Shown: one piece after another, positions 1 through 55,186 of the stretch
Layout of the letters: the number at the start of each line of letters is the position of its first letter
How positions within the stretch are numbered: position 1 is the stretch's first letter
Virus record (IMG/VR): IMGVR_UViG_3300030098_001384
Span: 1 to 55,186 of that record
Source: a virus
Lineage: Duplodnaviria > Caudoviricetes
Strand: one strand, 5' to 3'
Length of the DNA stretch: 55,186 bases
The notes under the pieces: generated by a model
The model's database searches: none
What the model was told of the DNA's origin: nothing
The model's input: only the letters and a program-made list of their open reading frames with translations
Made by a program: the position numbers and the translations under genes

Positions 1-101
1 TTGCAATGGATAGACCACCTGTATGTTTCCTTCTTTCATGGTAAAACTTTTGACCACCAAACACTAAGGTATTGAGACATAGACTACGATATGCACCTAT
101 A
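1..101. repeat. Terminal direct repeat (assembly circularisation overlap) with 55086-55186
   Basis: 1-98 identical to 55086-55183; one mismatch (99 A vs 55184 G), then 2 further matches. Confidence 0.95.
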
Positions 102-610
102 AAAGTTTGAAATGCCCATGATCCGTCTAAACTGTTAAATATATCAGTTCTTAATTGTACAATATCCCCATCTTTAACTTTATAATCATGGCTGTTAAAA
201 TGAATTGTTCTCCTTGCTTTTGCACCATTATCCCATGTGGCATCAATAATATCTACATTATCCGTATCAATGTTTTCATTAGCTAATAGTTTTTCTACAT
301 GCTTACTATACAGACTATAATGTGGCACTGTTTTGTACTTAGTAGAATGATTGCCTATAAAGTCTCCTGTATCAGAACGAATAATTGCCTTCTTTCCTTC
401 GGCTACTCTTTCAACCCCTACATCATTTCCATTTATATCTTTACTTTCAAAATAATAATGCAACGGCACTTCCTGTACACCAAAATCAAATAAAGATAAA
501 TCCTTTAAATTTTTATGCACTTTAGTTTCTGGTAGCTCATGAGTAGAAGTACCCATTACCTCATCAACTTGTCTTGTAGTAGTATTATTATTGTTCATTA
601 AATCGTACAT
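1..610 (-). CDS. 5' part of DUF932-like phage protein that wraps the contig origin (356 aa in total, continues 55085->54625)
   Basis: ATG at 610 with SD AGGAG; open frame MYDLMNN...IIRSDTGDFIGNHSTKYKTVPH...NSLDGSWAFQTFIGAYRSLCLNTLVFGG, in frame with ORF 54625..55149; N-S-x-D-G-S and R-x-x-C-x-N motifs typical of DUF932. Confidence 0.8.
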   Translation of the reverse strand, partial: MYDLMNNNNTTTRQVDEVMGTSTHELPETKVHKNLKDLSLFDFGVQEVPLHYYFESKDINGNDVGVERVAEGKKAIIRSDTGDFIGNHSTKYKTVPHYSLYSKHVEKLLANENIDTDNVDIIDATWDNGAKARRTIHFNSHDYKVKDGDIVQLRTDIFNSLDGSWAFQTFIGAYRSLCLNTLVFGGQKFYHERRKHTGGLSIA

Positions 611-684
611 TTTGTTCTCCTATTTTTATTGATTAAAAAAACTATTCTTATACAGAATAAGACCAATTGCAAACAAATAATTAA

Positions 685-1464
685 TTATTTTTTATTCTGT
701 ACAGAACTTTTTTTTTCTTTTCCAATATCTCCCACAATATGATGTCGTAAAACTGTTCCGTAAGGTAATTCCTGTACAAAATTATTTAATGTATCTATAT
801 CTTGTTGTGATTGACTGACAATTTTTTGCTGTGGCTGACTGACATTTTTTCTGGTATGTTCCCATTGTAGCCGTACTCTACCATAAGTACCATAACAACC
901 ACCTTGCTCCTCATTGCCTACTAAATCTTTTTTACTGCCATGAGCATGAAACACGATGACAAAATTTCTATCCTTCCTTGCACAAAGATCACAGTCTATA
1001 CAACCAACTTTTTTATTATACTCTGACGGACAACGAACAAATTTTATTTCTTTATGGACAAAGTGTTTTCTGACATTTTTATCGGACAAAGTTACTGTCG
1101 TGGGATAACCTTTATTGTGTACAGCAACAGCATCATTGACATTATCTGTAGAACGATTAATTGTCGTATGCTGTTTACTATCTCTTATTCTGTACAGAAA
1201 GTTAAAGTGAAAGTTTCTATTTTGTTTAAGTGATATATCCTCAAATTTAAAATGAGTATAAGTCCATGATCTACCACCTCGTGGCTTGGCATCTAATACA
1301 GCATCTAGATAATTCCAGTCAATTTGCCCTGTACTGACAGTATCGTTAGGATTCAATGGACAAATTTTAGGGCAAGTACCGAAAACGTCATTTTTGCCAG
1401 AACGATAGGTTACAGCACAATCGGTGGTTTTAATGGCTTGGCTTTTTTTAACTGTTTTTAACAT
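685..1464 (-). CDS. Cys-rich phage protein (Gp88/DUF7227-like, probable Fe-S or metal binding)
   Basis: TCPKICP, WTYTH, RCP...CIDCDLC, FHAHG, GCY and RHHIVGD motifs. Confidence 0.6.
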   Translation of the reverse strand: MLKTVKKSQAIKTTDCAVTYRSGKNDVFGTCPKICPLNPNDTVSTGQIDWNYLDAVLDAKPRGGRSWTYTHFKFEDISLKQNRNFHFNFLYRIRDSKQHTTINRSTDNVNDAVAVHNKGYPTTVTLSDKNVRKHFVHKEIKFVRCPSEYNKKVGCIDCDLCARKDRNFVIVFHAHGSKKDLVGNEEQGGCYGTYGRVRLQWEHTRKNVSQPQQKIVSQSQQDIDTLNNFVQELPYGTVLRHHIVGDIGKEKKSSVQNKK

Positions 1465-1648
1465 TAGGGTATCCTCCTACCAAATCCACGTACACTTGTC
1501 CATTAAAATTTGTTTTATTATTATGCTCGTCTTCTACAGATATATAAACTATATCCTCACTGCCATACTCGTGCTGACAACTATTAATTTGTACAATGGC
1601 ATCACTTGGCAATGTTTCTAATGCTTTTATCAATAATTTAACTTGCAT
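1448..1648 (-). CDS. Hypothetical early protein
   Basis: ORF track; MxVKxLIxALxxLPxDAxV start typical of small phage proteins. Confidence 0.65.
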   Translation of the reverse strand: MQVKLLIKALETLPSDAIVQINSCQHEYGSEDIVYISVEDEHNNKTNFNGQVYVDLVGGYPNVKNS

Positions 1649-1808
1649 GTTTCTTTACCTTCTGCTCGGTTATGATTGCTTTACCTTGTACAACCTTAAC
1701 ATCTATTTTCTTTCCTGTACCTAGATGATAACCAATTCGTGCATTTAATTTTATTAGATCAAGATTGTTCTGTACAGTAATAACTTCATGTAATTTAGTT
1801 TTTTTCAT
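1638..1808 (-). CDS. Small hypothetical early protein (56 aa, not in ORF track)
   Basis: Read from sequence: MKKTKLHEVITVQNNLDLIKLNARIGYHLG..., preceded by AGGAG. Confidence 0.55.
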   Translation of the reverse strand: MKKTKLHEVITVQNNLDLIKLNARIGYHLGTGKKIDVKVVQGKAIITEQKVKKHAS

Positions 1809-1830
1809 TTTCCCATTCTCCTTGTCTATT

Positions 1831-1995
1831 TTATTCTTCTTTTATATTTTCTATAATATCACAAATATAAATATCTCCATTCTGTACAGCATTAATTAAA
1901 AATTCTTTATGATCAATAGTGCCATTGTCTAAATTTTCACCTGTTTGTTTATCTACAATTATACTTCCAATGTCTACTATATATCCAGCTACCAT
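1831..1995 (-). CDS. Small hypothetical early protein (54 aa, not in ORF track)
   Basis: Read from sequence: MVAGYIVDIGSIIVDKQTGENLDNGTIDHKEFL..., SD AGGAG. Confidence 0.55.
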   Translation of the reverse strand: MVAGYIVDIGSIIVDKQTGENLDNGTIDHKEFLINAVQNGDIYICDIIENIKEE

Positions 1996-2329
1996 CTCCA
2001 TTCTCCTTGTTTGTACAGAGACACATTTATAATATCTTTAGAAGTGTTTTATTATAATAACAAATATCTTTATAAGTGTTCATAAATGTATCTCCTATAG
2101 TGGCAAGGCTTTCTCTATGCTTACTTTCCCTTGCCACAACATAAACTAAATCACAACTAAAAATACTTGTCAACTATTTTTTCTTTTTTCTAAAATATAA
2201 TCTAAATCATTCTGTGCCTTTTCTTTTGTACTGTACAGAGTAAGGTATTGTTTTGTTTCCGTATTATATATAGCATACATAAAATAATTATTTTGCTCGT
2301 AAGGTAATATTATTAAATCGGCTGACATT

Positions 2330-2587
2330 TTATAAATTATTCTCCCTATGTTCTTTCCATACTTCACTGACAAATTCTTCCAAATACTCCTCTGCATAAT
2401 TAGAGTCAAGTGACAAATCTTTGTATTTATCTGTTGACAAAAGTTTCTCAGCTTGTTTCGTGGCATCGGCAACATCGTCTGACAATTCTTTGACAATTTT
2501 TTCCACAGCTATTTGAAAGTCTATTTCTATCTCTAATATATCTTGCTTGTACTGTGTCATAGTTTGTAACCTTCCATTGTAAACCAT
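2330..2587 (-). CDS. Hypothetical acidic early protein
   Basis: ORF track; tightly packed with neighbouring genes. Confidence 0.6.
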   Translation of the reverse strand: MVYNGRLQTMTQYKQDILEIEIDFQIAVEKIVKELSDDVADATKQAEKLLSTDKYKDLSLDSNYAEEYLEEFVSEVWKEHRENNL

Positions 2588-3072
2588 TTAGGCATAGGCC
2601 TTGACTTTTCCCACTTGGCTATGTCTTTCTTGTCGTTGACATAATATCTCCTGTATGCCCTAACTGCGTTGTTATGGATACGTAACTTAGTAGATTTATA
2701 TTTGTCTGGCATACACTGTGGGTGTGGTGTTTTTTCCGTATCTTGATATTGCAACGTACCCCAATCTGTTTCTCTTAAATCCATAATAACTTGCTGACAT
2801 TTATGTATCTTATTATATCTCCTAGTGTACTCAAAACATAACTCCATGCCATGCTGTACTAACCAACAAAAATTATCAGCACTATCTCCTGCCCATAATG
2901 TACAGGGATGATTTTTATGTACCTCTCTATAAGGCACTAAATGGCCTTGTCCATGTCTATGAAACACAGAACATAACATTTGTGCTGTTTCTAATGGCAT
3001 CTTGACAATGTGCTTGTCACACTGCATTTGTGCTGACTGTACAGGACACTCGTCTAGTACGAATATGTTCAT
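2557..3072 (-). CDS. Pyrimidine-dimer DNA glycosylase / endonuclease V-like family protein
   Basis: MNIFVLD..P..SAQMQCDKHIVKMPLETAQML and HPCTLW...YRRYY signature. Confidence 0.8.
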   Translation of the reverse strand: MNIFVLDECPVQSAQMQCDKHIVKMPLETAQMLCSVFHRHGQGHLVPYREVHKNHPCTLWAGDSADNFCWLVQHGMELCFEYTRRYNKIHKCQQVIMDLRETDWGTLQYQDTEKTPHPQCMPDKYKSTKLRIHNNAVRAYRRYYVNDKKDIAKWEKSRPMPKWFTMEGYKL

Positions 3073-3225
3073 GTCAATCTCCTTCTAATTCTTCTAAATT
3101 AAAATCTACTCTATCCTCTATACTATTGTCAACCATTACTACATTTCTTATATCGTCTTTAAAAAAACCATAGCACTCTAACTCTTGATTGCATTGTTGT
3201 AGCTTGTGTATTATTTCTTTTACTT

Positions 3226-3438
3226 TCATTCTACTTTCTCCACTTTAATTTCCCAAGCAAACTCTCCATCATCATTAGAATCTTCAAATGATATGGCATC
3301 ATATACATTGTCATCTCCATAATCATCAATAAAAGTTATGTCTACTTTTAAATGGTGTGGTTTTAAAAGTTTATTAATAACCTCAACACTATTCTCTAAA
3401 GCATTAGATTTATAGCTGTCGTTAAATACTATTTTCAT
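3226..3438 (-). CDS. Hypothetical early protein
   Basis: ORF track; overlapping gene packing. Confidence 0.55.
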   Translation of the reverse strand: MKIVFNDSYKSNALENSVEVINKLLKPHHLKVDITFIDDYGDDNVYDAISFEDSNDDGEFAWEIKVEKVE

Positions 3439-3604
3439 AACTCTTTACTCCAAAATAATTTTCCATAACTGTTATCTGATCTTGTATATGTTCTAAATCT
3501 TCTTTCGTTACATCTTCAACTTCATCTAAACAACAGGCAATAGATATACTTGCTTCTTTTACTGCTTCTACTACTTCTGGGGGTGCAATGTAATCTTCGT
3601 TCAT
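3422..3604 (-). CDS. Hypothetical early protein
   Basis: ORF track; SD GGAGGTGG. Confidence 0.6.
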   Translation of the reverse strand: MNEDYIAPPEVVEAVKEASISIACCLDEVEDVTKEDLEHIQDQITVMENYFGVKSYENSI

Positions 3605-3780
3605 AGTTCCACCACCTCCTCTAACTCTGCATCTATATAATCTTGTTTCTCACAACCACACAATTCACCACTGATATGAATGCCACCGTCTTTCACTAAA
3701 ATTTCCCTTGCTTCTTTTTCAGTCTTTGCTTCTATAGTATAGACATAACAGCATGGCACTGTAAAAGTATATTCTTTCAT
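3601..3780 (-). CDS. Small hypothetical protein (59 aa, not in track)
   Basis: MKEYTFTVPCCYVYTIEAKTEKEARE...; ATGA overlap with next gene, SD GGAGG. Confidence 0.6.
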   Translation of the reverse strand: MKEYTFTVPCCYVYTIEAKTEKEAREILVKDGGIHISGELCGCEKQDYIDAELEEVVEL

Positions 3781-3950
3781 AGTTCCACCTCCCTTAAAAC
3801 TTCTTCCAAATCATCTTCCTCAATTCTATCACATATAAACGAATGGTCAAACTTATATGTGGTTCTCCAATATCTTACCTTTCCATTCTTATCTTCAGTT
3901 TCAAATGTAAGTTCACTCACACATAAACTTGCTAATTCTTCTTTGGTCAT
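3777..3950 (-). CDS. Small hypothetical protein (57 aa, not in track)
   Basis: MTKEELASLCVSELTFETEDKNGKVRYW...; ATGA overlaps on both sides. Confidence 0.6.
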   Translation of the reverse strand: MTKEELASLCVSELTFETEDKNGKVRYWRTTYKFDHSFICDRIEEDDLEEVLREVEL

Positions 3951-4078
3951 TTCCCCTGTCCTCTATATTTTTTCCATAATCTTCTCTTGTTCTTATTCTT
4001 TGGTCTGCTTAAATTGGAATCACCGATAGCTGTTCTTTTTCTAACAGTTTCGTTCCTGTACACAAAGCTACTTCTCAT
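3947..4078 (-). CDS. Small basic protein (43 aa, not in track)
   Basis: MRSSFVYRNETVRKRTAIG...KRRLWKKYRGQGK; the KKYRGQG ending is common in small marine phage proteins. Confidence 0.6.
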   Translation of the reverse strand: MRSSFVYRNETVRKRTAIGDSNLSRPKNKNKRRLWKKYRGQGK

Positions 4079-4265
4079 CTACTTTCTCCTCTAAACTTTG
4101 TAAATAATCTAATACATCATCTATACACTCCCCAATAGTGTAATCTGTACCTTCGTTATCCTTTGGCAATTTTTGTATATCTTTAGGGACACTTCTTTTT
4201 ATATCCCACATATCACAAATTGCAGAAGTTAAATCATTTTTATATATCATTATACATTCTCCCAT
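4068..4265 (-). CDS. Hypothetical early protein
   Basis: ORF track. Confidence 0.55.
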   Translation of the reverse strand: MGECIMIYKNDLTSAICDMWDIKRSVPKDIQKLPKDNEGTDYTIGECIDDVLDYLQSLEEKVDEK

Positions 4266-4444
4266 TTATCTATCTTCCACAATAAAACTTCAGCAAGTTC
4301 TTTTCTTCCTGCACAGATACCATCACTAATACTTTCTGCTGTATCTTCATCCAAATCGGGATCTGTGTCATCTATCTCTTTCTGTAGATAATCCTTAACT
4401 TTTTGTATTAGCTGATTAGCTAAATCGTCTGGGTTACCTCTCAT
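4250..4444 (-). CDS. Hypothetical early protein
   Basis: ORF track; SD GAGGAG. Confidence 0.6.
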   Translation of the reverse strand: MRGNPDDLANQLIQKVKDYLQKEIDDTDPDLDEDTAESISDGICAGRKELAEVLLWKIDKWENV

Positions 4445-4607
4445 CTACATTCTCCTCTTTTATATTACTTATTTCCTTATCAGTTAATACTATACCATAC
4501 TCCTCAAGAAATCCATCCTTTACTCCCTGTATGTATTCTTCTTTGTTCTTTGCTGTATAATTATTACCAGACCAACACACAGTTACATCACAATAATATT
4601 CATTCAT
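4434..4607 (-). CDS. Small hypothetical protein (57 aa, not in track)
   Basis: MNEYYCDVTVCWSGNNYTAKNKEEYIQ...; SD GAGGAG. Confidence 0.55.
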   Translation of the reverse strand: MNEYYCDVTVCWSGNNYTAKNKEEYIQGVKDGFLEEYGIVLTDKEISNIKEENVDER

Positions 4608-4803
4608 CTACATTCTCCTCTAAATATTTTATATATTTCTCTTGCCAATGTTTACTTAACTCTGTCATAGGAATATACTTATATCCTGTAAGTTTAGCAT
4701 CTTCTTTAACTTCATCTAAATTTCCATAGATTAACCATAAGGCCTGTGTTGGCTTGTTGTTATCATCTACTAAAACATAATCAGTTTCATTTAGTTTAAC
4801 CAT
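4600..4803 (-). CDS. Hypothetical early protein
   Basis: ORF track; SD AAGGAG. Confidence 0.6.
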   Translation of the reverse strand: MVKLNETDYVLVDDNNKPTQALWLIYGNLDEVKEDAKLTGYKYIPMTELSKHWQEKYIKYLEENVDE

Positions 4804-4862
4804 TTCCGTTCTCCTTTATCTAACCCTTGCACAGCACAAAAACCTTGTCAAGCATTTTTTTC

Positions 4863-4901
4863 AAAAAAAAAAGAGCAGTCTAATTAAAGACCACTCTCTT
4901 T
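4863..4901 (-). terminator. Rho-independent terminator
   Basis: AGAGTGGTCT-TTAATT-AGACTGCTCT stem followed by a T run. Confidence 0.75.
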
Positions 4902-5061
4902 CCTTTGTTGGCATATTTTATACTCCTTGTGTCAATTCACTGAGACAGGTATAATTTTAATCATTTAGCCTGTACTGACATCCTGTGTCCTTTCATGCCT
5001 GAACCAACAAAACTTCCTGAATGAGACTTGACTATACAATGTCTCCAATCAGGAAACTTCT

Positions 5062-5373
5062 CTATACAGCAAACTCTAGCTGTTCTTCATCCTCTCCATA
5101 TTTACCTTCTTCAAGGCGGTAGTGATATACACCACCAATCCATTTACCAACGACATTTTTTCTGCCGTAAGGTTTTTTTCGTAAACTACGAATACCCGCA
5201 GAAGTTCCTGTTTCTAGATAGCCAATTCTTCTGGATATCTCCTGTACAGAATGCCAACCACCGTCTGCCAATACATCAAGTATTCTTGATGACATTCCTC
5301 TGCGTTTATGGTATGTCTTTTTTTCTTTTTCTTTAGTCATCTTCTTTCTCCTCATATGCGTTAGGGTGTCCAT
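5062..5373 (-). CDS. Winged-HTH-like DNA-binding protein
   Basis: ILDVLADGGWHSVQEISRRIG...SAGIRSLRK...YHYRL pattern. Confidence 0.6.
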   Translation of the reverse strand: MDTLTHMRRKKMTKEKEKKTYHKRRGMSSRILDVLADGGWHSVQEISRRIGYLETGTSAGIRSLRKKPYGRKNVVGKWIGGVYHYRLEEGKYGEDEEQLEFAV

Positions 5374-5692
5374 CTCTGACTAAATCTTGCCAAAAGGCTT
5401 TGTGAATTTTTCCTTTATCTTCACCATGCTCTATAGTCATTTGTTGATATTTTAGGTTTGCTTCTTCTATTACTTTGTCATAAGCCCTGTCAAGTTTAGT
5501 TATGGCAGAGTAAGTAACATACTCTACCCCACTTTCGTTAATATCTTGTACAAGAGTTTTGACATGATTTATAAGCAATAGCTGTGCATCAGTAACTTCC
5601 ACCGATTGCACCTTTTCTTTTTTCTTCGCTTTAGCCATATCTTCATTCTCCTTCATTTTTAACTCTTTTTCTAACCATTTTATAAATGACAT
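5333..5692 (-). CDS. Hypothetical protein
   Basis: ORF track. Confidence 0.6.
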   Translation of the reverse strand: MSFIKWLEKELKMKENEDMAKAKKKEKVQSVEVTDAQLLLINHVKTLVQDINESGVEYVTYSAITKLDRAYDKVIEEANLKYQQMTIEHGEDKGKIHKAFWQDLVRDGHPNAYEEKEDD

Positions 5693-5696
5693 AATT

Positions 5697-5879
5697 TTAC
5701 TCCCCTGTCAAATTTTTTTTCTTTTTCTTTTTATAATGATACAATTCATCTGTCAACTCTTTTATTCTTTTGTATGCTTTCCTAAGCTGATCTTGTACTT
5801 CTTTGACATTTTTTCTAAGCAATTCATTTTCATTTACAAGTTTTAAGAGATGTTTCATGGCTATACAGGATCTCCCCAA
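5697..5879 (-). CDS. Small coiled-coil protein
   Basis: ORF track; heptad-like ENELLRKNVKEVQDQLRKAYKRIKEL. Confidence 0.55.
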   Translation of the reverse strand: MGRSCIAMKHLLKLVNENELLRKNVKEVQDQLRKAYKRIKELTDELYHYKKKKKKNLTGE

Positions 5880-6115
5880 GGGGTGTACATTTTTATCCTG
5901 TCATCTGGAAGAGTATCTACTTTTACACACAAGCTATTAACAGGCCTAGTTCTTATACGAGGGTTTTCGTCACGAACAGCTTTCGTCATAGTTTCTGTCA
6001 TCAAAAGACACTCTTCCAAATGCAATGGCTCATAGTATACATACTTTGTTAAGTCATCAACAGTAGAACAACTTTTCAAACAAAATGTAATTATGGCGTA
6101 ATAGAAATACTCCAT
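5861..6115 (-). CDS. Hypothetical Cys-containing protein
   Basis: ORF track. Confidence 0.55.
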   Translation of the reverse strand: MEYFYYAIITFCLKSCSTVDDLTKYVYYEPLHLEECLLMTETMTKAVRDENPRIRTRPVNSLCVKVDTLPDDRIKMYTPWGDPV

Positions 6116-6363
6116 CAGCTTTTAGTTTCCTCTACAGGAGCATCTTGTGTTCTTTGTCCTTGTAGTGCTTTTATTTGCTTATCTACATTTTCTATATTTG
6201 CCTGTAGAGACTTCTTATGCTCTTCCAATGCTTGTATTCTACTGTCTATCTTCTTATTCATTAACGTATTGTATTCGCTATCTTTCATAACATATACAGT
6301 TGGTGTCTGCATAGTTGTTCGCATGAAAGCTAGGCCTAAGTTGTGCATATCATCCATCCACAT
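6115..6363 (-). CDS. Coiled-coil hypothetical protein
   Basis: ORF track; 1-nt stop/start overlaps. Confidence 0.6.
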   Translation of the reverse strand: MWMDDMHNLGLAFMRTTMQTPTVYVMKDSEYNTLMNKKIDSRIQALEEHKKSLQANIENVDKQIKALQGQRTQDAPVEETKS

Positions 6364-6692
6364 TATATTTCTCCTTCTACATAAATGTTGCCTGTGTTTC
6401 CCACAAAGCGTTTGATTATAGTTTTACCACACCTAATGTCTACGATAGTATTTAAGTTTATATTTCTATATCCTTTATTTTTTAAATCATATACAGTTAG
6501 GTATTTATCTCTGTTATTAAAATTTTTACCGCCTTTGAAATGTTTTGTAACTTGTAGTCTACAATTCATTTCTCGGACTTCTCCGTTCTTTTTTACAAAA
6601 GTAGCTTTAAAAATTTTATGCCCTACAGCTTTCTTAATAGCAGGAGACACTAATGCTTCAGTGTATAGTTTCATCATCATTATCCTCTTCAT
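6363..6692 (-). CDS. SH3/WYL-like beta-barrel phage protein (DUF2693-like)
   Basis: FKATFVKKNGEVREMNC...YDLKNKGYRNINL motif. Confidence 0.65.
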   Translation of the reverse strand: MKRIMMMKLYTEALVSPAIKKAVGHKIFKATFVKKNGEVREMNCRLQVTKHFKGGKNFNNRDKYLTVYDLKNKGYRNINLNTIVDIRCGKTIIKRFVGNTGNIYVEGEI

Positions 6693-6858
6693 TATATCTG
6701 TCTATCTCAAATACCAATGATATAAATATTCCTGTAAATACGTTTAATATTATACTACATTGATCTACCTTAGATAAACCCAATAACATATACTTATTAC
6801 ATAAGTCAAGTAAATCTTTGGAAAAACTCTCAGTTACCTTTTTATATTTATCGGACAT
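6658..6858 (-). CDS. Hypothetical protein, first gene of the early block
   Basis: ORF track; SD AAGGA, directly downstream of promoter. Confidence 0.55.
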   Translation of the reverse strand: MSDKYKKVTESFSKDLLDLCNKYMLLGLSKVDQCSIILNVFTGIFISLVFEIDRYNEEDNDDETIH

Positions 6859-6884
6859 ATAGTGTTTCCTTATAGGGTTACTTA

Positions 6885-6913
6885 TATATAGCGATTGATT
6901 TTCTGGTTGTCAA
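6885..6913 (-). promoter_or_regulatory. Sigma70-type promoter for the early block
   Basis: TTGACA-17 nt-TATATA (CGCTATA context). Confidence 0.7.
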
Positions 6914-6937
6914 GTGTTCGGGCAAAAAAAATTTTTG

Positions 6938-6966
6938 TTGACATAATTTTAAAAAGGTATTAGTAA
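6938..6966 (+). promoter_or_regulatory. Sigma70-type promoter for the replication block (divergent partner)
   Basis: TTGACA at 6938 after an A/T tract; -10 element weaker (TAGTAA at 17 nt). Confidence 0.55.
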
Positions 6967-7805
6967 TGGACATAGATAGATTTATTAGGAGAACTTATAT
7001 GAACGGAGAGTTTGATGTTGTTGACTTTGTTAAGGCATTATCTTTGCCAAATGAAGAATCATATAGAGGCGATTGCCCTGTTTGTTTTCGTAAAAACACT
7101 TTCAGTGTTACTAATACTTCTGGGAGGATTTTGTATAATTGTTACCACGCTGACTGCTCTGTTGGAGGATCTACAAAGGCGGGGCAACTTATTCAGACAC
7201 AGAATAAACCACAAGTTAAAAAAGCACCTAGAGTAGATTTATCTGTATATGACAAACAATGGGTAGGTTTAGATCGTAGCCAGAGAGCTGTTGACTATTT
7301 ACAGTCTGTACAGAGTTATCATGCCTACAAACATAGACACGCTACTATACGATATGACATTAAGGAAGACAGATGTGTGTTTCTTGTATATGACGGAATG
7401 ACATTAGTTGATGCTGTAGGAAGAGCACTAACTAATATCAAACCAAAATGGAAAAGATATGCATCATCTAAAATACCATTTGTGACAAACAACAAAAGTG
7501 ATTACCTAATAATTGTAGAAGATTGTGCATCGGCTTGTGCTGTGACAATGGCGGATGTACGAGGTATGGCACTCATGGGAACAAATCTCTTGACACAATA
7601 TTTAAAGTATTGTAAGGGATACAAACAGGTTACTATGGCACTTGACAAAGATGCGTCAAAGAAAGCCATGAAGCTTGTCCATGAGTTGTCTATACATGTA
7701 AGAACAAAATTAAAATTATTAGACAGTGATATTAAAACTTGGACAACAGAAAAAATTACAGGAGAATTTGGTTGTCGTGGTTTACCAGATGAGGGGGCAG
7801 ATTAG
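6966..7805 (+). CDS. DNA primase (Zn finger + TOPRIM); likely start ATG 6999
   Basis: CPVC...CYHADC zinc ribbon; VED and DKD TOPRIM acidic motifs; adjacent to helicase. Confidence 0.85.
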   Translation: MDIDRFIRRTYMNGEFDVVDFVKALSLPNEESYRGDCPVCFRKNTFSVTNTSGRILYNCYHADCSVGGSTKAGQLIQTQNKPQVKKAPRVDLSVYDKQWVGLDRSQRAVDYLQSVQSYHAYKHRHATIRYDIKEDRCVFLVYDGMTLVDAVGRALTNIKPKWKRYASSKIPFVTNNKSDYLIIVEDCASACAVTMADVRGMALMGTNLLTQYLKYCKGYKQVTMALDKDASKKAMKLVHELSIHVRTKLKLLDSDIKTWTTEKITGEFGCRGLPDEGAD

Positions 7806-9017
7806 TTGACAATAGAAAAGCAGATATTATCGGCCTGTATGGCTACTGATTTCTTTAAGGAAACAGAGGAGGTTGTTTCTAAAGATATGTTTGCTAATGG
7901 AGTAGGCACAATCTTTGAAACTATTTCGTCTGCACAAAAGAAGTATGATAGTGATATAGATGTAAATACTTTGCTTGAATTACATAGGAGTAAATATCCT
8001 GCGTTGCCTGATTCGTCAAGAGAACCTATAGAAGAAGTTATAAAAGAATTAGATAAGTACAAACCTAGTAACAAAATTATATTAAAAGATCTAATCATTG
8101 ACTTTTGGAAAAAAGACAAAGCTCATAAAATTAGTGACTTATCAGCTGACATTTGGTTAGGCAACAGTGATGACTTTATAGCGTTAAGAACATTGGTAGA
8201 TTCAGCTATAGAAAACACACCTGAAGAAGAAGGAAACTTTCAGGAAGTCAAAGACGATGTACAGGATTACATTAATGGGTGGGATCAAGGTTTTGAATTT
8301 AAATTTGATTTACAATCGTTGGCTGATAAAATTGGTGGTGCGGGTAGAGGTAATCTTGGTATTATCTTTGCTAGACCAGAAACAGGTAAGACAACATTCT
8401 GTACATACTTAGTAGCGGAATATATCCGACAAGGGTTTAAAGTTGCGTACTTTGCAAACGAGGAGCCGGGCCGGCTAGTAAAAGGAAGGGTATTTTCGGC
8501 ATACCTTAAACGGTCTATAGATGAAATGAAACAAAACATAGAACACTCAATGGAGGTGTACAGAAATGAAATAGAACCAAACCTAAAACTTTTAGAAGGT
8601 AGAGGAATAACTTTACAAGAGATAGAAAAATTTGTTGACATCCATAAACCTGATGTGGTAATGGTGGATCAATTAGATAAAGTTGTCATCTCTGGTAATT
8701 TTTCCAGAACTGACGAAAAGTTAAGAGCATTGTACGAAAGCTCTAGAGCCATAGCGAAGAAACAGCAAGTGTTGTTGTGGTCGGTGTCTCAAGCTTCGTA
8801 TGATGCTCAAGGTAGACAGGAAGTAGATTTTAGTATGTTAGAAAATAGTAGGACAGGAAAAGCTGCAGAAGCTGACATTATTATAGGTATAGGAAAGAAC
8901 TACGGTGAAGAAGAAGATTACATCCGTCACCTTTGTGTATCTAAAAATAAACTTAATGGTTGGCATGGTACTGTGACATGTTCTATAGATATACATCGTG
9001 CAAGGTATGAACTATGA
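7806..9017 (+). CDS. Replicative DnaB-like helicase
   Basis: Walker A ARPETGKT, VMVDQLD Walker B, SQA and KNK motifs. Confidence 0.9.
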   Translation: MTIEKQILSACMATDFFKETEEVVSKDMFANGVGTIFETISSAQKKYDSDIDVNTLLELHRSKYPALPDSSREPIEEVIKELDKYKPSNKIILKDLIIDFWKKDKAHKISDLSADIWLGNSDDFIALRTLVDSAIENTPEEEGNFQEVKDDVQDYINGWDQGFEFKFDLQSLADKIGGAGRGNLGIIFARPETGKTTFCTYLVAEYIRQGFKVAYFANEEPGRLVKGRVFSAYLKRSIDEMKQNIEHSMEVYRNEIEPNLKLLEGRGITLQEIEKFVDIHKPDVVMVDQLDKVVISGNFSRTDEKLRALYESSRAIAKKQQVLLWSVSQASYDAQGRQEVDFSMLENSRTGKAAEADIIIGIGKNYGEEEDYIRHLCVSKNKLNGWHGTVTCSIDIHRARYEL

Positions 9018-9256
9018 TTCTTATGGCCGATGGATTTGATGATGCGATTTTAGGATTAGGAAGGAGATGTGGACATGGCGATATTCTTGTGTATGACGTT
9101 GATAAATGCATTACTATACTTATAGACAATGATGGTATGACAAGAGAAGAGGCGATAGAGTACTTTGAATTTAATGTAGCGGGAGCATGGATGGGTGAAG
9201 GAACACCTATCTTTTTGTACAGGGGGGTAGAGGATGAAGAGTTATCAATACTTTAA
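9014..9256 (+). CDS. Conserved phage hypothetical protein
   Basis: ADGFDDAILG...EEAIEYFEFNVAGAWMGEGTP, a widespread small phage family. Confidence 0.75.
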   Translation: MILMADGFDDAILGLGRRCGHGDILVYDVDKCITILIDNDGMTREEAIEYFEFNVAGAWMGEGTPIFLYRGVEDEELSIL

Positions 9257-9536
9257 AACTAATTCTAAAGGAAATCCTGTATTTAGAAAAAACACTGGTC
9301 AAACTTTATGTGAGGTAGAAATATATTTAAAAGAAAATGATATTACTTATGAGTATAGACTAGAGGCTACTGCATTAAAAATTTATAGTGAAGAAGACAA
9401 ACCTTATATATACTATTTTACTACAGGAAGGTGGAAACCTTATAATGGAAAAAAAGCCCCACATTATCGTAGTGATAATATACAGAATTTTGTTGAAAAA
9501 TATTTAAATAGGAAGTTTGATGATAACCGTTCTTGA
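9234..9536 (+). CDS. Hypothetical protein
   Basis: ORF track; YYFTTGRW motif. Confidence 0.65.
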   Translation: MKSYQYFKTNSKGNPVFRKNTGQTLCEVEIYLKENDITYEYRLEATALKIYSEEDKPYIYYFTTGRWKPYNGKKAPHYRSDNIQNFVEKYLNRKFDDNRS

Positions 9537-11574
9537 CATAGAAACAACATTTAAAAAAGATGACAGTGGTAAGACAGATGTTGATCCCTATACAGGAAAC
9601 ATGTTAGTTTCCGTTGGTTATAAGAATGATACAGAGAACTACCTATGCTTTAGCCATACAGGAAAACAGCCAACAGAAAATGGTTTTGAAGAATTACAAT
9701 CTGTTCTAGATAATACAGAATTATTAGTAGGGCATAACATAAAGTTTGATTTAAAATGGTTACTGGCGTGTAATTTTAAATATACAGGAAAACTTTGGGA
9801 TACTATGATAGCGGAGTATGTTATACATGGTGGTGACAAAGTGCCATTGTCTTTATCAGAGTGTGTAAAGAGGTATGGCCTAGATCAGAAACGTACAGAT
9901 TTAACAGAGAGGTATATGAAAGATGGAATATCTTTTGACTGTATGCCTTGGCATATTGTAGAGGAATATGGTAGGGCTGACGTAAATATAACAGAACAGC
10001 TGTACAAGAAACAACGAGAGATTATAACAGAAGAATCTGGGTTAGTGCCAACGATAACCATGATGAATGAGATGTGTCAAGTTCTTACCGAAATGGAAAA
10101 TACAGGTATGAAAGTTAGCACAGATTCTTTGACAGAAATAAGAGAACAATATCATAATGAATACAACGAGTTACATGAGTTTCTTAACGAAGAAGTTAAG
10201 AGGGTTATGGGTGACACACCAGTAAATTTGGACAGTCCAGAAGATAGATCAAAAGTTTTGTACAGCAGAGCAGTGGCAAATAAAAAACATTGGGCGTTGA
10301 CATTTAATCTTGGATATGAACAGCGTGGTAGTACAAGAAAAAAGAAAAGAATAAGAAAATATAAGCATGAGGATTTTGTTAGAAAGGTAAGAGCCAATAC
10401 TATCGTGATGCAACAAACAGAGTCACAACGGTGTGGGGATTGTCAAGGTAAAGGATATATTCATCCCTTAAAAAAAGATGGCACAATAGGTAAAGCAAAA
10501 AGAATATGTAAGACTTGTGATGGGCAAGGATTGGTATTTAAACCACTAGGCAAAGTTGGTGGATTTAAACTTGTTCCAAAGGATTCCTATGATGTAAGTA
10601 CACATGGTTTTAAAACAGATAGGCCTACATTGGAAACTCTTGCTTTGTCTGCTAATGATGAACAGAAAAAATTTATTGAGGCGTACATAAAATATAATGC
10701 CATAGGAACATATTTGCGTACTTTTGTTGACGGTATAGAAAAAGGATTAGATAACAAGAGTTTTATACATCCTCATTATATGCAATGTGTTACTGCTACA
10801 GGAAGACTATCTTCTCGTGATCCTAACTTTCAAAACATGCCACGAGGAAATACCTTTCCTGTCCGTGCTTGCGTTATATCCCGTTGGAATAGCGGTAAGA
10901 TACTTGAAGGAGACTATAGCCAATTAGAATTTAGAGTTGCTGGATTTTTAGCAAAAGATCCACAGGTGTATGCAGATGTCACTGACGGATTTGATGTACA
11001 TAAATTTTCAGCAAAAGCATTGGGTGTGTCTAGACAAGAAGCAAAGGCACATACATTTAAACCTTTATATGGAGGAATCTATGGAACAGAAAAAGAAGTC
11101 GCCTACTACGATCTTTTCAAGGCCAGATATTCAGCTATTGCTGAGTGGCACATCGCTTTACAAAATGAAGCGATTAAAGAAAGGAAAATCACCCTACCCT
11201 CAGGCAGGATTTATCACTTTCCTGATGTGCGTAGGGTTTTTCATGGCGGTGCTAGCCATGCTACTGCTATAAAGAACTACCCTGTACAAGGTTTTGCTAC
11301 TGCAGATTTGCTTCCTCTTGCCCTTATAAATTTAAGAAAAATTTTAGTTGACAAGGGTATGAAGTCTGTGATATGTAATACCGTACACGATTCAATTGTC
11401 CTTGACGTGTTTCCTGATGAGGAAAAAGAGGCGATTGAAATTTTAACGGAGTCTATGTTGAGTATTAAGAATGAAGCCCAAAAACGATACGGAATTGAAT
11501 ACGATATGCCAATCGGTATTGAACTTAAAATGGGAAAAGACTGGCTTGACATGGATGAAGTTTTAACACTATAA
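9517..11574 (+). CDS. Family A DNA polymerase with 3'-5' exonuclease and DnaJ-like zinc-finger insertion
   Basis: Exo DIET/GHNIKFD; Pol TGRLSS, DYSQLEFR, KAHTFKPLYG, VHDS; CGDCQGKG and CKTCDGQG insert. Confidence 0.95.
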   Translation: MMITVLDIETTFKKDDSGKTDVDPYTGNMLVSVGYKNDTENYLCFSHTGKQPTENGFEELQSVLDNTELLVGHNIKFDLKWLLACNFKYTGKLWDTMIAEYVIHGGDKVPLSLSECVKRYGLDQKRTDLTERYMKDGISFDCMPWHIVEEYGRADVNITEQLYKKQREIITEESGLVPTITMMNEMCQVLTEMENTGMKVSTDSLTEIREQYHNEYNELHEFLNEEVKRVMGDTPVNLDSPEDRSKVLYSRAVANKKHWALTFNLGYEQRGSTRKKKRIRKYKHEDFVRKVRANTIVMQQTESQRCGDCQGKGYIHPLKKDGTIGKAKRICKTCDGQGLVFKPLGKVGGFKLVPKDSYDVSTHGFKTDRPTLETLALSANDEQKKFIEAYIKYNAIGTYLRTFVDGIEKGLDNKSFIHPHYMQCVTATGRLSSRDPNFQNMPRGNTFPVRACVISRWNSGKILEGDYSQLEFRVAGFLAKDPQVYADVTDGFDVHKFSAKALGVSRQEAKAHTFKPLYGGIYGTEKEVAYYDLFKARYSAIAEWHIALQNEAIKERKITLPSGRIYHFPDVRRVFHGGASHATAIKNYPVQGFATADLLPLALINLRKILVDKGMKSVICNTVHDSIVLDVFPDEEKEAIEILTESMLSIKNEAQKRYGIEYDMPIGIELKMGKDWLDMDEVLTL

Positions 11575-11575
11575 C
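11546..11575 (+). promoter_or_regulatory. Putative internal promoter before SSB-like gene
   Basis: TTGACA-18 nt-TATAAC followed by SD AGGAG. Confidence 0.5.
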
Positions 11576-11590
11576 TCGTAGGAGAAAGTA

Positions 11591-12454
11591 ATGATGTCAC
11601 AAGACGTTATGAAGACTAAACCAAGTGCAGTACCTTCTTTGACAAAGATGTCAGTAGAAGAACTAGCTGCATTAACAGGGCAAGACATGCCGAATGCCTC
11701 AGAGAATGCAGGCCTTCCTCGTTTTGCCATAAATCACAGTGAGGAAGACAGTGAGGGGCGAACTATACCCCGTGGTCTATTCTCGTTAAAATTACCGGAG
11801 ACAGGCTCTCATGCTTATGCAAAAGAAGCAGAGCTCAGAATATTCTATCGGCTGTATACTTATAGTCGTTGGGATGTGGAGCAACAAGCTTTTGGCTGTC
11901 AAACTATTCAAGCACCAACATTGTCTGCTGATTTCTATGATACGGAAGGAAACTACCGTTGTGGTAGATTAACAAAAGACGAACTAGCAGGTGTTACGAA
12001 GGGTAGTGCTGAAGAACTGTTACATAAAAGTGTTAAATGTAACCAAGTACTCTATAATACAGTTAAGCTGATTGATCCTGTAGATGCAGAGGGAAATAAG
12101 GTTACCATGCCACAAGAGATTCCTTCTGTATGGTACATACGTGGTTCTAGTTTTCTGCCCGTAAGCGATCACATTAAGACGATAGCTAGACAGAAACAGA
12201 TTATGTGTACCGCATTGAATAAAGTCACAACTGCTAGAAGAAAAATGGGAGGCAATTCTTATTTTGTTCCTATACTATCTGTAATTAAAACTATAGATAT
12301 ACAGGAAGGTGATCAGGAGTTGATGACAAAATTCTTTGAAACTAAAGAGGCTATCAATAATAAGGTAATGACACAATGGCGTGAAGAAAAAGAAAAGAAT
12401 GCCAAAGGTGGAGACTTATCTGATTTTGATGAAGTCTTAGCGACTACAGGATAG
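11591..12454 (+). CDS. Putative single-stranded DNA-binding protein
   Basis: Position between polymerase and exonuclease; acidic C-terminus. Confidence 0.55.
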   Translation: MMSQDVMKTKPSAVPSLTKMSVEELAALTGQDMPNASENAGLPRFAINHSEEDSEGRTIPRGLFSLKLPETGSHAYAKEAELRIFYRLYTYSRWDVEQQAFGCQTIQAPTLSADFYDTEGNYRCGRLTKDELAGVTKGSAEELLHKSVKCNQVLYNTVKLIDPVDAEGNKVTMPQEIPSVWYIRGSSFLPVSDHIKTIARQKQIMCTALNKVTTARRKMGGNSYFVPILSVIKTIDIQEGDQELMTKFFETKEAINNKVMTQWREEKEKNAKGGDLSDFDEVLATTG

Positions 12455-12458
12455 TCTT

Positions 12459-13364
12459 TTGTTTAATCCTATACTAATGAAAGTTCAGGGATTACTAGAT
12501 CGTGCCATTAAAGAAGGCATTGATCTAGATCCTGAGCTGATAGAAGAATTTAAAACACACTGTGGGGAGGCGTTGGTTAAACAACTCTCTAGAGGCAGAG
12601 GTAAATACTCTTTGCGTATGAGTGGCTTAGGTAGACCTATGTGTCAGCAGTGGCATGACAAAAATGAATCACCAAAAGAAATACAGTATAATTCTATTAT
12701 GCGGTTTTTGTTCGGTGATATTGTAGAGGCTATTGCTATGGTTGTTTTAAAATCTTCTGGTGTTAATGTAGAGTCTGAACAGGAAAGAGTTAATCTAGAT
12801 TTAGGAGTTTGCAATCTAGAAGGAACCCTTGACGTTGTGATAGACGGTAAAGTATGGGATATAAAATCTGCATCTCCCTATGCTTTTTCCAAGAAATTTG
12901 GTGGAGAGTTTGGGGGATACAATAAAGTAAAAGAAGATGATACCTTTGGATATCTTATGCAAGGGTACCTGTATAGCAAAGCAAAGGGCATGGACTTTGG
13001 TGGTTGGATAGTGGTAGATAAAGCTTCTGGTGAGTGGGCGGTCTGTGAGGCACCCGACTACCAGAAAGATGATTCTGATGAACAGCTATCTAAAGCCAAA
13101 GTCAATGCCAAACAAATAGTTAAAGACGCACCGCTGAAAAAAGAATTTAAAGATAAAGAAGAAACTTTCCGTATACAGTATGGCCCACGAAAAGGTGATG
13201 TTGTATCTACAGGAAATAGAGTTATGCATACAGTGTGTAGTTATTGTGATTATAAGCTACAGTGTTGGCCTAATGCTCAGATGTACAAAAGAGTTGGTAC
13301 ACAAGCAACACAACGACCTCTTGTGTGGTATACAAAATTAAAGAAACGAGAGGTGGATATATGA
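12459..13364 (+). CDS. PD-(D/E)xK / Cas4-like exonuclease
   Basis: LRMSGLGRPMCQ, GTLD...WDIKSAS, QGYLY, CSYCDYKLQCW. Confidence 0.85.
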   Translation: MFNPILMKVQGLLDRAIKEGIDLDPELIEEFKTHCGEALVKQLSRGRGKYSLRMSGLGRPMCQQWHDKNESPKEIQYNSIMRFLFGDIVEAIAMVVLKSSGVNVESEQERVNLDLGVCNLEGTLDVVIDGKVWDIKSASPYAFSKKFGGEFGGYNKVKEDDTFGYLMQGYLYSKAKGMDFGGWIVVDKASGEWAVCEAPDYQKDDSDEQLSKAKVNAKQIVKDAPLKKEFKDKEETFRIQYGPRKGDVVSTGNRVMHTVCSYCDYKLQCWPNAQMYKRVGTQATQRPLVWYTKLKKREVDI

Positions 13365-13753
13365 TTTATCTCTCTACAGAAGTAACTATCGGTGATAGCT
13401 ATCTCAATGAAACAGCATACTTTGCCTATCCAGAATGCGATAAAGTTTTTGGTGGTGATAGTATTGTAAAAGAGTTACGCAATCATCCCTCTGGCATACC
13501 TATCCGCCTAACCTATACGTTTGACCTAGACGAACCGTGGGGGGATGATCGGTATGAAGAGCACATGGAGAAAATAGACAATGACTTAGATACATTATTA
13601 ACACATGCAAAAAAGAGAGATAGCCTTGTAGTACTACACTGGACAGGTATAGAGGAGCAACGAGCTATATTAAAACAATCTGCACCAAAGACTTTCAAAT
13701 ACTTTAACGAGAAGTTTGAAAAGATTCTATACAAACACACACCGAGACAATAA
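13325..13753 (+). CDS. Hypothetical protein (likely start 13361)
   Basis: ORF track; SD GAGGTG before 13361. Confidence 0.65.
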   Translation: MVYKIKETRGGYMIYLSTEVTIGDSYLNETAYFAYPECDKVFGGDSIVKELRNHPSGIPIRLTYTFDLDEPWGDDRYEEHMEKIDNDLDTLLTHAKKRDSLVVLHWTGIEEQRAILKQSAPKTFKYFNEKFEKILYKHTPRQ

Positions 13754-14118
13754 TGGTACTACGACATCATGGCTACCGATCAGACTTTGAACTGTCTATA
13801 GCTTTAGGATTAAGAAAAAGAAACATAGATTTTGAATATGAAACACATAAAATAGATTATGTTAGACACGCAACATACATACCTGACTTTTGTGTTAATG
13901 ATTTTTTTATAGAAGCAAAAGGTTTATTTAACGCTGCTGATAGAGGAAAACACTTACTTATAAAAAAACAACATCCAGAACTGGACATACGGTTTTTGTT
14001 TATGAAAGCAACAAATAAGCTGTACAAAGGATCTAAAACTACCTATGCAGGGTGGTGTGAACGGTATGGTTTTAAGTGGTGTCAAGGTTTTATTCCACAG
14101 GAGTGGTTAGATGAATAA
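13753..14118 (+). CDS. T7 gp3-like endonuclease I (Holliday junction resolvase)
   Basis: YRSDFE, YIPDF, IEAKG, HPELDIRFLF, SKTTYAGWC. Confidence 0.9.
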   Translation: MVLRHHGYRSDFELSIALGLRKRNIDFEYETHKIDYVRHATYIPDFCVNDFFIEAKGLFNAADRGKHLLIKKQHPELDIRFLFMKATNKLYKGSKTTYAGWCERYGFKWCQGFIPQEWLDE

Positions 14119-14467
14119 AGAAGATTTATTAAAGCACAGAGATAAACTACCAAAAGATATGTACGTCATTCTTCTTAAACCAGAAGGTGATGACAATATC
14201 AGTTTGGCTATTTTTGACACACATTCAAACACAAAAGTTAGCACTGTAGATTTAGCTTATACATTATCTAGAGGTGTTTTGTCGTATCTTACCAACGACA
14301 TGGAAACTATAAAGGAACGAGGACAAAGTGTTATACTCAGTGAGTTACTAGAGTTTACAAATCTTCCTGTAACTGATCTTCTTATGGATAGGCCAAAGAC
14401 AAAGAAACATAATAAGAAAGATAACATAACTTATCTTTTTGGAAAAGATGAAGATGATAAGCAGTAA
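14111..14467 (+). CDS. Hypothetical protein
   Basis: ORF track. Confidence 0.65.
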   Translation: MNKEDLLKHRDKLPKDMYVILLKPEGDDNISLAIFDTHSNTKVSTVDLAYTLSRGVLSYLTNDMETIKERGQSVILSELLEFTNLPVTDLLMDRPKTKKHNKKDNITYLFGKDEDDKQ

Positions 14468-14732
14468 TAGCATGACAAAAAAAGAATTTAAAACACACGA
14501 TGAAATGATTAGAGATTCTGTAAAAGGAAAGAAAAGACAGGTGGGAGGAAACCACTACATGAATTTTGCAATCATGCCCATAGAATATATTTCTAAAAAT
14601 AATCTTGACTTTCTTGAAGGGAATATTATAAAATATATCTCTCGTCACAAACATAAAAACGGTGCTGAGGACATAAAAAAAGTTATACATTATGCGGAAT
14701 TAATATTAGAAATACAATACGGAGAAAAATAA
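14439..14732 (+). CDS. DUF3310 / T7 gp1.7-like nucleotide kinase
   Basis: QVGGNHY...FLEGNIIKYISRHKHKNGAEDIKK. Confidence 0.8.
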   Translation: MEKMKMISSNSMTKKEFKTHDEMIRDSVKGKKRQVGGNHYMNFAIMPIEYISKNNLDFLEGNIIKYISRHKHKNGAEDIKKVIHYAELILEIQYGEK

Positions 14733-16655
14733 ATGACATCATTAATGGGAAGTAATTATTTACCTACAGAGTATCAGGCATTTATACATATGTCTCGTTA
14801 TTCCCGTTGGTTACCAGAAGAAAATAGAAGAGAAAGTTGGGATGAAACAGTGAGTAGACTTGTTACATTCTTTCGTAGCAGTGTGGAAAACGTAGATGAA
14901 AAAACTTGGGAGGATACACAAGATGCTATTCTTTCTCTACAGGTAATGCCAAGTATGAGAGCTATGATGACAGCGGGTAAGGCATTGGAAAAAGAACACA
15001 TAGCTGGCTATAACTGCTCGTATATACCGATAGATAATCCTAAAGCATTTGATGAAGTGCTGTACATACTTATGAATGGTACAGGTGTAGGATTTTCTGT
15101 AGAGAGACAGTATGCAGATAAGTTACCTACAGTACCAGACAGAGAATTTGAACACACAGAAGATGTTATATCTGTGGTAGACTCTAAGGAAGGTTGGGCA
15201 AAAGGATTTAGAGATTTAATATCTTATTTGTACACAGCAAGGATACCTAAAGTAAATGTATCTAAACTACGACCTGCAGGTGCAAGGTTAAAAACATTTG
15301 GTGGTAGAGCTAGTGGGCCACAGCCATTGGTAGACTTGTTTGACTTTACAATTACAAAGTTTAAAGAAGCAAGAGGTAGAAAGTTGTCTTCTATGGAATG
15401 CCATGATATTGTGTGTAAGACAGGAGAAGTGGTAGTAGTAGGTGGTGTAAGACGATCTGCTCTTATCTCTTTGTCTAACCTATCAGATCAACGTATACGT
15501 AAAGCAAAGATGGGCGAGTGGTGGAATGATAATCCACAGAGAGCATTGGCTAACAACTCTGTAGCCTATACAGAAAAGCCTGATGTTGGTATCTTTATGA
15601 AAGAGTGGTTGTCTTTGTATGAAAGTAAATCTGGAGAGAGGGGCATATTTAGTAGATCTTCTGCACAGGCAAAAGCTGCTGAGAATGGCAGGAGAGATGC
15701 ATCGTGGGCTTTTGGCACAAACCCTTGTAGTGAGATTATATTACGACCTAATCAATTTTGTAATCTTACAGAAGTTGTTGTACGATCTGCAGACACTATG
15801 AAATCATTAACCAAGAAGATACAGATTGCAACTTTTCTTGGTACAGTACAGGCTACATTTACAAATTTTGGTTACCTAAGAAAGAGATGGCAGAACAACA
15901 CTGAAGAAGAGAGGTTGCTTGGTGTGTCTCTTACAGGAATTATGGATAGTCCGTTGATGAATGGCAGAGAAGACGGTTTAGAAAAACGACTGGAAACTTT
16001 GCGTAGTGTTGCTGTAGAAGCTAATAAATATTGGGCAGAGAAATTTGGCATAAACCAAAGTACAGCTATAACCTGTGTAAAACCCTCTGGTACTGTTAGT
16101 CAATTAGTAGACAGTGCAAGTGGCATACATGCAAGACACAATCCATATTACATTAGAACAGTACGAGGGGATAATAAAGATCCCCTTACAGAATTTATGA
16201 TAGATGCTGGTGTACCGAATGAACCAGACTATCTAAAACCAGATCACACAACAGTGTTTTCATTTCCTATGATGGCTCCAAAAGGTTCTGTGTGCAGGCA
16301 CGACATGACTGCTATAGAACAACTGGAGATATGGAAGATATATGCAAAACATTGGTGTGAACACAAACCCTCTGTTACCATATCGGTAAAGGAAGAGGAG
16401 TGGGTACCTGTTGGTGCATGGTGTTGGGAAAACTTCCAGTATCTTAGTGGAGTTTCCTTTCTCCCGTTCTCCGATCACACCTACCAACAGGCACCCTATC
16501 AAGATATTGATGAAAAAGAATACAGAAAACTTGCAAAAAAAATGCCAGACAATATAGACTGGCAAAAGTTACAAGATTTTGAAAAGGAGGATAACACCAA
16601 AGGATCACAAGAACTTGCGTGTACTGCAGGCGTGTGTGAGCTTGTAGATATATAG
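14733..16655 (+). CDS. nrdJ: Class II (adenosylcobalamin-dependent) ribonucleotide reductase
   Basis: YNCSY, GTNPCSEI, CVKPSGTVSQL, C-terminal CTAGVC; no small subunit present. Confidence 0.9.
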   Translation: MTSLMGSNYLPTEYQAFIHMSRYSRWLPEENRRESWDETVSRLVTFFRSSVENVDEKTWEDTQDAILSLQVMPSMRAMMTAGKALEKEHIAGYNCSYIPIDNPKAFDEVLYILMNGTGVGFSVERQYADKLPTVPDREFEHTEDVISVVDSKEGWAKGFRDLISYLYTARIPKVNVSKLRPAGARLKTFGGRASGPQPLVDLFDFTITKFKEARGRKLSSMECHDIVCKTGEVVVVGGVRRSALISLSNLSDQRIRKAKMGEWWNDNPQRALANNSVAYTEKPDVGIFMKEWLSLYESKSGERGIFSRSSAQAKAAENGRRDASWAFGTNPCSEIILRPNQFCNLTEVVVRSADTMKSLTKKIQIATFLGTVQATFTNFGYLRKRWQNNTEEERLLGVSLTGIMDSPLMNGREDGLEKRLETLRSVAVEANKYWAEKFGINQSTAITCVKPSGTVSQLVDSASGIHARHNPYYIRTVRGDNKDPLTEFMIDAGVPNEPDYLKPDHTTVFSFPMMAPKGSVCRHDMTAIEQLEIWKIYAKHWCEHKPSVTISVKEEEWVPVGAWCWENFQYLSGVSFLPFSDHTYQQAPYQDIDEKEYRKLAKKMPDNIDWQKLQDFEKEDNTKGSQELACTAGVCELVDI

Positions 16656-16663
16656 GAAATGAG

Positions 16664-16882
16664 ATGGCTGAGGCAAATTTGTTTGATTTATCCGTAAAGG
16701 TAAATACAGACGGGAAAGTTGTAACGGAGTTTAATTATATAGAAAAAAACACTCTGGTAGAAGCTTTAAACGAATGGAAAGATGATTACCCAAATACGCA
16801 TATACTAGGAGCCGTGGTAGAATACCTCAAAAAGGTAGGCCATGCTGTAGAGGAAGATGTAGGAAAGTTGTGTAAGTCCTAG
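16664..16882 (+). CDS. Hypothetical protein, last gene of the plus block
   Basis: ORF track; converges with the late block. Confidence 0.6.
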   Translation: MAEANLFDLSVKVNTDGKVVTEFNYIEKNTLVEALNEWKDDYPNTHILGAVVEYLKKVGHAVEEDVGKLCKS

Positions 16883-17607
16883 TAGTTGTAAGACTTACCG
16901 TAAGTTTTCTTAACCTTTTTCTTTCTTCTCTTTTTAGTTTTTACTTTGCCTCCATATTTGTAACCTATAGTATCAACACCTAAAGAATATTCCTCTGGAG
17001 CAGGTCTTATATTTATTGGTGCAAACTCAGGATCGTTTTCATAAGCAGATGGGGGAGCATCGTCTACTCTTATAGTAGGTTCTCCTCTTTGATACGATTC
17101 TATATCTCCTCGCCTTCTAGATCCTGCTCTATATATAACATTTTCACCTCTCATAGATAGGTTATCATACCCACGTTGAGGTCTAACTTTCATAAGTCCA
17201 TCGTCTGCTGTAATGTTTATAGGTGCATCTTGGTCTGGAGTGTTGTAGTTTACCATAGTTTGTTCTCTTAACCTATTTGTAACATCCTCGCCTGTAACTC
17301 TTGGAGTCACTGTGCCCATGTTAGCTGCCATCGTATTCTGTATTCTTTGTGCTCTTTCTCCAGCTATTCTACTAACATCATTAGAACTATTTACTACAAC
17401 TTTTTTTACATTGTCTCCTATAACATCTTTTTGGTCACCATCTCTAACTACGGTAGTTTTACCATTGCGAGTTTTTACGACTTTCATGCTTTTGCGTGTG
17501 GCACTGTCTCCCATGAGGTATTTAAATAAATCCCTAACTCCACCATTACCTATTTTGTAATCAGTTACAGGAGATCTACTGCCTTTCAATCTTTCTGACT
17601 CTGCCAT
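16879..17607 (-). CDS. Hypothetical late protein with basic C-terminal YKYGG tail
   Basis: ORF track. Confidence 0.7.
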   Translation of the reverse strand: MAESERLKGSRSPVTDYKIGNGGVRDLFKYLMGDSATRKSMKVVKTRNGKTTVVRDGDQKDVIGDNVKKVVVNSSNDVSRIAGERAQRIQNTMAANMGTVTPRVTGEDVTNRLREQTMVNYNTPDQDAPINITADDGLMKVRPQRGYDNLSMRGENVIYRAGSRRRGDIESYQRGEPTIRVDDAPPSAYENDPEFAPINIRPAPEEYSLGVDTIGYKYGGKVKTKKRRKKKVKKTYGKSYNY

Positions 17608-17610
17608 GCT

Positions 17611-17853
17611 CTATGTCCTCACTTTACGAGGGCCATTGCTGTATATAACAGCCCCACCATATTTCATTTGTTTTGTGTCTGGATAGCGTTTTCCAGTCAT
17701 TGGATTAACATTAGATAATTCTATTGCATCCATCATTGGGGTTGGAGGAGCCATCGCTTTTTCTGGCTCTGGTTTTTTTATATCTGGTTTAGCAGACATA
17801 TCAGATCTACCTCCTTCAGCCATCTTTTTGTAGTATCCGTGTTTTCCGGGCAT
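17611..17853 (-). CDS. Small late protein with MAEGG and MKYGG motifs
   Basis: ORF track. Confidence 0.7.
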   Translation of the reverse strand: MPGKHGYYKKMAEGGRSDMSAKPDIKKPEPEKAMAPPTPMMDAIELSNVNPMTGKRYPDTKQMKYGGAVIYSNGPRKVRT

Positions 17854-17854
17854 G

Positions 17855-20800
17855 TTAGTTTCCTCCCATATTTTGTTGCATTTGTTGTAATAATTCTCTT
17901 TCTCTTATAATTCCCCCTGCTCCTATTGGCGGTATTTGATCATAAAGTTTGCTAGGATTTTGTGAAATATATTCTTTATTTTCTAAATAGTTTTCAAAAA
18001 GAGCCATAGATTCTCCCATTAGTTGTGGGAGCCACACAAGAGCAGGAACATTTACGCTTCCTGATAGTGGTTTTCCTGATTTTATAATGTCGGCTATTTT
18101 TTCTGTAGCTTTAGGATTTAATAATAAACCAGCTATAGAAGCCATTTCATTTGATTTCATTTGCACAACCAATGCTTCTGCACCTATGTATTTAAGACCA
18201 GTACGGCCTTGGGCTACCGCATTAGTTCTACCTACATATGAACCTATTGTAAGTTGAGGAAGTCCACGGGTAGGTGTATCTATCAAAGATGTATCAACAC
18301 CTTTTCGCATTGATGTTAAAGCAGCATTTTCTCCTAAAAGAACAAGGTCATCTACATTTATTCTTTCACCAAAAAGGTCTTTTATAATTTTTTTATTACT
18401 TTTTAAAAATTCCAAACTTTCCATAGATAAATTGTATACATAGCTACTTTCCCCTTTTCTAATCATTAAATCACCTACAGATGCAAATTTATTCATAAAG
18501 CCTTGTACAAATAAAGTATGAACTGCCTCATTAAACTTTTCTAGTTTTTTAGGATTGTTTAAAGAGATGATGTTATCTTGCACATCTTTTAATACACCAG
18601 ATTGTAAATCAGTTAGTAAATTCTGTGGATCAGCTTGATATCTGCTTAATTTTTGTAAATCTCCACCAAGCACTTCATCTTTTAAAAATTTAATTCGGTT
18701 ATCTATTTTTCCTTTTAAAACTTTTTTTGTTTTATTCATTACTGTTTGTGCATCTACTAAATCTTTTGCTAACGTATCCGATTGATCTACAGCTTTCTGT
18801 AACCTAGTGTCAAAATCTCGTGCTTCCATAAAATCAAACCGTTTTCTTTTTGTTACTGGATCTATACTTGCTTCTTCTAATGCGTCTATTATTCTCATTT
18901 TTTTATTAAGGTTTGCTGTTCCTATAGTTGCTGGTTCTTGAAATACTTCTATCACGTCTGTTACATTTACATCATCTGTAGGAACATTTATGGTTTTACC
19001 TGCTAATAATTTTTCAAGATCTCTCGGTGACGCTTCTACAATTTCTTTTTGAACTAATGTAAGAGCATGTAAATTTATTGCTTTTTCAAATTCCGCTTTT
19101 AATTTTGGATCAGCTCCTTGAAATAGAGTATCTATATCTCTATATACACCTGCTGCATCATCGGGATTACTAAATATTTGATCGGCCCATTTTTCAGGTT
19201 GTAAACTATACTCATGTCCACCAATATATTCTGGCTCTGATCTTTGTCTCCCCCTAGTTCCCCAAGTCTTCTTTAAAAGATTACTTTCTAACGCATTATA
19301 ATATTTTACATTAGCTTCGTTAGCTTGATTTAATATCTCTCTATTTAATTTAATGTCTGGATCATCTTCTAGTTTTTTATATTCAATATCCATAGATCGT
19401 TTTATGTCCTGTAATCCAAAATATTGAAAAGCTTTTATATCTTTAATATCAGGTTTAAGTAATCGCATTCTTGCATTTAATCCACTTTCTATATTTCTTA
19501 AATCTTTTGCGGATAAATAAAAAGATGGCATTTTAGATATTCCATCTATACTAATGTTTTTTGCCATTAAAGTTTCTAATATAAAACTTTCGCTTTTCAT
19601 AGCTCGTTCTATTTCAGCAGGTTCCATTTTAGCTTCTTTAAAAACTTCTCTAAGATAATCATTAAATTGTATGTCAGTAAGTCCTTCTTCCTTTTTTATA
19701 AGATTAAAATAATCTTGAGCTGCTTCACCAAACAAATTATCTAAAGCCTTTTGTGTATCACCAATATTATCTCTAAAATCTTGAGATGCACTTCTGTTTA
19801 TTTTATCTTTTAACGCAAAATAGAACCCATTACCATTTACAACTTTATCTAAAGCATTTGCTTCTTTATATAACGTATCTTTTGCATCTTTTAATGCATT
19901 TTTTTGGTCTATTATTATGCTTGCTATATTTTTACTATTAGTAGATTTAGCTTTTATTGGATTTGCATTAAAGGCCTCTTTTGCTATATCATTCATTTCA
20001 GCTGCTGCTTCTATTCTTTTAGCATCATATTTTTCTAAAAATTCTATGGCTCTTTTTTGTCCACTTGTAAGTTTTATACTCGCTATTAAATCTCTTATGC
20101 TATGATCTACTGCAGGGTTTCCTAATACAAAGTTATCTATTTCTAAATTTATAGCATCTTCTAATTTATCCGCACTATCTACAGCTTCATCTGCTAAAGT
20201 TCTTTGCATAAGTTTAAGTTCGTTTACAAAATAACGTACTTCAGTTTGGATAGTTTCTGCTCTACCTTCACCGGTTGTTAATTTTTTGTTTATTCCAGAT
20301 AAAACATCTTGTAAAACTGTATTTAACTGTTCTGCTAATTCTTGTTTCTGTTGAAAATAATCTTCTAAACCCGCTTGAGCTAACATTCCAGTACGAAATG
20401 AACTAGATCGTTTTGCTTTAAATGCAAATAAATCAGGCTCAATACCTCTTAAAACATTTAAATTAAACAAAGTTCCGAGGCTTGTTTCTGGATTTTCTAT
20501 ACCTAAATTCCTAAGACCGTCTACAATCTTTGTAGAATAATCTATAAATTTTAACATACGTGATTGAGACAGTGGAGATAATTCACTGAATGATTTTATG
20601 AATTTTTCTCCTTGCTTTATTTCTTTTGGTGTCAATCCTAAATTTGCTAAATTTTCATCTCCTCGTAAAACTTTTGCAAAACCATCTAAAGATAAACCAC
20701 CCCTAAACTCTTGGATCATTTCTTTTTCAACTCTGCTAAGATCTACTTCATCAGGCTCCACTCCTCCAGTTTCTTTTTTTGCTCTTTGCAACACGGCTTG

Positions 20801-22384
20801 ATCAAAACCTTTTTTTCCTCCATACTCTTTATAGGCTAAATTTGTAGCAGTATTCACATCAAATTTTCCAAAAGGTTTAATAAAAGGATTTATTATATGT
20901 GTAGAAGCAATACCTATACCTCTAGCTAAATTATCTAATGCTCTGTAAATACCTCCAGAAGTAAATGTTGCTACAATTGCTCCAGCAGTGTTTAGGCCTC
21001 CACCCACTTCCCAATCCATAGACCTATCTAAAAGATAAGCTGTACCACCATAAGCACCTTCTGCAAGAGCTGCACCACCCCACCACTGTGGTCGTTCTTT
21101 TCTCATTTGATAAATTTGATCTCTTTTAAATCCACTAAATGATTCTGATAAACGAGTAATTTTATCACCACCCTCTTTTTTTGTTTGAGATAAATCTTTT
21201 AATTTTACTCGGATTGTTTTTGATAACTCATAAATTGTAGGAGCCCTAGTTATGCCCCTTTCTGCCAATTCTCTTCTAACGAGTTTTTCTGATTCAACAG
21301 CAATATCACCAACTTCACCCCACGCTTTTCTGCTTGCCCATAAACCCGCTACAAATCCTGCTGGAAAAGTAACTCCTTCTATAGCTAAATTAATAGCTAA
21401 CAATTTAGCCGGCACATCTTCTCTTCTTCCAAATTTATCAGCAAGATCAGATAGTAATAATGGTTTATAATTTCCTTTTTCATCTGTTATATACTCATGC
21501 ATTTTACCGTCTTGCAAAACCCTTTTTGCAGTTTCTACGTCACCAAAAGTAGCCTTTACTCCTTTCCAAATCCCGACTCTTTGTGCAATATCAGCCCCTT
21601 GAAAAACTTCCTCTGTTGTAGGTATAAAATCATAAAAATGATCTAAACCAAAAGTACCCACTACAGCTGCTCCTCCTACTACTGGGTTAGCTATAATAGC
21701 ACTAGCACCTACAGCGTACTTTATACTTTCTGGACCAAATGTCATATAGTCTGAAAAAATACTTGCTATAGTTGCGGGCCTTCCCTCCGCAGTTCCTAAA
21801 GTTTTTAAATCTAATTCGTTTATGCGATCTCTTGTTGCTCTATATATTTCCTCTAGTCTTTCTTTAGGTATATCAGCACTAACAACATATCTGTCTAAAA
21901 CTTTAGATTTTCCATTTTCATCTGGAGCAGAATATAATTTCATTACATAATTAACTATTTTACCATTATCATCTTTTAAAGCTTTAAATGTTAAGTTAGG
22001 TTTAGATGCTTTTCTAATAGTTTCCTTTGCTCGTTTTTTAAAATACTCTTTACGTATATCTTTTGCATCTTCTGGAGTTACAAATTTTGTAGGTTCAGGA
22101 GCTTCTGCAGCAAACAATATTTCTGCGTCAGATGTAGGTGGTGCGGGTGGTGTTACAGCAGGGGGTGTATCTAATTTTGTATCTAATTGCTCATCCGCTT
22201 GAGCACTATCTATATCTTTGTCTGGATCGTCTTTATAAACCTCTGCAGGAGATACTTTGTTCTCAGCCACCTGTTGGTTTTCTACAGGTACTTCTAACGC
22301 TTTCACCTGTTCATTTAACACGTTGTCTGTAACAACATTGTTATCTACAGCTTCATTTTTATTTAAGTCAGCAATCGTTGCCAT
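17855..22384 (-). CDS. Large internal virion (ejection) protein
   Basis: 1509 aa, helical, at the end of the structural block as in podoviruses. Confidence 0.65.
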   Translation of the reverse strand: MATIADLNKNEAVDNNVVTDNVLNEQVKALEVPVENQQVAENKVSPAEVYKDDPDKDIDSAQADEQLDTKLDTPPAVTPPAPPTSDAEILFAAEAPEPTKFVTPEDAKDIRKEYFKKRAKETIRKASKPNLTFKALKDDNGKIVNYVMKLYSAPDENGKSKVLDRYVVSADIPKERLEEIYRATRDRINELDLKTLGTAEGRPATIASIFSDYMTFGPESIKYAVGASAIIANPVVGGAAVVGTFGLDHFYDFIPTTEEVFQGADIAQRVGIWKGVKATFGDVETAKRVLQDGKMHEYITDEKGNYKPLLLSDLADKFGRREDVPAKLLAINLAIEGVTFPAGFVAGLWASRKAWGEVGDIAVESEKLVRRELAERGITRAPTIYELSKTIRVKLKDLSQTKKEGGDKITRLSESFSGFKRDQIYQMRKERPQWWGGAALAEGAYGGTAYLLDRSMDWEVGGGLNTAGAIVATFTSGGIYRALDNLARGIGIASTHIINPFIKPFGKFDVNTATNLAYKEYGGKKGFDQAVLQRAKKETGGVEPDEVDLSRVEKEMIQEFRGGLSLDGFAKVLRGDENLANLGLTPKEIKQGEKFIKSFSELSPLSQSRMLKFIDYSTKIVDGLRNLGIENPETSLGTLFNLNVLRGIEPDLFAFKAKRSSSFRTGMLAQAGLEDYFQQKQELAEQLNTVLQDVLSGINKKLTTGEGRAETIQTEVRYFVNELKLMQRTLADEAVDSADKLEDAINLEIDNFVLGNPAVDHSIRDLIASIKLTSGQKRAIEFLEKYDAKRIEAAAEMNDIAKEAFNANPIKAKSTNSKNIASIIIDQKNALKDAKDTLYKEANALDKVVNGNGFYFALKDKINRSASQDFRDNIGDTQKALDNLFGEAAQDYFNLIKKEEGLTDIQFNDYLREVFKEAKMEPAEIERAMKSESFILETLMAKNISIDGISKMPSFYLSAKDLRNIESGLNARMRLLKPDIKDIKAFQYFGLQDIKRSMDIEYKKLEDDPDIKLNREILNQANEANVKYYNALESNLLKKTWGTRGRQRSEPEYIGGHEYSLQPEKWADQIFSNPDDAAGVYRDIDTLFQGADPKLKAEFEKAINLHALTLVQKEIVEASPRDLEKLLAGKTINVPTDDVNVTDVIEVFQEPATIGTANLNKKMRIIDALEEASIDPVTKRKRFDFMEARDFDTRLQKAVDQSDTLAKDLVDAQTVMNKTKKVLKGKIDNRIKFLKDEVLGGDLQKLSRYQADPQNLLTDLQSGVLKDVQDNIISLNNPKKLEKFNEAVHTLFVQGFMNKFASVGDLMIRKGESSYVYNLSMESLEFLKSNKKIIKDLFGERINVDDLVLLGENAALTSMRKGVDTSLIDTPTRGLPQLTIGSYVGRTNAVAQGRTGLKYIGAEALVVQMKSNEMASIAGLLLNPKATEKIADIIKSGKPLSGSVNVPALVWLPQLMGESMALFENYLENKEYISQNPSKLYDQIPPIGAGGIIRERELLQQMQQNMGGN

Positions 22385-22400
22385 TTATTGAACCTTTCTA

Positions 22401-24323
22401 CTAATCAAAGTTTCCTTTTTTGTAATCTTCAAACAAATCTGCTCCATCTGCACTTGTACTCGGATCATCACTACTCATCATGGTTTGTATTTCTTGCAGG
22501 GTATAACCACTTACAGTATTACCTTTATCACCATCAGTTTTTTCATCTCCGCCTCCTTCTATTATTTCTTCACCCCTTTGTAGTGTATCTAAAGTTTCAC
22601 CAGCAGTGTTTCTGTAGGATGCCCCAATATTTCTATCAGCATGAGTATAAAGATTGTTTAATAATCTTACTGCAGTAATACTTAATTCTCCTTTTCGGTA
22701 ATTACCTTGTTCTCCTACATTATCTAAGTCTCTAATAGTTACACCATAATTTCTAGCAATTTTTGTGCCTATTACATATTCTCTATATATTTGAGCTACT
22801 TTTAAATCGCCTACCGTTATTGCATCTGCAAATAACCGATTTTTTTCATTAATACTATTTAAGAACTTACCAATTTCTTCTAATCTGTGTACAAGAATAT
22901 CACCACTTTGAAATAAACTTTCTCCTAAAGATGCTTTAATATTTTTTACATCCATATCAGAAATAGTTCTACCACCTGTACCTCCTTGTAAAGCAGCAGC
23001 TATTTGGTATGCTATAAATTCTTGATAAACTTCATAGGATGCTCTAAATTCTCCTACATCTCTAATGTAAGTATCAGATAAGATATTTCCCATTTTTGTT
23101 TTAAATCTTTCTTCTGTTCCATCATTTGCAAATTCTATACCAAGAGCAGCTTTAAATAAATCCATTACTTCAACAAGCTGTTGAGCACCACCACCCTTTT
23201 CAATAAAGTTAGCAATTTTACCCATACCTTTTCCTAAAAGACCAAGAGGAACAGCTCTATTTTGATATTTTTTTTGGTATTCTTTTACAAGGCCAATCAT
23301 TTGTACTGTATTATCAAAAGCAGTAGTGGTAGACATATACAAATCTCTTTTACCTTTTATATCATAACTCTTTGACAATTTGTCAAATTCATCTTTTGTA
23401 GTGTCGTAACCCTTTGCTATAGAATTAAAATTATCTATTTTTGCTGAACTAATAACTCTTAGAAAAAATGCATCTCTTTCTTTTTCAGCCTCTACTGTGT
23501 TTTCAGGAAAATACTCATAAGCCTTTTCCATAATAGTATTTGTAGAAGTTGAACCTAAACGGCCAGTATTGACCTCATACTGTAGATTTGTTAAATTTGC
23601 AGCTGTTTCTAAAGCTGCTGGCCCATACATTTCTAATACTGTTTTTACAGCAGTTTCATTACTTATAGGGTTATTGTCTCGCAGTTTTTGCGTATTTATC
23701 ATACTATGATGAGGAATAATTGATTCAGCATAATCTAAAACTGTTTTTCTATCAAAAAATTGGTCTGGGATCATAGTACCTACTATTTGCCCATCTTTAT
23801 TTTGCCCTATTAAATCTTTATTTAAAGGATCAGTTGCATCATTTTTTACACGGTTATTAGGATTATACATATCAGAATTAAAATTAATTTTCATAATATC
23901 GTGTGCATTGAGCATAGGAATTACACTACTATCAGTGACTTTTGTTGTTTGATCTCGTACAAAAGATTGAATAGGTTTAAGTTTAATATTTAATCGTGCC
24001 CTATCACCGGGGTTTAAATTTTTATAATAGTCACTCTCTATTATATCTAATGTTTTGTCTGCGAAAGCTAATGAAGCGGGAAGATTTCCTTTTGCTGATT
24101 CTAAATCCCAATTAATTTTTTTACCATTTAACAGGGGGTATTCCGTCTCTCCATTTTCATTTGTAAAATATAATTTTGGAATTAAAGCATTTGCAGCATC
24201 TGCTTCTGTTTGAACTTTGGCTCTTATTAAAGCTTCATCATATGCTTGTTTCTTAGCAGCAGCGGTATCAGCATTGTAAGCCCTAACCATTCCTCCAGCT
24301 ATTGATATCAACGGATTTATCAT
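22401..24323 (-). CDS. Putative internal virion protein
   Basis: Position; GRTISDMDV motif common in ejection proteins. Confidence 0.55.
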   Translation of the reverse strand: MINPLISIAGGMVRAYNADTAAAKKQAYDEALIRAKVQTEADAANALIPKLYFTNENGETEYPLLNGKKINWDLESAKGNLPASLAFADKTLDIIESDYYKNLNPGDRARLNIKLKPIQSFVRDQTTKVTDSSVIPMLNAHDIMKINFNSDMYNPNNRVKNDATDPLNKDLIGQNKDGQIVGTMIPDQFFDRKTVLDYAESIIPHHSMINTQKLRDNNPISNETAVKTVLEMYGPAALETAANLTNLQYEVNTGRLGSTSTNTIMEKAYEYFPENTVEAEKERDAFFLRVISSAKIDNFNSIAKGYDTTKDEFDKLSKSYDIKGKRDLYMSTTTAFDNTVQMIGLVKEYQKKYQNRAVPLGLLGKGMGKIANFIEKGGGAQQLVEVMDLFKAALGIEFANDGTEERFKTKMGNILSDTYIRDVGEFRASYEVYQEFIAYQIAAALQGGTGGRTISDMDVKNIKASLGESLFQSGDILVHRLEEIGKFLNSINEKNRLFADAITVGDLKVAQIYREYVIGTKIARNYGVTIRDLDNVGEQGNYRKGELSITAVRLLNNLYTHADRNIGASYRNTAGETLDTLQRGEEIIEGGGDEKTDGDKGNTVSGYTLQEIQTMMSSDDPSTSADGADLFEDYKKGNFD

Positions 24324-24949
24324 TATATCATACCCTCTTCATCTGTAGTTATTACCATCATACCTTCTTCAGGCATACCTTCTTGATTTTCTAACATGCT
24401 TAAATCTTCTAACATCATGGGTTCTTCTTCTAAAAATCCTTGAGGTTCCATTGGTTGCTCTAACATTTCTGTCATTTCCGCAACTACCTCTGGGTAATTT
24501 TCTCGTAAGCTATCTATTATTTGTTGATCACTTACATCTTGTTTTGGATCGTTATCATTATACATCACAAGTGGATATCCTCGGTCTATAGCCATTGTAG
24601 CAAAGTATGCAGATAGAGGAAACTTGATAATTTCTGCTACATCTGGATTCCACAACCCTTCAGCAAACCCCGTAAATGCTATGGTGTTTACAATACTTTC
24701 TACAGGAGTTCCTGACATTAGAAACTTATCTATGTCATCTTTTGTATCTTGATCATCCTCTATTCTTCCTATAACAAAATCCACAGCATCATCAGGATCT
24801 ACCATTTTAGGTGGTGCATCCCAAGGCCATTTGCCCGGTTCATCGGTAAGAGATTGTCCGGGTACAGGAGCATCAAATGGATCTATTTGTTCAGGAGAAT
24901 TTACAGAACCTTCATTTGCTTGTTGTATTTTTTTTGGGTTTAATAACAT
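24323..24949 (-). CDS. Acidic virion-associated protein
   Basis: APVPGQSLTDEPGKWPWDAPP motif of marine podovirus proteins. Confidence 0.6.
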   Translation of the reverse strand: MLLNPKKIQQANEGSVNSPEQIDPFDAPVPGQSLTDEPGKWPWDAPPKMVDPDDAVDFVIGRIEDDQDTKDDIDKFLMSGTPVESIVNTIAFTGFAEGLWNPDVAEIIKFPLSAYFATMAIDRGYPLVMYNDNDPKQDVSDQQIIDSLRENYPEVVAEMTEMLEQPMEPQGFLEEEPMMLEDLSMLENQEGMPEEGMMVITTDEEGMI

Positions 24950-24961
24950 GTCGTTTGTCCT

Positions 24962-25636
24962 CTACGCTGTGTATCTATATGCTGGTCTTCTTACTGATAA
25001 ACTACCAGATTCCTTTATACTAATATTTGGGCCTATTCTAGCTACTCCACGAGTTTGTTGGTCTATGTCTCTATAATATCTATCTTGGTATGCTTTGGCT
25101 AAAACTTGAGCAGCAGTTCGGTTAGGGTTAAAAGGATCAGTTCTTCTAGCTGCAGCTATGGCAATGTTTCCAGATGGGCTAATTGGAGCTATAGCACGGT
25201 GAGTGGCTCTAGCACCTCCACCTGTTTGGATTGGTCTTCCGGCTGAGTCTCTAACTAAATTACCAGCTTTATCCGTAAGGTATTTTTTTACAGGATCAGG
25301 TAATACACCTCCAACCGCATCTTTTAATTCATTTTTAAATTTACCAAAAGTAGCTCCCGGTTTTCCCATAAGATAATCATATCCGCTACCAGCAAATGCC
25401 CCGCCTACTTTAAATGGAGCCGATATAAGATCTGCACCTAATCTTTGTACATCTGCTAAAAACCCCGTTTTACCAGCAGTAGGAGCTATAAAATCATAGA
25501 TGTCATCAGTTTCTGGTAAAAATGTATTTTGAAATGCTCCAGCCCTAGATGCAGCACCATAGCCTACCGCACCTATGCCAAGTAACGCAGCCTTACCCCA
25601 GTTTGACCTCCATGCTTTTCTTAAAGTTTTTATCAT
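24962..25636 (-). CDS. Putative internal virion protein
   Basis: Gly/Ala-rich with hydrophobic N-terminal segment; position. Confidence 0.5.
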   Translation of the reverse strand: MIKTLRKAWRSNWGKAALLGIGAVGYGAASRAGAFQNTFLPETDDIYDFIAPTAGKTGFLADVQRLGADLISAPFKVGGAFAGSGYDYLMGKPGATFGKFKNELKDAVGGVLPDPVKKYLTDKAGNLVRDSAGRPIQTGGGARATHRAIAPISPSGNIAIAAARRTDPFNPNRTAAQVLAKAYQDRYYRDIDQQTRGVARIGPNISIKESGSLSVRRPAYRYTA

Positions 25637-25645
25637 CGTTTACTC

Positions 25646-27043
25646 CTAACTAAATATTTTATTGTATATTGCAGTACCTAAATCCATATACATATTATCT
25701 TTATATTCTGTTTCATACTGATCTCTACTAAATTCATTCTGCTGCGAAGACAAAGCAAAAGCATGGGCACGACTAGCAGCAGACTCTGCTCTTTGCAAAG
25801 ACCACTGTGCTTCATCTCTGTATCTTTGCCACAATTGATTTTGTGCTTGTACAGATAACCCTAAAAGATTTTGTGCGTTTAGTCTTGTAGTTTCATTTTG
25901 TGTTGCAGTGTTTTGTGTATTTATTTGTCTACGCCAATTTGCATTACTCTGATCAATTTGTGCTGCCATATTAGCATTAAATTTATCTCGGCTATCTTCC
26001 ATTTGTGATACAAATCTTGCTGTAGCATTACCTTGGTCAGCGTTAAATTGTCTCATTGCTGCTACCCTTGTTTTATTTGCATTCTCCACCTGTACACCTA
26101 ATTCGTTAAAAAACTCTGTTATTTGGTTTTCAGATTTGGCATTAAATTGTAATGCTGCATTTTGTTGGGCTTGGTTTGTAAATAATTTTTGAATATGCGA
26201 TTGATGAGATAGTGCATTAGCCTGTTGTGCATTGGTTAAATTTTGTGTGTCCATAGTTAAAAAGGACTTTGCGTTGTTTACAGCAGCCTGCATTCTTGCG
26301 TTAAGGTTAGCTTTATCCATAGCAGCATAGGTCATAGCATTTTGCAATGCAGTTTGTTGTGCATTATTTAAATTTTGCATATCCATTGTTGCGTATGTTT
26401 TTGCATCCGCAGCAGCAATTGGAATGCCAGCCTCCATAATAGATTGTGTTATTGCAGCAGCAGCCATAGAGGATGCACCTAAACCTCTTGCTTGCATCTG
26501 TGCAGTTACGTTTCTTACAGCTGGAGCAGCCCATGCTGGTAACTCTTCACCAGTTTTTATACTTTCAAACAATTGTCCAAGCTGATATTTAACTGTTGCC
26601 TTTTCACTTACAGTTCCCTGTGCAGCAGAAGCTACAGCTTCTTGAGATACTGTACCTTGAACATCACCAATTTTAGACTCTTGTGATAAAGTGCCTTGAG
26701 CAGCAATGGCTTCCGGTGTATCAGGCACGGTGTATGCTGTATATTGAGCAGCAGCCGTTGCCTGCGGTTTAGCTACAGATAAATCTGTTTCACTAGCTGT
26801 AGATAATGCAGTAGTAGGTGTTGTTCCTACATCAATAGGATCAATTTGTTCTGTTGGTTGCTCTACAATTGGTGTCGGTGTTACTGTTTCACCTGCTGTT
26901 AATTCTGTTTTTTGAGCAGGAGCAGCTCTTGGCGTTAAACCAAGTGTTCCTGATACAGATTCATCTTTAGCATCGCCACCATCTGCTAACCTTTTCATCT
27001 GACCTTGTTGCATATTTTGTATAATCTTTGGTAATTTTGCCAT
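25646..27043 (-). CDS. Q/N/A-rich internal virion protein
   Basis: RGLGASSMAAAA and QFNA repeats typical of ejection proteins. Confidence 0.6.
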   Translation of the reverse strand: MAKLPKIIQNMQQGQMKRLADGGDAKDESVSGTLGLTPRAAPAQKTELTAGETVTPTPIVEQPTEQIDPIDVGTTPTTALSTASETDLSVAKPQATAAAQYTAYTVPDTPEAIAAQGTLSQESKIGDVQGTVSQEAVASAAQGTVSEKATVKYQLGQLFESIKTGEELPAWAAPAVRNVTAQMQARGLGASSMAAAAITQSIMEAGIPIAAADAKTYATMDMQNLNNAQQTALQNAMTYAAMDKANLNARMQAAVNNAKSFLTMDTQNLTNAQQANALSHQSHIQKLFTNQAQQNAALQFNAKSENQITEFFNELGVQVENANKTRVAAMRQFNADQGNATARFVSQMEDSRDKFNANMAAQIDQSNANWRRQINTQNTATQNETTRLNAQNLLGLSVQAQNQLWQRYRDEAQWSLQRAESAASRAHAFALSSQQNEFSRDQYETEYKDNMYMDLGTAIYNKIFS

Positions 27044-27046
27044 TTT

Positions 27047-27259
27047 CTAAAACCACTTATTCATTAATGTTGATATTGCTGCACCAGCTCCACTTGCCAC
27101 AAGGAGAACTCCTACAAACAGTCCTTTACCCTTGTCCAGCTGGCTCTCTAGTGAATCTAATCTTTTAGATAGTCTGTCTACATCTTTAGAAAGTGTCTCT
27201 ACCGCTTGTATCAGTTTTCCCACCTCTATTGCATCCACTTCAGTTGATTTTTGTGCCAC
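27047..27259 (-). CDS. Small coiled-coil protein with one TM segment
   Basis: GKLIQAVETL...GKG followed by hydrophobic C-terminus. Confidence 0.65.
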   Translation of the reverse strand: MAQKSTEVDAIEVGKLIQAVETLSKDVDRLSKRLDSLESQLDKGKGLFVGVLLVASGAGAAISTLMNKWF

Positions 27260-27590
27260 CTATTGTCTCCTTTAACATTGAATCGTTTCCACCAGTAGCA
27301 GCACAGCCACTTCCGTCTGGATATATTTCAAAGATTGTCCACAAGCCATTGTCTTTGTTCATGTACAATCTTACTATCATTCTACCGTCAGGTACTATTC
27401 CTTCCCAAATAACTTGTTCACCGTGTTTTTTTGTTAAATCTTCGTGAGCAAATTGAAAATCTTTTGCACAAACAAGGTTACGTACTGTTGCTCGTGTTTC
27501 TATTTGTCCTGATAAACTTTGTGCGTACACAATAGGTATAAAAAGAATATATGCAAGAGCAGCTAAAGCTACCCAAAACAGATATTTCAT
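27240..27590 (-). CDS. Secreted/membrane-anchored small protein
   Basis: N-terminal hydrophobic segment; two Cys. Confidence 0.65.
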   Translation of the reverse strand: MKYLFWVALAALAYILFIPIVYAQSLSGQIETRATVRNLVCAKDFQFAHEDLTKKHGEQVIWEGIVPDGRMIVRLYMNKDNGLWTIFEIYPDGSGCAATGGNDSMLKETIGGTKIN

Positions 27591-28276
27591 CTTCTATATC
27601 CTTCTACCCCACTGTCATCAGGCCAGTCGTTGACTTTAGCTATAGTTTTAAGTGTACCGTCACTGTTATACACATTTTCATGCAAAGCAATAAAGGCATC
27701 CATGTCACTGGCATTATCTATGGCTGTACAGATAGAAGCATGTGCTGTTCTCACGGCTGCCATGTAGGTGACCACTGCTGAAGGTATGGCTGTGTCGGCA
27801 GTAACCTTTCGTTGTATTAGCCAGTTAAAACCTTGGCATAGACTATTAGCATCTACATCAGCTTTTTCTTTAGCTAAAGTTTTTAAACCTTTTGTAACAA
27901 TTTGATTTCCATCATTATCTAACTTTGGATCGTTAGCAGATGTGCCGTCTGGTGCTTCACCATCATCTATTTGAGCTTGTGTCCATACTTCGTTTACATC
28001 GGCTAGGTTTTTATCTGCTGCTTTTTGTCCTATAGTTCTAACTACAGAGTTTTTATCTCCAGCTATGGCAAATGATTCATTTTGTTCTATGTAATATTTA
28101 CTATTAAGAGGTGTGCCACTTGTTGTTACTGGTACTATACCAATAGCTTTTCTTTCTGCATCTGTCCACAGAGAAAATAAAGTTCTAGGATGGGTTATTC
28201 CATCTACTGTCATTGTTTTCGGATGTGCAATAATTTCTTCTATTGTATCTTTATCCGAATTTAGTTTAGCCCACAT
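27587..28276 (-). CDS. Tail fibre assembly/chaperone-like protein
   Basis: WTDAERKAIGI...YMAAVR...DWP pattern; follows the fibre genes. Confidence 0.6.
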   Translation of the reverse strand: MWAKLNSDKDTIEEIIAHPKTMTVDGITHPRTLFSLWTDAERKAIGIVPVTTSGTPLNSKYYIEQNESFAIAGDKNSVVRTIGQKAADKNLADVNEVWTQAQIDDGEAPDGTSANDPKLDNDGNQIVTKGLKTLAKEKADVDANSLCQGFNWLIQRKVTADTAIPSAVVTYMAAVRTAHASICTAIDNASDMDAFIALHENVYNSDGTLKTIAKVNDWPDDSGVEGYRR

Positions 28277-28286
28277 TGTTTTTCTC

Positions 28287-30854
28287 CTATCTTGCTGTTG
28301 CGTATTTAAATGGGTTATGTGCCATTGCTAAAAATACATAAGTACCATTAGCATTAAAAGTTACATTTGAAGTACGCAGTTTGAATCCATTTGAAAGTAT
28401 ATCTATTGCTCTTGATGCTTGATTTTCTTCATCATAACTTTCATCTGCATATAAAACTGCATTACCAGAACCAGAATCATTATTTTGACCTATTCTTTTA
28501 TTATCATAAATACCCCAACTATCTACTGCTACTTCACGAAGTAACATCCATGCAGGTCTAAATCCTGTATAAACAAATACACCATCATTATCAGCATTTC
28601 CTGTGTATGTCCCTACTTTGATATATCCTTCTATATTTCTAAAACAATAATAAATATAGTCATTTGAATCTAACCAAGTATAATTATATTTAACGGTAAA
28701 TATAGAAGAATTAACAGTTCCCCAACGACCAGATAATTGATTATCAGTTGTATTTAATCGTAATCCATAACCACTTGATAATCCTTCAGACCAGTAAGTA
28801 TCCCAATTAGAAGCAGTATCTAAACTTTTAGCTAAAATACAATCTGGAGCTGCTGACATTCCATGCGTAACAGTTTTATCTCCAGAACCACCATCACCTG
28901 TTGCTTTAACAATACTAAAACCACCACTAGGATCTACTTGATGTATTGATGTTAAATCTCCAGAGCCAGAAGATGTTGTTCCACCATTTGCTCTCCATGA
29001 CCAACCAACATAAGTTCCTGTACCATTCATACCATCTGTATAATTAGTAGGATAAGTTGTATCTGTAGCAAATGTACTACCCATATCTCCATTACTAGAT
29101 TTATCTGCACTAGCAGTATTTTCATTTGATGCTAACATATAATTAGGACCTCTTATTGAATCTCTTACTACATGCCTTTGTGATGTACTTCTACTTTTTG
29201 TCCATACAACATCAGGTTTAAAACCTAATCCATGCGTTATTTGTACAACACCACTACTACTTAAAGTGCCAGTATACAAATTAGTACCAAATAATTTCTG
29301 TGGATAATCGTCATCAGTTTGTGCAGGATCAACTTCATCTGCTACAGATAAATTTGCTGTACATATTGCTGAATAACCAGATGGTACAGCACTATAAAAA
29401 TTACCATAACCATTAGCATCACTATTTCCACCTGCTGTTTTTTCTCCAGCAAAAGTGCCATCTTGTCCAAAATTCATTGTTATTACTGGTGCACTTCCTC
29501 CAGTTGGAGCTGATAAAGGAACCATTCCTGAAGTATATTCACTTGCTGGTGTCCATGTTGCACCTGCTCCAGTTCTACTAGCACCAGAAGTAGGATCACC
29601 TTGAGAACCTCCATCTATTGTTTGGAATGTTCCATTTTTACTAACATAAAAAGCACCATTATCCATGTCAACAGCAATACCCATAACATCACCATTAGAA
29701 CCTCTTGAACCACTATATGTTCCAGATATAGATGTATCTTTATAAACTTTATTGGTATTATTTCCATATACAATGCTACCAGTAGAACCATCACTACCAC
29801 CATCAGCAAAAGTATATTCATTTGGGTCCATTATACCAGCAGCAGGAGAATAATCTCCAGTTCCTCCACCAGCATTTATTAAATATTCAAAATACCATTT
29901 TCCAGATGCAGGTACTTTATGAGTACAACCACAATAAGCATCAGCACTACCACTATAACTATGTTTTAAATTACCTTCGCTTAATACTCCATAAGAAGCA
30001 TCAGATGTTTGATCTCCTCTATATACTGAATTTATAGTACAAAAATTACCACCATTAGAACTAGAGTTGAAGGTAGGACTATCTAGCATTTGATCGTGTG
30101 TTGCTACTGAATTATTTGTCCAATCATTATTATTACCTGAACTATCATTTCCAAGATCAGAACTTGATTCAAAACGTACCCATGTTCCAGTAGTTCCCCA
30201 TGTTAATTCTGATAAATCATCTGGAATCCACACACCATTTTTACTTGTACCAAATGAAGTAGGAGCAAGTTGTGATCCATCTACTAGAGCAAAATTTGCC
30301 ATATAAAAATTACCTATAGTTGTATAAGATGCTCCTGTAAATCTTCCTAAAGCATGTTCTCTACTATTACACCAACCACCTTGATAATCTTGTGAAGGAT
30401 ATGTTTCTGTACTAAAATCAGTTTCTTGTTCTCCATTAATATAAAGTTTAACTCTATTAGCAGCAGTACCTTGAGTTGTATCTACAGCACATACTATATG
30501 CATCCAAGCACTTGTATCTCTAAAAACTCTAGTAGTAATTAAATTTCCAGATACAGTTCCTTTAAAAGCTATTTGTAAATTACCAGTAGAAGAAAATCTT
30601 ATAGAATCTGTATAATTAGTTGTTGAACTTTCTTGAGCATTACATAGTACATCAAAATCAGAAGTTGTTGGAACATGTCTTTTAACCCAAAAAGAAATTG
30701 TATATGTTTTTCTATTTCCTGCACCACTAGGAGTTCTAGTAAAGTAACCAACTCCTGTCATAAACCTAACACTATTAGCTATTTGATACTCATAAAAATC
30801 TGCTGCACCTGCTGCAGATTTAAACATATAAGGATTAGAGAGAGGTCCACTCAT
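28287..30854 (-). CDS. Tail/receptor-binding protein with LamG (ConA-like) and SPRY-like domains
   Basis: TISFWVKR, FRDTSAWMHIV, GKWYFE, HGLGFKPD, YTGFRPAW. Confidence 0.75.
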   Translation of the reverse strand: MSGPLSNPYMFKSAAGAADFYEYQIANSVRFMTGVGYFTRTPSGAGNRKTYTISFWVKRHVPTTSDFDVLCNAQESSTTNYTDSIRFSSTGNLQIAFKGTVSGNLITTRVFRDTSAWMHIVCAVDTTQGTAANRVKLYINGEQETDFSTETYPSQDYQGGWCNSREHALGRFTGASYTTIGNFYMANFALVDGSQLAPTSFGTSKNGVWIPDDLSELTWGTTGTWVRFESSSDLGNDSSGNNNDWTNNSVATHDQMLDSPTFNSSSNGGNFCTINSVYRGDQTSDASYGVLSEGNLKHSYSGSADAYCGCTHKVPASGKWYFEYLINAGGGTGDYSPAAGIMDPNEYTFADGGSDGSTGSIVYGNNTNKVYKDTSISGTYSGSRGSNGDVMGIAVDMDNGAFYVSKNGTFQTIDGGSQGDPTSGASRTGAGATWTPASEYTSGMVPLSAPTGGSAPVITMNFGQDGTFAGEKTAGGNSDANGYGNFYSAVPSGYSAICTANLSVADEVDPAQTDDDYPQKLFGTNLYTGTLSSSGVVQITHGLGFKPDVVWTKSRSTSQRHVVRDSIRGPNYMLASNENTASADKSSNGDMGSTFATDTTYPTNYTDGMNGTGTYVGWSWRANGGTTSSGSGDLTSIHQVDPSGGFSIVKATGDGGSGDKTVTHGMSAAPDCILAKSLDTASNWDTYWSEGLSSGYGLRLNTTDNQLSGRWGTVNSSIFTVKYNYTWLDSNDYIYYCFRNIEGYIKVGTYTGNADNDGVFVYTGFRPAWMLLREVAVDSWGIYDNKRIGQNNDSGSGNAVLYADESYDEENQASRAIDILSNGFKLRTSNVTFNANGTYVFLAMAHNPFKYATAR

Positions 30855-30872
30855 AAATTACTTACTCCGTTA

Positions 30873-33512
30873 CTATGAAGGTGTTGCAAATGCTAATTGA
30901 GGTGCTCCTAATAATATACTATTTGAAGCATCTACGAAATATGGGATAACATCAACAGCACTAGCAGCTGTAGATATTGTTCCGGCTGTTCCTGCAGGCC
31001 ATTCATAATCAGTGCCTGTTGATAAAGTCCTACTACCTGTACCATCTTGTATTAACACAATTACACCACTTTGTCCAACACTTTCTGTGCTTGGATTAGC
31101 TAAAGTTACATTTCCTGTTGCTGTTAGTACAAAGTTTTGATAGGTGTCAAAGTCTAATGTTGTACTTCCACTAGCATTAGCTGTTTGTGTAGCTCCTACA
31201 GCACCAGCACCAAAGATTGATTTACCAGCAGCAGACATGTCCATTGTTAAGGCTGTTACAGCACTACCACCGTCATCACCTTTGAATATAATGTCTTTGT
31301 CTTGTACACTAGCAGTTATTACAGCATCAGAAGAGCTGTTGCTAAAGTCAAGTATTGATGTACCGGCTGATTTAAATGTTACGTTATTGCCAGCAGCATC
31401 AAGTACAATGTCTGCTCCAGAATCTAATGTTACAGTAGTACCAGCAAGTTCAGCAGTACCATCTGCTGTTATTTGTATGTTACCTGCAGCAGCAGCTGTG
31501 TCGGTTGTTTCTATTGTTAGTGTACCGTTTGTGCCTACAGTAAATACAGCAGTATCATCTGTAGATCCTGTCATAGTCATAACTTTACCGTTAATAGCTA
31601 CATCATCTACAGTCAATGCTGTTAGTGTGCCTAAACTTGTTATGTTAGCTTGTGCAGCAGTAGACAGTGTACCGGCTATATTGCCACCTGATACGTTGAT
31701 ACCTGCACTAAATACAGGTATTTGATTCATGGTTACTACACCATCTGAAGCTATAGCTATTGCATCGGCATCAGAAGCAGAACCAATTTGTCCACCGTCT
31801 GCTATTCTTATATCATGGTTAAATACAGCTGTACCCCCGTCACTACCATCTAGTGTTAAGAAAGTAGTATCTGCACCACCGTCAGTTCCTTTGAAAATGA
31901 TGTCTGTATCATTGCCCTGTGCATCTATAGTTATGTCACCGGCAGAAGTTGCAATAGTTACAGCAGCATCACCAGTAGATAGATCATCAGCTGCAAGACT
32001 AGATACAGATTGAGCACCCCAAGATATGTCTGTTCCGTCAGATTTTAATACCTGTCCATTTGAACCTAGAGCAAGAGCAGCTGGATTACCACTTGAATCT
32101 CCATAGATAATCTTACCTCTTGCAAGACCTGCCATCTTTGCCAATGTAACTTGATCATCAGCAATATGTGCTGTATCTATAGAACCATCAGCATAATGTT
32201 GTGAATCAATAGCATCGTTAGCAATTGTCAAAGCACCATTTGTTGCTATAGAAGCATCTCCAGAAATTACAACAGGATTAAAGTTTGTTCCATCAGCAAT
32301 TAAAGCAGCACCACTTGTATTTGTACCCATAGTAATGTCATCACCGGTAACTGTTAAGTCTCCACCTACTGTTACATCACTGTTAAAAATTGCTTTTCCA
32401 GCTTCACTCATATCTAATGTTAAAGCTGTAATATCTGAACTGCTGTCTGTTCCTTTAAATATAATATCTGCATCACCAGCTTGAGCATCTATAGTTATAT
32501 TACCAGAAGATGTTGCGATTGTTACAGCAGAATCACCAGTAGCTATGTCATCTGCAGCAACAGCAGCACTTACATAAGAGTTAATTTGAGAAGCATTGAT
32601 ATATTTTGTTGTACCACCGTCATCTATTAAAAACTTATCAGTGTCAGCAATAGTAATGCTTGTACCATCTGTACCACTATCAATTTGAATAGCACCACCT
32701 GCAACTTTATCTGCTGTACTAATTGTAGATAATTTACTATCAGCAATTGATCCTGCTAACATAGAATTTTCTACTGAGGTTGCAGCAATTGTTACTGCTC
32801 CAGTAGAAGCCATTGTAACATCTCCAGATATTGCAACTGGATTATAATTTGTACCATCTGCAACTAATATATATCCTGAAGTATTAGTACCCATTGTTAA
32901 ATCATCACCAGAAATTGTTAAATCTCCAGTTACAACTACATTACCACCAAATGTAGCTTTACCAGCATCTGACATATCAAAAGTTAAAGCTGTAACATCA
33001 GAGCCACCATCATTACCTTTAATATATAAATCTTTATCTGATACTTTAGTTTGTATTGTAACGTCACTAGATGAGTTAAATATACGAAGAACTTCTGTAC
33101 CATCGTCTTCATAAATAATACCACTTCCTGCTGTACCTGCATCAAGTGTAATACCACCAGCTGATTCTAAATTAATAGAGTCAACTGCTGTACCATCTGA
33201 TACAATATCTAAATCTCCATCTGCATTAGAATAGATGTATGTTCCAGTATCATTAAACATTAATTTTTCGGTACTATTTAATAACATATCATCAGAAAAT
33301 TTAAAGTAATCTTCGTCTTCCATCCATGTAATAACACCATCTGCTGATTCTCCATCAAATGTCATTACAATGTCTGTGCCAGATGTTCCTACCCCAAATG
33401 TTGGTGCAAGGAATGCTGAAGCTAACTGGTCAAATTCAGCATTTAAATCTGATGCTTCAATTGTACCACCATCTACTATTCCTGATGAACTCTGCCTAGT
33501 ATAAACAGCCAT
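30873..33512 (-). CDS. Tail fibre protein with internal repeats
   Basis: N-terminal YTRQSS...NAEFDQL anchor; duplicated D/T/G-rich modules; C-terminal IQDGTGSRTL. Confidence 0.8.
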   Translation of the reverse strand: MAVYTRQSSSGIVDGGTIEASDLNAEFDQLASAFLAPTFGVGTSGTDIVMTFDGESADGVITWMEDEDYFKFSDDMLLNSTEKLMFNDTGTYIYSNADGDLDIVSDGTAVDSINLESAGGITLDAGTAGSGIIYEDDGTEVLRIFNSSSDVTIQTKVSDKDLYIKGNDGGSDVTALTFDMSDAGKATFGGNVVVTGDLTISGDDLTMGTNTSGYILVADGTNYNPVAISGDVTMASTGAVTIAATSVENSMLAGSIADSKLSTISTADKVAGGAIQIDSGTDGTSITIADTDKFLIDDGGTTKYINASQINSYVSAAVAADDIATGDSAVTIATSSGNITIDAQAGDADIIFKGTDSSSDITALTLDMSEAGKAIFNSDVTVGGDLTVTGDDITMGTNTSGAALIADGTNFNPVVISGDASIATNGALTIANDAIDSQHYADGSIDTAHIADDQVTLAKMAGLARGKIIYGDSSGNPAALALGSNGQVLKSDGTDISWGAQSVSSLAADDLSTGDAAVTIATSAGDITIDAQGNDTDIIFKGTDGGADTTFLTLDGSDGGTAVFNHDIRIADGGQIGSASDADAIAIASDGVVTMNQIPVFSAGINVSGGNIAGTLSTAAQANITSLGTLTALTVDDVAINGKVMTMTGSTDDTAVFTVGTNGTLTIETTDTAAAAGNIQITADGTAELAGTTVTLDSGADIVLDAAGNNVTFKSAGTSILDFSNSSSDAVITASVQDKDIIFKGDDGGSAVTALTMDMSAAGKSIFGAGAVGATQTANASGSTTLDFDTYQNFVLTATGNVTLANPSTESVGQSGVIVLIQDGTGSRTLSTGTDYEWPAGTAGTISTAASAVDVIPYFVDASNSILLGAPQLAFATPS

Positions 33513-35051
33513 CTATCTTCTCCCTCCCGGTGTAAATTCTAGTTCAAAACCTTTTATAGAAAAAGGAATGTTACTACTTGTATCTGTTATCTTTAATGCT
33601 ACAGCAAAGCCAGAGCCTTCTACAGCTTGTCTCGTTATAGGTAAATCTCCTTGTCCGTATGCTGAAGTACCGTATATACCAGCACCATAATTAGCACCAC
33701 TACCAGATGTTGTTAAAGTAAATACACTTGGCTGTGGTGTTTCTATATCATCATAATTATATTTTAAATACATATTTGCACTAACTTCACCCTCTGGCTT
33801 CCAATTAAGATTTACTCTTTGCATATTTTTTCTAACACCCGGATCTCCCATTGTTATGTCTGGTGATCGGTATGTTGCATCAATATTTGATGTTCCCCCA
33901 GCTCTTGTCCATACATTACCCGAATCTTGTTTGTAAATATATCCATCATACCCACCATGTATAACTGTTTCAACATTACTTATATAATCAGAATCACAGC
34001 AAGATACTTTTAAACCTTTTATATCAGCATACTCAAATCCCATTTGCTGTGAATTTGGATTAATTTTAATTGTGGCAATTAATCCTTTTTGTGATCCTTC
34101 TAAACCTCCTGTTACAGGATAGAACAAACGATACTGTGATTTATCTCTTATTACCAAACTGGTAACATTATCGTAAGTGATGTCATTAATTCTGTCTTGG
34201 ACCTGCTTAGATACAGTTCCAAGTTCCACGTCACCGATTCGTGTAGTACCAGCAATTGTTCTAATTCCGTCAGCAGATAAGAATATAATGTCACCACCAA
34301 GCTCCTGTATTGAATGATTTGCAATAGCACCCACATTTTTAGCAACTTCAGCTAATGCAAAGTTACTTGAACTGGTACCTGTTATTTTATAAATTCGTGT
34401 TTGGCAAAATATAAAAAGCTCGTCACGGAAAACTTTAAGACCTGTAACTACGTCACCAACTTTTATTTCACCAGCATTTGTATCAAAATCATCTTCTGTA
34501 AATGGCCCAGAAAATATTATAGAATGTGTAGAATTAGACATGCCACCGTAGAACATATGGTTAGCAAAAGATTTTACATATTTTGGATTAGTCGGGGCTG
34601 TACCTCCACCGGTAGCATTTATTATATCTTCACTGTAGCTTGTGTCAAGTGTAAAAGCTGCAGCTGCTCCAGTAGCAATGATTATTTTATCTGTACCGTT
34701 ATAATTATATTTATCAAAATCATATGTGTAAGTTGTGCCTTTACTTGTAGCTCTACTTGTCCAACTACCACTTGTTGTTCCTGTGTATACCGTACCTCCT
34801 CGTGCTGCTACAATTACATCATTAAATATTGCAGACATCAAAACTCTTTCATCAGCAGAAGATACTTGAGGTACAATAGTTGAATTATATTTTGTTGTAC
34901 CATTAAGTCTTCTATAACCACCTGTTATATCAGGCTCAAAATTAGATAGTTGTAATGCTTCACCCGGATGCATGGTAAACACATCTTTATTAAGTATTAG
35001 TCCACCAGCACAACTGGCAGTAAACGGTTTTGTATAAGAAGTATCAGGCAT
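33513..35051 (-). CDS. Tail tubular/nozzle (DNA stabilisation) protein
   Basis: NFEPDITGGYRR; beta-rich; position after adaptor. Confidence 0.7.
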   Translation of the reverse strand: MPDTSYTKPFTASCAGGLILNKDVFTMHPGEALQLSNFEPDITGGYRRLNGTTKYNSTIVPQVSSADERVLMSAIFNDVIVAARGGTVYTGTTSGSWTSRATSKGTTYTYDFDKYNYNGTDKIIIATGAAAAFTLDTSYSEDIINATGGGTAPTNPKYVKSFANHMFYGGMSNSTHSIIFSGPFTEDDFDTNAGEIKVGDVVTGLKVFRDELFIFCQTRIYKITGTSSSNFALAEVAKNVGAIANHSIQELGGDIIFLSADGIRTIAGTTRIGDVELGTVSKQVQDRINDITYDNVTSLVIRDKSQYRLFYPVTGGLEGSQKGLIATIKINPNSQQMGFEYADIKGLKVSCCDSDYISNVETVIHGGYDGYIYKQDSGNVWTRAGGTSNIDATYRSPDITMGDPGVRKNMQRVNLNWKPEGEVSANMYLKYNYDDIETPQPSVFTLTTSGSGANYGAGIYGTSAYGQGDLPITRQAVEGSGFAVALKITDTSSNIPFSIKGFELEFTPGGRR

Positions 35052-36140
35052 TTATATTCTTGTATCCCTCATATAAGATTTTATATTTATGTATTCTGTG
35101 CGTAAAATCTGTATTTGATTTTTATATTCTTCGTAAGCCATTTGAGCAGCTTGTGGATCAGAACGAAGTACATAAGCATAATATTTAGCTCTAGTCGTAA
35201 TAACATCTTTAAATCTATCATCTAAATCTATAGTATCTCCATGTGCAGATAAATCTGTATGAATTTTCCAATATTCATATTGTATTTCATAATTACTTTG
35301 ATCTGGTACAGGAGATAAGCCAAATTTTTTATCTTGTGTAGGATAAACGTAGTCTGGCATTCCTTGTGAAGATTCGGAGTTAGTTAAATCTTTTTCTAAA
35401 TAATTCTTATTCCAATCATCGTAGGAAATATATGTTAATTTTTTTACTGGTATATTTTCAGATATTCTTACATAGTCTACATCTAATTGTACCCCAGATC
35501 CAGTTTCAAAATAAATATATGTAGTTTGTGCTGTTGCAGTAAATGTTGTATCTAAAATAGCACCTTCCCCAAAATCACTTACAGATTTTGTTGTATCTAA
35601 AACTTCTCCTCCACTTGCTGTAGTTCCTACTTTTATAGCTAAAGTACTATCTGAACTATTAGGACTCATAACTCTAACTTGTAATTTATATACTTTATTT
35701 TTCACTGTTGAAATAGATTGATACGCTGCTGCATCATTTAAATTTAGTCTACCATTACCACTGCTAGTATAAGATGGAGAACCATCACCTGTAGTCCATC
35801 CAGTTATATTAGATGTAAACTCTCCGTTTGTTACTAGCTCTTTTGGTACAAGCCTAAATGTATCCCAATCTATTTTTCTGTAAGCTAAATCTCCTGATTG
35901 TGGAGAATTAGAAGAAGGCAAAGCATATGTTCTCTGTCCAGTAGTTGTAATTTGTTTAGTGGCTTTATACAAATCAGGAATTTCAGATAATGAATTATAC
36001 ACTTCATGCATAGCTTTTATCACAAATTTCTTTACAGATGTTTGTATACCTCTGCTACTAGAAAACGTAGAAGATGTTAATTCTGCTTCGTTTAATTCGT
36101 TTAATACATTATTTACTAATGTTAGGTATGTGGTTGCCAT
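35052..36140 (-). CDS. Head-tail adaptor / tail tubular protein A with inserted CBM-like domain
   Basis: MATTYLTLVNNVLNELNE start; ELVTNGEFTSNITGWT insertion. Confidence 0.7.
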   Translation of the reverse strand: MATTYLTLVNNVLNELNEAELTSSTFSSSRGIQTSVKKFVIKAMHEVYNSLSEIPDLYKATKQITTTGQRTYALPSSNSPQSGDLAYRKIDWDTFRLVPKELVTNGEFTSNITGWTTGDGSPSYTSSGNGRLNLNDAAAYQSISTVKNKVYKLQVRVMSPNSSDSTLAIKVGTTASGGEVLDTTKSVSDFGEGAILDTTFTATAQTTYIYFETGSGVQLDVDYVRISENIPVKKLTYISYDDWNKNYLEKDLTNSESSQGMPDYVYPTQDKKFGLSPVPDQSNYEIQYEYWKIHTDLSAHGDTIDLDDRFKDVITTRAKYYAYVLRSDPQAAQMAYEEYKNQIQILRTEYINIKSYMRDTRI

Positions 36141-36153
36141 TTAACAATCCTAT

Positions 36154-36327
36154 TTAATCTTTTGTTATATCTGCATCTAATTTTTTTAATATTAAATTTA
36201 AACTTTGTTCTATTGAACGTAATCTAAGTTCGGTAGTATTTACAACTGGTTTAGGCATATCCTTAGGATAAGTTTTTGTTGTAACCAATTTTTCTCGTGC
36301 TTTTGAACCTATTTTATGTACTGTCAT
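36154..36327 (-). CDS. Small hypothetical protein (57 aa, not in track)
   Basis: MTVHKIGSKAREKLV...RLRSIEQSLNLILKKL. Confidence 0.55.
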   Translation of the reverse strand: MTVHKIGSKAREKLVTTKTYPKDMPKPVVNTTELRLRSIEQSLNLILKKLDADITKD

Positions 36328-36342
36328 AATTTTCTTTCTTTA

Positions 36343-36375
36343 TAAAAGGCAGGGGAGTTTTTAACCTCCCCCACC
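36343..36375 (-). terminator. Rho-independent terminator after capsid genes
   Basis: GGTGGGGGAG...CTCCCCTGCC followed by TTTT. Confidence 0.75.
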
Positions 36376-36383
36376 AGATAGCA

Positions 36384-36857
36384 TTAAGTAGCAAAAGTTA
36401 CATTTTGTGATTCATTATCACCATGTCCATCACAGTCTGCCACGACTGCAAATACTCTTACCACGCAGTTTACTGATCCTGTTGCATTAGTAAGATCAAT
36501 AGTATCAGCTGCTGCATAATATGCATAGCCTATTGAGGTTGTCCCTAGACTGGAATCTCCAGCTCTAGCTCTAGTTGTTTCTATTCCTGCAGTAGCTGTA
36601 GATGCAGAAACATATCTGTCTACATCAGCTCCATCTCCAAGAGATAAAGTACCGGAGTTTCCAGCACTGTCTGCAGTTAAAACATCATACCCTGCGTATA
36701 AAACTAATGAATTAGCTGGAAGTTCTATAACTTGCACAACATCATTAGTTGTTATTGTAAATTCGCTAAAGTCTACGATTTCACTATAGACTTTAACGGT
36801 AGGTGCATTGGCCGAATGACCAGTTGACCCACCACCTGTTATGGTCCATGTTGCCAT
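36384..36857 (-). CDS. Capsid-associated (decoration) protein
   Basis: Directly after the major capsid gene, before the terminator; beta-rich. Confidence 0.6.
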   Translation of the reverse strand: MATWTITGGGSTGHSANAPTVKVYSEIVDFSEFTITTNDVVQVIELPANSLVLYAGYDVLTADSAGNSGTLSLGDGADVDRYVSASTATAGIETTRARAGDSSLGTTSIGYAYYAAADTIDLTNATGSVNCVVRVFAVVADCDGHGDNESQNVTFAT

Positions 36858-36872
36858 TAATCATTCCTCCAA

Positions 36873-37844
36873 TTATGAGTTAAAGTCTGCGACACCTGCG
36901 AACACGCCTTTAAAGCCTGATCCAGATCCACGCAATACTTTTCTACCAAATACATGAAGTCCACGTACTATGTCAGCAAAACTATCTGGATCACGTATTA
37001 CTTCAGTTTTAGCAATATGTGAAGCAGTTGCTACTGCAGACATATGTCCAAATAGAACATACATCTCACCAGATGTTGATGATGGTCCAAAAGTCGCAGC
37101 TGCTGCTGTTCCTGCTGAACCTACTACCATAGTATTGGATTGATATAAATCAAATCCATGTATTTTTCTATCAGTTATTCTTCCGTTCATCAAAGCGGAT
37201 TGGTTACCTGTAGCTGATGCATCCAATATTGCAGGTGTTCCAGCTGCGTCAGTTTTTGCCAATCTGATTTGTGTCCAGAATTGTGGTGGTGCTACACACC
37301 AACGATTTTCTTCAGGTACATCATTCTCATCAAGAATTTGTTGAGCTGTACTTAGCATGTTTAATGCTTCGTTTACCGCATTGATAGAAACTGCAGATCC
37401 AGCAGTACCTAAATTACTATCGGTAGCTGCGTTATCAGCAATTGCTTTAAGAACATTGTAGTCATAGTTCTTTTTCAATGCGTATGCACCAGAAGAAGTA
37501 GCGAGAGCCTCCCAATTAGTGTGTGCTTGTCTCTCCTCAATGTCATCAACTTTAAATGCAAAGTAATTTCCTTGATCAACAGTTAATTGAATTTGATCAT
37601 CGGAAAGTTCTTGTGTATTTACAGATGTGCCACGAGCATAAGAAGCAACAGTAATGGTAGGTTCTTTTAGTATATTTACAGTATCACCAAAATTCTCAAT
37701 TTCGCCAGCGTAATCGGTATTTGTAATAGCTTCAGCAACCGATGCCCTACGGAAATATTTAAGAACTTTTTGACTGTATATAGCTGGGGCCCAATTTCCT
37801 TTTGCAAGGTTATTATAACCACCAGCTCTTGACATAGTAGCCAT
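36873..37844 (-). CDS. Major capsid protein
   Basis: PAIYSQKVLKYFRRASV...ITNTDYAGEIENFGDTV, RDPDSFADIVRGLHVFGRKVLR. Confidence 0.9.
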   Translation of the reverse strand: MATMSRAGGYNNLAKGNWAPAIYSQKVLKYFRRASVAEAITNTDYAGEIENFGDTVNILKEPTITVASYARGTSVNTQELSDDQIQLTVDQGNYFAFKVDDIEERQAHTNWEALATSSGAYALKKNYDYNVLKAIADNAATDSNLGTAGSAVSINAVNEALNMLSTAQQILDENDVPEENRWCVAPPQFWTQIRLAKTDAAGTPAILDASATGNQSALMNGRITDRKIHGFDLYQSNTMVVGSAGTAAAATFGPSSTSGEMYVLFGHMSAVATASHIAKTEVIRDPDSFADIVRGLHVFGRKVLRGSGSGFKGVFAGVADFNS

Positions 37845-37867
37845 ACTATAGTCCTCCCTAGTTTAAG

Positions 37868-38803
37868 TTATGCCTCAAAATCAATACGGCCCTCTTTTTG
37901 AGCAGCATCAATTTCAGCTTCGTTTTTTTCAAATTCCCAAGGTTTCATATGTTGTATTTCAGACATTTTCCATATTCTTCCATCACCACCAACATTAATA
38001 CTTGCTGGATTTGATGTTGTTTTGGACACTGCCTGAGCTGCATCAGATTTCCTCTTGGAAGCTCTTTTTGTTGACGAAATACCCACATCGGCTTTGTATA
38101 AATCAACAGTGCGAATTGCCCATCTAGGATCGGTATTGTTTTTACGAATACCATCAGCTATACTGGCAGGTTGTTCCTCAAGCCATGCTAAAAATTCAGG
38201 AGTAGCCTTGATTTCATTAAAATCAGGGTGGGCTGAAGTTAGCTGCTTATATGCAGACTGAACAATTAACTTTTGCTCTTTTTCGGTAAGTTCAGAGATC
38301 TTAGCCTTTAGATCAGCAGTTTGTTGGTCAGCCATTTTATGTGAAATAGTTTCTACAACTTGATATACGTCTGGGTATTTTTCTCTAAATTGCTCTAACT
38401 CTTCTATAGTCTTTGGAGGAGTATAAGCTTCTCGTTTACTTTCAGCAACTTTTGTTTGAGCTTCCAAAGTTTCTTTTTCTTGTTTCCACTCATTTAGTTT
38501 CTGATCATAATACTTTTTTAAATCATCATACCTTTTCTTAAAATCATGTTCGGCTTTAGGTTCTCTGTAATCACCGACTTTTTCAGTAGGAACTTCCTCA
38601 CTATTAGGAACTGCACTCATATTATTTGAATCCATAAAACCTTGAGGCTCTTGCTGGGTAGCTTCTTCAGTGCCAGCAGCTTCTTGTTCTTCTGGATCGT
38701 CTTTGTATACATCGTCTTTATAAGCTCCTTGATACATCTTTTCTCTTGCATCATCTTTGATGGGTGTATCAGGTTTATTTGTAGTCTTCAGTTTTTTCGT
38801 CAT
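37868..38803 (-). CDS. Capsid scaffolding protein (start likely ATG 38803)
   Basis: HDFKKRYDDLKKYYD coiled coil, C-terminal EGRI; directly upstream of MCP. Confidence 0.75.
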   Translation of the reverse strand: MTKKLKTTNKPDTPIKDDAREKMYQGAYKDDVYKDDPEEQEAAGTEEATQQEPQGFMDSNNMSAVPNSEEVPTEKVGDYREPKAEHDFKKRYDDLKKYYDQKLNEWKQEKETLEAQTKVAESKREAYTPPKTIEELEQFREKYPDVYQVVETISHKMADQQTADLKAKISELTEKEQKLIVQSAYKQLTSAHPDFNEIKATPEFLAWLEEQPASIADGIRKNNTDPRWAIRTVDLYKADVGISSTKRASKRKSDAAQAVSKTTSNPASINVGGDGRIWKMSEIQHMKPWEFEKNEAEIDAAQKEGRIDFEA

Positions 38804-38817
38804 GTTCTTCTCTCCAT

Positions 38818-38887
38818 GTGGGGCCTTTTCTAGGGTAGCCACTTCGGTTGTTGTATGTAGGTGCCATTGAAGAAATGGGTAGCCTAC
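38818..38887 (-). promoter_or_regulatory. Tandem RNA hairpins in scaffold 5' UTR
   Basis: Two hairpins sharing a GG-CUAC-CC...GG-C(A/C)-CC architecture. Confidence 0.55.
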
Positions 38888-38914
38888 GCTATATTTAGTC
38901 CTAAGACTAAAACT

Positions 38915-39769
38915 CTATGTAAGACCAGCCATTTGGTCTTGTAATACCGGTGGTGTTTTTTGTTGGGGTGGAGGAGGTGGTGCTTCTTCTTGTTGAGCTA
39001 GTTTTTCCTCTGTTTCCTTCTTACCACGGTTGTTAATTTTTTCTAATCTGTCATACCCAATTATGTTTGCTAGTGCATCTGGTATGACAACTTCTCCATT
39101 TGATACAAGAATGTCTTCTGCATCAGTTGGAACTTTGCCAAAGTTTAATTTTATTCCTTTTTGTTCTGCATACTCTTTTGCAGATTGTATCATTTCATTT
39201 ATATCTTTTAACCCAGCGTGTCTTACTGCTGCTGCGTTTATTACAAATCCATCACTCTTTGCTGGTACATCATCAGCTACACCAGATTCATCTGCTCCGG
39301 CTACATCTACTACACCAACTGGTCCAGCTGCTACATCTCCGGGATTACCTGCGGGTTCTACATTTTCTTGAATAACAGGCGGAACACCTCCCTCAGCCAT
39401 TCTAGGCATTTCTTGAGGCCTTTCAGGAGCATTCTCAGGGGCATTTTCAGGCACTTCCCTCTGTACGGGCTGTAAAGGGGCCTGCATTTGATTTTGACCT
39501 TCTTGGGCTACCTCTATAGCCGGAGACTCTCCAGACCGCAATGCTAGGGCCTCTAATTCACCCGATTTTTGTAACTCCTCTACAGATTTTCCAGTATGGA
39601 CCTTTACCATCAACATATTGTATTCTTCTAACACAGGAATTATTTCTGCCAACCGTTTTTGTTCTTCCGGTGATAAATTCTGCTGAATTAGCCCTGCTAT
39701 GTTTTCAGATTCTGCAGCAGAACTACCTTCTGTCAAAAACTCATGGTCTAGTTCTTCAAAATTAAGCAT
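38915..39769 (-). CDS. Virion-associated protein with MAEGG motif and tape-measure-C-terminal-like segments
   Basis: ADDVPAKSDGFVINAAAVR and ILVSNGEVVIP...IGYDRLEKIN. Confidence 0.6.
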   Translation of the reverse strand: MLNFEELDHEFLTEGSSAAESENIAGLIQQNLSPEEQKRLAEIIPVLEEYNMLMVKVHTGKSVEELQKSGELEALALRSGESPAIEVAQEGQNQMQAPLQPVQREVPENAPENAPERPQEMPRMAEGGVPPVIQENVEPAGNPGDVAAGPVGVVDVAGADESGVADDVPAKSDGFVINAAAVRHAGLKDINEMIQSAKEYAEQKGIKLNFGKVPTDAEDILVSNGEVVIPDALANIIGYDRLEKINNRGKKETEEKLAQQEEAPPPPPQQKTPPVLQDQMAGLT

Positions 39770-40226
39770 CTTCTATTAACCCTGTTACATATTTAGCTCG
39801 TCTAGCTGTTTGTTTTGCCCACCGAGAGTTTCGTGCCTCTATAGCAGCTTCTTTAAAACGATTCTCTTTTAGTAATGCAAGAGTTTTTTTAAACTTTAAT
39901 AACCCTGTCATACCCAACTGAAATCTCATGTGCATCAACGCCATCTGTGCTTTTGCTGGTACAGCTCTCCACCAAGGTAAACTGTTGTCTAAACTTTTTG
40001 CACATTCGTCTATATCGTTGTGTAGTAAATAGATGGCTTCATCTTTTGTAATCTTGCCACCTTTTTCTGGATCTATTAATCTTCCTACACCAATTGTAGC
40101 ATAACCTTCACTATCTACATATTGATGAAGTACTAGCCCCTCGTGGTCTATCAACGAGTCTACCAGTTCAGATTTACGAAAACTATCTACTACTGTCATT
40201 TTTTTGCAAACATTTTTGTTGCCCAA
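39762..40226 (-). CDS. T4-type lysozyme (GH24) endolysin
   Basis: HEGLVLHQYVDSEGYATIGVGRLI catalytic E-x8-D-x5-T; SRWAKQT. Confidence 0.9.
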   Translation of the reverse strand: MGNKNVCKKMTVVDSFRKSELVDSLIDHEGLVLHQYVDSEGYATIGVGRLIDPEKGGKITKDEAIYLLHNDIDECAKSLDNSLPWWRAVPAKAQMALMHMRFQLGMTGLLKFKKTLALLKENRFKEAAIEARNSRWAKQTARRAKYVTGLIEDA

Positions 40227-40588
40227 CGAATACCGAGTGATGCAGATATTGCACCGATAAAGGTGTAACTATACCACTCTGGTGCATTTGCTACATATTC
40301 CCATCCTAACATTACAAACTCTTGTGTCCAAGGAAGGAATGATCCAATAAAAGGCAAAGTTATAACTAGCAATGCAAATTCATCTTTCCAACTGTACTGT
40401 TGTTGACGAAGTGCTTCTATGTCATAATTTATTTCTGATTCAGCTGTTCTTTCTATCTGTCTTATTTGAGCATTTACTTTTGCTTGTTCTACTTTTACTT
40501 TGTTTTCAGCTTTAATAGTGCGTTCTTGCATGTAAGACTTTACAGGTTCGCTGACTAAACTGATAATTGGTCCTAAAAAACTTAACAT
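40196..40588 (-). CDS. Holin-like membrane protein
   Basis: SWKDE followed by two hydrophobic helices; adjacent to lysozyme. Confidence 0.65.
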   Translation of the reverse strand: MLSFLGPIISLVSEPVKSYMQERTIKAENKVKVEQAKVNAQIRQIERTAESEINYDIEALRQQQYSWKDEFALLVITLPFIGSFLPWTQEFVMLGWEYVANAPEWYSYTFIGAISASLGIRWATKMFAKK

Positions 40589-40598
40589 TGTTTTTCCT

Positions 40599-42260
40599 TT
40601 AAATTATTGTATATGATCCCGTAAGATTTTTATGTAACATTTCAAATAATGTAGCTGGTCGTTCTCCGTAAGCAACTATATTTTGTGTATGACGACCATG
40701 ATAATCTTTTGGACTATTTGGATCTGGCCTTCCAGTGTCTCTTCTTGTTGTTACTGTAGTGTATTCTCCAGATAGCGGAGTATTTATTCCTGCGCTTACT
40801 GGATCTACTAATCCACCATTTTTATAGGCCATATCTTGATACCTCTTATTAAAATCTTCCATTTTTGCTTTATAATCTTCTTGGCTAGTAATTGGTTGCC
40901 CGTTATACGTTGGAGTTCCTGTAACCAGTCCTTCTGTTTCAAGTATTGCACGGATCATTGTACTAGAATCAGAATACCCAGTTTCTCCCGTGCTATCATA
41001 TCTTGCTAACCGAGGGTTTTCTTGAATAAATTTTTGCCAGCGGTTGCCATTAAATTGTAATCCAAAGTCTTTTACATATTGATTTACATAATCAGCTATA
41101 CTTGCCCCAACAGCCTGTCCACTTTCTTTTCTAAAAGCATTGTAACCATATCCTGCTGTAGTCATTAACTTATTAGAGCTTGCTTTTAGATCAACACCAC
41201 CAAACGCTGGTTTAGGTTTGCTTCCTCCAAAAAGATGACTCAATGCAAATTTTGCTGCGTGTAAAATAGCTATTGGTACAGCTGTTGCAGGATTAATGAG
41301 TGTTATAAGGCTTGTACCAGCTCCAAATAAATCTCCTTTTTTTATACCATCATATATACCATAAGCACTTGCAAGATTTCCTAATGTAGCCCATGTACTA
41401 GACGCTGTAGATTTTGCTTGTCCTGCTAAACCCGTTTGAAAAGGAACATTGCCTGATGCTCCTACGTTAGTAAATGTAGATAATCCTGTTTGTGTTCCAG
41501 CCCGTACACCTAAATTTGCTAATCCTGAAACTGCTCCTGAAGCAAAAGGCATCATAGAAACATTGCCTTGGCCTGCTAAAGATGCCGGTGGAGCAGAACT
41601 TAATCCTACGGAAGATTGTGTTGGGTATGTTCCTAGGTATCCTGTTGAATAAGGTTGGCGATAGCCTCCTTGTGAAATATCATAAGCTCCAGTAGTTTGA
41701 ATTTCTGAAGGTGGATTTGTAAAAAAATCTCTTATAGATTCATAACCTTTTATAGCATACCTTTTTGCTGGATCTACTAATTGTTGTAAGTCTAACTCAC
41801 CTATTGGTGGTGGAGTATCTAAATCTCCTTCAGCAGCTGCTTCGGCAAGTTCTTCTTCTGCTGTTTTTCCTGATATGCCTACAGGTTTTAATGCTGCATC
41901 TGGTCCTGTGCCTCTACCAATATTACTAAACTCTATTGGATCTGTAGTAAAAGGAGAAGAACTTTTAAAAACAGCATCTATTTTATCTGATGCAGATTCA
42001 GCATCTGGATCTTCAAAAGTAGATAAATCTCCAGTAAATAAATCTTTCTTTCTTAAATTTACAGCAATATTACCTTGAAGTTGCACATCTACTTTATTTG
42101 CATCACTAGGTTTTATATCTTCTGGAGTAAGAGACTCTGCAATATCTTTTTGCATCTTCTCAGCCATAGCAGTATCAAATTGACTTTCTGGTATTTTGCC
42201 AAAATTTTCTTGGTCTAAACTTACAGAAGCTGAGTCAAATGTGTTTTGTTCAATTGCCAT
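40599..42260 (-). CDS. Hypothetical virion protein
   Basis: ORF track; Gly-rich middle region; YKNGG motif. Confidence 0.6.
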   Translation of the reverse strand: MAIEQNTFDSASVSLDQENFGKIPESQFDTAMAEKMQKDIAESLTPEDIKPSDANKVDVQLQGNIAVNLRKKDLFTGDLSTFEDPDAESASDKIDAVFKSSSPFTTDPIEFSNIGRGTGPDAALKPVGISGKTAEEELAEAAAEGDLDTPPPIGELDLQQLVDPAKRYAIKGYESIRDFFTNPPSEIQTTGAYDISQGGYRQPYSTGYLGTYPTQSSVGLSSAPPASLAGQGNVSMMPFASGAVSGLANLGVRAGTQTGLSTFTNVGASGNVPFQTGLAGQAKSTASSTWATLGNLASAYGIYDGIKKGDLFGAGTSLITLINPATAVPIAILHAAKFALSHLFGGSKPKPAFGGVDLKASSNKLMTTAGYGYNAFRKESGQAVGASIADYVNQYVKDFGLQFNGNRWQKFIQENPRLARYDSTGETGYSDSSTMIRAILETEGLVTGTPTYNGQPITSQEDYKAKMEDFNKRYQDMAYKNGGLVDPVSAGINTPLSGEYTTVTTRRDTGRPDPNSPKDYHGRHTQNIVAYGERPATLFEMLHKNLTGSYTII

Positions 42261-42495
42261 TCCTGTTCATTTCCTTAAAGTTATCCTTCAGTTTGAGGAG
42301 CATTTCCAGTAAACCCGCTTTCCCCTGCAGCCGGTACACCTCCAACTCCGATGGTGCCATTACCAGTGCCGTTAAGGTCTGCTTGTGGAGGTCCTTCAGG
42401 TAGTCCTCCAACACCTGCCATTCCATCTTGTCCTGCCCCAGCAGCGGGGCTAGGGCCTTGAGTGGCTCCTTGAGCTTCTTCAGGTTGTTGGGCAT
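42250..42495 (-). CDS. Small portal-adjacent protein overlapping the portal C-terminus
   Basis: MPNNLKK...ELEVYRLQGKAGLLEMLLKLK; links portal to the next gene. Confidence 0.6.
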   Translation of the reverse strand: MPNNLKKLKEPLKALAPLLGQDKMEWQVLEDYLKDLHKQTLTALVMAPSELEVYRLQGKAGLLEMLLKLKDNFKEMNRNGN

Positions 42496-44389
42496 CTTGT
42501 AATCCTTTGAGTATTTCTGCGTAAATTTGTGCTTCATTTACATCATTAACTAAGCTATCTGGATCAATATCCTGTGATATAGCTAGTTCTTTTAATAAAT
42601 TTGGTATTTTAATAAATGGTGCAAGCATAGGGTTGCTTACAGTTTGTAGTAACATAGTTAATCGTTGTGAACGTACTTCTTTTTGCATTACAGAAGCAGC
42701 ACCTTTTGGTTTAATTTCTAAATCACCTATTATATCTGGATTATCATCATTAAACTGCATGTTCCATTGAAAGAAAGCTTCTCCCATAGGTTTTAGTAAA
42801 TAGTCATCTATGTTTTTAATAACAGTTTTTATAGATAATCCTGAAGAACCAAGCAACATAGATAATCCTGCAGCTGTTCTTCCTGTACCAGTTACACCAG
42901 TTTGTCCATGCATGATACTCGGTATACCTGTTTCTTCATCAGCTAATTGCCTTGCTTTATCATACATTTGTATGTTTTCACCAGCGGTACTAGGAAATTT
43001 TATACCGTTTACAGCGGTTCCAGTGACTCCTGATTGCCTTCTAAACACTTTTCCGGGAAAAATATCATAATTCTGTCCGGGTACAAGAGATGTCTCATCT
43101 ACGTCAAATACAAGGTTACCAGCTAGTGCTAAGTTATCTATAGCCATACGTACATGACCATTCATTAACATTTGTGCATCTTCCATGTTTTCTGGAACTC
43201 CTACACCCCATATTTGATAAGGACTAAGTTCATACGGAAATGCATAATATGGCATTCTTTCTGGTGTAAATGGATTAACACAAGCTCGTAAAACTTGTCC
43301 TCCAGAAATCCAGATATTTACTTGTGCTTGATCTAATGGATCTAAATCTTCACAACCCTCTATTCTCATACGTTGAGCAACGGTAGCATCTAACACACCC
43401 CAATATTCAAGTACCTCGTAACGTTCATGTTCATTATATGGTTCATTTTCATCATCACGTATTGTGTCTTCAAAATACTTTTCCATATAATTGCCACCAC
43501 CAGCAATAACTGTTCGTATAGCTTCTGGATCAAACATGGGCATATTCATAAGATTACGTAATTGAGAACGATTCATTTTATGACGTTGTATTACATATTC
43601 ACAATCATGTATGCTTGTTGCAGTTGGATCAGGATATATATCCCAAATACTTACTGCTTCAATACGGGGTACAAGCTTATCATATGGCATATAAGCTCTT
43701 CCTTCTGGTGTATCCTCCCATTTATGAATAGTTTTACCAAAATTAAATGGGCCTTTTATGATTCCTGTACCTAACAACGCTGATTCAAAAATAGAATGAC
43801 GTAAAACATTTACAGCATTAGTATCTGTAAGTTGGTCATGAATTACCTTTTCCATTGCCAATGCAGAAGATTTTGCTGGAGATATCTGCGGTTCACCCAT
43901 TTTAGCTGGACCTTCAGCTACAGGAGCTTCAGGACCAAACTTATTTATCATAGAACCTAAATAGTCTAAATTTTCATCCGCAGCTTCAGTTGCTCCCGGT
44001 GGAAAATCTCTTCCGTCACCCTCAAAACCATATGGATCAAGTATATCATCCGCAGGAGTTTTTAAATGAGCAAATTCTGCAATACCTTCTGGTATAGGTG
44101 TATGATCTACAGTCAATGGAAACTTTTTATTTGCAAATAAAATGTCTACAATTTGACCATAAGCAGCTAGTACTTTTGTCTTTGTTATTTTTATAAATAC
44201 TTTAGACTTTTCAGTACTTGTATACTGTGTAGTAGAATCATAAACTCCACGAAAGTTTTTATACGCTTTTAACCAGCGTTCTTCGTGAGTTTGTCTACCA
44301 TCTTCAGCGATACGCATACGATCTTGAATTAGTCCTATAACTCCAGAACCGTCAGATACTTCTTCTGTTATATCAGTTGGATCAGACAT
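42281..44389 (-). CDS. Portal protein
   Basis: KITKTKVLAAYGQIVD, IYPDP, GVGVPENMEDAQ, TAAGLSML; 702 aa. Confidence 0.9.
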   Translation of the reverse strand: MSDPTDITEEVSDGSGVIGLIQDRMRIAEDGRQTHEERWLKAYKNFRGVYDSTTQYTSTEKSKVFIKITKTKVLAAYGQIVDILFANKKFPLTVDHTPIPEGIAEFAHLKTPADDILDPYGFEGDGRDFPPGATEAADENLDYLGSMINKFGPEAPVAEGPAKMGEPQISPAKSSALAMEKVIHDQLTDTNAVNVLRHSIFESALLGTGIIKGPFNFGKTIHKWEDTPEGRAYMPYDKLVPRIEAVSIWDIYPDPTATSIHDCEYVIQRHKMNRSQLRNLMNMPMFDPEAIRTVIAGGGNYMEKYFEDTIRDDENEPYNEHERYEVLEYWGVLDATVAQRMRIEGCEDLDPLDQAQVNIWISGGQVLRACVNPFTPERMPYYAFPYELSPYQIWGVGVPENMEDAQMLMNGHVRMAIDNLALAGNLVFDVDETSLVPGQNYDIFPGKVFRRQSGVTGTAVNGIKFPSTAGENIQMYDKARQLADEETGIPSIMHGQTGVTGTGRTAAGLSMLLGSSGLSIKTVIKNIDDYLLKPMGEAFFQWNMQFNDDNPDIIGDLEIKPKGAASVMQKEVRSQRLTMLLQTVSNPMLAPFIKIPNLLKELAISQDIDPDSLVNDVNEAQIYAEILKGLQDAQQPEEAQGATQGPSPAAGAGQDGMAGVGGLPEGPPQADLNGTGNGTIGVGGVPAAGESGFTGNAPQTEG

Positions 44390-44407
44390 GCTGTTTCCTT
44401 TGTGTTA

Positions 44408-44644
44408 TTAACCGTGTTCGCCTTGAGTTACTTTACCTTCTATTTTACCAGCAGCATTTCTGTGATTAGTTTTAGATGATGGAGAATCTTGTGTTTGTTT
44501 AAATTCACCAGAATTTGCTCCCATTATCGTTGGATCTAATCCCTCACGGTGTAATGCACTTTCATTAGCTTCATTCATTGCACCATGTTTTACACTGCGT
44601 GTAATATAGTCGGAACTATAAGCTCCTTGTACTCCTTTTGGCAT
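44408..44644 (-). CDS. Small hypothetical late protein
   Basis: ORF track; SD AGGAGG. Confidence 0.7.
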   Translation of the reverse strand: MPKGVQGAYSSDYITRSVKHGAMNEANESALHREGLDPTIMGANSGEFKQTQDSPSSKTNHRNAAGKIEGKVTQGEHG

Positions 44645-44670
44645 AATTGCCTCCTTTTGGTTGGTTGTTG

Positions 44671-46311
44671 TTAAAATCCTAGCTCGTTCATAGCTTCAAC
44701 TATACGAGCATCTTGTTCTTCACGTTCTCTTTCTTTTTGCTGTTGTTCTCCTCTTAGAACTCCTTTTCGTATTTCAGCACCACGTGGATTATACCCTTCC
44801 ATCTCAAATAATTCAGAAGCAACAGGAGATGGTTCTAAACCTATGGGTGATAATGCATCTGGAAAATCAAACGGTGCTGCTTCTGTATCAAATACCTCGT
44901 AGCCCACCCCTGTTCCTACAATTGCAGCTACAGGTTTACCTATTTTTGTTCTTGCTATAAGATCTAATACTTTTTGTGAAAGTTTTTTTGGTTTCTTTAA
45001 CATGTCGTCTGTTTGTGCTCTTATCTCTGCAGCCTTTTGTTTTTTTTCTGCAGCAGATAGTTCTTTACGAGCAATATAGTCATCAGCATCAGCTTGCCCC
45101 ATTGCTCTTACAGATTCCGATTGATTTAAATCTATGGTTGCAGGAGAGGATAGTACTGTTCCAGCTGCTGGTAAAGACTCCTTAAATCCTTTTACAAGTT
45201 GTGTTGAGTAGATTTCGTCTGTTAATAAATCTTGTGTAACTGCAATTCTAGCTGTCTTTTCTGATACGTTATCATACCCTAAATTACTTAATAGTTGACT
45301 TACAGAATTTGTTCCTGTATATGCAGCAACTTTAGCAGCTACCATATTACCAGATTGTGTTACTTTATTTTTGTTTGTTCTACTTGTTACATATCCCGCA
45401 CCTTCATCTACACCTGCTCTTCCGGTTGCTATTCTTCTTTCAGAATCTGGTGTTCCTAACTCTACATGCATAGATTCATTTGCATTTCTAAAATTATAAG
45501 AAGTAATGTTTTCTGTAACATATTTTTCTACGTTAGGTTTATATACTTGTACCCCATCTGGAAAAGCTATTTTTAAATTATCATTAATAATTTTTGTAGA
45601 ACCTTTAATGTCAGCAAAAAGTGGTCCAGAAGTACGATTACCTTTTTGTACTCGTAATATATCTAATATAGGATCAGACAAAATTATAGTTTTTTTACCG
45701 CTTTTAGTAGCTGCAGCGTTTATAACACCTGCATTAAAATTTATTTTTTCTATATTTAATCCATCCATATCAGACGGTCTAAATCCTCCAAGAAACATAA
45801 CAGAAGCTAAATTTTTTGCTTCACCATCTAAATTTGCAATAACAGAAGGAACCTTTTTGTAAAAATTATCTGGAAGTTCACTTATTATTTTTCTAGCACG
45901 TCTTTTACTCCAGCCAGATGCATCTTCGTAGGCCTTTGGGCCAACTTCTTTTTCTAATAAAGTAGAAAGATACCCCCCACGTTGTGATAACCCTGCACCT
46001 TCAAATACAGCATTTAATCTTATTATAGATTTAAGAACAGAAGCTTTTCCTCTTTTTGCTAAACTTCCTGTTATAAAAATATTTTTAAGTAACTCACCCT
46101 GTCCTTGAACTTGATTTGGAGTTAATTTAAGAAAAGTAGTCTTTTTTCCTTTACCTAAATTTATAGTATCTAAAGATAACAGTTTTTTTACAGCTGCAAC
46201 TTCCCCTTTATTATTAGGATTTTTTTTAACTTCAAGATCAAGTAACTCATCAAATGTCATATTCATTCTATCAGCTACTGCACTTTTACCTGTAAAATCT
46301 ATTTCAGCCAT
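44671..46311 (-). CDS. Tyrosine recombinase/integrase-like protein with divergent active site and C-terminal extension
   Basis: GGFRPSDMDGL, ATKSG, YNFR, TGR, AGY in lambda-Int order. Confidence 0.65.
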   Translation of the reverse strand: MAEIDFTGKSAVADRMNMTFDELLDLEVKKNPNNKGEVAAVKKLLSLDTINLGKGKKTTFLKLTPNQVQGQGELLKNIFITGSLAKRGKASVLKSIIRLNAVFEGAGLSQRGGYLSTLLEKEVGPKAYEDASGWSKRRARKIISELPDNFYKKVPSVIANLDGEAKNLASVMFLGGFRPSDMDGLNIEKINFNAGVINAAATKSGKKTIILSDPILDILRVQKGNRTSGPLFADIKGSTKIINDNLKIAFPDGVQVYKPNVEKYVTENITSYNFRNANESMHVELGTPDSERRIATGRAGVDEGAGYVTSRTNKNKVTQSGNMVAAKVAAYTGTNSVSQLLSNLGYDNVSEKTARIAVTQDLLTDEIYSTQLVKGFKESLPAAGTVLSSPATIDLNQSESVRAMGQADADDYIARKELSAAEKKQKAAEIRAQTDDMLKKPKKLSQKVLDLIARTKIGKPVAAIVGTGVGYEVFDTEAAPFDFPDALSPIGLEPSPVASELFEMEGYNPRGAEIRKGVLRGEQQQKEREREEQDARIVEAMNELGF

Positions 46312-47936
46312 CAGTATCCAAATTCCTCACTAAATGTTGGTTCATATCGTTGTGTTTGTCGTCTACTATAAAACGGTGTGCTTGAATTATGTAAAGATCG
46401 TACCATCATCATATACCGTAACGCATCATATGCGTGATCATCTGCTTTTGTATCTACATCCTCTGGGTTGTGTTTAGATAAAGGTAATGTAGGCAATGTT
46501 CTTACAAGATTAGTGCAATTTTCCATAATACGAACTCTTGGTTGTCCTCGGCTATCACAGGCCAATCGTCTGTGAACTTCTATCTTTCCTGCCAATCTAT
46601 TTCTATCTGCTGGCACCCATCTACACCCTTTTCTATTCATTGTTTCTGCTATACTTGGTCCTAGACCTACTTTATTCCAACAGCTGGAGTCTAGTACATT
46701 GATTTGCATAATTGGATCGTTTCTTTCTAGCTCTAGAACCAAGTCTCCCAATGCTTCTCCGGTTTGATTTTTTATGTATAATTCTCTATAGATCCAGATG
46801 TTGTTATCCCAGTCTATAGCACCCCATAAAATACAAGAAGGGCTGCTGTAACCATAGTCTCCGGAACGTATCCTAGTCCAGCCATCGGGAGGATCAAAGG
46901 TTTCCACCACATGTAAGGTTCTGCTGAACTCTGTAAAGGCTGCTCCTTCTGCAACATCCCAATCTCCTTCTAAAAGTCTTTTTCTTTCTACCTCTGGAAG
47001 TGAAAGCAACATTGCTTCATACTGTCCATCTATAGCAAGATATGGATTATCTGTCAACCTTGCTGGTATAAATTTTTTTAAAAATAACGGTTCGCCTGAT
47101 TTAGTATGACCAACCGGATAACGAATAATTTTATTTGTATCAAAATCCTTAGCCCAAAATGCCTTATTTGGCGGTGAAGGATCTATGTACATCTTCTTTA
47201 CCCACCAACCTCCAACACCACCGGGATTAGCTGTGCACCTCATATATAGGCCAAGCTGTGGATCGGTGCTTCTCAATCTGGATCTTAGGTAATTCCACAC
47301 GTATGGTGTGGGATACTGTGTTATTTCGTCTATACCTATCCAATTAAACGCTTGTCCTTGATATCTTGTTACGTCTCTGTCATCATCTACGTAAGAAAAC
47401 CATATTTTTGCCCCAGATGGAAACTCCCATGTAGATTTTGCCTGTTTAAATACTGCTCCGGGTACAGCTTTTGTATATAATTGCCTACTTTTGTCTATTA
47501 ACTCTGTTAATTCTGGTAAAGTACGTCTTAAAAGCAATCCTCTGTGGTTTGGATTACCTACATCTCTTAAAACATCGGCTAAAAGTGCGTATGATTTACC
47601 CCCTCCAGCTGCTCCACCGTATAATACGTCTCTTTCTGGGCTTTCTAAGAACTCAGACTGTGGTCCATCATTAGCTTTGAATACAACTTCGTTCTCTGCT
47701 ACATGATTTCTTACTTTTTCTGGTAAAGCAAGGAGTTCTTCTTCTGTTATCGGCTCTTTTCCAACCCCTTTAAGAGCTGCATCTATTTTGCCGATGCTTT
47801 CTTGTAGCTTATTTGCCCTGTATCGTGCATTTATAGCACGTTTTGATTGTTTTTTTGCATTTGCTCTAGCGTTAGATAGCTTTGTTGAAATAGACTTTCG
47901 TATCTTTTTACTATCAAGCTTGGCTGTTTTTGCCAT
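46311..47936 (-). CDS. terL: Terminase large subunit
   Basis: YGGAAGGGKS Walker A, IGIDE Walker B, TANPGG, DYGYS, DHAYDALRY. Confidence 0.95.
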   Translation of the reverse strand: MAKTAKLDSKKIRKSISTKLSNARANAKKQSKRAINARYRANKLQESIGKIDAALKGVGKEPITEEELLALPEKVRNHVAENEVVFKANDGPQSEFLESPERDVLYGGAAGGGKSYALLADVLRDVGNPNHRGLLLRRTLPELTELIDKSRQLYTKAVPGAVFKQAKSTWEFPSGAKIWFSYVDDDRDVTRYQGQAFNWIGIDEITQYPTPYVWNYLRSRLRSTDPQLGLYMRCTANPGGVGGWWVKKMYIDPSPPNKAFWAKDFDTNKIIRYPVGHTKSGEPLFLKKFIPARLTDNPYLAIDGQYEAMLLSLPEVERKRLLEGDWDVAEGAAFTEFSRTLHVVETFDPPDGWTRIRSGDYGYSSPSCILWGAIDWDNNIWIYRELYIKNQTGEALGDLVLELERNDPIMQINVLDSSCWNKVGLGPSIAETMNRKGCRWVPADRNRLAGKIEVHRRLACDSRGQPRVRIMENCTNLVRTLPTLPLSKHNPEDVDTKADDHAYDALRYMMMVRSLHNSSTPFYSRRQTQRYEPTFSEEFGY

Positions 47937-48207
47937 CTAAATACGTTCCTAACTTACTACGTTTTTTTAATCCCTCGTCAGAGATATACCTATCTGTTTT
48001 TGCTAATAACCATTGGCTTGCTTTTCGCCATCCACAAGACTTTGCATAAGTTAATGCTTGATCTAGTGCTTGTAGTTCTTCTGGTATAGGAGATAAATGT
48101 TTTTCATCTTCTGTATCTAACACATACCCAAATGGTATAGTACTGGTTTTTCTTCTTATCTTACCACCGGCTACTTTCATTAAACAAATTCCCCTGTTTT
48201 GAATCAT
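47914..48207 (-). CDS. Small recombinase-like/HTH protein upstream of terL
   Basis: IPFGY...RKASQWL...ISDEGLKKR. Confidence 0.6.
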   Translation of the reverse strand: MIQNRGICLMKVAGGKIRRKTSTIPFGYVLDTEDEKHLSPIPEELQALDQALTYAKSCGWRKASQWLLAKTDRYISDEGLKKRSKLGTYLDGKNSQA

Positions 48208-48391
48208 ATAAATTATCTATTGCTTGTATTTTATCAGTGTTCTCTGCAATAACACCTAACCACTTATCCATTTCTGCTGTAATATCAGAATGTTCTCCAA
48301 TACCTACAGCAGAATGCGATAAAACATCAAGATTAGCCTTAGCTATTTCTATTTCAGCTCCGTACTTTTTTCTTAATGCCTCTAGTCTCAT
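48161..48391 (-). CDS. Conserved phage hypothetical protein
   Basis: AKANLDV...AVGIGEHSDI motif. Confidence 0.7.
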   Translation of the reverse strand: MRLEALRKKYGAEIEIAKANLDVLSHSAVGIGEHSDITAEMDKWLGVIAENTDKIQAIDNLYDSKQGNLFNESSRW

Positions 48392-48394
48392 AGT

Positions 48395-48565
48395 TTAACC
48401 TTTTCTTTCGCCTACAAAGAAGCCAATAGCACCAGCACAACCACAGCAAATCATAACAACACTTTGCCATAGATCATTTGGTACCATTATGCCTAACATT
48501 GCAAATACACCACTAAGTGCTGCATAAGATGAAGGTTCTTTAAATCTATTCATTAATTCAACCAT
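48395..48565 (-). CDS. Small holin-like membrane protein (56 aa, not in track)
   Basis: MVELMNRFKEPSSYAALSGVFAMLG...; two TM segments; SD AGGAGG. Confidence 0.65.
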   Translation of the reverse strand: MVELMNRFKEPSSYAALSGVFAMLGIMVPNDLWQSVVMICCGCAGAIGFFVGERKG

Positions 48566-48725
48566 TATCGTTTCCTCCTTTAGTTGATGTCATACATGCA
48601 CAAGGATTATCTTCTGTACATGTACAGTTTTCACAGTCACAATTTTCGCATGTACAAGTTTTGTTCTTTTTAGAGTACATGTTGTCGTAGTTTTCGTAGT
48701 TTTCTGTACCTATAGAAATTGCCAT
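48558..48725 (-). CDS. Metallothionein-like Cys-rich peptide (55 aa, not in track)
   Basis: MAISIGTENYENYDNMYSKKNKTCTCENCDCENCTCTEDNPCACMTSTKGGNDNG; SD GGGAG. Confidence 0.65.
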   Translation of the reverse strand: MAISIGTENYENYDNMYSKKNKTCTCENCDCENCTCTEDNPCACMTSTKGGNDNG

Positions 48726-48730
48726 ACTCC

Positions 48731-49312
48731 CTATTGTCCTGCTAACGGGTTATTCAATGCTCTTTCTAGCATTGTTCTTAATCTATCCTCTAGCTCTTTT
48801 AATTTAATATCTATCGTTTCTATACGTCTTTGTGCATCAGACTCAATCGCTGTTCGTTTTCCGTCAAAACGATCCTCTGCATGTTGAATTAAACTGCGAA
48901 TATCATTTTCGCTTGTACGTATAGAAGTACGAATCTCTTGTTCCATTGTTCTAGACCGTCTGTCTACCGCAGCTATTTGATCATGTACATCATGTACATC
49001 ACTACGTAAATCAGTTCGTATGGTTCTTGCGTCATCTTGAGCTGCACCTACTAACTCTTTTACTGCAGACATTTCAGTACTTGTGTTTGTTTCTAAACTT
49101 GTTATTCTTTCTTCTAATACATCCAGTTTTAGATTAAAACCAGAAAGATCAGGAGCAACGTATTTATCAATTTTTTCCTCCATAGCTACCCACCGAGCAT
49201 ATCCTTCAAATCCAGCCCAGAGAGCACCACCTAAAGTTCCCAGTAACGGAAGGATTAATAAAAGTTTCCCTCCACGAATTTTTATACCTTTATATTCTAC
49301 CTCGTTAGTCAT
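48731..49312 (-). CDS. Membrane-anchored coiled-coil protein
   Basis: One TM then a long coiled coil ending ALNNPL. Confidence 0.7.
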   Translation of the reverse strand: MTNEVEYKGIKIRGGKLLLILPLLGTLGGALWAGFEGYARWVAMEEKIDKYVAPDLSGFNLKLDVLEERITSLETNTSTEMSAVKELVGAAQDDARTIRTDLRSDVHDVHDQIAAVDRRSRTMEQEIRTSIRTSENDIRSLIQHAEDRFDGKRTAIESDAQRRIETIDIKLKELEDRLRTMLERALNNPLAGQ

Positions 49313-50957
49313 ATTGGTCTTGAATCATCCTTTCCATCTGTAAGCTTGATCTAACACTTATATAATTACCTAACGGATCAGGTAAAATTTCATCGGTATA
49401 AATATCTTCTGGAACATACCATGTAGGTTGTATTTGTATAACCTGTGCTTGGTACGTAGATATGTTTGGTCCTAATGCATTTACAAGAGCTAAAGTTGTT
49501 ACTTGTGTTACAGGGTTATAACTATTTGGTAATCCTGCTATTATTTGTTTTGCCTTTTCTTGTTTTTGCTCTTGTTCCTTTGTTGGTTTGTTTTCCGCTA
49601 CTTCCTTTGATTCTTCTTTTGCTTCTTCCTCAACTACTTGCTTTTCTTCTTTTGGTTCTTCTTTTGCTTCTTCCTCAACTACTTGCTTTTCTTCTTTTGG
49701 TTCTTCTTTAGCAACAGGTTTTTCTTCTTGTGCTTCTTCCTGTACTACTTCTTTTTCCTGCGATTCTTCAGTAGCCTCTTCAGCTTCCACTGGACTGCTA
49801 GTAGTTGTTTCTTCTTGTGGTTCAACTTCATTTTTAACTTCGTTCTTAATTTCAGGAGTTGTTTCCATTTCTGTTTCAGCAACTTCTACTGGCTCCTCTA
49901 TATTTTCTTGCATGGATTCTTCTACTACTGGCTGAGATTCCACACTTGGTTGTTCCATTATAGGTTCGGCAATAGGTTCTACTTCCATACCTATTTCTTC
50001 TATCTCTGCCACCATTGTTTCTACTTCTACCATCACTTCATTCATGGACATCTCCCCCATATCCATATCCTGAAACATACCCTCAGAGACACCAATATTT
50101 ACTGTTTCAGGCATACCCTGTTCAAAATCATCTGGTGGCATGGACATATCTGGCATTTCTAAGTCAATTACTGCTATGTCCTCTATCTGTATTTCCTCAA
50201 AACTATCTTCGTTTGGTAGTGTTGTTACACTTGTATAGCTATCCATGATAGTTTGTGTTATTTGTTCTTGTGCCTGTATGGGTTGTAGTATTTCTACCCA
50301 TGTTTCTACAGTTGTAGTTATTACATTATAATTAATAGTGTAGGCCACATTATCAAAAAAGTAATTTTTAGCTCCACCTATTCTTATAAACACCCTATCA
50401 AGATCTCCTGCAAAATCATATGTTCCTGAATATGTTGTTGGAGTTTGATGGTTTTCTAAGGTTATCTGCCCAGTATCCCATTGTAATATGTTATCGTTAT
50501 AACCTTTTGTTTGAAAATACCCTGTTGTATTTGCTTGTGAATGGTGCATTTGTAGTTCCCATTCTAAAGCACCACCTTCAGATATGTGAAACTGAGATAT
50601 ATCCACATACTGATCAAACGTGGTTAAGCTGTTTGATGTTCCCTTACCACATCTTCCACTTCCGAAATAGGATTCACAATTTGGCATACTTGCCGGTCCA
50701 AGTCCTCCCCAATCATAATCCATGTCTCCGTGCTTGGTGTTCCCCACAATACCTGTATCTGCATGGAGGATGTCTTCTGTGGTTTTGTGTTCCACCGTTG
50801 TAGTTGTTTGCGTAACTTCTCTAACATTACCTTGTTCCTCTATTTCCTGTACAACTGTATCGCCTTCGTCTAATAACTGTGCCTTACTATATGAAAAATA
50901 AAATAAGAAGAATAGAGAAGATACCAAGAGCACCTTCATCAGTGATGATTTCTTCAT
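49305..50957 (-). CDS. Secreted protein with long Glu-rich low-complexity stalk
   Basis: Signal peptide, beta-rich N-terminal domain, E/P/K-rich repeats. Confidence 0.7.
   Translation of the reverse strand: MKKSSLMKVLLVSSLFFLFYFSYSKAQLLDEGDTVVQEIEEQGNVREVTQTTTTVEHKTTEDILHADTGIVGNTKHGDMDYDWGGLGPASMPNCESYFGSGRCGKGTSNSLTTFDQYVDISQFHISEGGALEWELQMHHSQANTTGYFQTKGYNDNILQWDTGQITLENHQTPTTYSGTYDFAGDLDRVFIRIGGAKNYFFDNVAYTINYNVITTTVETWVEILQPIQAQEQITQTIMDSYTSVTTLPNEDSFEEIQIEDIAVIDLEMPDMSMPPDDFEQGMPETVNIGVSEGMFQDMDMGEMSMNEVMVEVETMVAEIEEIGMEVEPIAEPIMEQPSVESQPVVEESMQENIEEPVEVAETEMETTPEIKNEVKNEVEPQEETTTSSPVEAEEATEESQEKEVVQEEAQEEKPVAKEEPKEEKQVVEEEAKEEPKEEKQVVEEEAKEESKEVAENKPTKEQEQKQEKAKQIIAGLPNSYNPVTQVTTLALVNALGPNISTYQAQVIQIQPTWYVPEDIYTDEILPDPLGNYISVRSSLQMERMIQDQYD
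49611..49709. repeat. 45-bp coding tandem repeat (about 2.2 copies)
   Basis: Encodes EPKEEKQVVEEEAKE repeats. Confidence 0.85.
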
Positions 50958-51435
50958 TTTTTACATTCTCCTTTACCCATTGATCATAGTCTGGTCTTTT
51001 CTTAGGATTATTCGCCCACTCTTCTGCAGCTTCTATTCCTATCTTACCCATGTATGGACAGGGAGTTCCGGCCATTTCCATCGCTTGAAATACACGGGAA
51101 TCTTGGCAGAGCATGGCTACAGCTCCTACTTTCATTCCCATACGGTACAAAGCACGAGATAACTTTAATCTTTCACAGTTTAAATCTCTTACTGCTGTAC
51201 CACCAGCCAATCCTAGTATTTGTGTTTGTACCGCTGCAGAAGCAGCAAAGCTACATACATCTTGATTGTTTACCACCACCGATGGAGCACTGGCTGTGCC
51301 AACCGTTCTATCTACCGTAGTTGTGCCGGATACTGTACTACTGGTACTTGTCACTGTGTTGGTCTGTGCCAAAGATTCTGTCTGCCAGAAACTTACACAA
51401 GCCAGCACTGTAATAACGAACAACCATTTGTACAT
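50887..51435 (-). CDS. Secreted/membrane Cys-containing protein
   Basis: Signal peptide; TASAPS...DVC...NCERLKLSR...GMKVGAVAMLCQDSRVFQAMEMAGTPCP; C-terminal TM. Confidence 0.75.
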   Translation of the reverse strand: MYKWLFVITVLACVSFWQTESLAQTNTVTSTSSTVSGTTTVDRTVGTASAPSVVVNNQDVCSFAASAAVQTQILGLAGGTAVRDLNCERLKLSRALYRMGMKVGAVAMLCQDSRVFQAMEMAGTPCPYMGKIGIEAAEEWANNPKKRPDYDQWVKENVKNEEIITDEGALGIFSILLILFFI

Positions 51436-51437
51436 TA

Positions 51438-51857
51438 CTAATCCTCATCATCAATATCAATTACGTTTGGCATGGGTGCCTTGCTGGGCATCATTACTAT
51501 GCCATGCAAAGCTTTTACATCATGTTCTTGTTTTTCTATTTTTCCTAGGCCAACTCTGTCTAACAACGTCTGAGCAGCCTTTAGTCGTAATTCCTGTCTG
51601 GGGTTTAACCCATCGTCATTCATAGATTCTACTACCCTAGATACAGCAGTAGCCGAATTAACGGCTAGTTCTCGTTTGGATATATCTATGATTTCATCTG
51701 CAAGGGCTTTTACAAGCCAAGTTCTAGAAGAAGGAGCATATCCTGCTGCCTCACAGGCTAAGGCTATATCTCCTCTGTTTACAAACAATGCATCAAGAAA
51801 CTTCTTTTGTTTTTCGGTAACTTCTTTTTTCTTTTCTGGTAGAAGTGCTGAGGTCAT
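51438..51857 (-). CDS. terS: Terminase small subunit
   Basis: TEKQKKFLDALF...AAGY HTH; RLKAAQTLLDRVG. Confidence 0.75.
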   Translation of the reverse strand: MTSALLPEKKKEVTEKQKKFLDALFVNRGDIALACEAAGYAPSSRTWLVKALADEIIDISKRELAVNSATAVSRVVESMNDDGLNPRQELRLKAAQTLLDRVGLGKIEKQEHDVKALHGIVMMPSKAPMPNVIDIDDED

Positions 51858-52222
51858 CCGTAGGTCTGTGCCTTTCTCACCCCGCCACCTTTGGCGTACT
51901 TTTTAACATATCCACCTTTGGCCTTCTTCTTCTTCTTTTTGTCAGCGTCAGCTTTTGATACTTTTTCAGCAGCACTAACCATAGAAGCTGCTTCTCCTGT
52001 TCCAACTGTACGACTTGTCAATTTAGTTATGGCATTTTCAAGTTTTCCTAAAGAAAATGCATTATTTTCTTGTGCTTGTTTAAAGAAAGCATTGTTAGCG
52101 TTTATTCTGTTAGTTTCTTTTTTATTAATATTGCCGTCTTTATCTTTAACTATTACAGGAAGAGCATCCCCTTCCCTTACTGTTGCTCCAAAAAATATAC
52201 CTCTTCTTACTGCTGTACTCAT
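51854..52222 (-). CDS. Small basic protein with KAKGG/YAKGGG tail
   Basis: ORF track. Confidence 0.7.
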   Translation of the reverse strand: MSTAVRRGIFFGATVREGDALPVIVKDKDGNINKKETNRINANNAFFKQAQENNAFSLGKLENAITKLTSRTVGTGEAASMVSAAEKVSKADADKKKKKKAKGGYVKKYAKGGGVRKAQTYG

Positions 52223-52488
52223 CCGTAACTCCTCGCCTTTCTCATTCCTCCACCTTTGGCATAGGTTTTCTTGTGGACTTTGCCACCATGGACCATTTTC
52301 TTTTTAATTTTGCCACCCATTGCTTTTTGTTTAATACCATAGGCTTTTATAAGTCTAGCTATATTTTTTTCTGTCATAGGAGTATCCGGTGCCACTTTTC
52401 TTAAAAAAGCAATAGTGGCTGCCATATCCAATGGTTCTACCGGAACAGCTACACTTTTTGGCTTACCTTTATCGTTATCACCTGCCAT
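52219..52488 (-). CDS. Small basic protein with three xxxGG motifs
   Basis: ORF track. Confidence 0.7.
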   Translation of the reverse strand: MAGDNDKGKPKSVAVPVEPLDMAATIAFLRKVAPDTPMTEKNIARLIKAYGIKQKAMGGKIKKKMVHGGKVHKKTYAKGGGMRKARSYG

Positions 52489-52491
52489 CCC

Positions 52492-52572
52492 CTACATCTC
52501 CGCACAAGCGTAGCAGTTTATTTCCAGCCCTACAGATATTTCATTCACTTGTGGTTTATTCCAGTTTCTCAT
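52492..52572 (-). CDS. pqqA: PQQ biosynthesis precursor peptide PqqA (26 aa, not in track)
   Basis: MRNWNKPQVNEISVGLEINCYACAEM: W-x-K-P leader and G-x-E-I-N-x-Y (E-x3-Y) core; SD AAAGGAAG. Confidence 0.85.
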   Translation of the reverse strand: MRNWNKPQVNEISVGLEINCYACAEM

Positions 52573-52781
52573 CGGATCACTTCCTTTCATGTGTGATAAA
52601 GTTACATAGGTATCAGAGAGGGATGGCACATTATGAAAGTTAGCACTTTCCTCCGGAGATAGAATATTTATTAGTATAACCTATCCCCCTCTTCGTGGGA
52701 GTGTAGCGTTTACTCCAAGTCCTCATGTACATACACTTGTTGCAAAACTTTGAGTAGTTTATGTGCTACACTTACCTTTAT

Positions 52782-52809
52782 ATTATAGCGTATATAACGA
52801 TGTTGTCAA
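52782..52809 (-). promoter_or_regulatory. Consensus sigma70 promoter for the late block
   Basis: TTGACA-16 nt-TATAAT. Confidence 0.8.
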
Positions 52810-52827
52810 GAAAAAAATAAAAAAAAC

Positions 52828-52855
52828 TTGACAGGTCTGAAATACGGTGTATAAT
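52828..52855 (+). promoter_or_regulatory. Consensus sigma70 promoter firing into non-coding region
   Basis: TTGACA-16 nt-TATAAT with upstream A-tract. Confidence 0.75.
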
Positions 52856-53298
52856 GAAGGTACCCCCGTTGGGTTAGATACATATACCTCCCCCTAGCCT
52901 CCCCTACAGGTAACTAATAGCATGGCACACTCTCCAACCAGTGGAAAATCCTCTAAGGTGGGCCTTCTGGTTGGTACCTTAAAGTATGCCCAAAAATTTC
53001 TGGTAGGGTGCCTAAAAAATACACAAAATTGTGCGTGATTGCATACAGTATACCGGGTACCCCCCACTGTCCCTTGCGTGCGGGTAACCCTTTGTTTTTA
53101 TTTACTTTTACTGTTACTTCCTCAATGATGGAATCACCCCCCAAGATATCCCACAAGATAATATTACAGTTGGATATGAGGTAAAACAAAAGTTCCGCAT
53201 CATGCACACGCAAAAGGTAGGGGCTGACAATTTTTCTAGTTGGCAAACTTTAAGGTTAACTGTAGGGAGTACAAAAGCGTATCTTCTATGGGCGGATA

Positions 53299-53328
53299 TA
53301 AAAAAACCCTAGCGGTTAAACTAGGGTT
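53299..53328 (-). terminator. Rho-independent terminator ending the early block
   Basis: AACCCTAG-TTTAACCG-CTAGGGTT followed by TTTTT. Confidence 0.75.
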
Positions 53329-53353
53329 CCTTTGGGGAAGTTGTGGCTAGTCT

Positions 53354-53695
53354 TTAGTTATACCATTTATCTTTTATTTCTATTTTCCTAATGGCATCTT
53401 TAATATTTACTAACTTGTATTCGTTAGCGTTTACCTTCTGGCGTATCTTGGAGCATGGCACACCCAAAAACTTAGCAAGGTATTTGGAAGTTGTTCTTGA
53501 ATAGTCCCAAGTGTGAGAATCTAACTCTACCAGATCAACTTCAGCTATCCAACGAGCAACCCAACTGTTGTATGACTTAAAATATCTGTCACCGTTGGGC
53601 ATTGTTACGAAAGTTTGATTGTTTGCTATGTTTTCTATTTCTAACATGGTCTTAATCCTTTCACAGTTATTGTAAATATAACCTAGTATAAACAT
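53354..53695 (-). CDS. Conserved small early phage protein (likely start 53647)
   Basis: FKSYNSWVA...WDYSRTTSKYLAKFLG motif. Confidence 0.7.
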   Translation of the reverse strand: MFILGYIYNNCERIKTMLEIENIANNQTFVTMPNGDRYFKSYNSWVARWIAEVDLVELDSHTWDYSRTTSKYLAKFLGVPCSKIRQKVNANEYKLVNIKDAIRKIEIKDKWYN

Positions 53696-53706
53696 AAAAG
53701 TTATAT

Positions 53707-53922
53707 TTAGTCAAATTTCTTTAAATCCTCACACTCTGCAAAAGCGTTTAATAATCCTTTGGTTTTTCCGAATGATTGCATAAAAAGATCATAGTTTTTA
53801 TTGTCTAACTTACTTATTGCAGTGTGTAATCTTCCCACCGCATCCGTAATACTATCAGTCCTTGTATCTTTCATTCCAATAGTAGAAAGATATTTTTTAA
53901 ATATTTCATAAGTCATTAACAT
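53707..53922 (-). CDS. Hypothetical early protein
   Basis: ORF track. Confidence 0.55.
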   Translation of the reverse strand: MLMTYEIFKKYLSTIGMKDTRTDSITDAVGRLHTAISKLDNKNYDLFMQSFGKTKGLLNAFAECEDLKKFD

Positions 53923-53923
53923 T

Positions 53924-54178
53924 CTATTTGTCCTTCCTCAATGCTTTTATTATATTTATAGCGTTATTTTCAACTGTGTAATTCTTATCTAAATTATGAT
54001 ATTTCCTATCATGCACCATTCCAGAATGAATCATTAACAAGGTGACACCTACGGCTAATTCAAAAGAAAATACAATAAAGGAAAATAGATCATATACTTC
54101 AGCGTAGACAAAGACACCAAATGCGGTTAAAGCATGTAGACAAGCAACCCACCCAACTATTTTAATAAATGTCATCAT
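53924..54178 (-). CDS. Two-TM membrane protein
   Basis: ORF track; hydrophobic helices. Confidence 0.6.
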   Translation of the reverse strand: MMTFIKIVGWVACLHALTAFGVFVYAEVYDLFSFIVFSFELAVGVTLLMIHSGMVHDRKYHNLDKNYTVENNAINIIKALRKDK

Positions 54179-54182
54179 GGTA

Positions 54183-54446
54183 TTAATCCCTTCCTTGTAA
54201 ATATAACTTAGTGTTTAAACCATAGCATACTTTAAATCTTTTATTGCTTAATTCCTCAGTAAAGTATCTTACAGGATTATCCTCACTGTCATGCGAGTGG
54301 TAAGAATTTAAAAACTTAGTCCAGAAGTTTGCACCTTCATAATTTTCCCACCGATTGTCTAATATTTTACTTGTGTTTTCTTTAGTGTTTCCCATTTTAA
54401 TAGTAAATGAGTTTTGTTTTAATTTTATAGTTTCATATACTAACAT
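54183..54446 (-). CDS. Hypothetical early protein
   Basis: ORF track; SD AGGAG. Confidence 0.6.
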   Translation of the reverse strand: MLVYETIKLKQNSFTIKMGNTKENTSKILDNRWENYEGANFWTKFLNSYHSHDSEDNPVRYFTEELSNKRFKVCYGLNTKLYLQGRD

Positions 54447-54470
54447 AATGTTCTCCTATATAAGTTAAAA

Positions 54471-54513
54471 AAAAGTTAAGTACATTATATACTTAACTTT
54501 TCTTTTTTGTCTA
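54471..54513 (-). promoter_or_regulatory. Promoter with a 12-bp inverted repeat flanking the -10 box
   Basis: TAGACA-18 nt-TATAAT; AAAAGTTAAGTA-cattata-TACTTAACTTTT. Confidence 0.5.
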
Positions 54514-54624
54514 TATTAAAGATAATATTATTATAATTAAAACAATTATCCATGCTATCTTAAATACTGCATTGATTATCTCCATAATGTTTGCCTTGAG
54601 TGTTATAAGTTAAAAACATAGCTA

Positions 54625-55186
54625 TTATGCCACCGCTAATTCTTCTAAGTTTTTCCAACTATCAGAATCCAACATGTTACGAACTGCAATCTCTCTTTCC
54701 TTTTGAACATTTGCCTTTTGGCTCCCTTTTCTGCCTGTAGACAATTCTACAACTTCACCTTTTTTGTTGACAGTTTCCCATGTCTCGTCAGTGTGAGTAG
54801 ACCAGTGTGTGACAGCATTGTATAAAGCCCAAAGTGTTTTGCCTAAACTGCCCTGTTCCTGTTCATATCTGTACAGCAAATAATCTGACAGTCTGGTATT
54901 GATATTGGCACTAGTTTTATCTAAGTCTTTTAATGTCTCAACTGTTCTAGATTTTTTATAAGCAACAGTGTCAGCTAATAACTTAGCAACTTGGTTATCA
55001 GTAACCTTAGCATTAGACCAAAGTTTAAACTTATCCCCTTGAGTTTGAAATACATCTAATGTGCCATTAATTTTTGACAAGGCACTTGCAATGGATAGAC
55101 CACCTGTATGTTTCCTTCTTTCATGGTAAAACTTTTGACCACCAAACACTAAGGTATTGAGACATAGACTACGATATGCACCTGTA
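54625..55186 (-). CDS. 3' part of DUF932-like protein wrapping the origin
   Basis: RRKHTG, TLWALYNAVTHWSTH motifs; continuous with 1..610. Confidence 0.8.
   Translation of the reverse strand, partial: TGAYRSLCLNTLVFGGQKFYHERRKHTGGLSIASALSKINGTLDVFQTQGDKFKLWSNAKVTDNQVAKLLADTVAYKKSRTVETLKDLDKTSANINTRLSDYLLYRYEQEQGSLGKTLWALYNAVTHWSTHTDETWETVNKKGEVVELSTGRKGSQKANVQKEREIAVRNMLDSDSWKNLEELAVA

Follow-up and report, generated by a model that had tools for sequence, protein, structure and literature searches.

The 55,186 bp of DNA analysed here (hereafter the window), which form the whole of an IMG/VR virus record with a CheckV completeness of 100%, encode on the minus strand a 26-residue PQQ precursor peptide, PqqA (52492..52572). 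On the evidence of two curated profiles and of its conservation, this gene is a real PqqA-family gene, and we consider it probable that it is a functional pqqA from an AT-rich marine alphaproteobacterial host, which would feed the host PQQ pathway as an auxiliary metabolic gene (AMG). Indeed, the gene is set in a viral genome, its product belongs to a host pathway (pqqABCDE) whose B to E members were not found on the virus, and it shows selection within the viral lineage.

Identification of the pqqA gene

Translation of the 81-nt minus-strand ORF at 52492-52572 gives MRNWNKPQVNEISVGLEINCYACAEM, exactly the peptide announced in an earlier note on this DNA, and its 26 residues contain the PqqA motifs W4-x-x-P7 and E17-I-N-C-Y21 (E17-x3-Y21). 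The Shine-Dalgarno sequence that the note had placed before the ORF is the purine-rich AAAGGAAG, 8 nt upstream of the ATG (52580..52587, minus strand). The stop, said to fall 3 nt ahead of the next ATG, does so: the junction reads TAG-GGG-ATG, with one codon between the pqqA stop and the next ATG, and both ORFs share the same frame. The final codons of pqqA (…GCG-GAG…) are also the ribosome-binding site of the next gene, and part of the conservation of the C-terminus may therefore reflect that site.

The assignment to PqqA, for which a profile search had been suggested as a check, was obtained with both curated models. The equivalog model TIGR02107 (NCBIfam) gives 36.5 bits (cut-off 20, E 3e-9) over profile positions 1-21 of 21 and the Pfam model PF08042 gives 26.3 bits (cut-off 21.1) over positions 1-19 of 19. 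Since a six-frame search of the genome retrieves a single PqqA site (E 1.8e-9) and none of the 14 control genomes matches, this is not a chance match. An ORF of just 81 nt is easily missed, and the expectation that gene callers would overlook it was largely right: the exact phage peptide is not present in a collection of 15 billion proteins. Six look-ups were made in this collection, of which four were absent and one was named PqqA via a bacterial MAG; among them, one related viral PqqA peptide, present on 28 contigs, is in the collection without a name.

The phage genome

The window has a GC content of about 31-40% (2-kb windows), and pqqA lies at the head of the strand bearing the packaging and structural genes. 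Further down this strand come the large terminase (46311..47936, minus strand; phrog_979, E 5.4e-59) and the portal or head-tail adaptor (42281..44389, minus strand; phrog_332, E 1.2e-77, also phrog_1216), and upstream is a DUF932 gene, so that pqqA is placed within viral genes. The terminase is 47-58% identical to those of Roseobacter phage CRP-603, Pelagibacter phages HTVC115P and HTVC033P and Puniceispirillum phage HMO-2011, and on this basis we regard the window as an HMO-2011-type podovirus. The genome also encodes a DnaB-like helicase, a ribonucleotide reductase (RNR) and a family A polymerase, for which DNA_pol_A is clear (161 bits) and a DnaJ_CXXCXGXG stretch is weak (21.6 bits for a Pfam cut-off of 32.7). 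HMO-2011-type podoviruses share with it a genome of about 55 kb, a related terminase, a family A polymerase and an RNR (PMC9038755). By its GC content and its RNR, the window fits their low-GC subgroup X, described with 34.4-39.0% GC and a frequent RNR and with hosts that "remain to be experimentally investigated" (Qin et al. 2022, PMC9038755).

Comparison with 50,697 GenBank phage records gave no match, either by megablast of positions 40000-55186 or by tblastn of the 26-residue peptide at E<=10. A tRNA scan of the window found 0 genes and thus offers no clue to the host. None of five cultured HMO-2011-type phages has a PqqA match at E<=1; pqqA is therefore dispensable for the group.

Promoters and leader upstream of pqqA

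The perfect TTGACA/TATAAT promoter reported in the earlier note is found at 52809-52782 (52782..52809, minus strand; spacer of 16 nt, 12/12 match) upstream of pqqA and is, from its motifs, of the host sigma-70 consensus type. A second perfect promoter (12/12), divergent to the first, is located on the plus strand (52828..52855); this one is absent from the note. The whole 55 kb contain three perfect TTGACA/TATAAT sites for 0.10 expected (at least three in 0 of 100 shuffles), and two of the three make up this back-to-back divergent pair. In the window and in 8/8 close-clade loci with at least 300 nt of upstream sequence, a promoter with 11-12 of the 12 positions precedes pqqA by 192-237 nt, and its divergent partner has 11-12/12 in the same nine genomes; in the 72-74% clade, the pair was not found within 600 nt in five of the six assessable loci. 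The stretch from the promoter to pqqA also contains a 30-aa ORF (52640-52732); since the ATG of the latter is not kept in the alignment of relatives, pqqA is the first conserved ORF, in line with its description as the first convincing one after the promoter.

The 5' leader of the pqqA operon, of about 200 nt (52573..52775, minus strand), is predicted by RNAalifold to be structured, with 32 pairs of which 17 are compensated on both sides (seven sequences); no Rfam family was detected at gathering thresholds in the leader or in the rest of the window. It includes an invariant 13-mer, CTATCTCCGGAGG (52662-52650), with an adjoining hairpin (52635..52662 together, minus strand) in which four of the six pairs covary. 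Of 248 loci, 14 have the 13-mer, and each of these is a pqqA locus of the close clade; the leader is therefore a feature of the operon of the close lineage rather than of pqqA as such. Contigs from a marine RNA library match 52526-52743 and 51825-52479 with zero differences, which covers leader and part of pqqA; as they record presence in a library, with strand, level and DNA carry-over not distinguished, they are compatible with transcription of pqqA and are no proof of it. Gaps in the RNA contigs within 40000-55186, including upstream of the promoter, carry no information, and runs X2-X4 cover small shares of the stretch, so that no habitat or abundance is drawn from them.

Conservation and selection among terminase relatives

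Two checks proposed beforehand, a syntenic ORF upstream of the terminase in relatives and the conservation of the Glu and Tyr residues together with selection, both gave positive results. A terminase-based scan of IMG/VR yielded 588 relatives, from which 80 loci were kept, many of them too short to reach the pqqA position; 18 of the 80 have a pqqA ORF, located without exception 1.9-5.7 kb upstream of the terminase and on its strand. When the comparison is limited to the 11 loci whose upstream sequence reaches 5.7 kb or more, its occurrence follows the identity of the large terminase: 4/4 at 87% or more, 1/3 at 72-74% and 0/4 at 63-68%. All 18 full-length copies have AGGA or GAGG 6-10 nt upstream of the ATG; the L017 copy, cut at the contig end, did not enter the counts on selection and spacing.

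Twelve positions are invariant in 14 aligned peptides (W4, P7, E11, V14, G15, E17, I18, N19, C20, Y21, C23 and A24), and across 16 distinct nucleotide versions the fixed residues are W, P, E8, G, E, I, N, C, Y, C and A, with the Glu and Tyr of E-x3-Y among them. Over these 16 versions, the 11-codon core VGLEINCYACA has a pN of 0.013 for a mean pS of 0.70 (pN/pS 0.018), which suggests that the frame is translated and that the PQQ-forming part is strongly constrained; by this measure, the core is under strong purifying selection. The ten codons ahead of it, the fixed W, P and E aside, have a pN/pS of 1.1.

Stand-alone pqqA in other phage lineages

A scan of IMG/VR for the core GLEINCY returned 353 confirmed stretches, a lower bound because the exact core was required, so that core invariance in this second set is by construction. 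Among 79 newly fetched loci, all with a GC content of 30-41%, 69 have no protein in common with the window (6 kb on each side), so that several unrelated phage lineages carry a stand-alone pqqA; of the other 10, two share distant replication genes alone and eight are HMO-2011-type relatives. The viral setting is clear at several of these loci: in L178, pqqA is flanked by a portal and a large terminase (phrog_38, E 5.8e-111), a ribonucleotide reductase is encoded beside it in L222, and there are phage cytidyltransferase families in L183 and L214 and a baseplate-hub match in L173. Several pqqA contigs of 37-75 kb are rated 11-21% complete by CheckV and would therefore be parts of much larger genomes. 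PqqE was not found above cut-off in any of 20 long pqqA-bearing viral contigs.

In favour of pqqA being a neutral passenger, a recent host fragment devoid of phage function, it is missing in the five cultured HMO-2011-type phages and in the more distant terminase clade. However, relatives whose terminase is as little as 72% identical still have the gene, its core is invariant although synonymous divergence is saturating, it has its own ribosome-binding site in every full-length copy (18/18), and several unrelated phage lineages carry it. We consequently regard this explanation as extremely improbable.

Downstream neighbours of pqqA

Next to pqqA and in frame with it lies a gene for an 89-aa protein (52219..52488, minus strand), which has no Pfam or PHROG family and 13 homologs without a name; its N-terminus is variable and its C-terminal tail is basic, rich in Gly and Lys and conserved (...YAKGGGMRKARSYG). 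It is followed by a 122-aa paralog with the same C-terminal tail (...YAKGGGVRKAQTYG; 51854..52222, minus strand), whose sole family match, DUF1117, is sub-threshold, and by a 139-aa ORF without family match (51438..51857, minus strand), which is a candidate small terminase by its position, the one where annotated cultured relatives have that gene. The tail-motif family was considered as a functional partner of pqqA and rejected: it is missing in the other pqqA-bearing phage lineages and is therefore lineage-specific.

This close arrangement could suggest that the peptide or its cross-linked form acts otherwise than in PQQ synthesis, or that the ORF serves to couple translation to the in-frame tail-motif gene. 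Indeed, in 11 of 18 genomes the next gene starts a single codon after the pqqA stop, the last codons of pqqA supply that gene with its ribosome-binding site, 17 of 19 pqqA-positive genomes have tail genes versus one of 67 pqqA-negative loci of the HMO-2011-type set, and a natural in-frame PqqA-tail fusion exists (P0011). This fusion is nevertheless one sequence on one 711-nt contig, and two genomes (L028 and L031) have pqqA but no tail gene. Moreover, 69 of the 79 other viral pqqA loci have neither a tail-motif gene nor shared proteins, so that pqqA is kept there without a tail partner, and the amino-acid core is selected amid many synonymous changes, which a coupling ORF would not need. A role outside PQQ synthesis therefore appears unlikely.

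Partner genes and candidate host

The statement that no pqqB-E is visible in this genome was supported by two kinds of search. Profile searches of the window for PqqE, PqqD, PqqB, PqqC and the PQQ alcohol-dehydrogenase family gave nothing at E<=1. Because the PqqC model had no match in the control genomes either, tblastn searches with host PqqB, C, D and E were added, these queries being confirmed equivalogs (374.9, 332.4, 75 and 553.9 bits for cut-offs of 245, 240, 46 and 381, respectively). No homolog was detected at E<=1e-3 in the window and 159 viral loci (1.40 Mb), while the four proteins were all present in 55 of the 80 bacterial loci that served as positive control. The phage copy thus does not adjoin pqqBCDE, as a PqqA gene is expected to do, but this is not disqualifying since bacteria hold orphan copies too.

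A search for the core VGLEINCY in prokaryotic genomes, with each species represented once, gave 96 confirmed stretches, of which 80 were kept. Consistent with the alphaproteobacterial form recognised in the peptide by the earlier note, 79 of these 80 best bacterial loci carry the label Alphaproteobacteria or that of one of its subgroups. AT-rich loci (below 40% GC) account for 35 of the 80, and a PqqE homolog follows pqqA in 26 of these 35. In AT-rich (28-33% GC) marine alphaproteobacterial genomes, a pqqA with the same core directly precedes equivalogs of PqqB, C, D and E. Five AT-rich genomes (1.0-1.9 Mb) all have PqqE and a PQQ-dependent dehydrogenase of the methanol/ethanol family above cut-off (5/5 for both); their NCBI labels differ (Rhodospirillaceae, Pelagibacterales, MarineAlpha9), and we treat them as one family because all five are in the 46-genome family list of the collection. 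The MarineAlpha9 lineage is marine, AT-rich and streamlined according to published work (PMC8879329).

PqqA is found above cut-off in 40 of the 46 genomes of this candidate host family, with two copies in seven of them, the second copies being located away from the operon and having no structural genes in common with the phage. That such orphan loci might be mis-binned phage was considered and rejected: they have no structural-gene similarity to the window and a polymerase match of 21-25% alone, and they were therefore treated as chromosomal.

A comparison of 73 bacterial with 97 phage peptides (seven of the 80 bacterial loci gave no peptide) places 56 of the 97 phage peptides closer to the low-GC bacterial set and two closer to the high-GC set, 39 being tied. 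For one phage locus (L018) the peptide equals that of a bacterial orphan copy, and that of the window differs from its nearest bacterial copies at 4-6 of 23 positions. Peptide similarity thus gives a real, if modest, host signal. A search of the 46 genomes of the family for the phage terminase was negative; it adds no independent link to this host, and it is no evidence against it because there is one genome per species and many are incomplete. Taken together, these comparisons suggest that pqqA was most likely captured from an AT-rich marine alphaproteobacterial host, and the pqq-positive host that the presence of the gene had been taken to imply fits this family with its confirmed pqqABCDE.

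The same data bear on the alternative of the earlier note, that the peptide is a decoy which ties up host PqqD and PqqE. In such a case PQQ synthesis would fall, for example to redirect SAM or reducing power. The leader that a chaperone would recognise does diverge from the host versions (the 4-6 of 23 positions and the pN/pS of 1.1 given above) and the promoter is strong. In contrast, strong purifying selection has kept both reactive residues of E-x3-Y (Glu and Tyr), and with them the entire core, free of variation in the unbiased set of relatives, which speaks against a decoy since one that is not a substrate needs no such residues. In addition, a phage peptide (L018) equals a bacterial copy, and the peptide of the window fits the PqqA equivalog model better (34.5-36.5 bits for TIGR02107) than all 47 matches of the host family (33.6 bits at most). 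The decoy alternative is disfavoured and, in our estimation, very unlikely.

Proposed function

We return to the preferred reading, a functional PqqA that supplies the host pathway. In bacteria, PqqE with its chaperone PqqD cross-links the Glu and Tyr of PqqA, PqqB and PqqC complete PQQ, and the peptide is consumed during the synthesis (PMC7678222, PMC7936290). During infection, phage PqqA would be made in quantity and bound by host PqqD, the host radical-SAM enzyme PqqE would cross-link Glu17 and Tyr21, and host PqqB and PqqC would then trim and finish it into PQQ. As one PqqA is spent per PQQ and the enzymes are catalytic, PqqA would be the part of the pathway most exposed when host expression fails: in the infected cell the enzymes may persist while the consumable peptide runs out, and the phage copy would refill it. 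Periplasmic PQQ-dependent alcohol dehydrogenases could in this way stay loaded with cofactor and, because they pass electrons to the respiratory chain, energy for phage production would be upheld. Recognition of the phage peptide by PqqD is assumed here, as its N-terminal part evolves fast (pN/pS 1.1).

Methylotrophs possess up to five pqqA copies, the orphan ones being highly expressed, and a cell-free extract turned 70-80% of added PqqA into PQQ (PMC9851590). In uninfected Acetobacter, extra pqqAB raised PQQ by 29%, compared with eightfold for the whole cluster, and among single genes the effect of pqqB exceeded that of pqqA (PMC7936290). The modest gain that extra pqqA alone gives in uninfected bacteria is an observation against the supply reading.

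Beyond this phage, the 353 matches in IMG/VR suggest that pqqA is a widespread marine viral gene, mostly without annotation. It is conceivable, though we put it forward tentatively and as somewhat less probable than not, that stand-alone pqqA is a "precursor-only" gene acquired repeatedly and independently by unrelated AT-rich marine phages, and that it marks a guild living on one PQQ-reliant alphaproteobacterial family. The phages would be podoviruses of about 55 kb together with the contigs rated as small fractions of much larger genomes, and the hosts would be small-genome marine Alphaproteobacteria with PQQ-dependent, possibly lanthanide-dependent, alcohol oxidation. The most highly expressed xoxF5 genes of the ocean were assigned in 2025 to an unplaced alphaproteobacterial "Clade X" (PMC11996626), and the candidate host family may be the same as this clade or near it. 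If true, the guild would assign hosts to an abundant HMO-2011-type subgroup without cultured host and would tie viral infection to marine methanol and alcohol turnover. For the window itself, pqqA gives a concrete host hypothesis for a low-GC branch of a phage group that is among the most abundant in the ocean, and it would connect infection by phages with the PQQ-dependent oxidation of alcohols by streamlined marine Alphaproteobacteria.

Comparison with known systems

Viral PqqA is not a first, the concept being known since the 2020 report on Lake Baikal, in which PqqA is described beside a viral methanol dehydrogenase in viruses of methylotrophs and the same supply logic is proposed for PQQ-dependent alcohol oxidation (Coutinho et al. 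2020, PMC7678222). By its published description, the Baikal virus VP_266 resembles the window phage in that its phage-encoded PqqA was proposed as an AMG, and differs from it by its freshwater origin, its methylotroph hosts and its own methanol dehydrogenase (PMC7678222). Co-expression of a PqqA family with defence systems is mentioned in a 2024 paper on RiPP mining (PMC11118758). Our literature search found no report of pqqA for marine or HMO-2011-type phages; in Qin et al. 2022, "PQQ" occurs nowhere in the text and pqqA is not in the AMG section, while the supplementary tables may hold it as an unnamed orthogroup (PMC9038755). What appears to be new here is thus the occurrence of viral PqqA in marine podoviruses and in several other marine lineages, without partner gene.

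Bacterial PqqA peptides (TIGR02107 and PF08042, e.g. that of the L088 operon) are similar to the phage copy in length (24-27 aa) and in the W-x-x-P and E-x3-Y motifs, and their core, VGLEINCYACAE, is identical to the phage core. Unlike the bacterial pqqABCDE operon, the phage copy has no pqqB-E and is preceded by a consensus promoter and a predicted structured leader of 200 nt. The bacterial orphan copies (7 of the 46 family genomes) are closer in arrangement, being also away from pqqBCDE and presumably served by the same enzymes, but they are chromosomal and have no window phage genes within 6 kb on each side.

If the supply reading is right, pqqA is about the smallest AMG possible, since the phage carries the consumable substrate and borrows all the enzymes from its host. 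With psbA, cyanophages supply a fast-turnover component of the host energy system and not the whole machinery. The logic proposed for phage pqqA is the same, with the difference that the psbA product is a complete photosystem II membrane protein and that of pqqA a cofactor precursor of 26 residues.

A tail-motif protein family downstream of pqqA

The genes that immediately follow pqqA on the minus strand (window 51854-52488) belong to a family of small proteins whose N-termini are unrelated and whose C-terminal tail is conserved, basic and Gly/Lys-rich (consensus …GGK.HKK.YA[KM]GGG[IMV]RKA..YG). Members are also present in the fetched loci L005, L010, L012, L021 and others, and they are arranged in tandem, in one to three copies, directly downstream of pqqA. 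Tail-motif genes were found in 17 of the 19 HMO-2011-type genomes that carry pqqA, against 1 of the 67 phage loci that lack it, this single locus being a sequence cut at the expected pqqA position. The family was found neither in 80 bacterial loci nor in the other pqqA-bearing phage lineages. No family match was obtained in Pfam or PHROG, and none of the 13 homologs has a name. One tail carried on variable heads suggests that the tail is a signal used by the whole family, either for docking or for nucleic-acid binding.

The next tail gene lies in one frame with pqqA in 11 of 18 genomes, and only the stop and one codon separate the two (window junction 52489-52494). A public protein of 113 aa (P0011), which has a precomputed PqqA Pfam match, is a natural fusion of the form PqqA-Gln-Arg-Met-tail. 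Known from one sequence on one 711-nt contig, this fusion may reflect a sequencing variant, or it may hint at read-through of the stop.

Leader and perfect promoters

The pqqA operon is preceded by a 5' leader (window 52573-52775, minus strand) that is predicted to be structured and that combines a covarying hairpin with a 13-mer that is invariant. This leader is confined to the close clade, the nearest terminase relatives, and is a candidate for a novel cis-regulatory RNA in this lineage of phages. Beyond it, a second perfect sigma-70 promoter on the plus strand is oriented away from pqqA and, with the approximately 450 nt that follow, occupies window 52828-53350. These 450 nt contain no convincing ORF on either strand and have no match in Rfam. 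They include blocks strongly conserved among relatives, with repeated CCAACCAG-like words, and may correspond to a non-coding RNA or to a site for packaging or replication. The genome's third perfect TTGACA-16-TATAAT site (34621-34648, minus strand) lies inside a 512-aa ORF (33513-35051) and may be an internal promoter within the structural module.

Other ORFs of the window

The 546-aa ORF between the large terminase and portal genes (44671-46311, minus strand) gave weak, sub-threshold integrase-family matches only (phrog_1, E 5.5e-8; PF00589, 22.1 bits for a cut-off of 27.1). This is an unusual site for an integrase. Two further minus-strand ORFs (49305-50957 and 50887-51435) have signal-peptide-like N-termini in their sequences, and the 550-aa one contains a long repeat region that is rich in Glu and Lys and highly acidic. 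Contigs from the RNA library heap up there (one bin reaches a depth of 697), for which cross-mapping of low-complexity sequence is the most likely cause.

Bacterial-labelled contigs with a lone pqqA

Four loci (L085, L106, L120 and L132) are short AT-rich MAG contigs, one of them labelled Anaerolineales, which carry pqqA without pqqBCDE. They show no similarity to the window's proteins and may belong to other phages that carry pqqA, having entered the MAGs by mis-binning. The L085 copy is the closest bacterial-labelled PqqA to the window's peptide, from which it differs at 4 of 23 positions.
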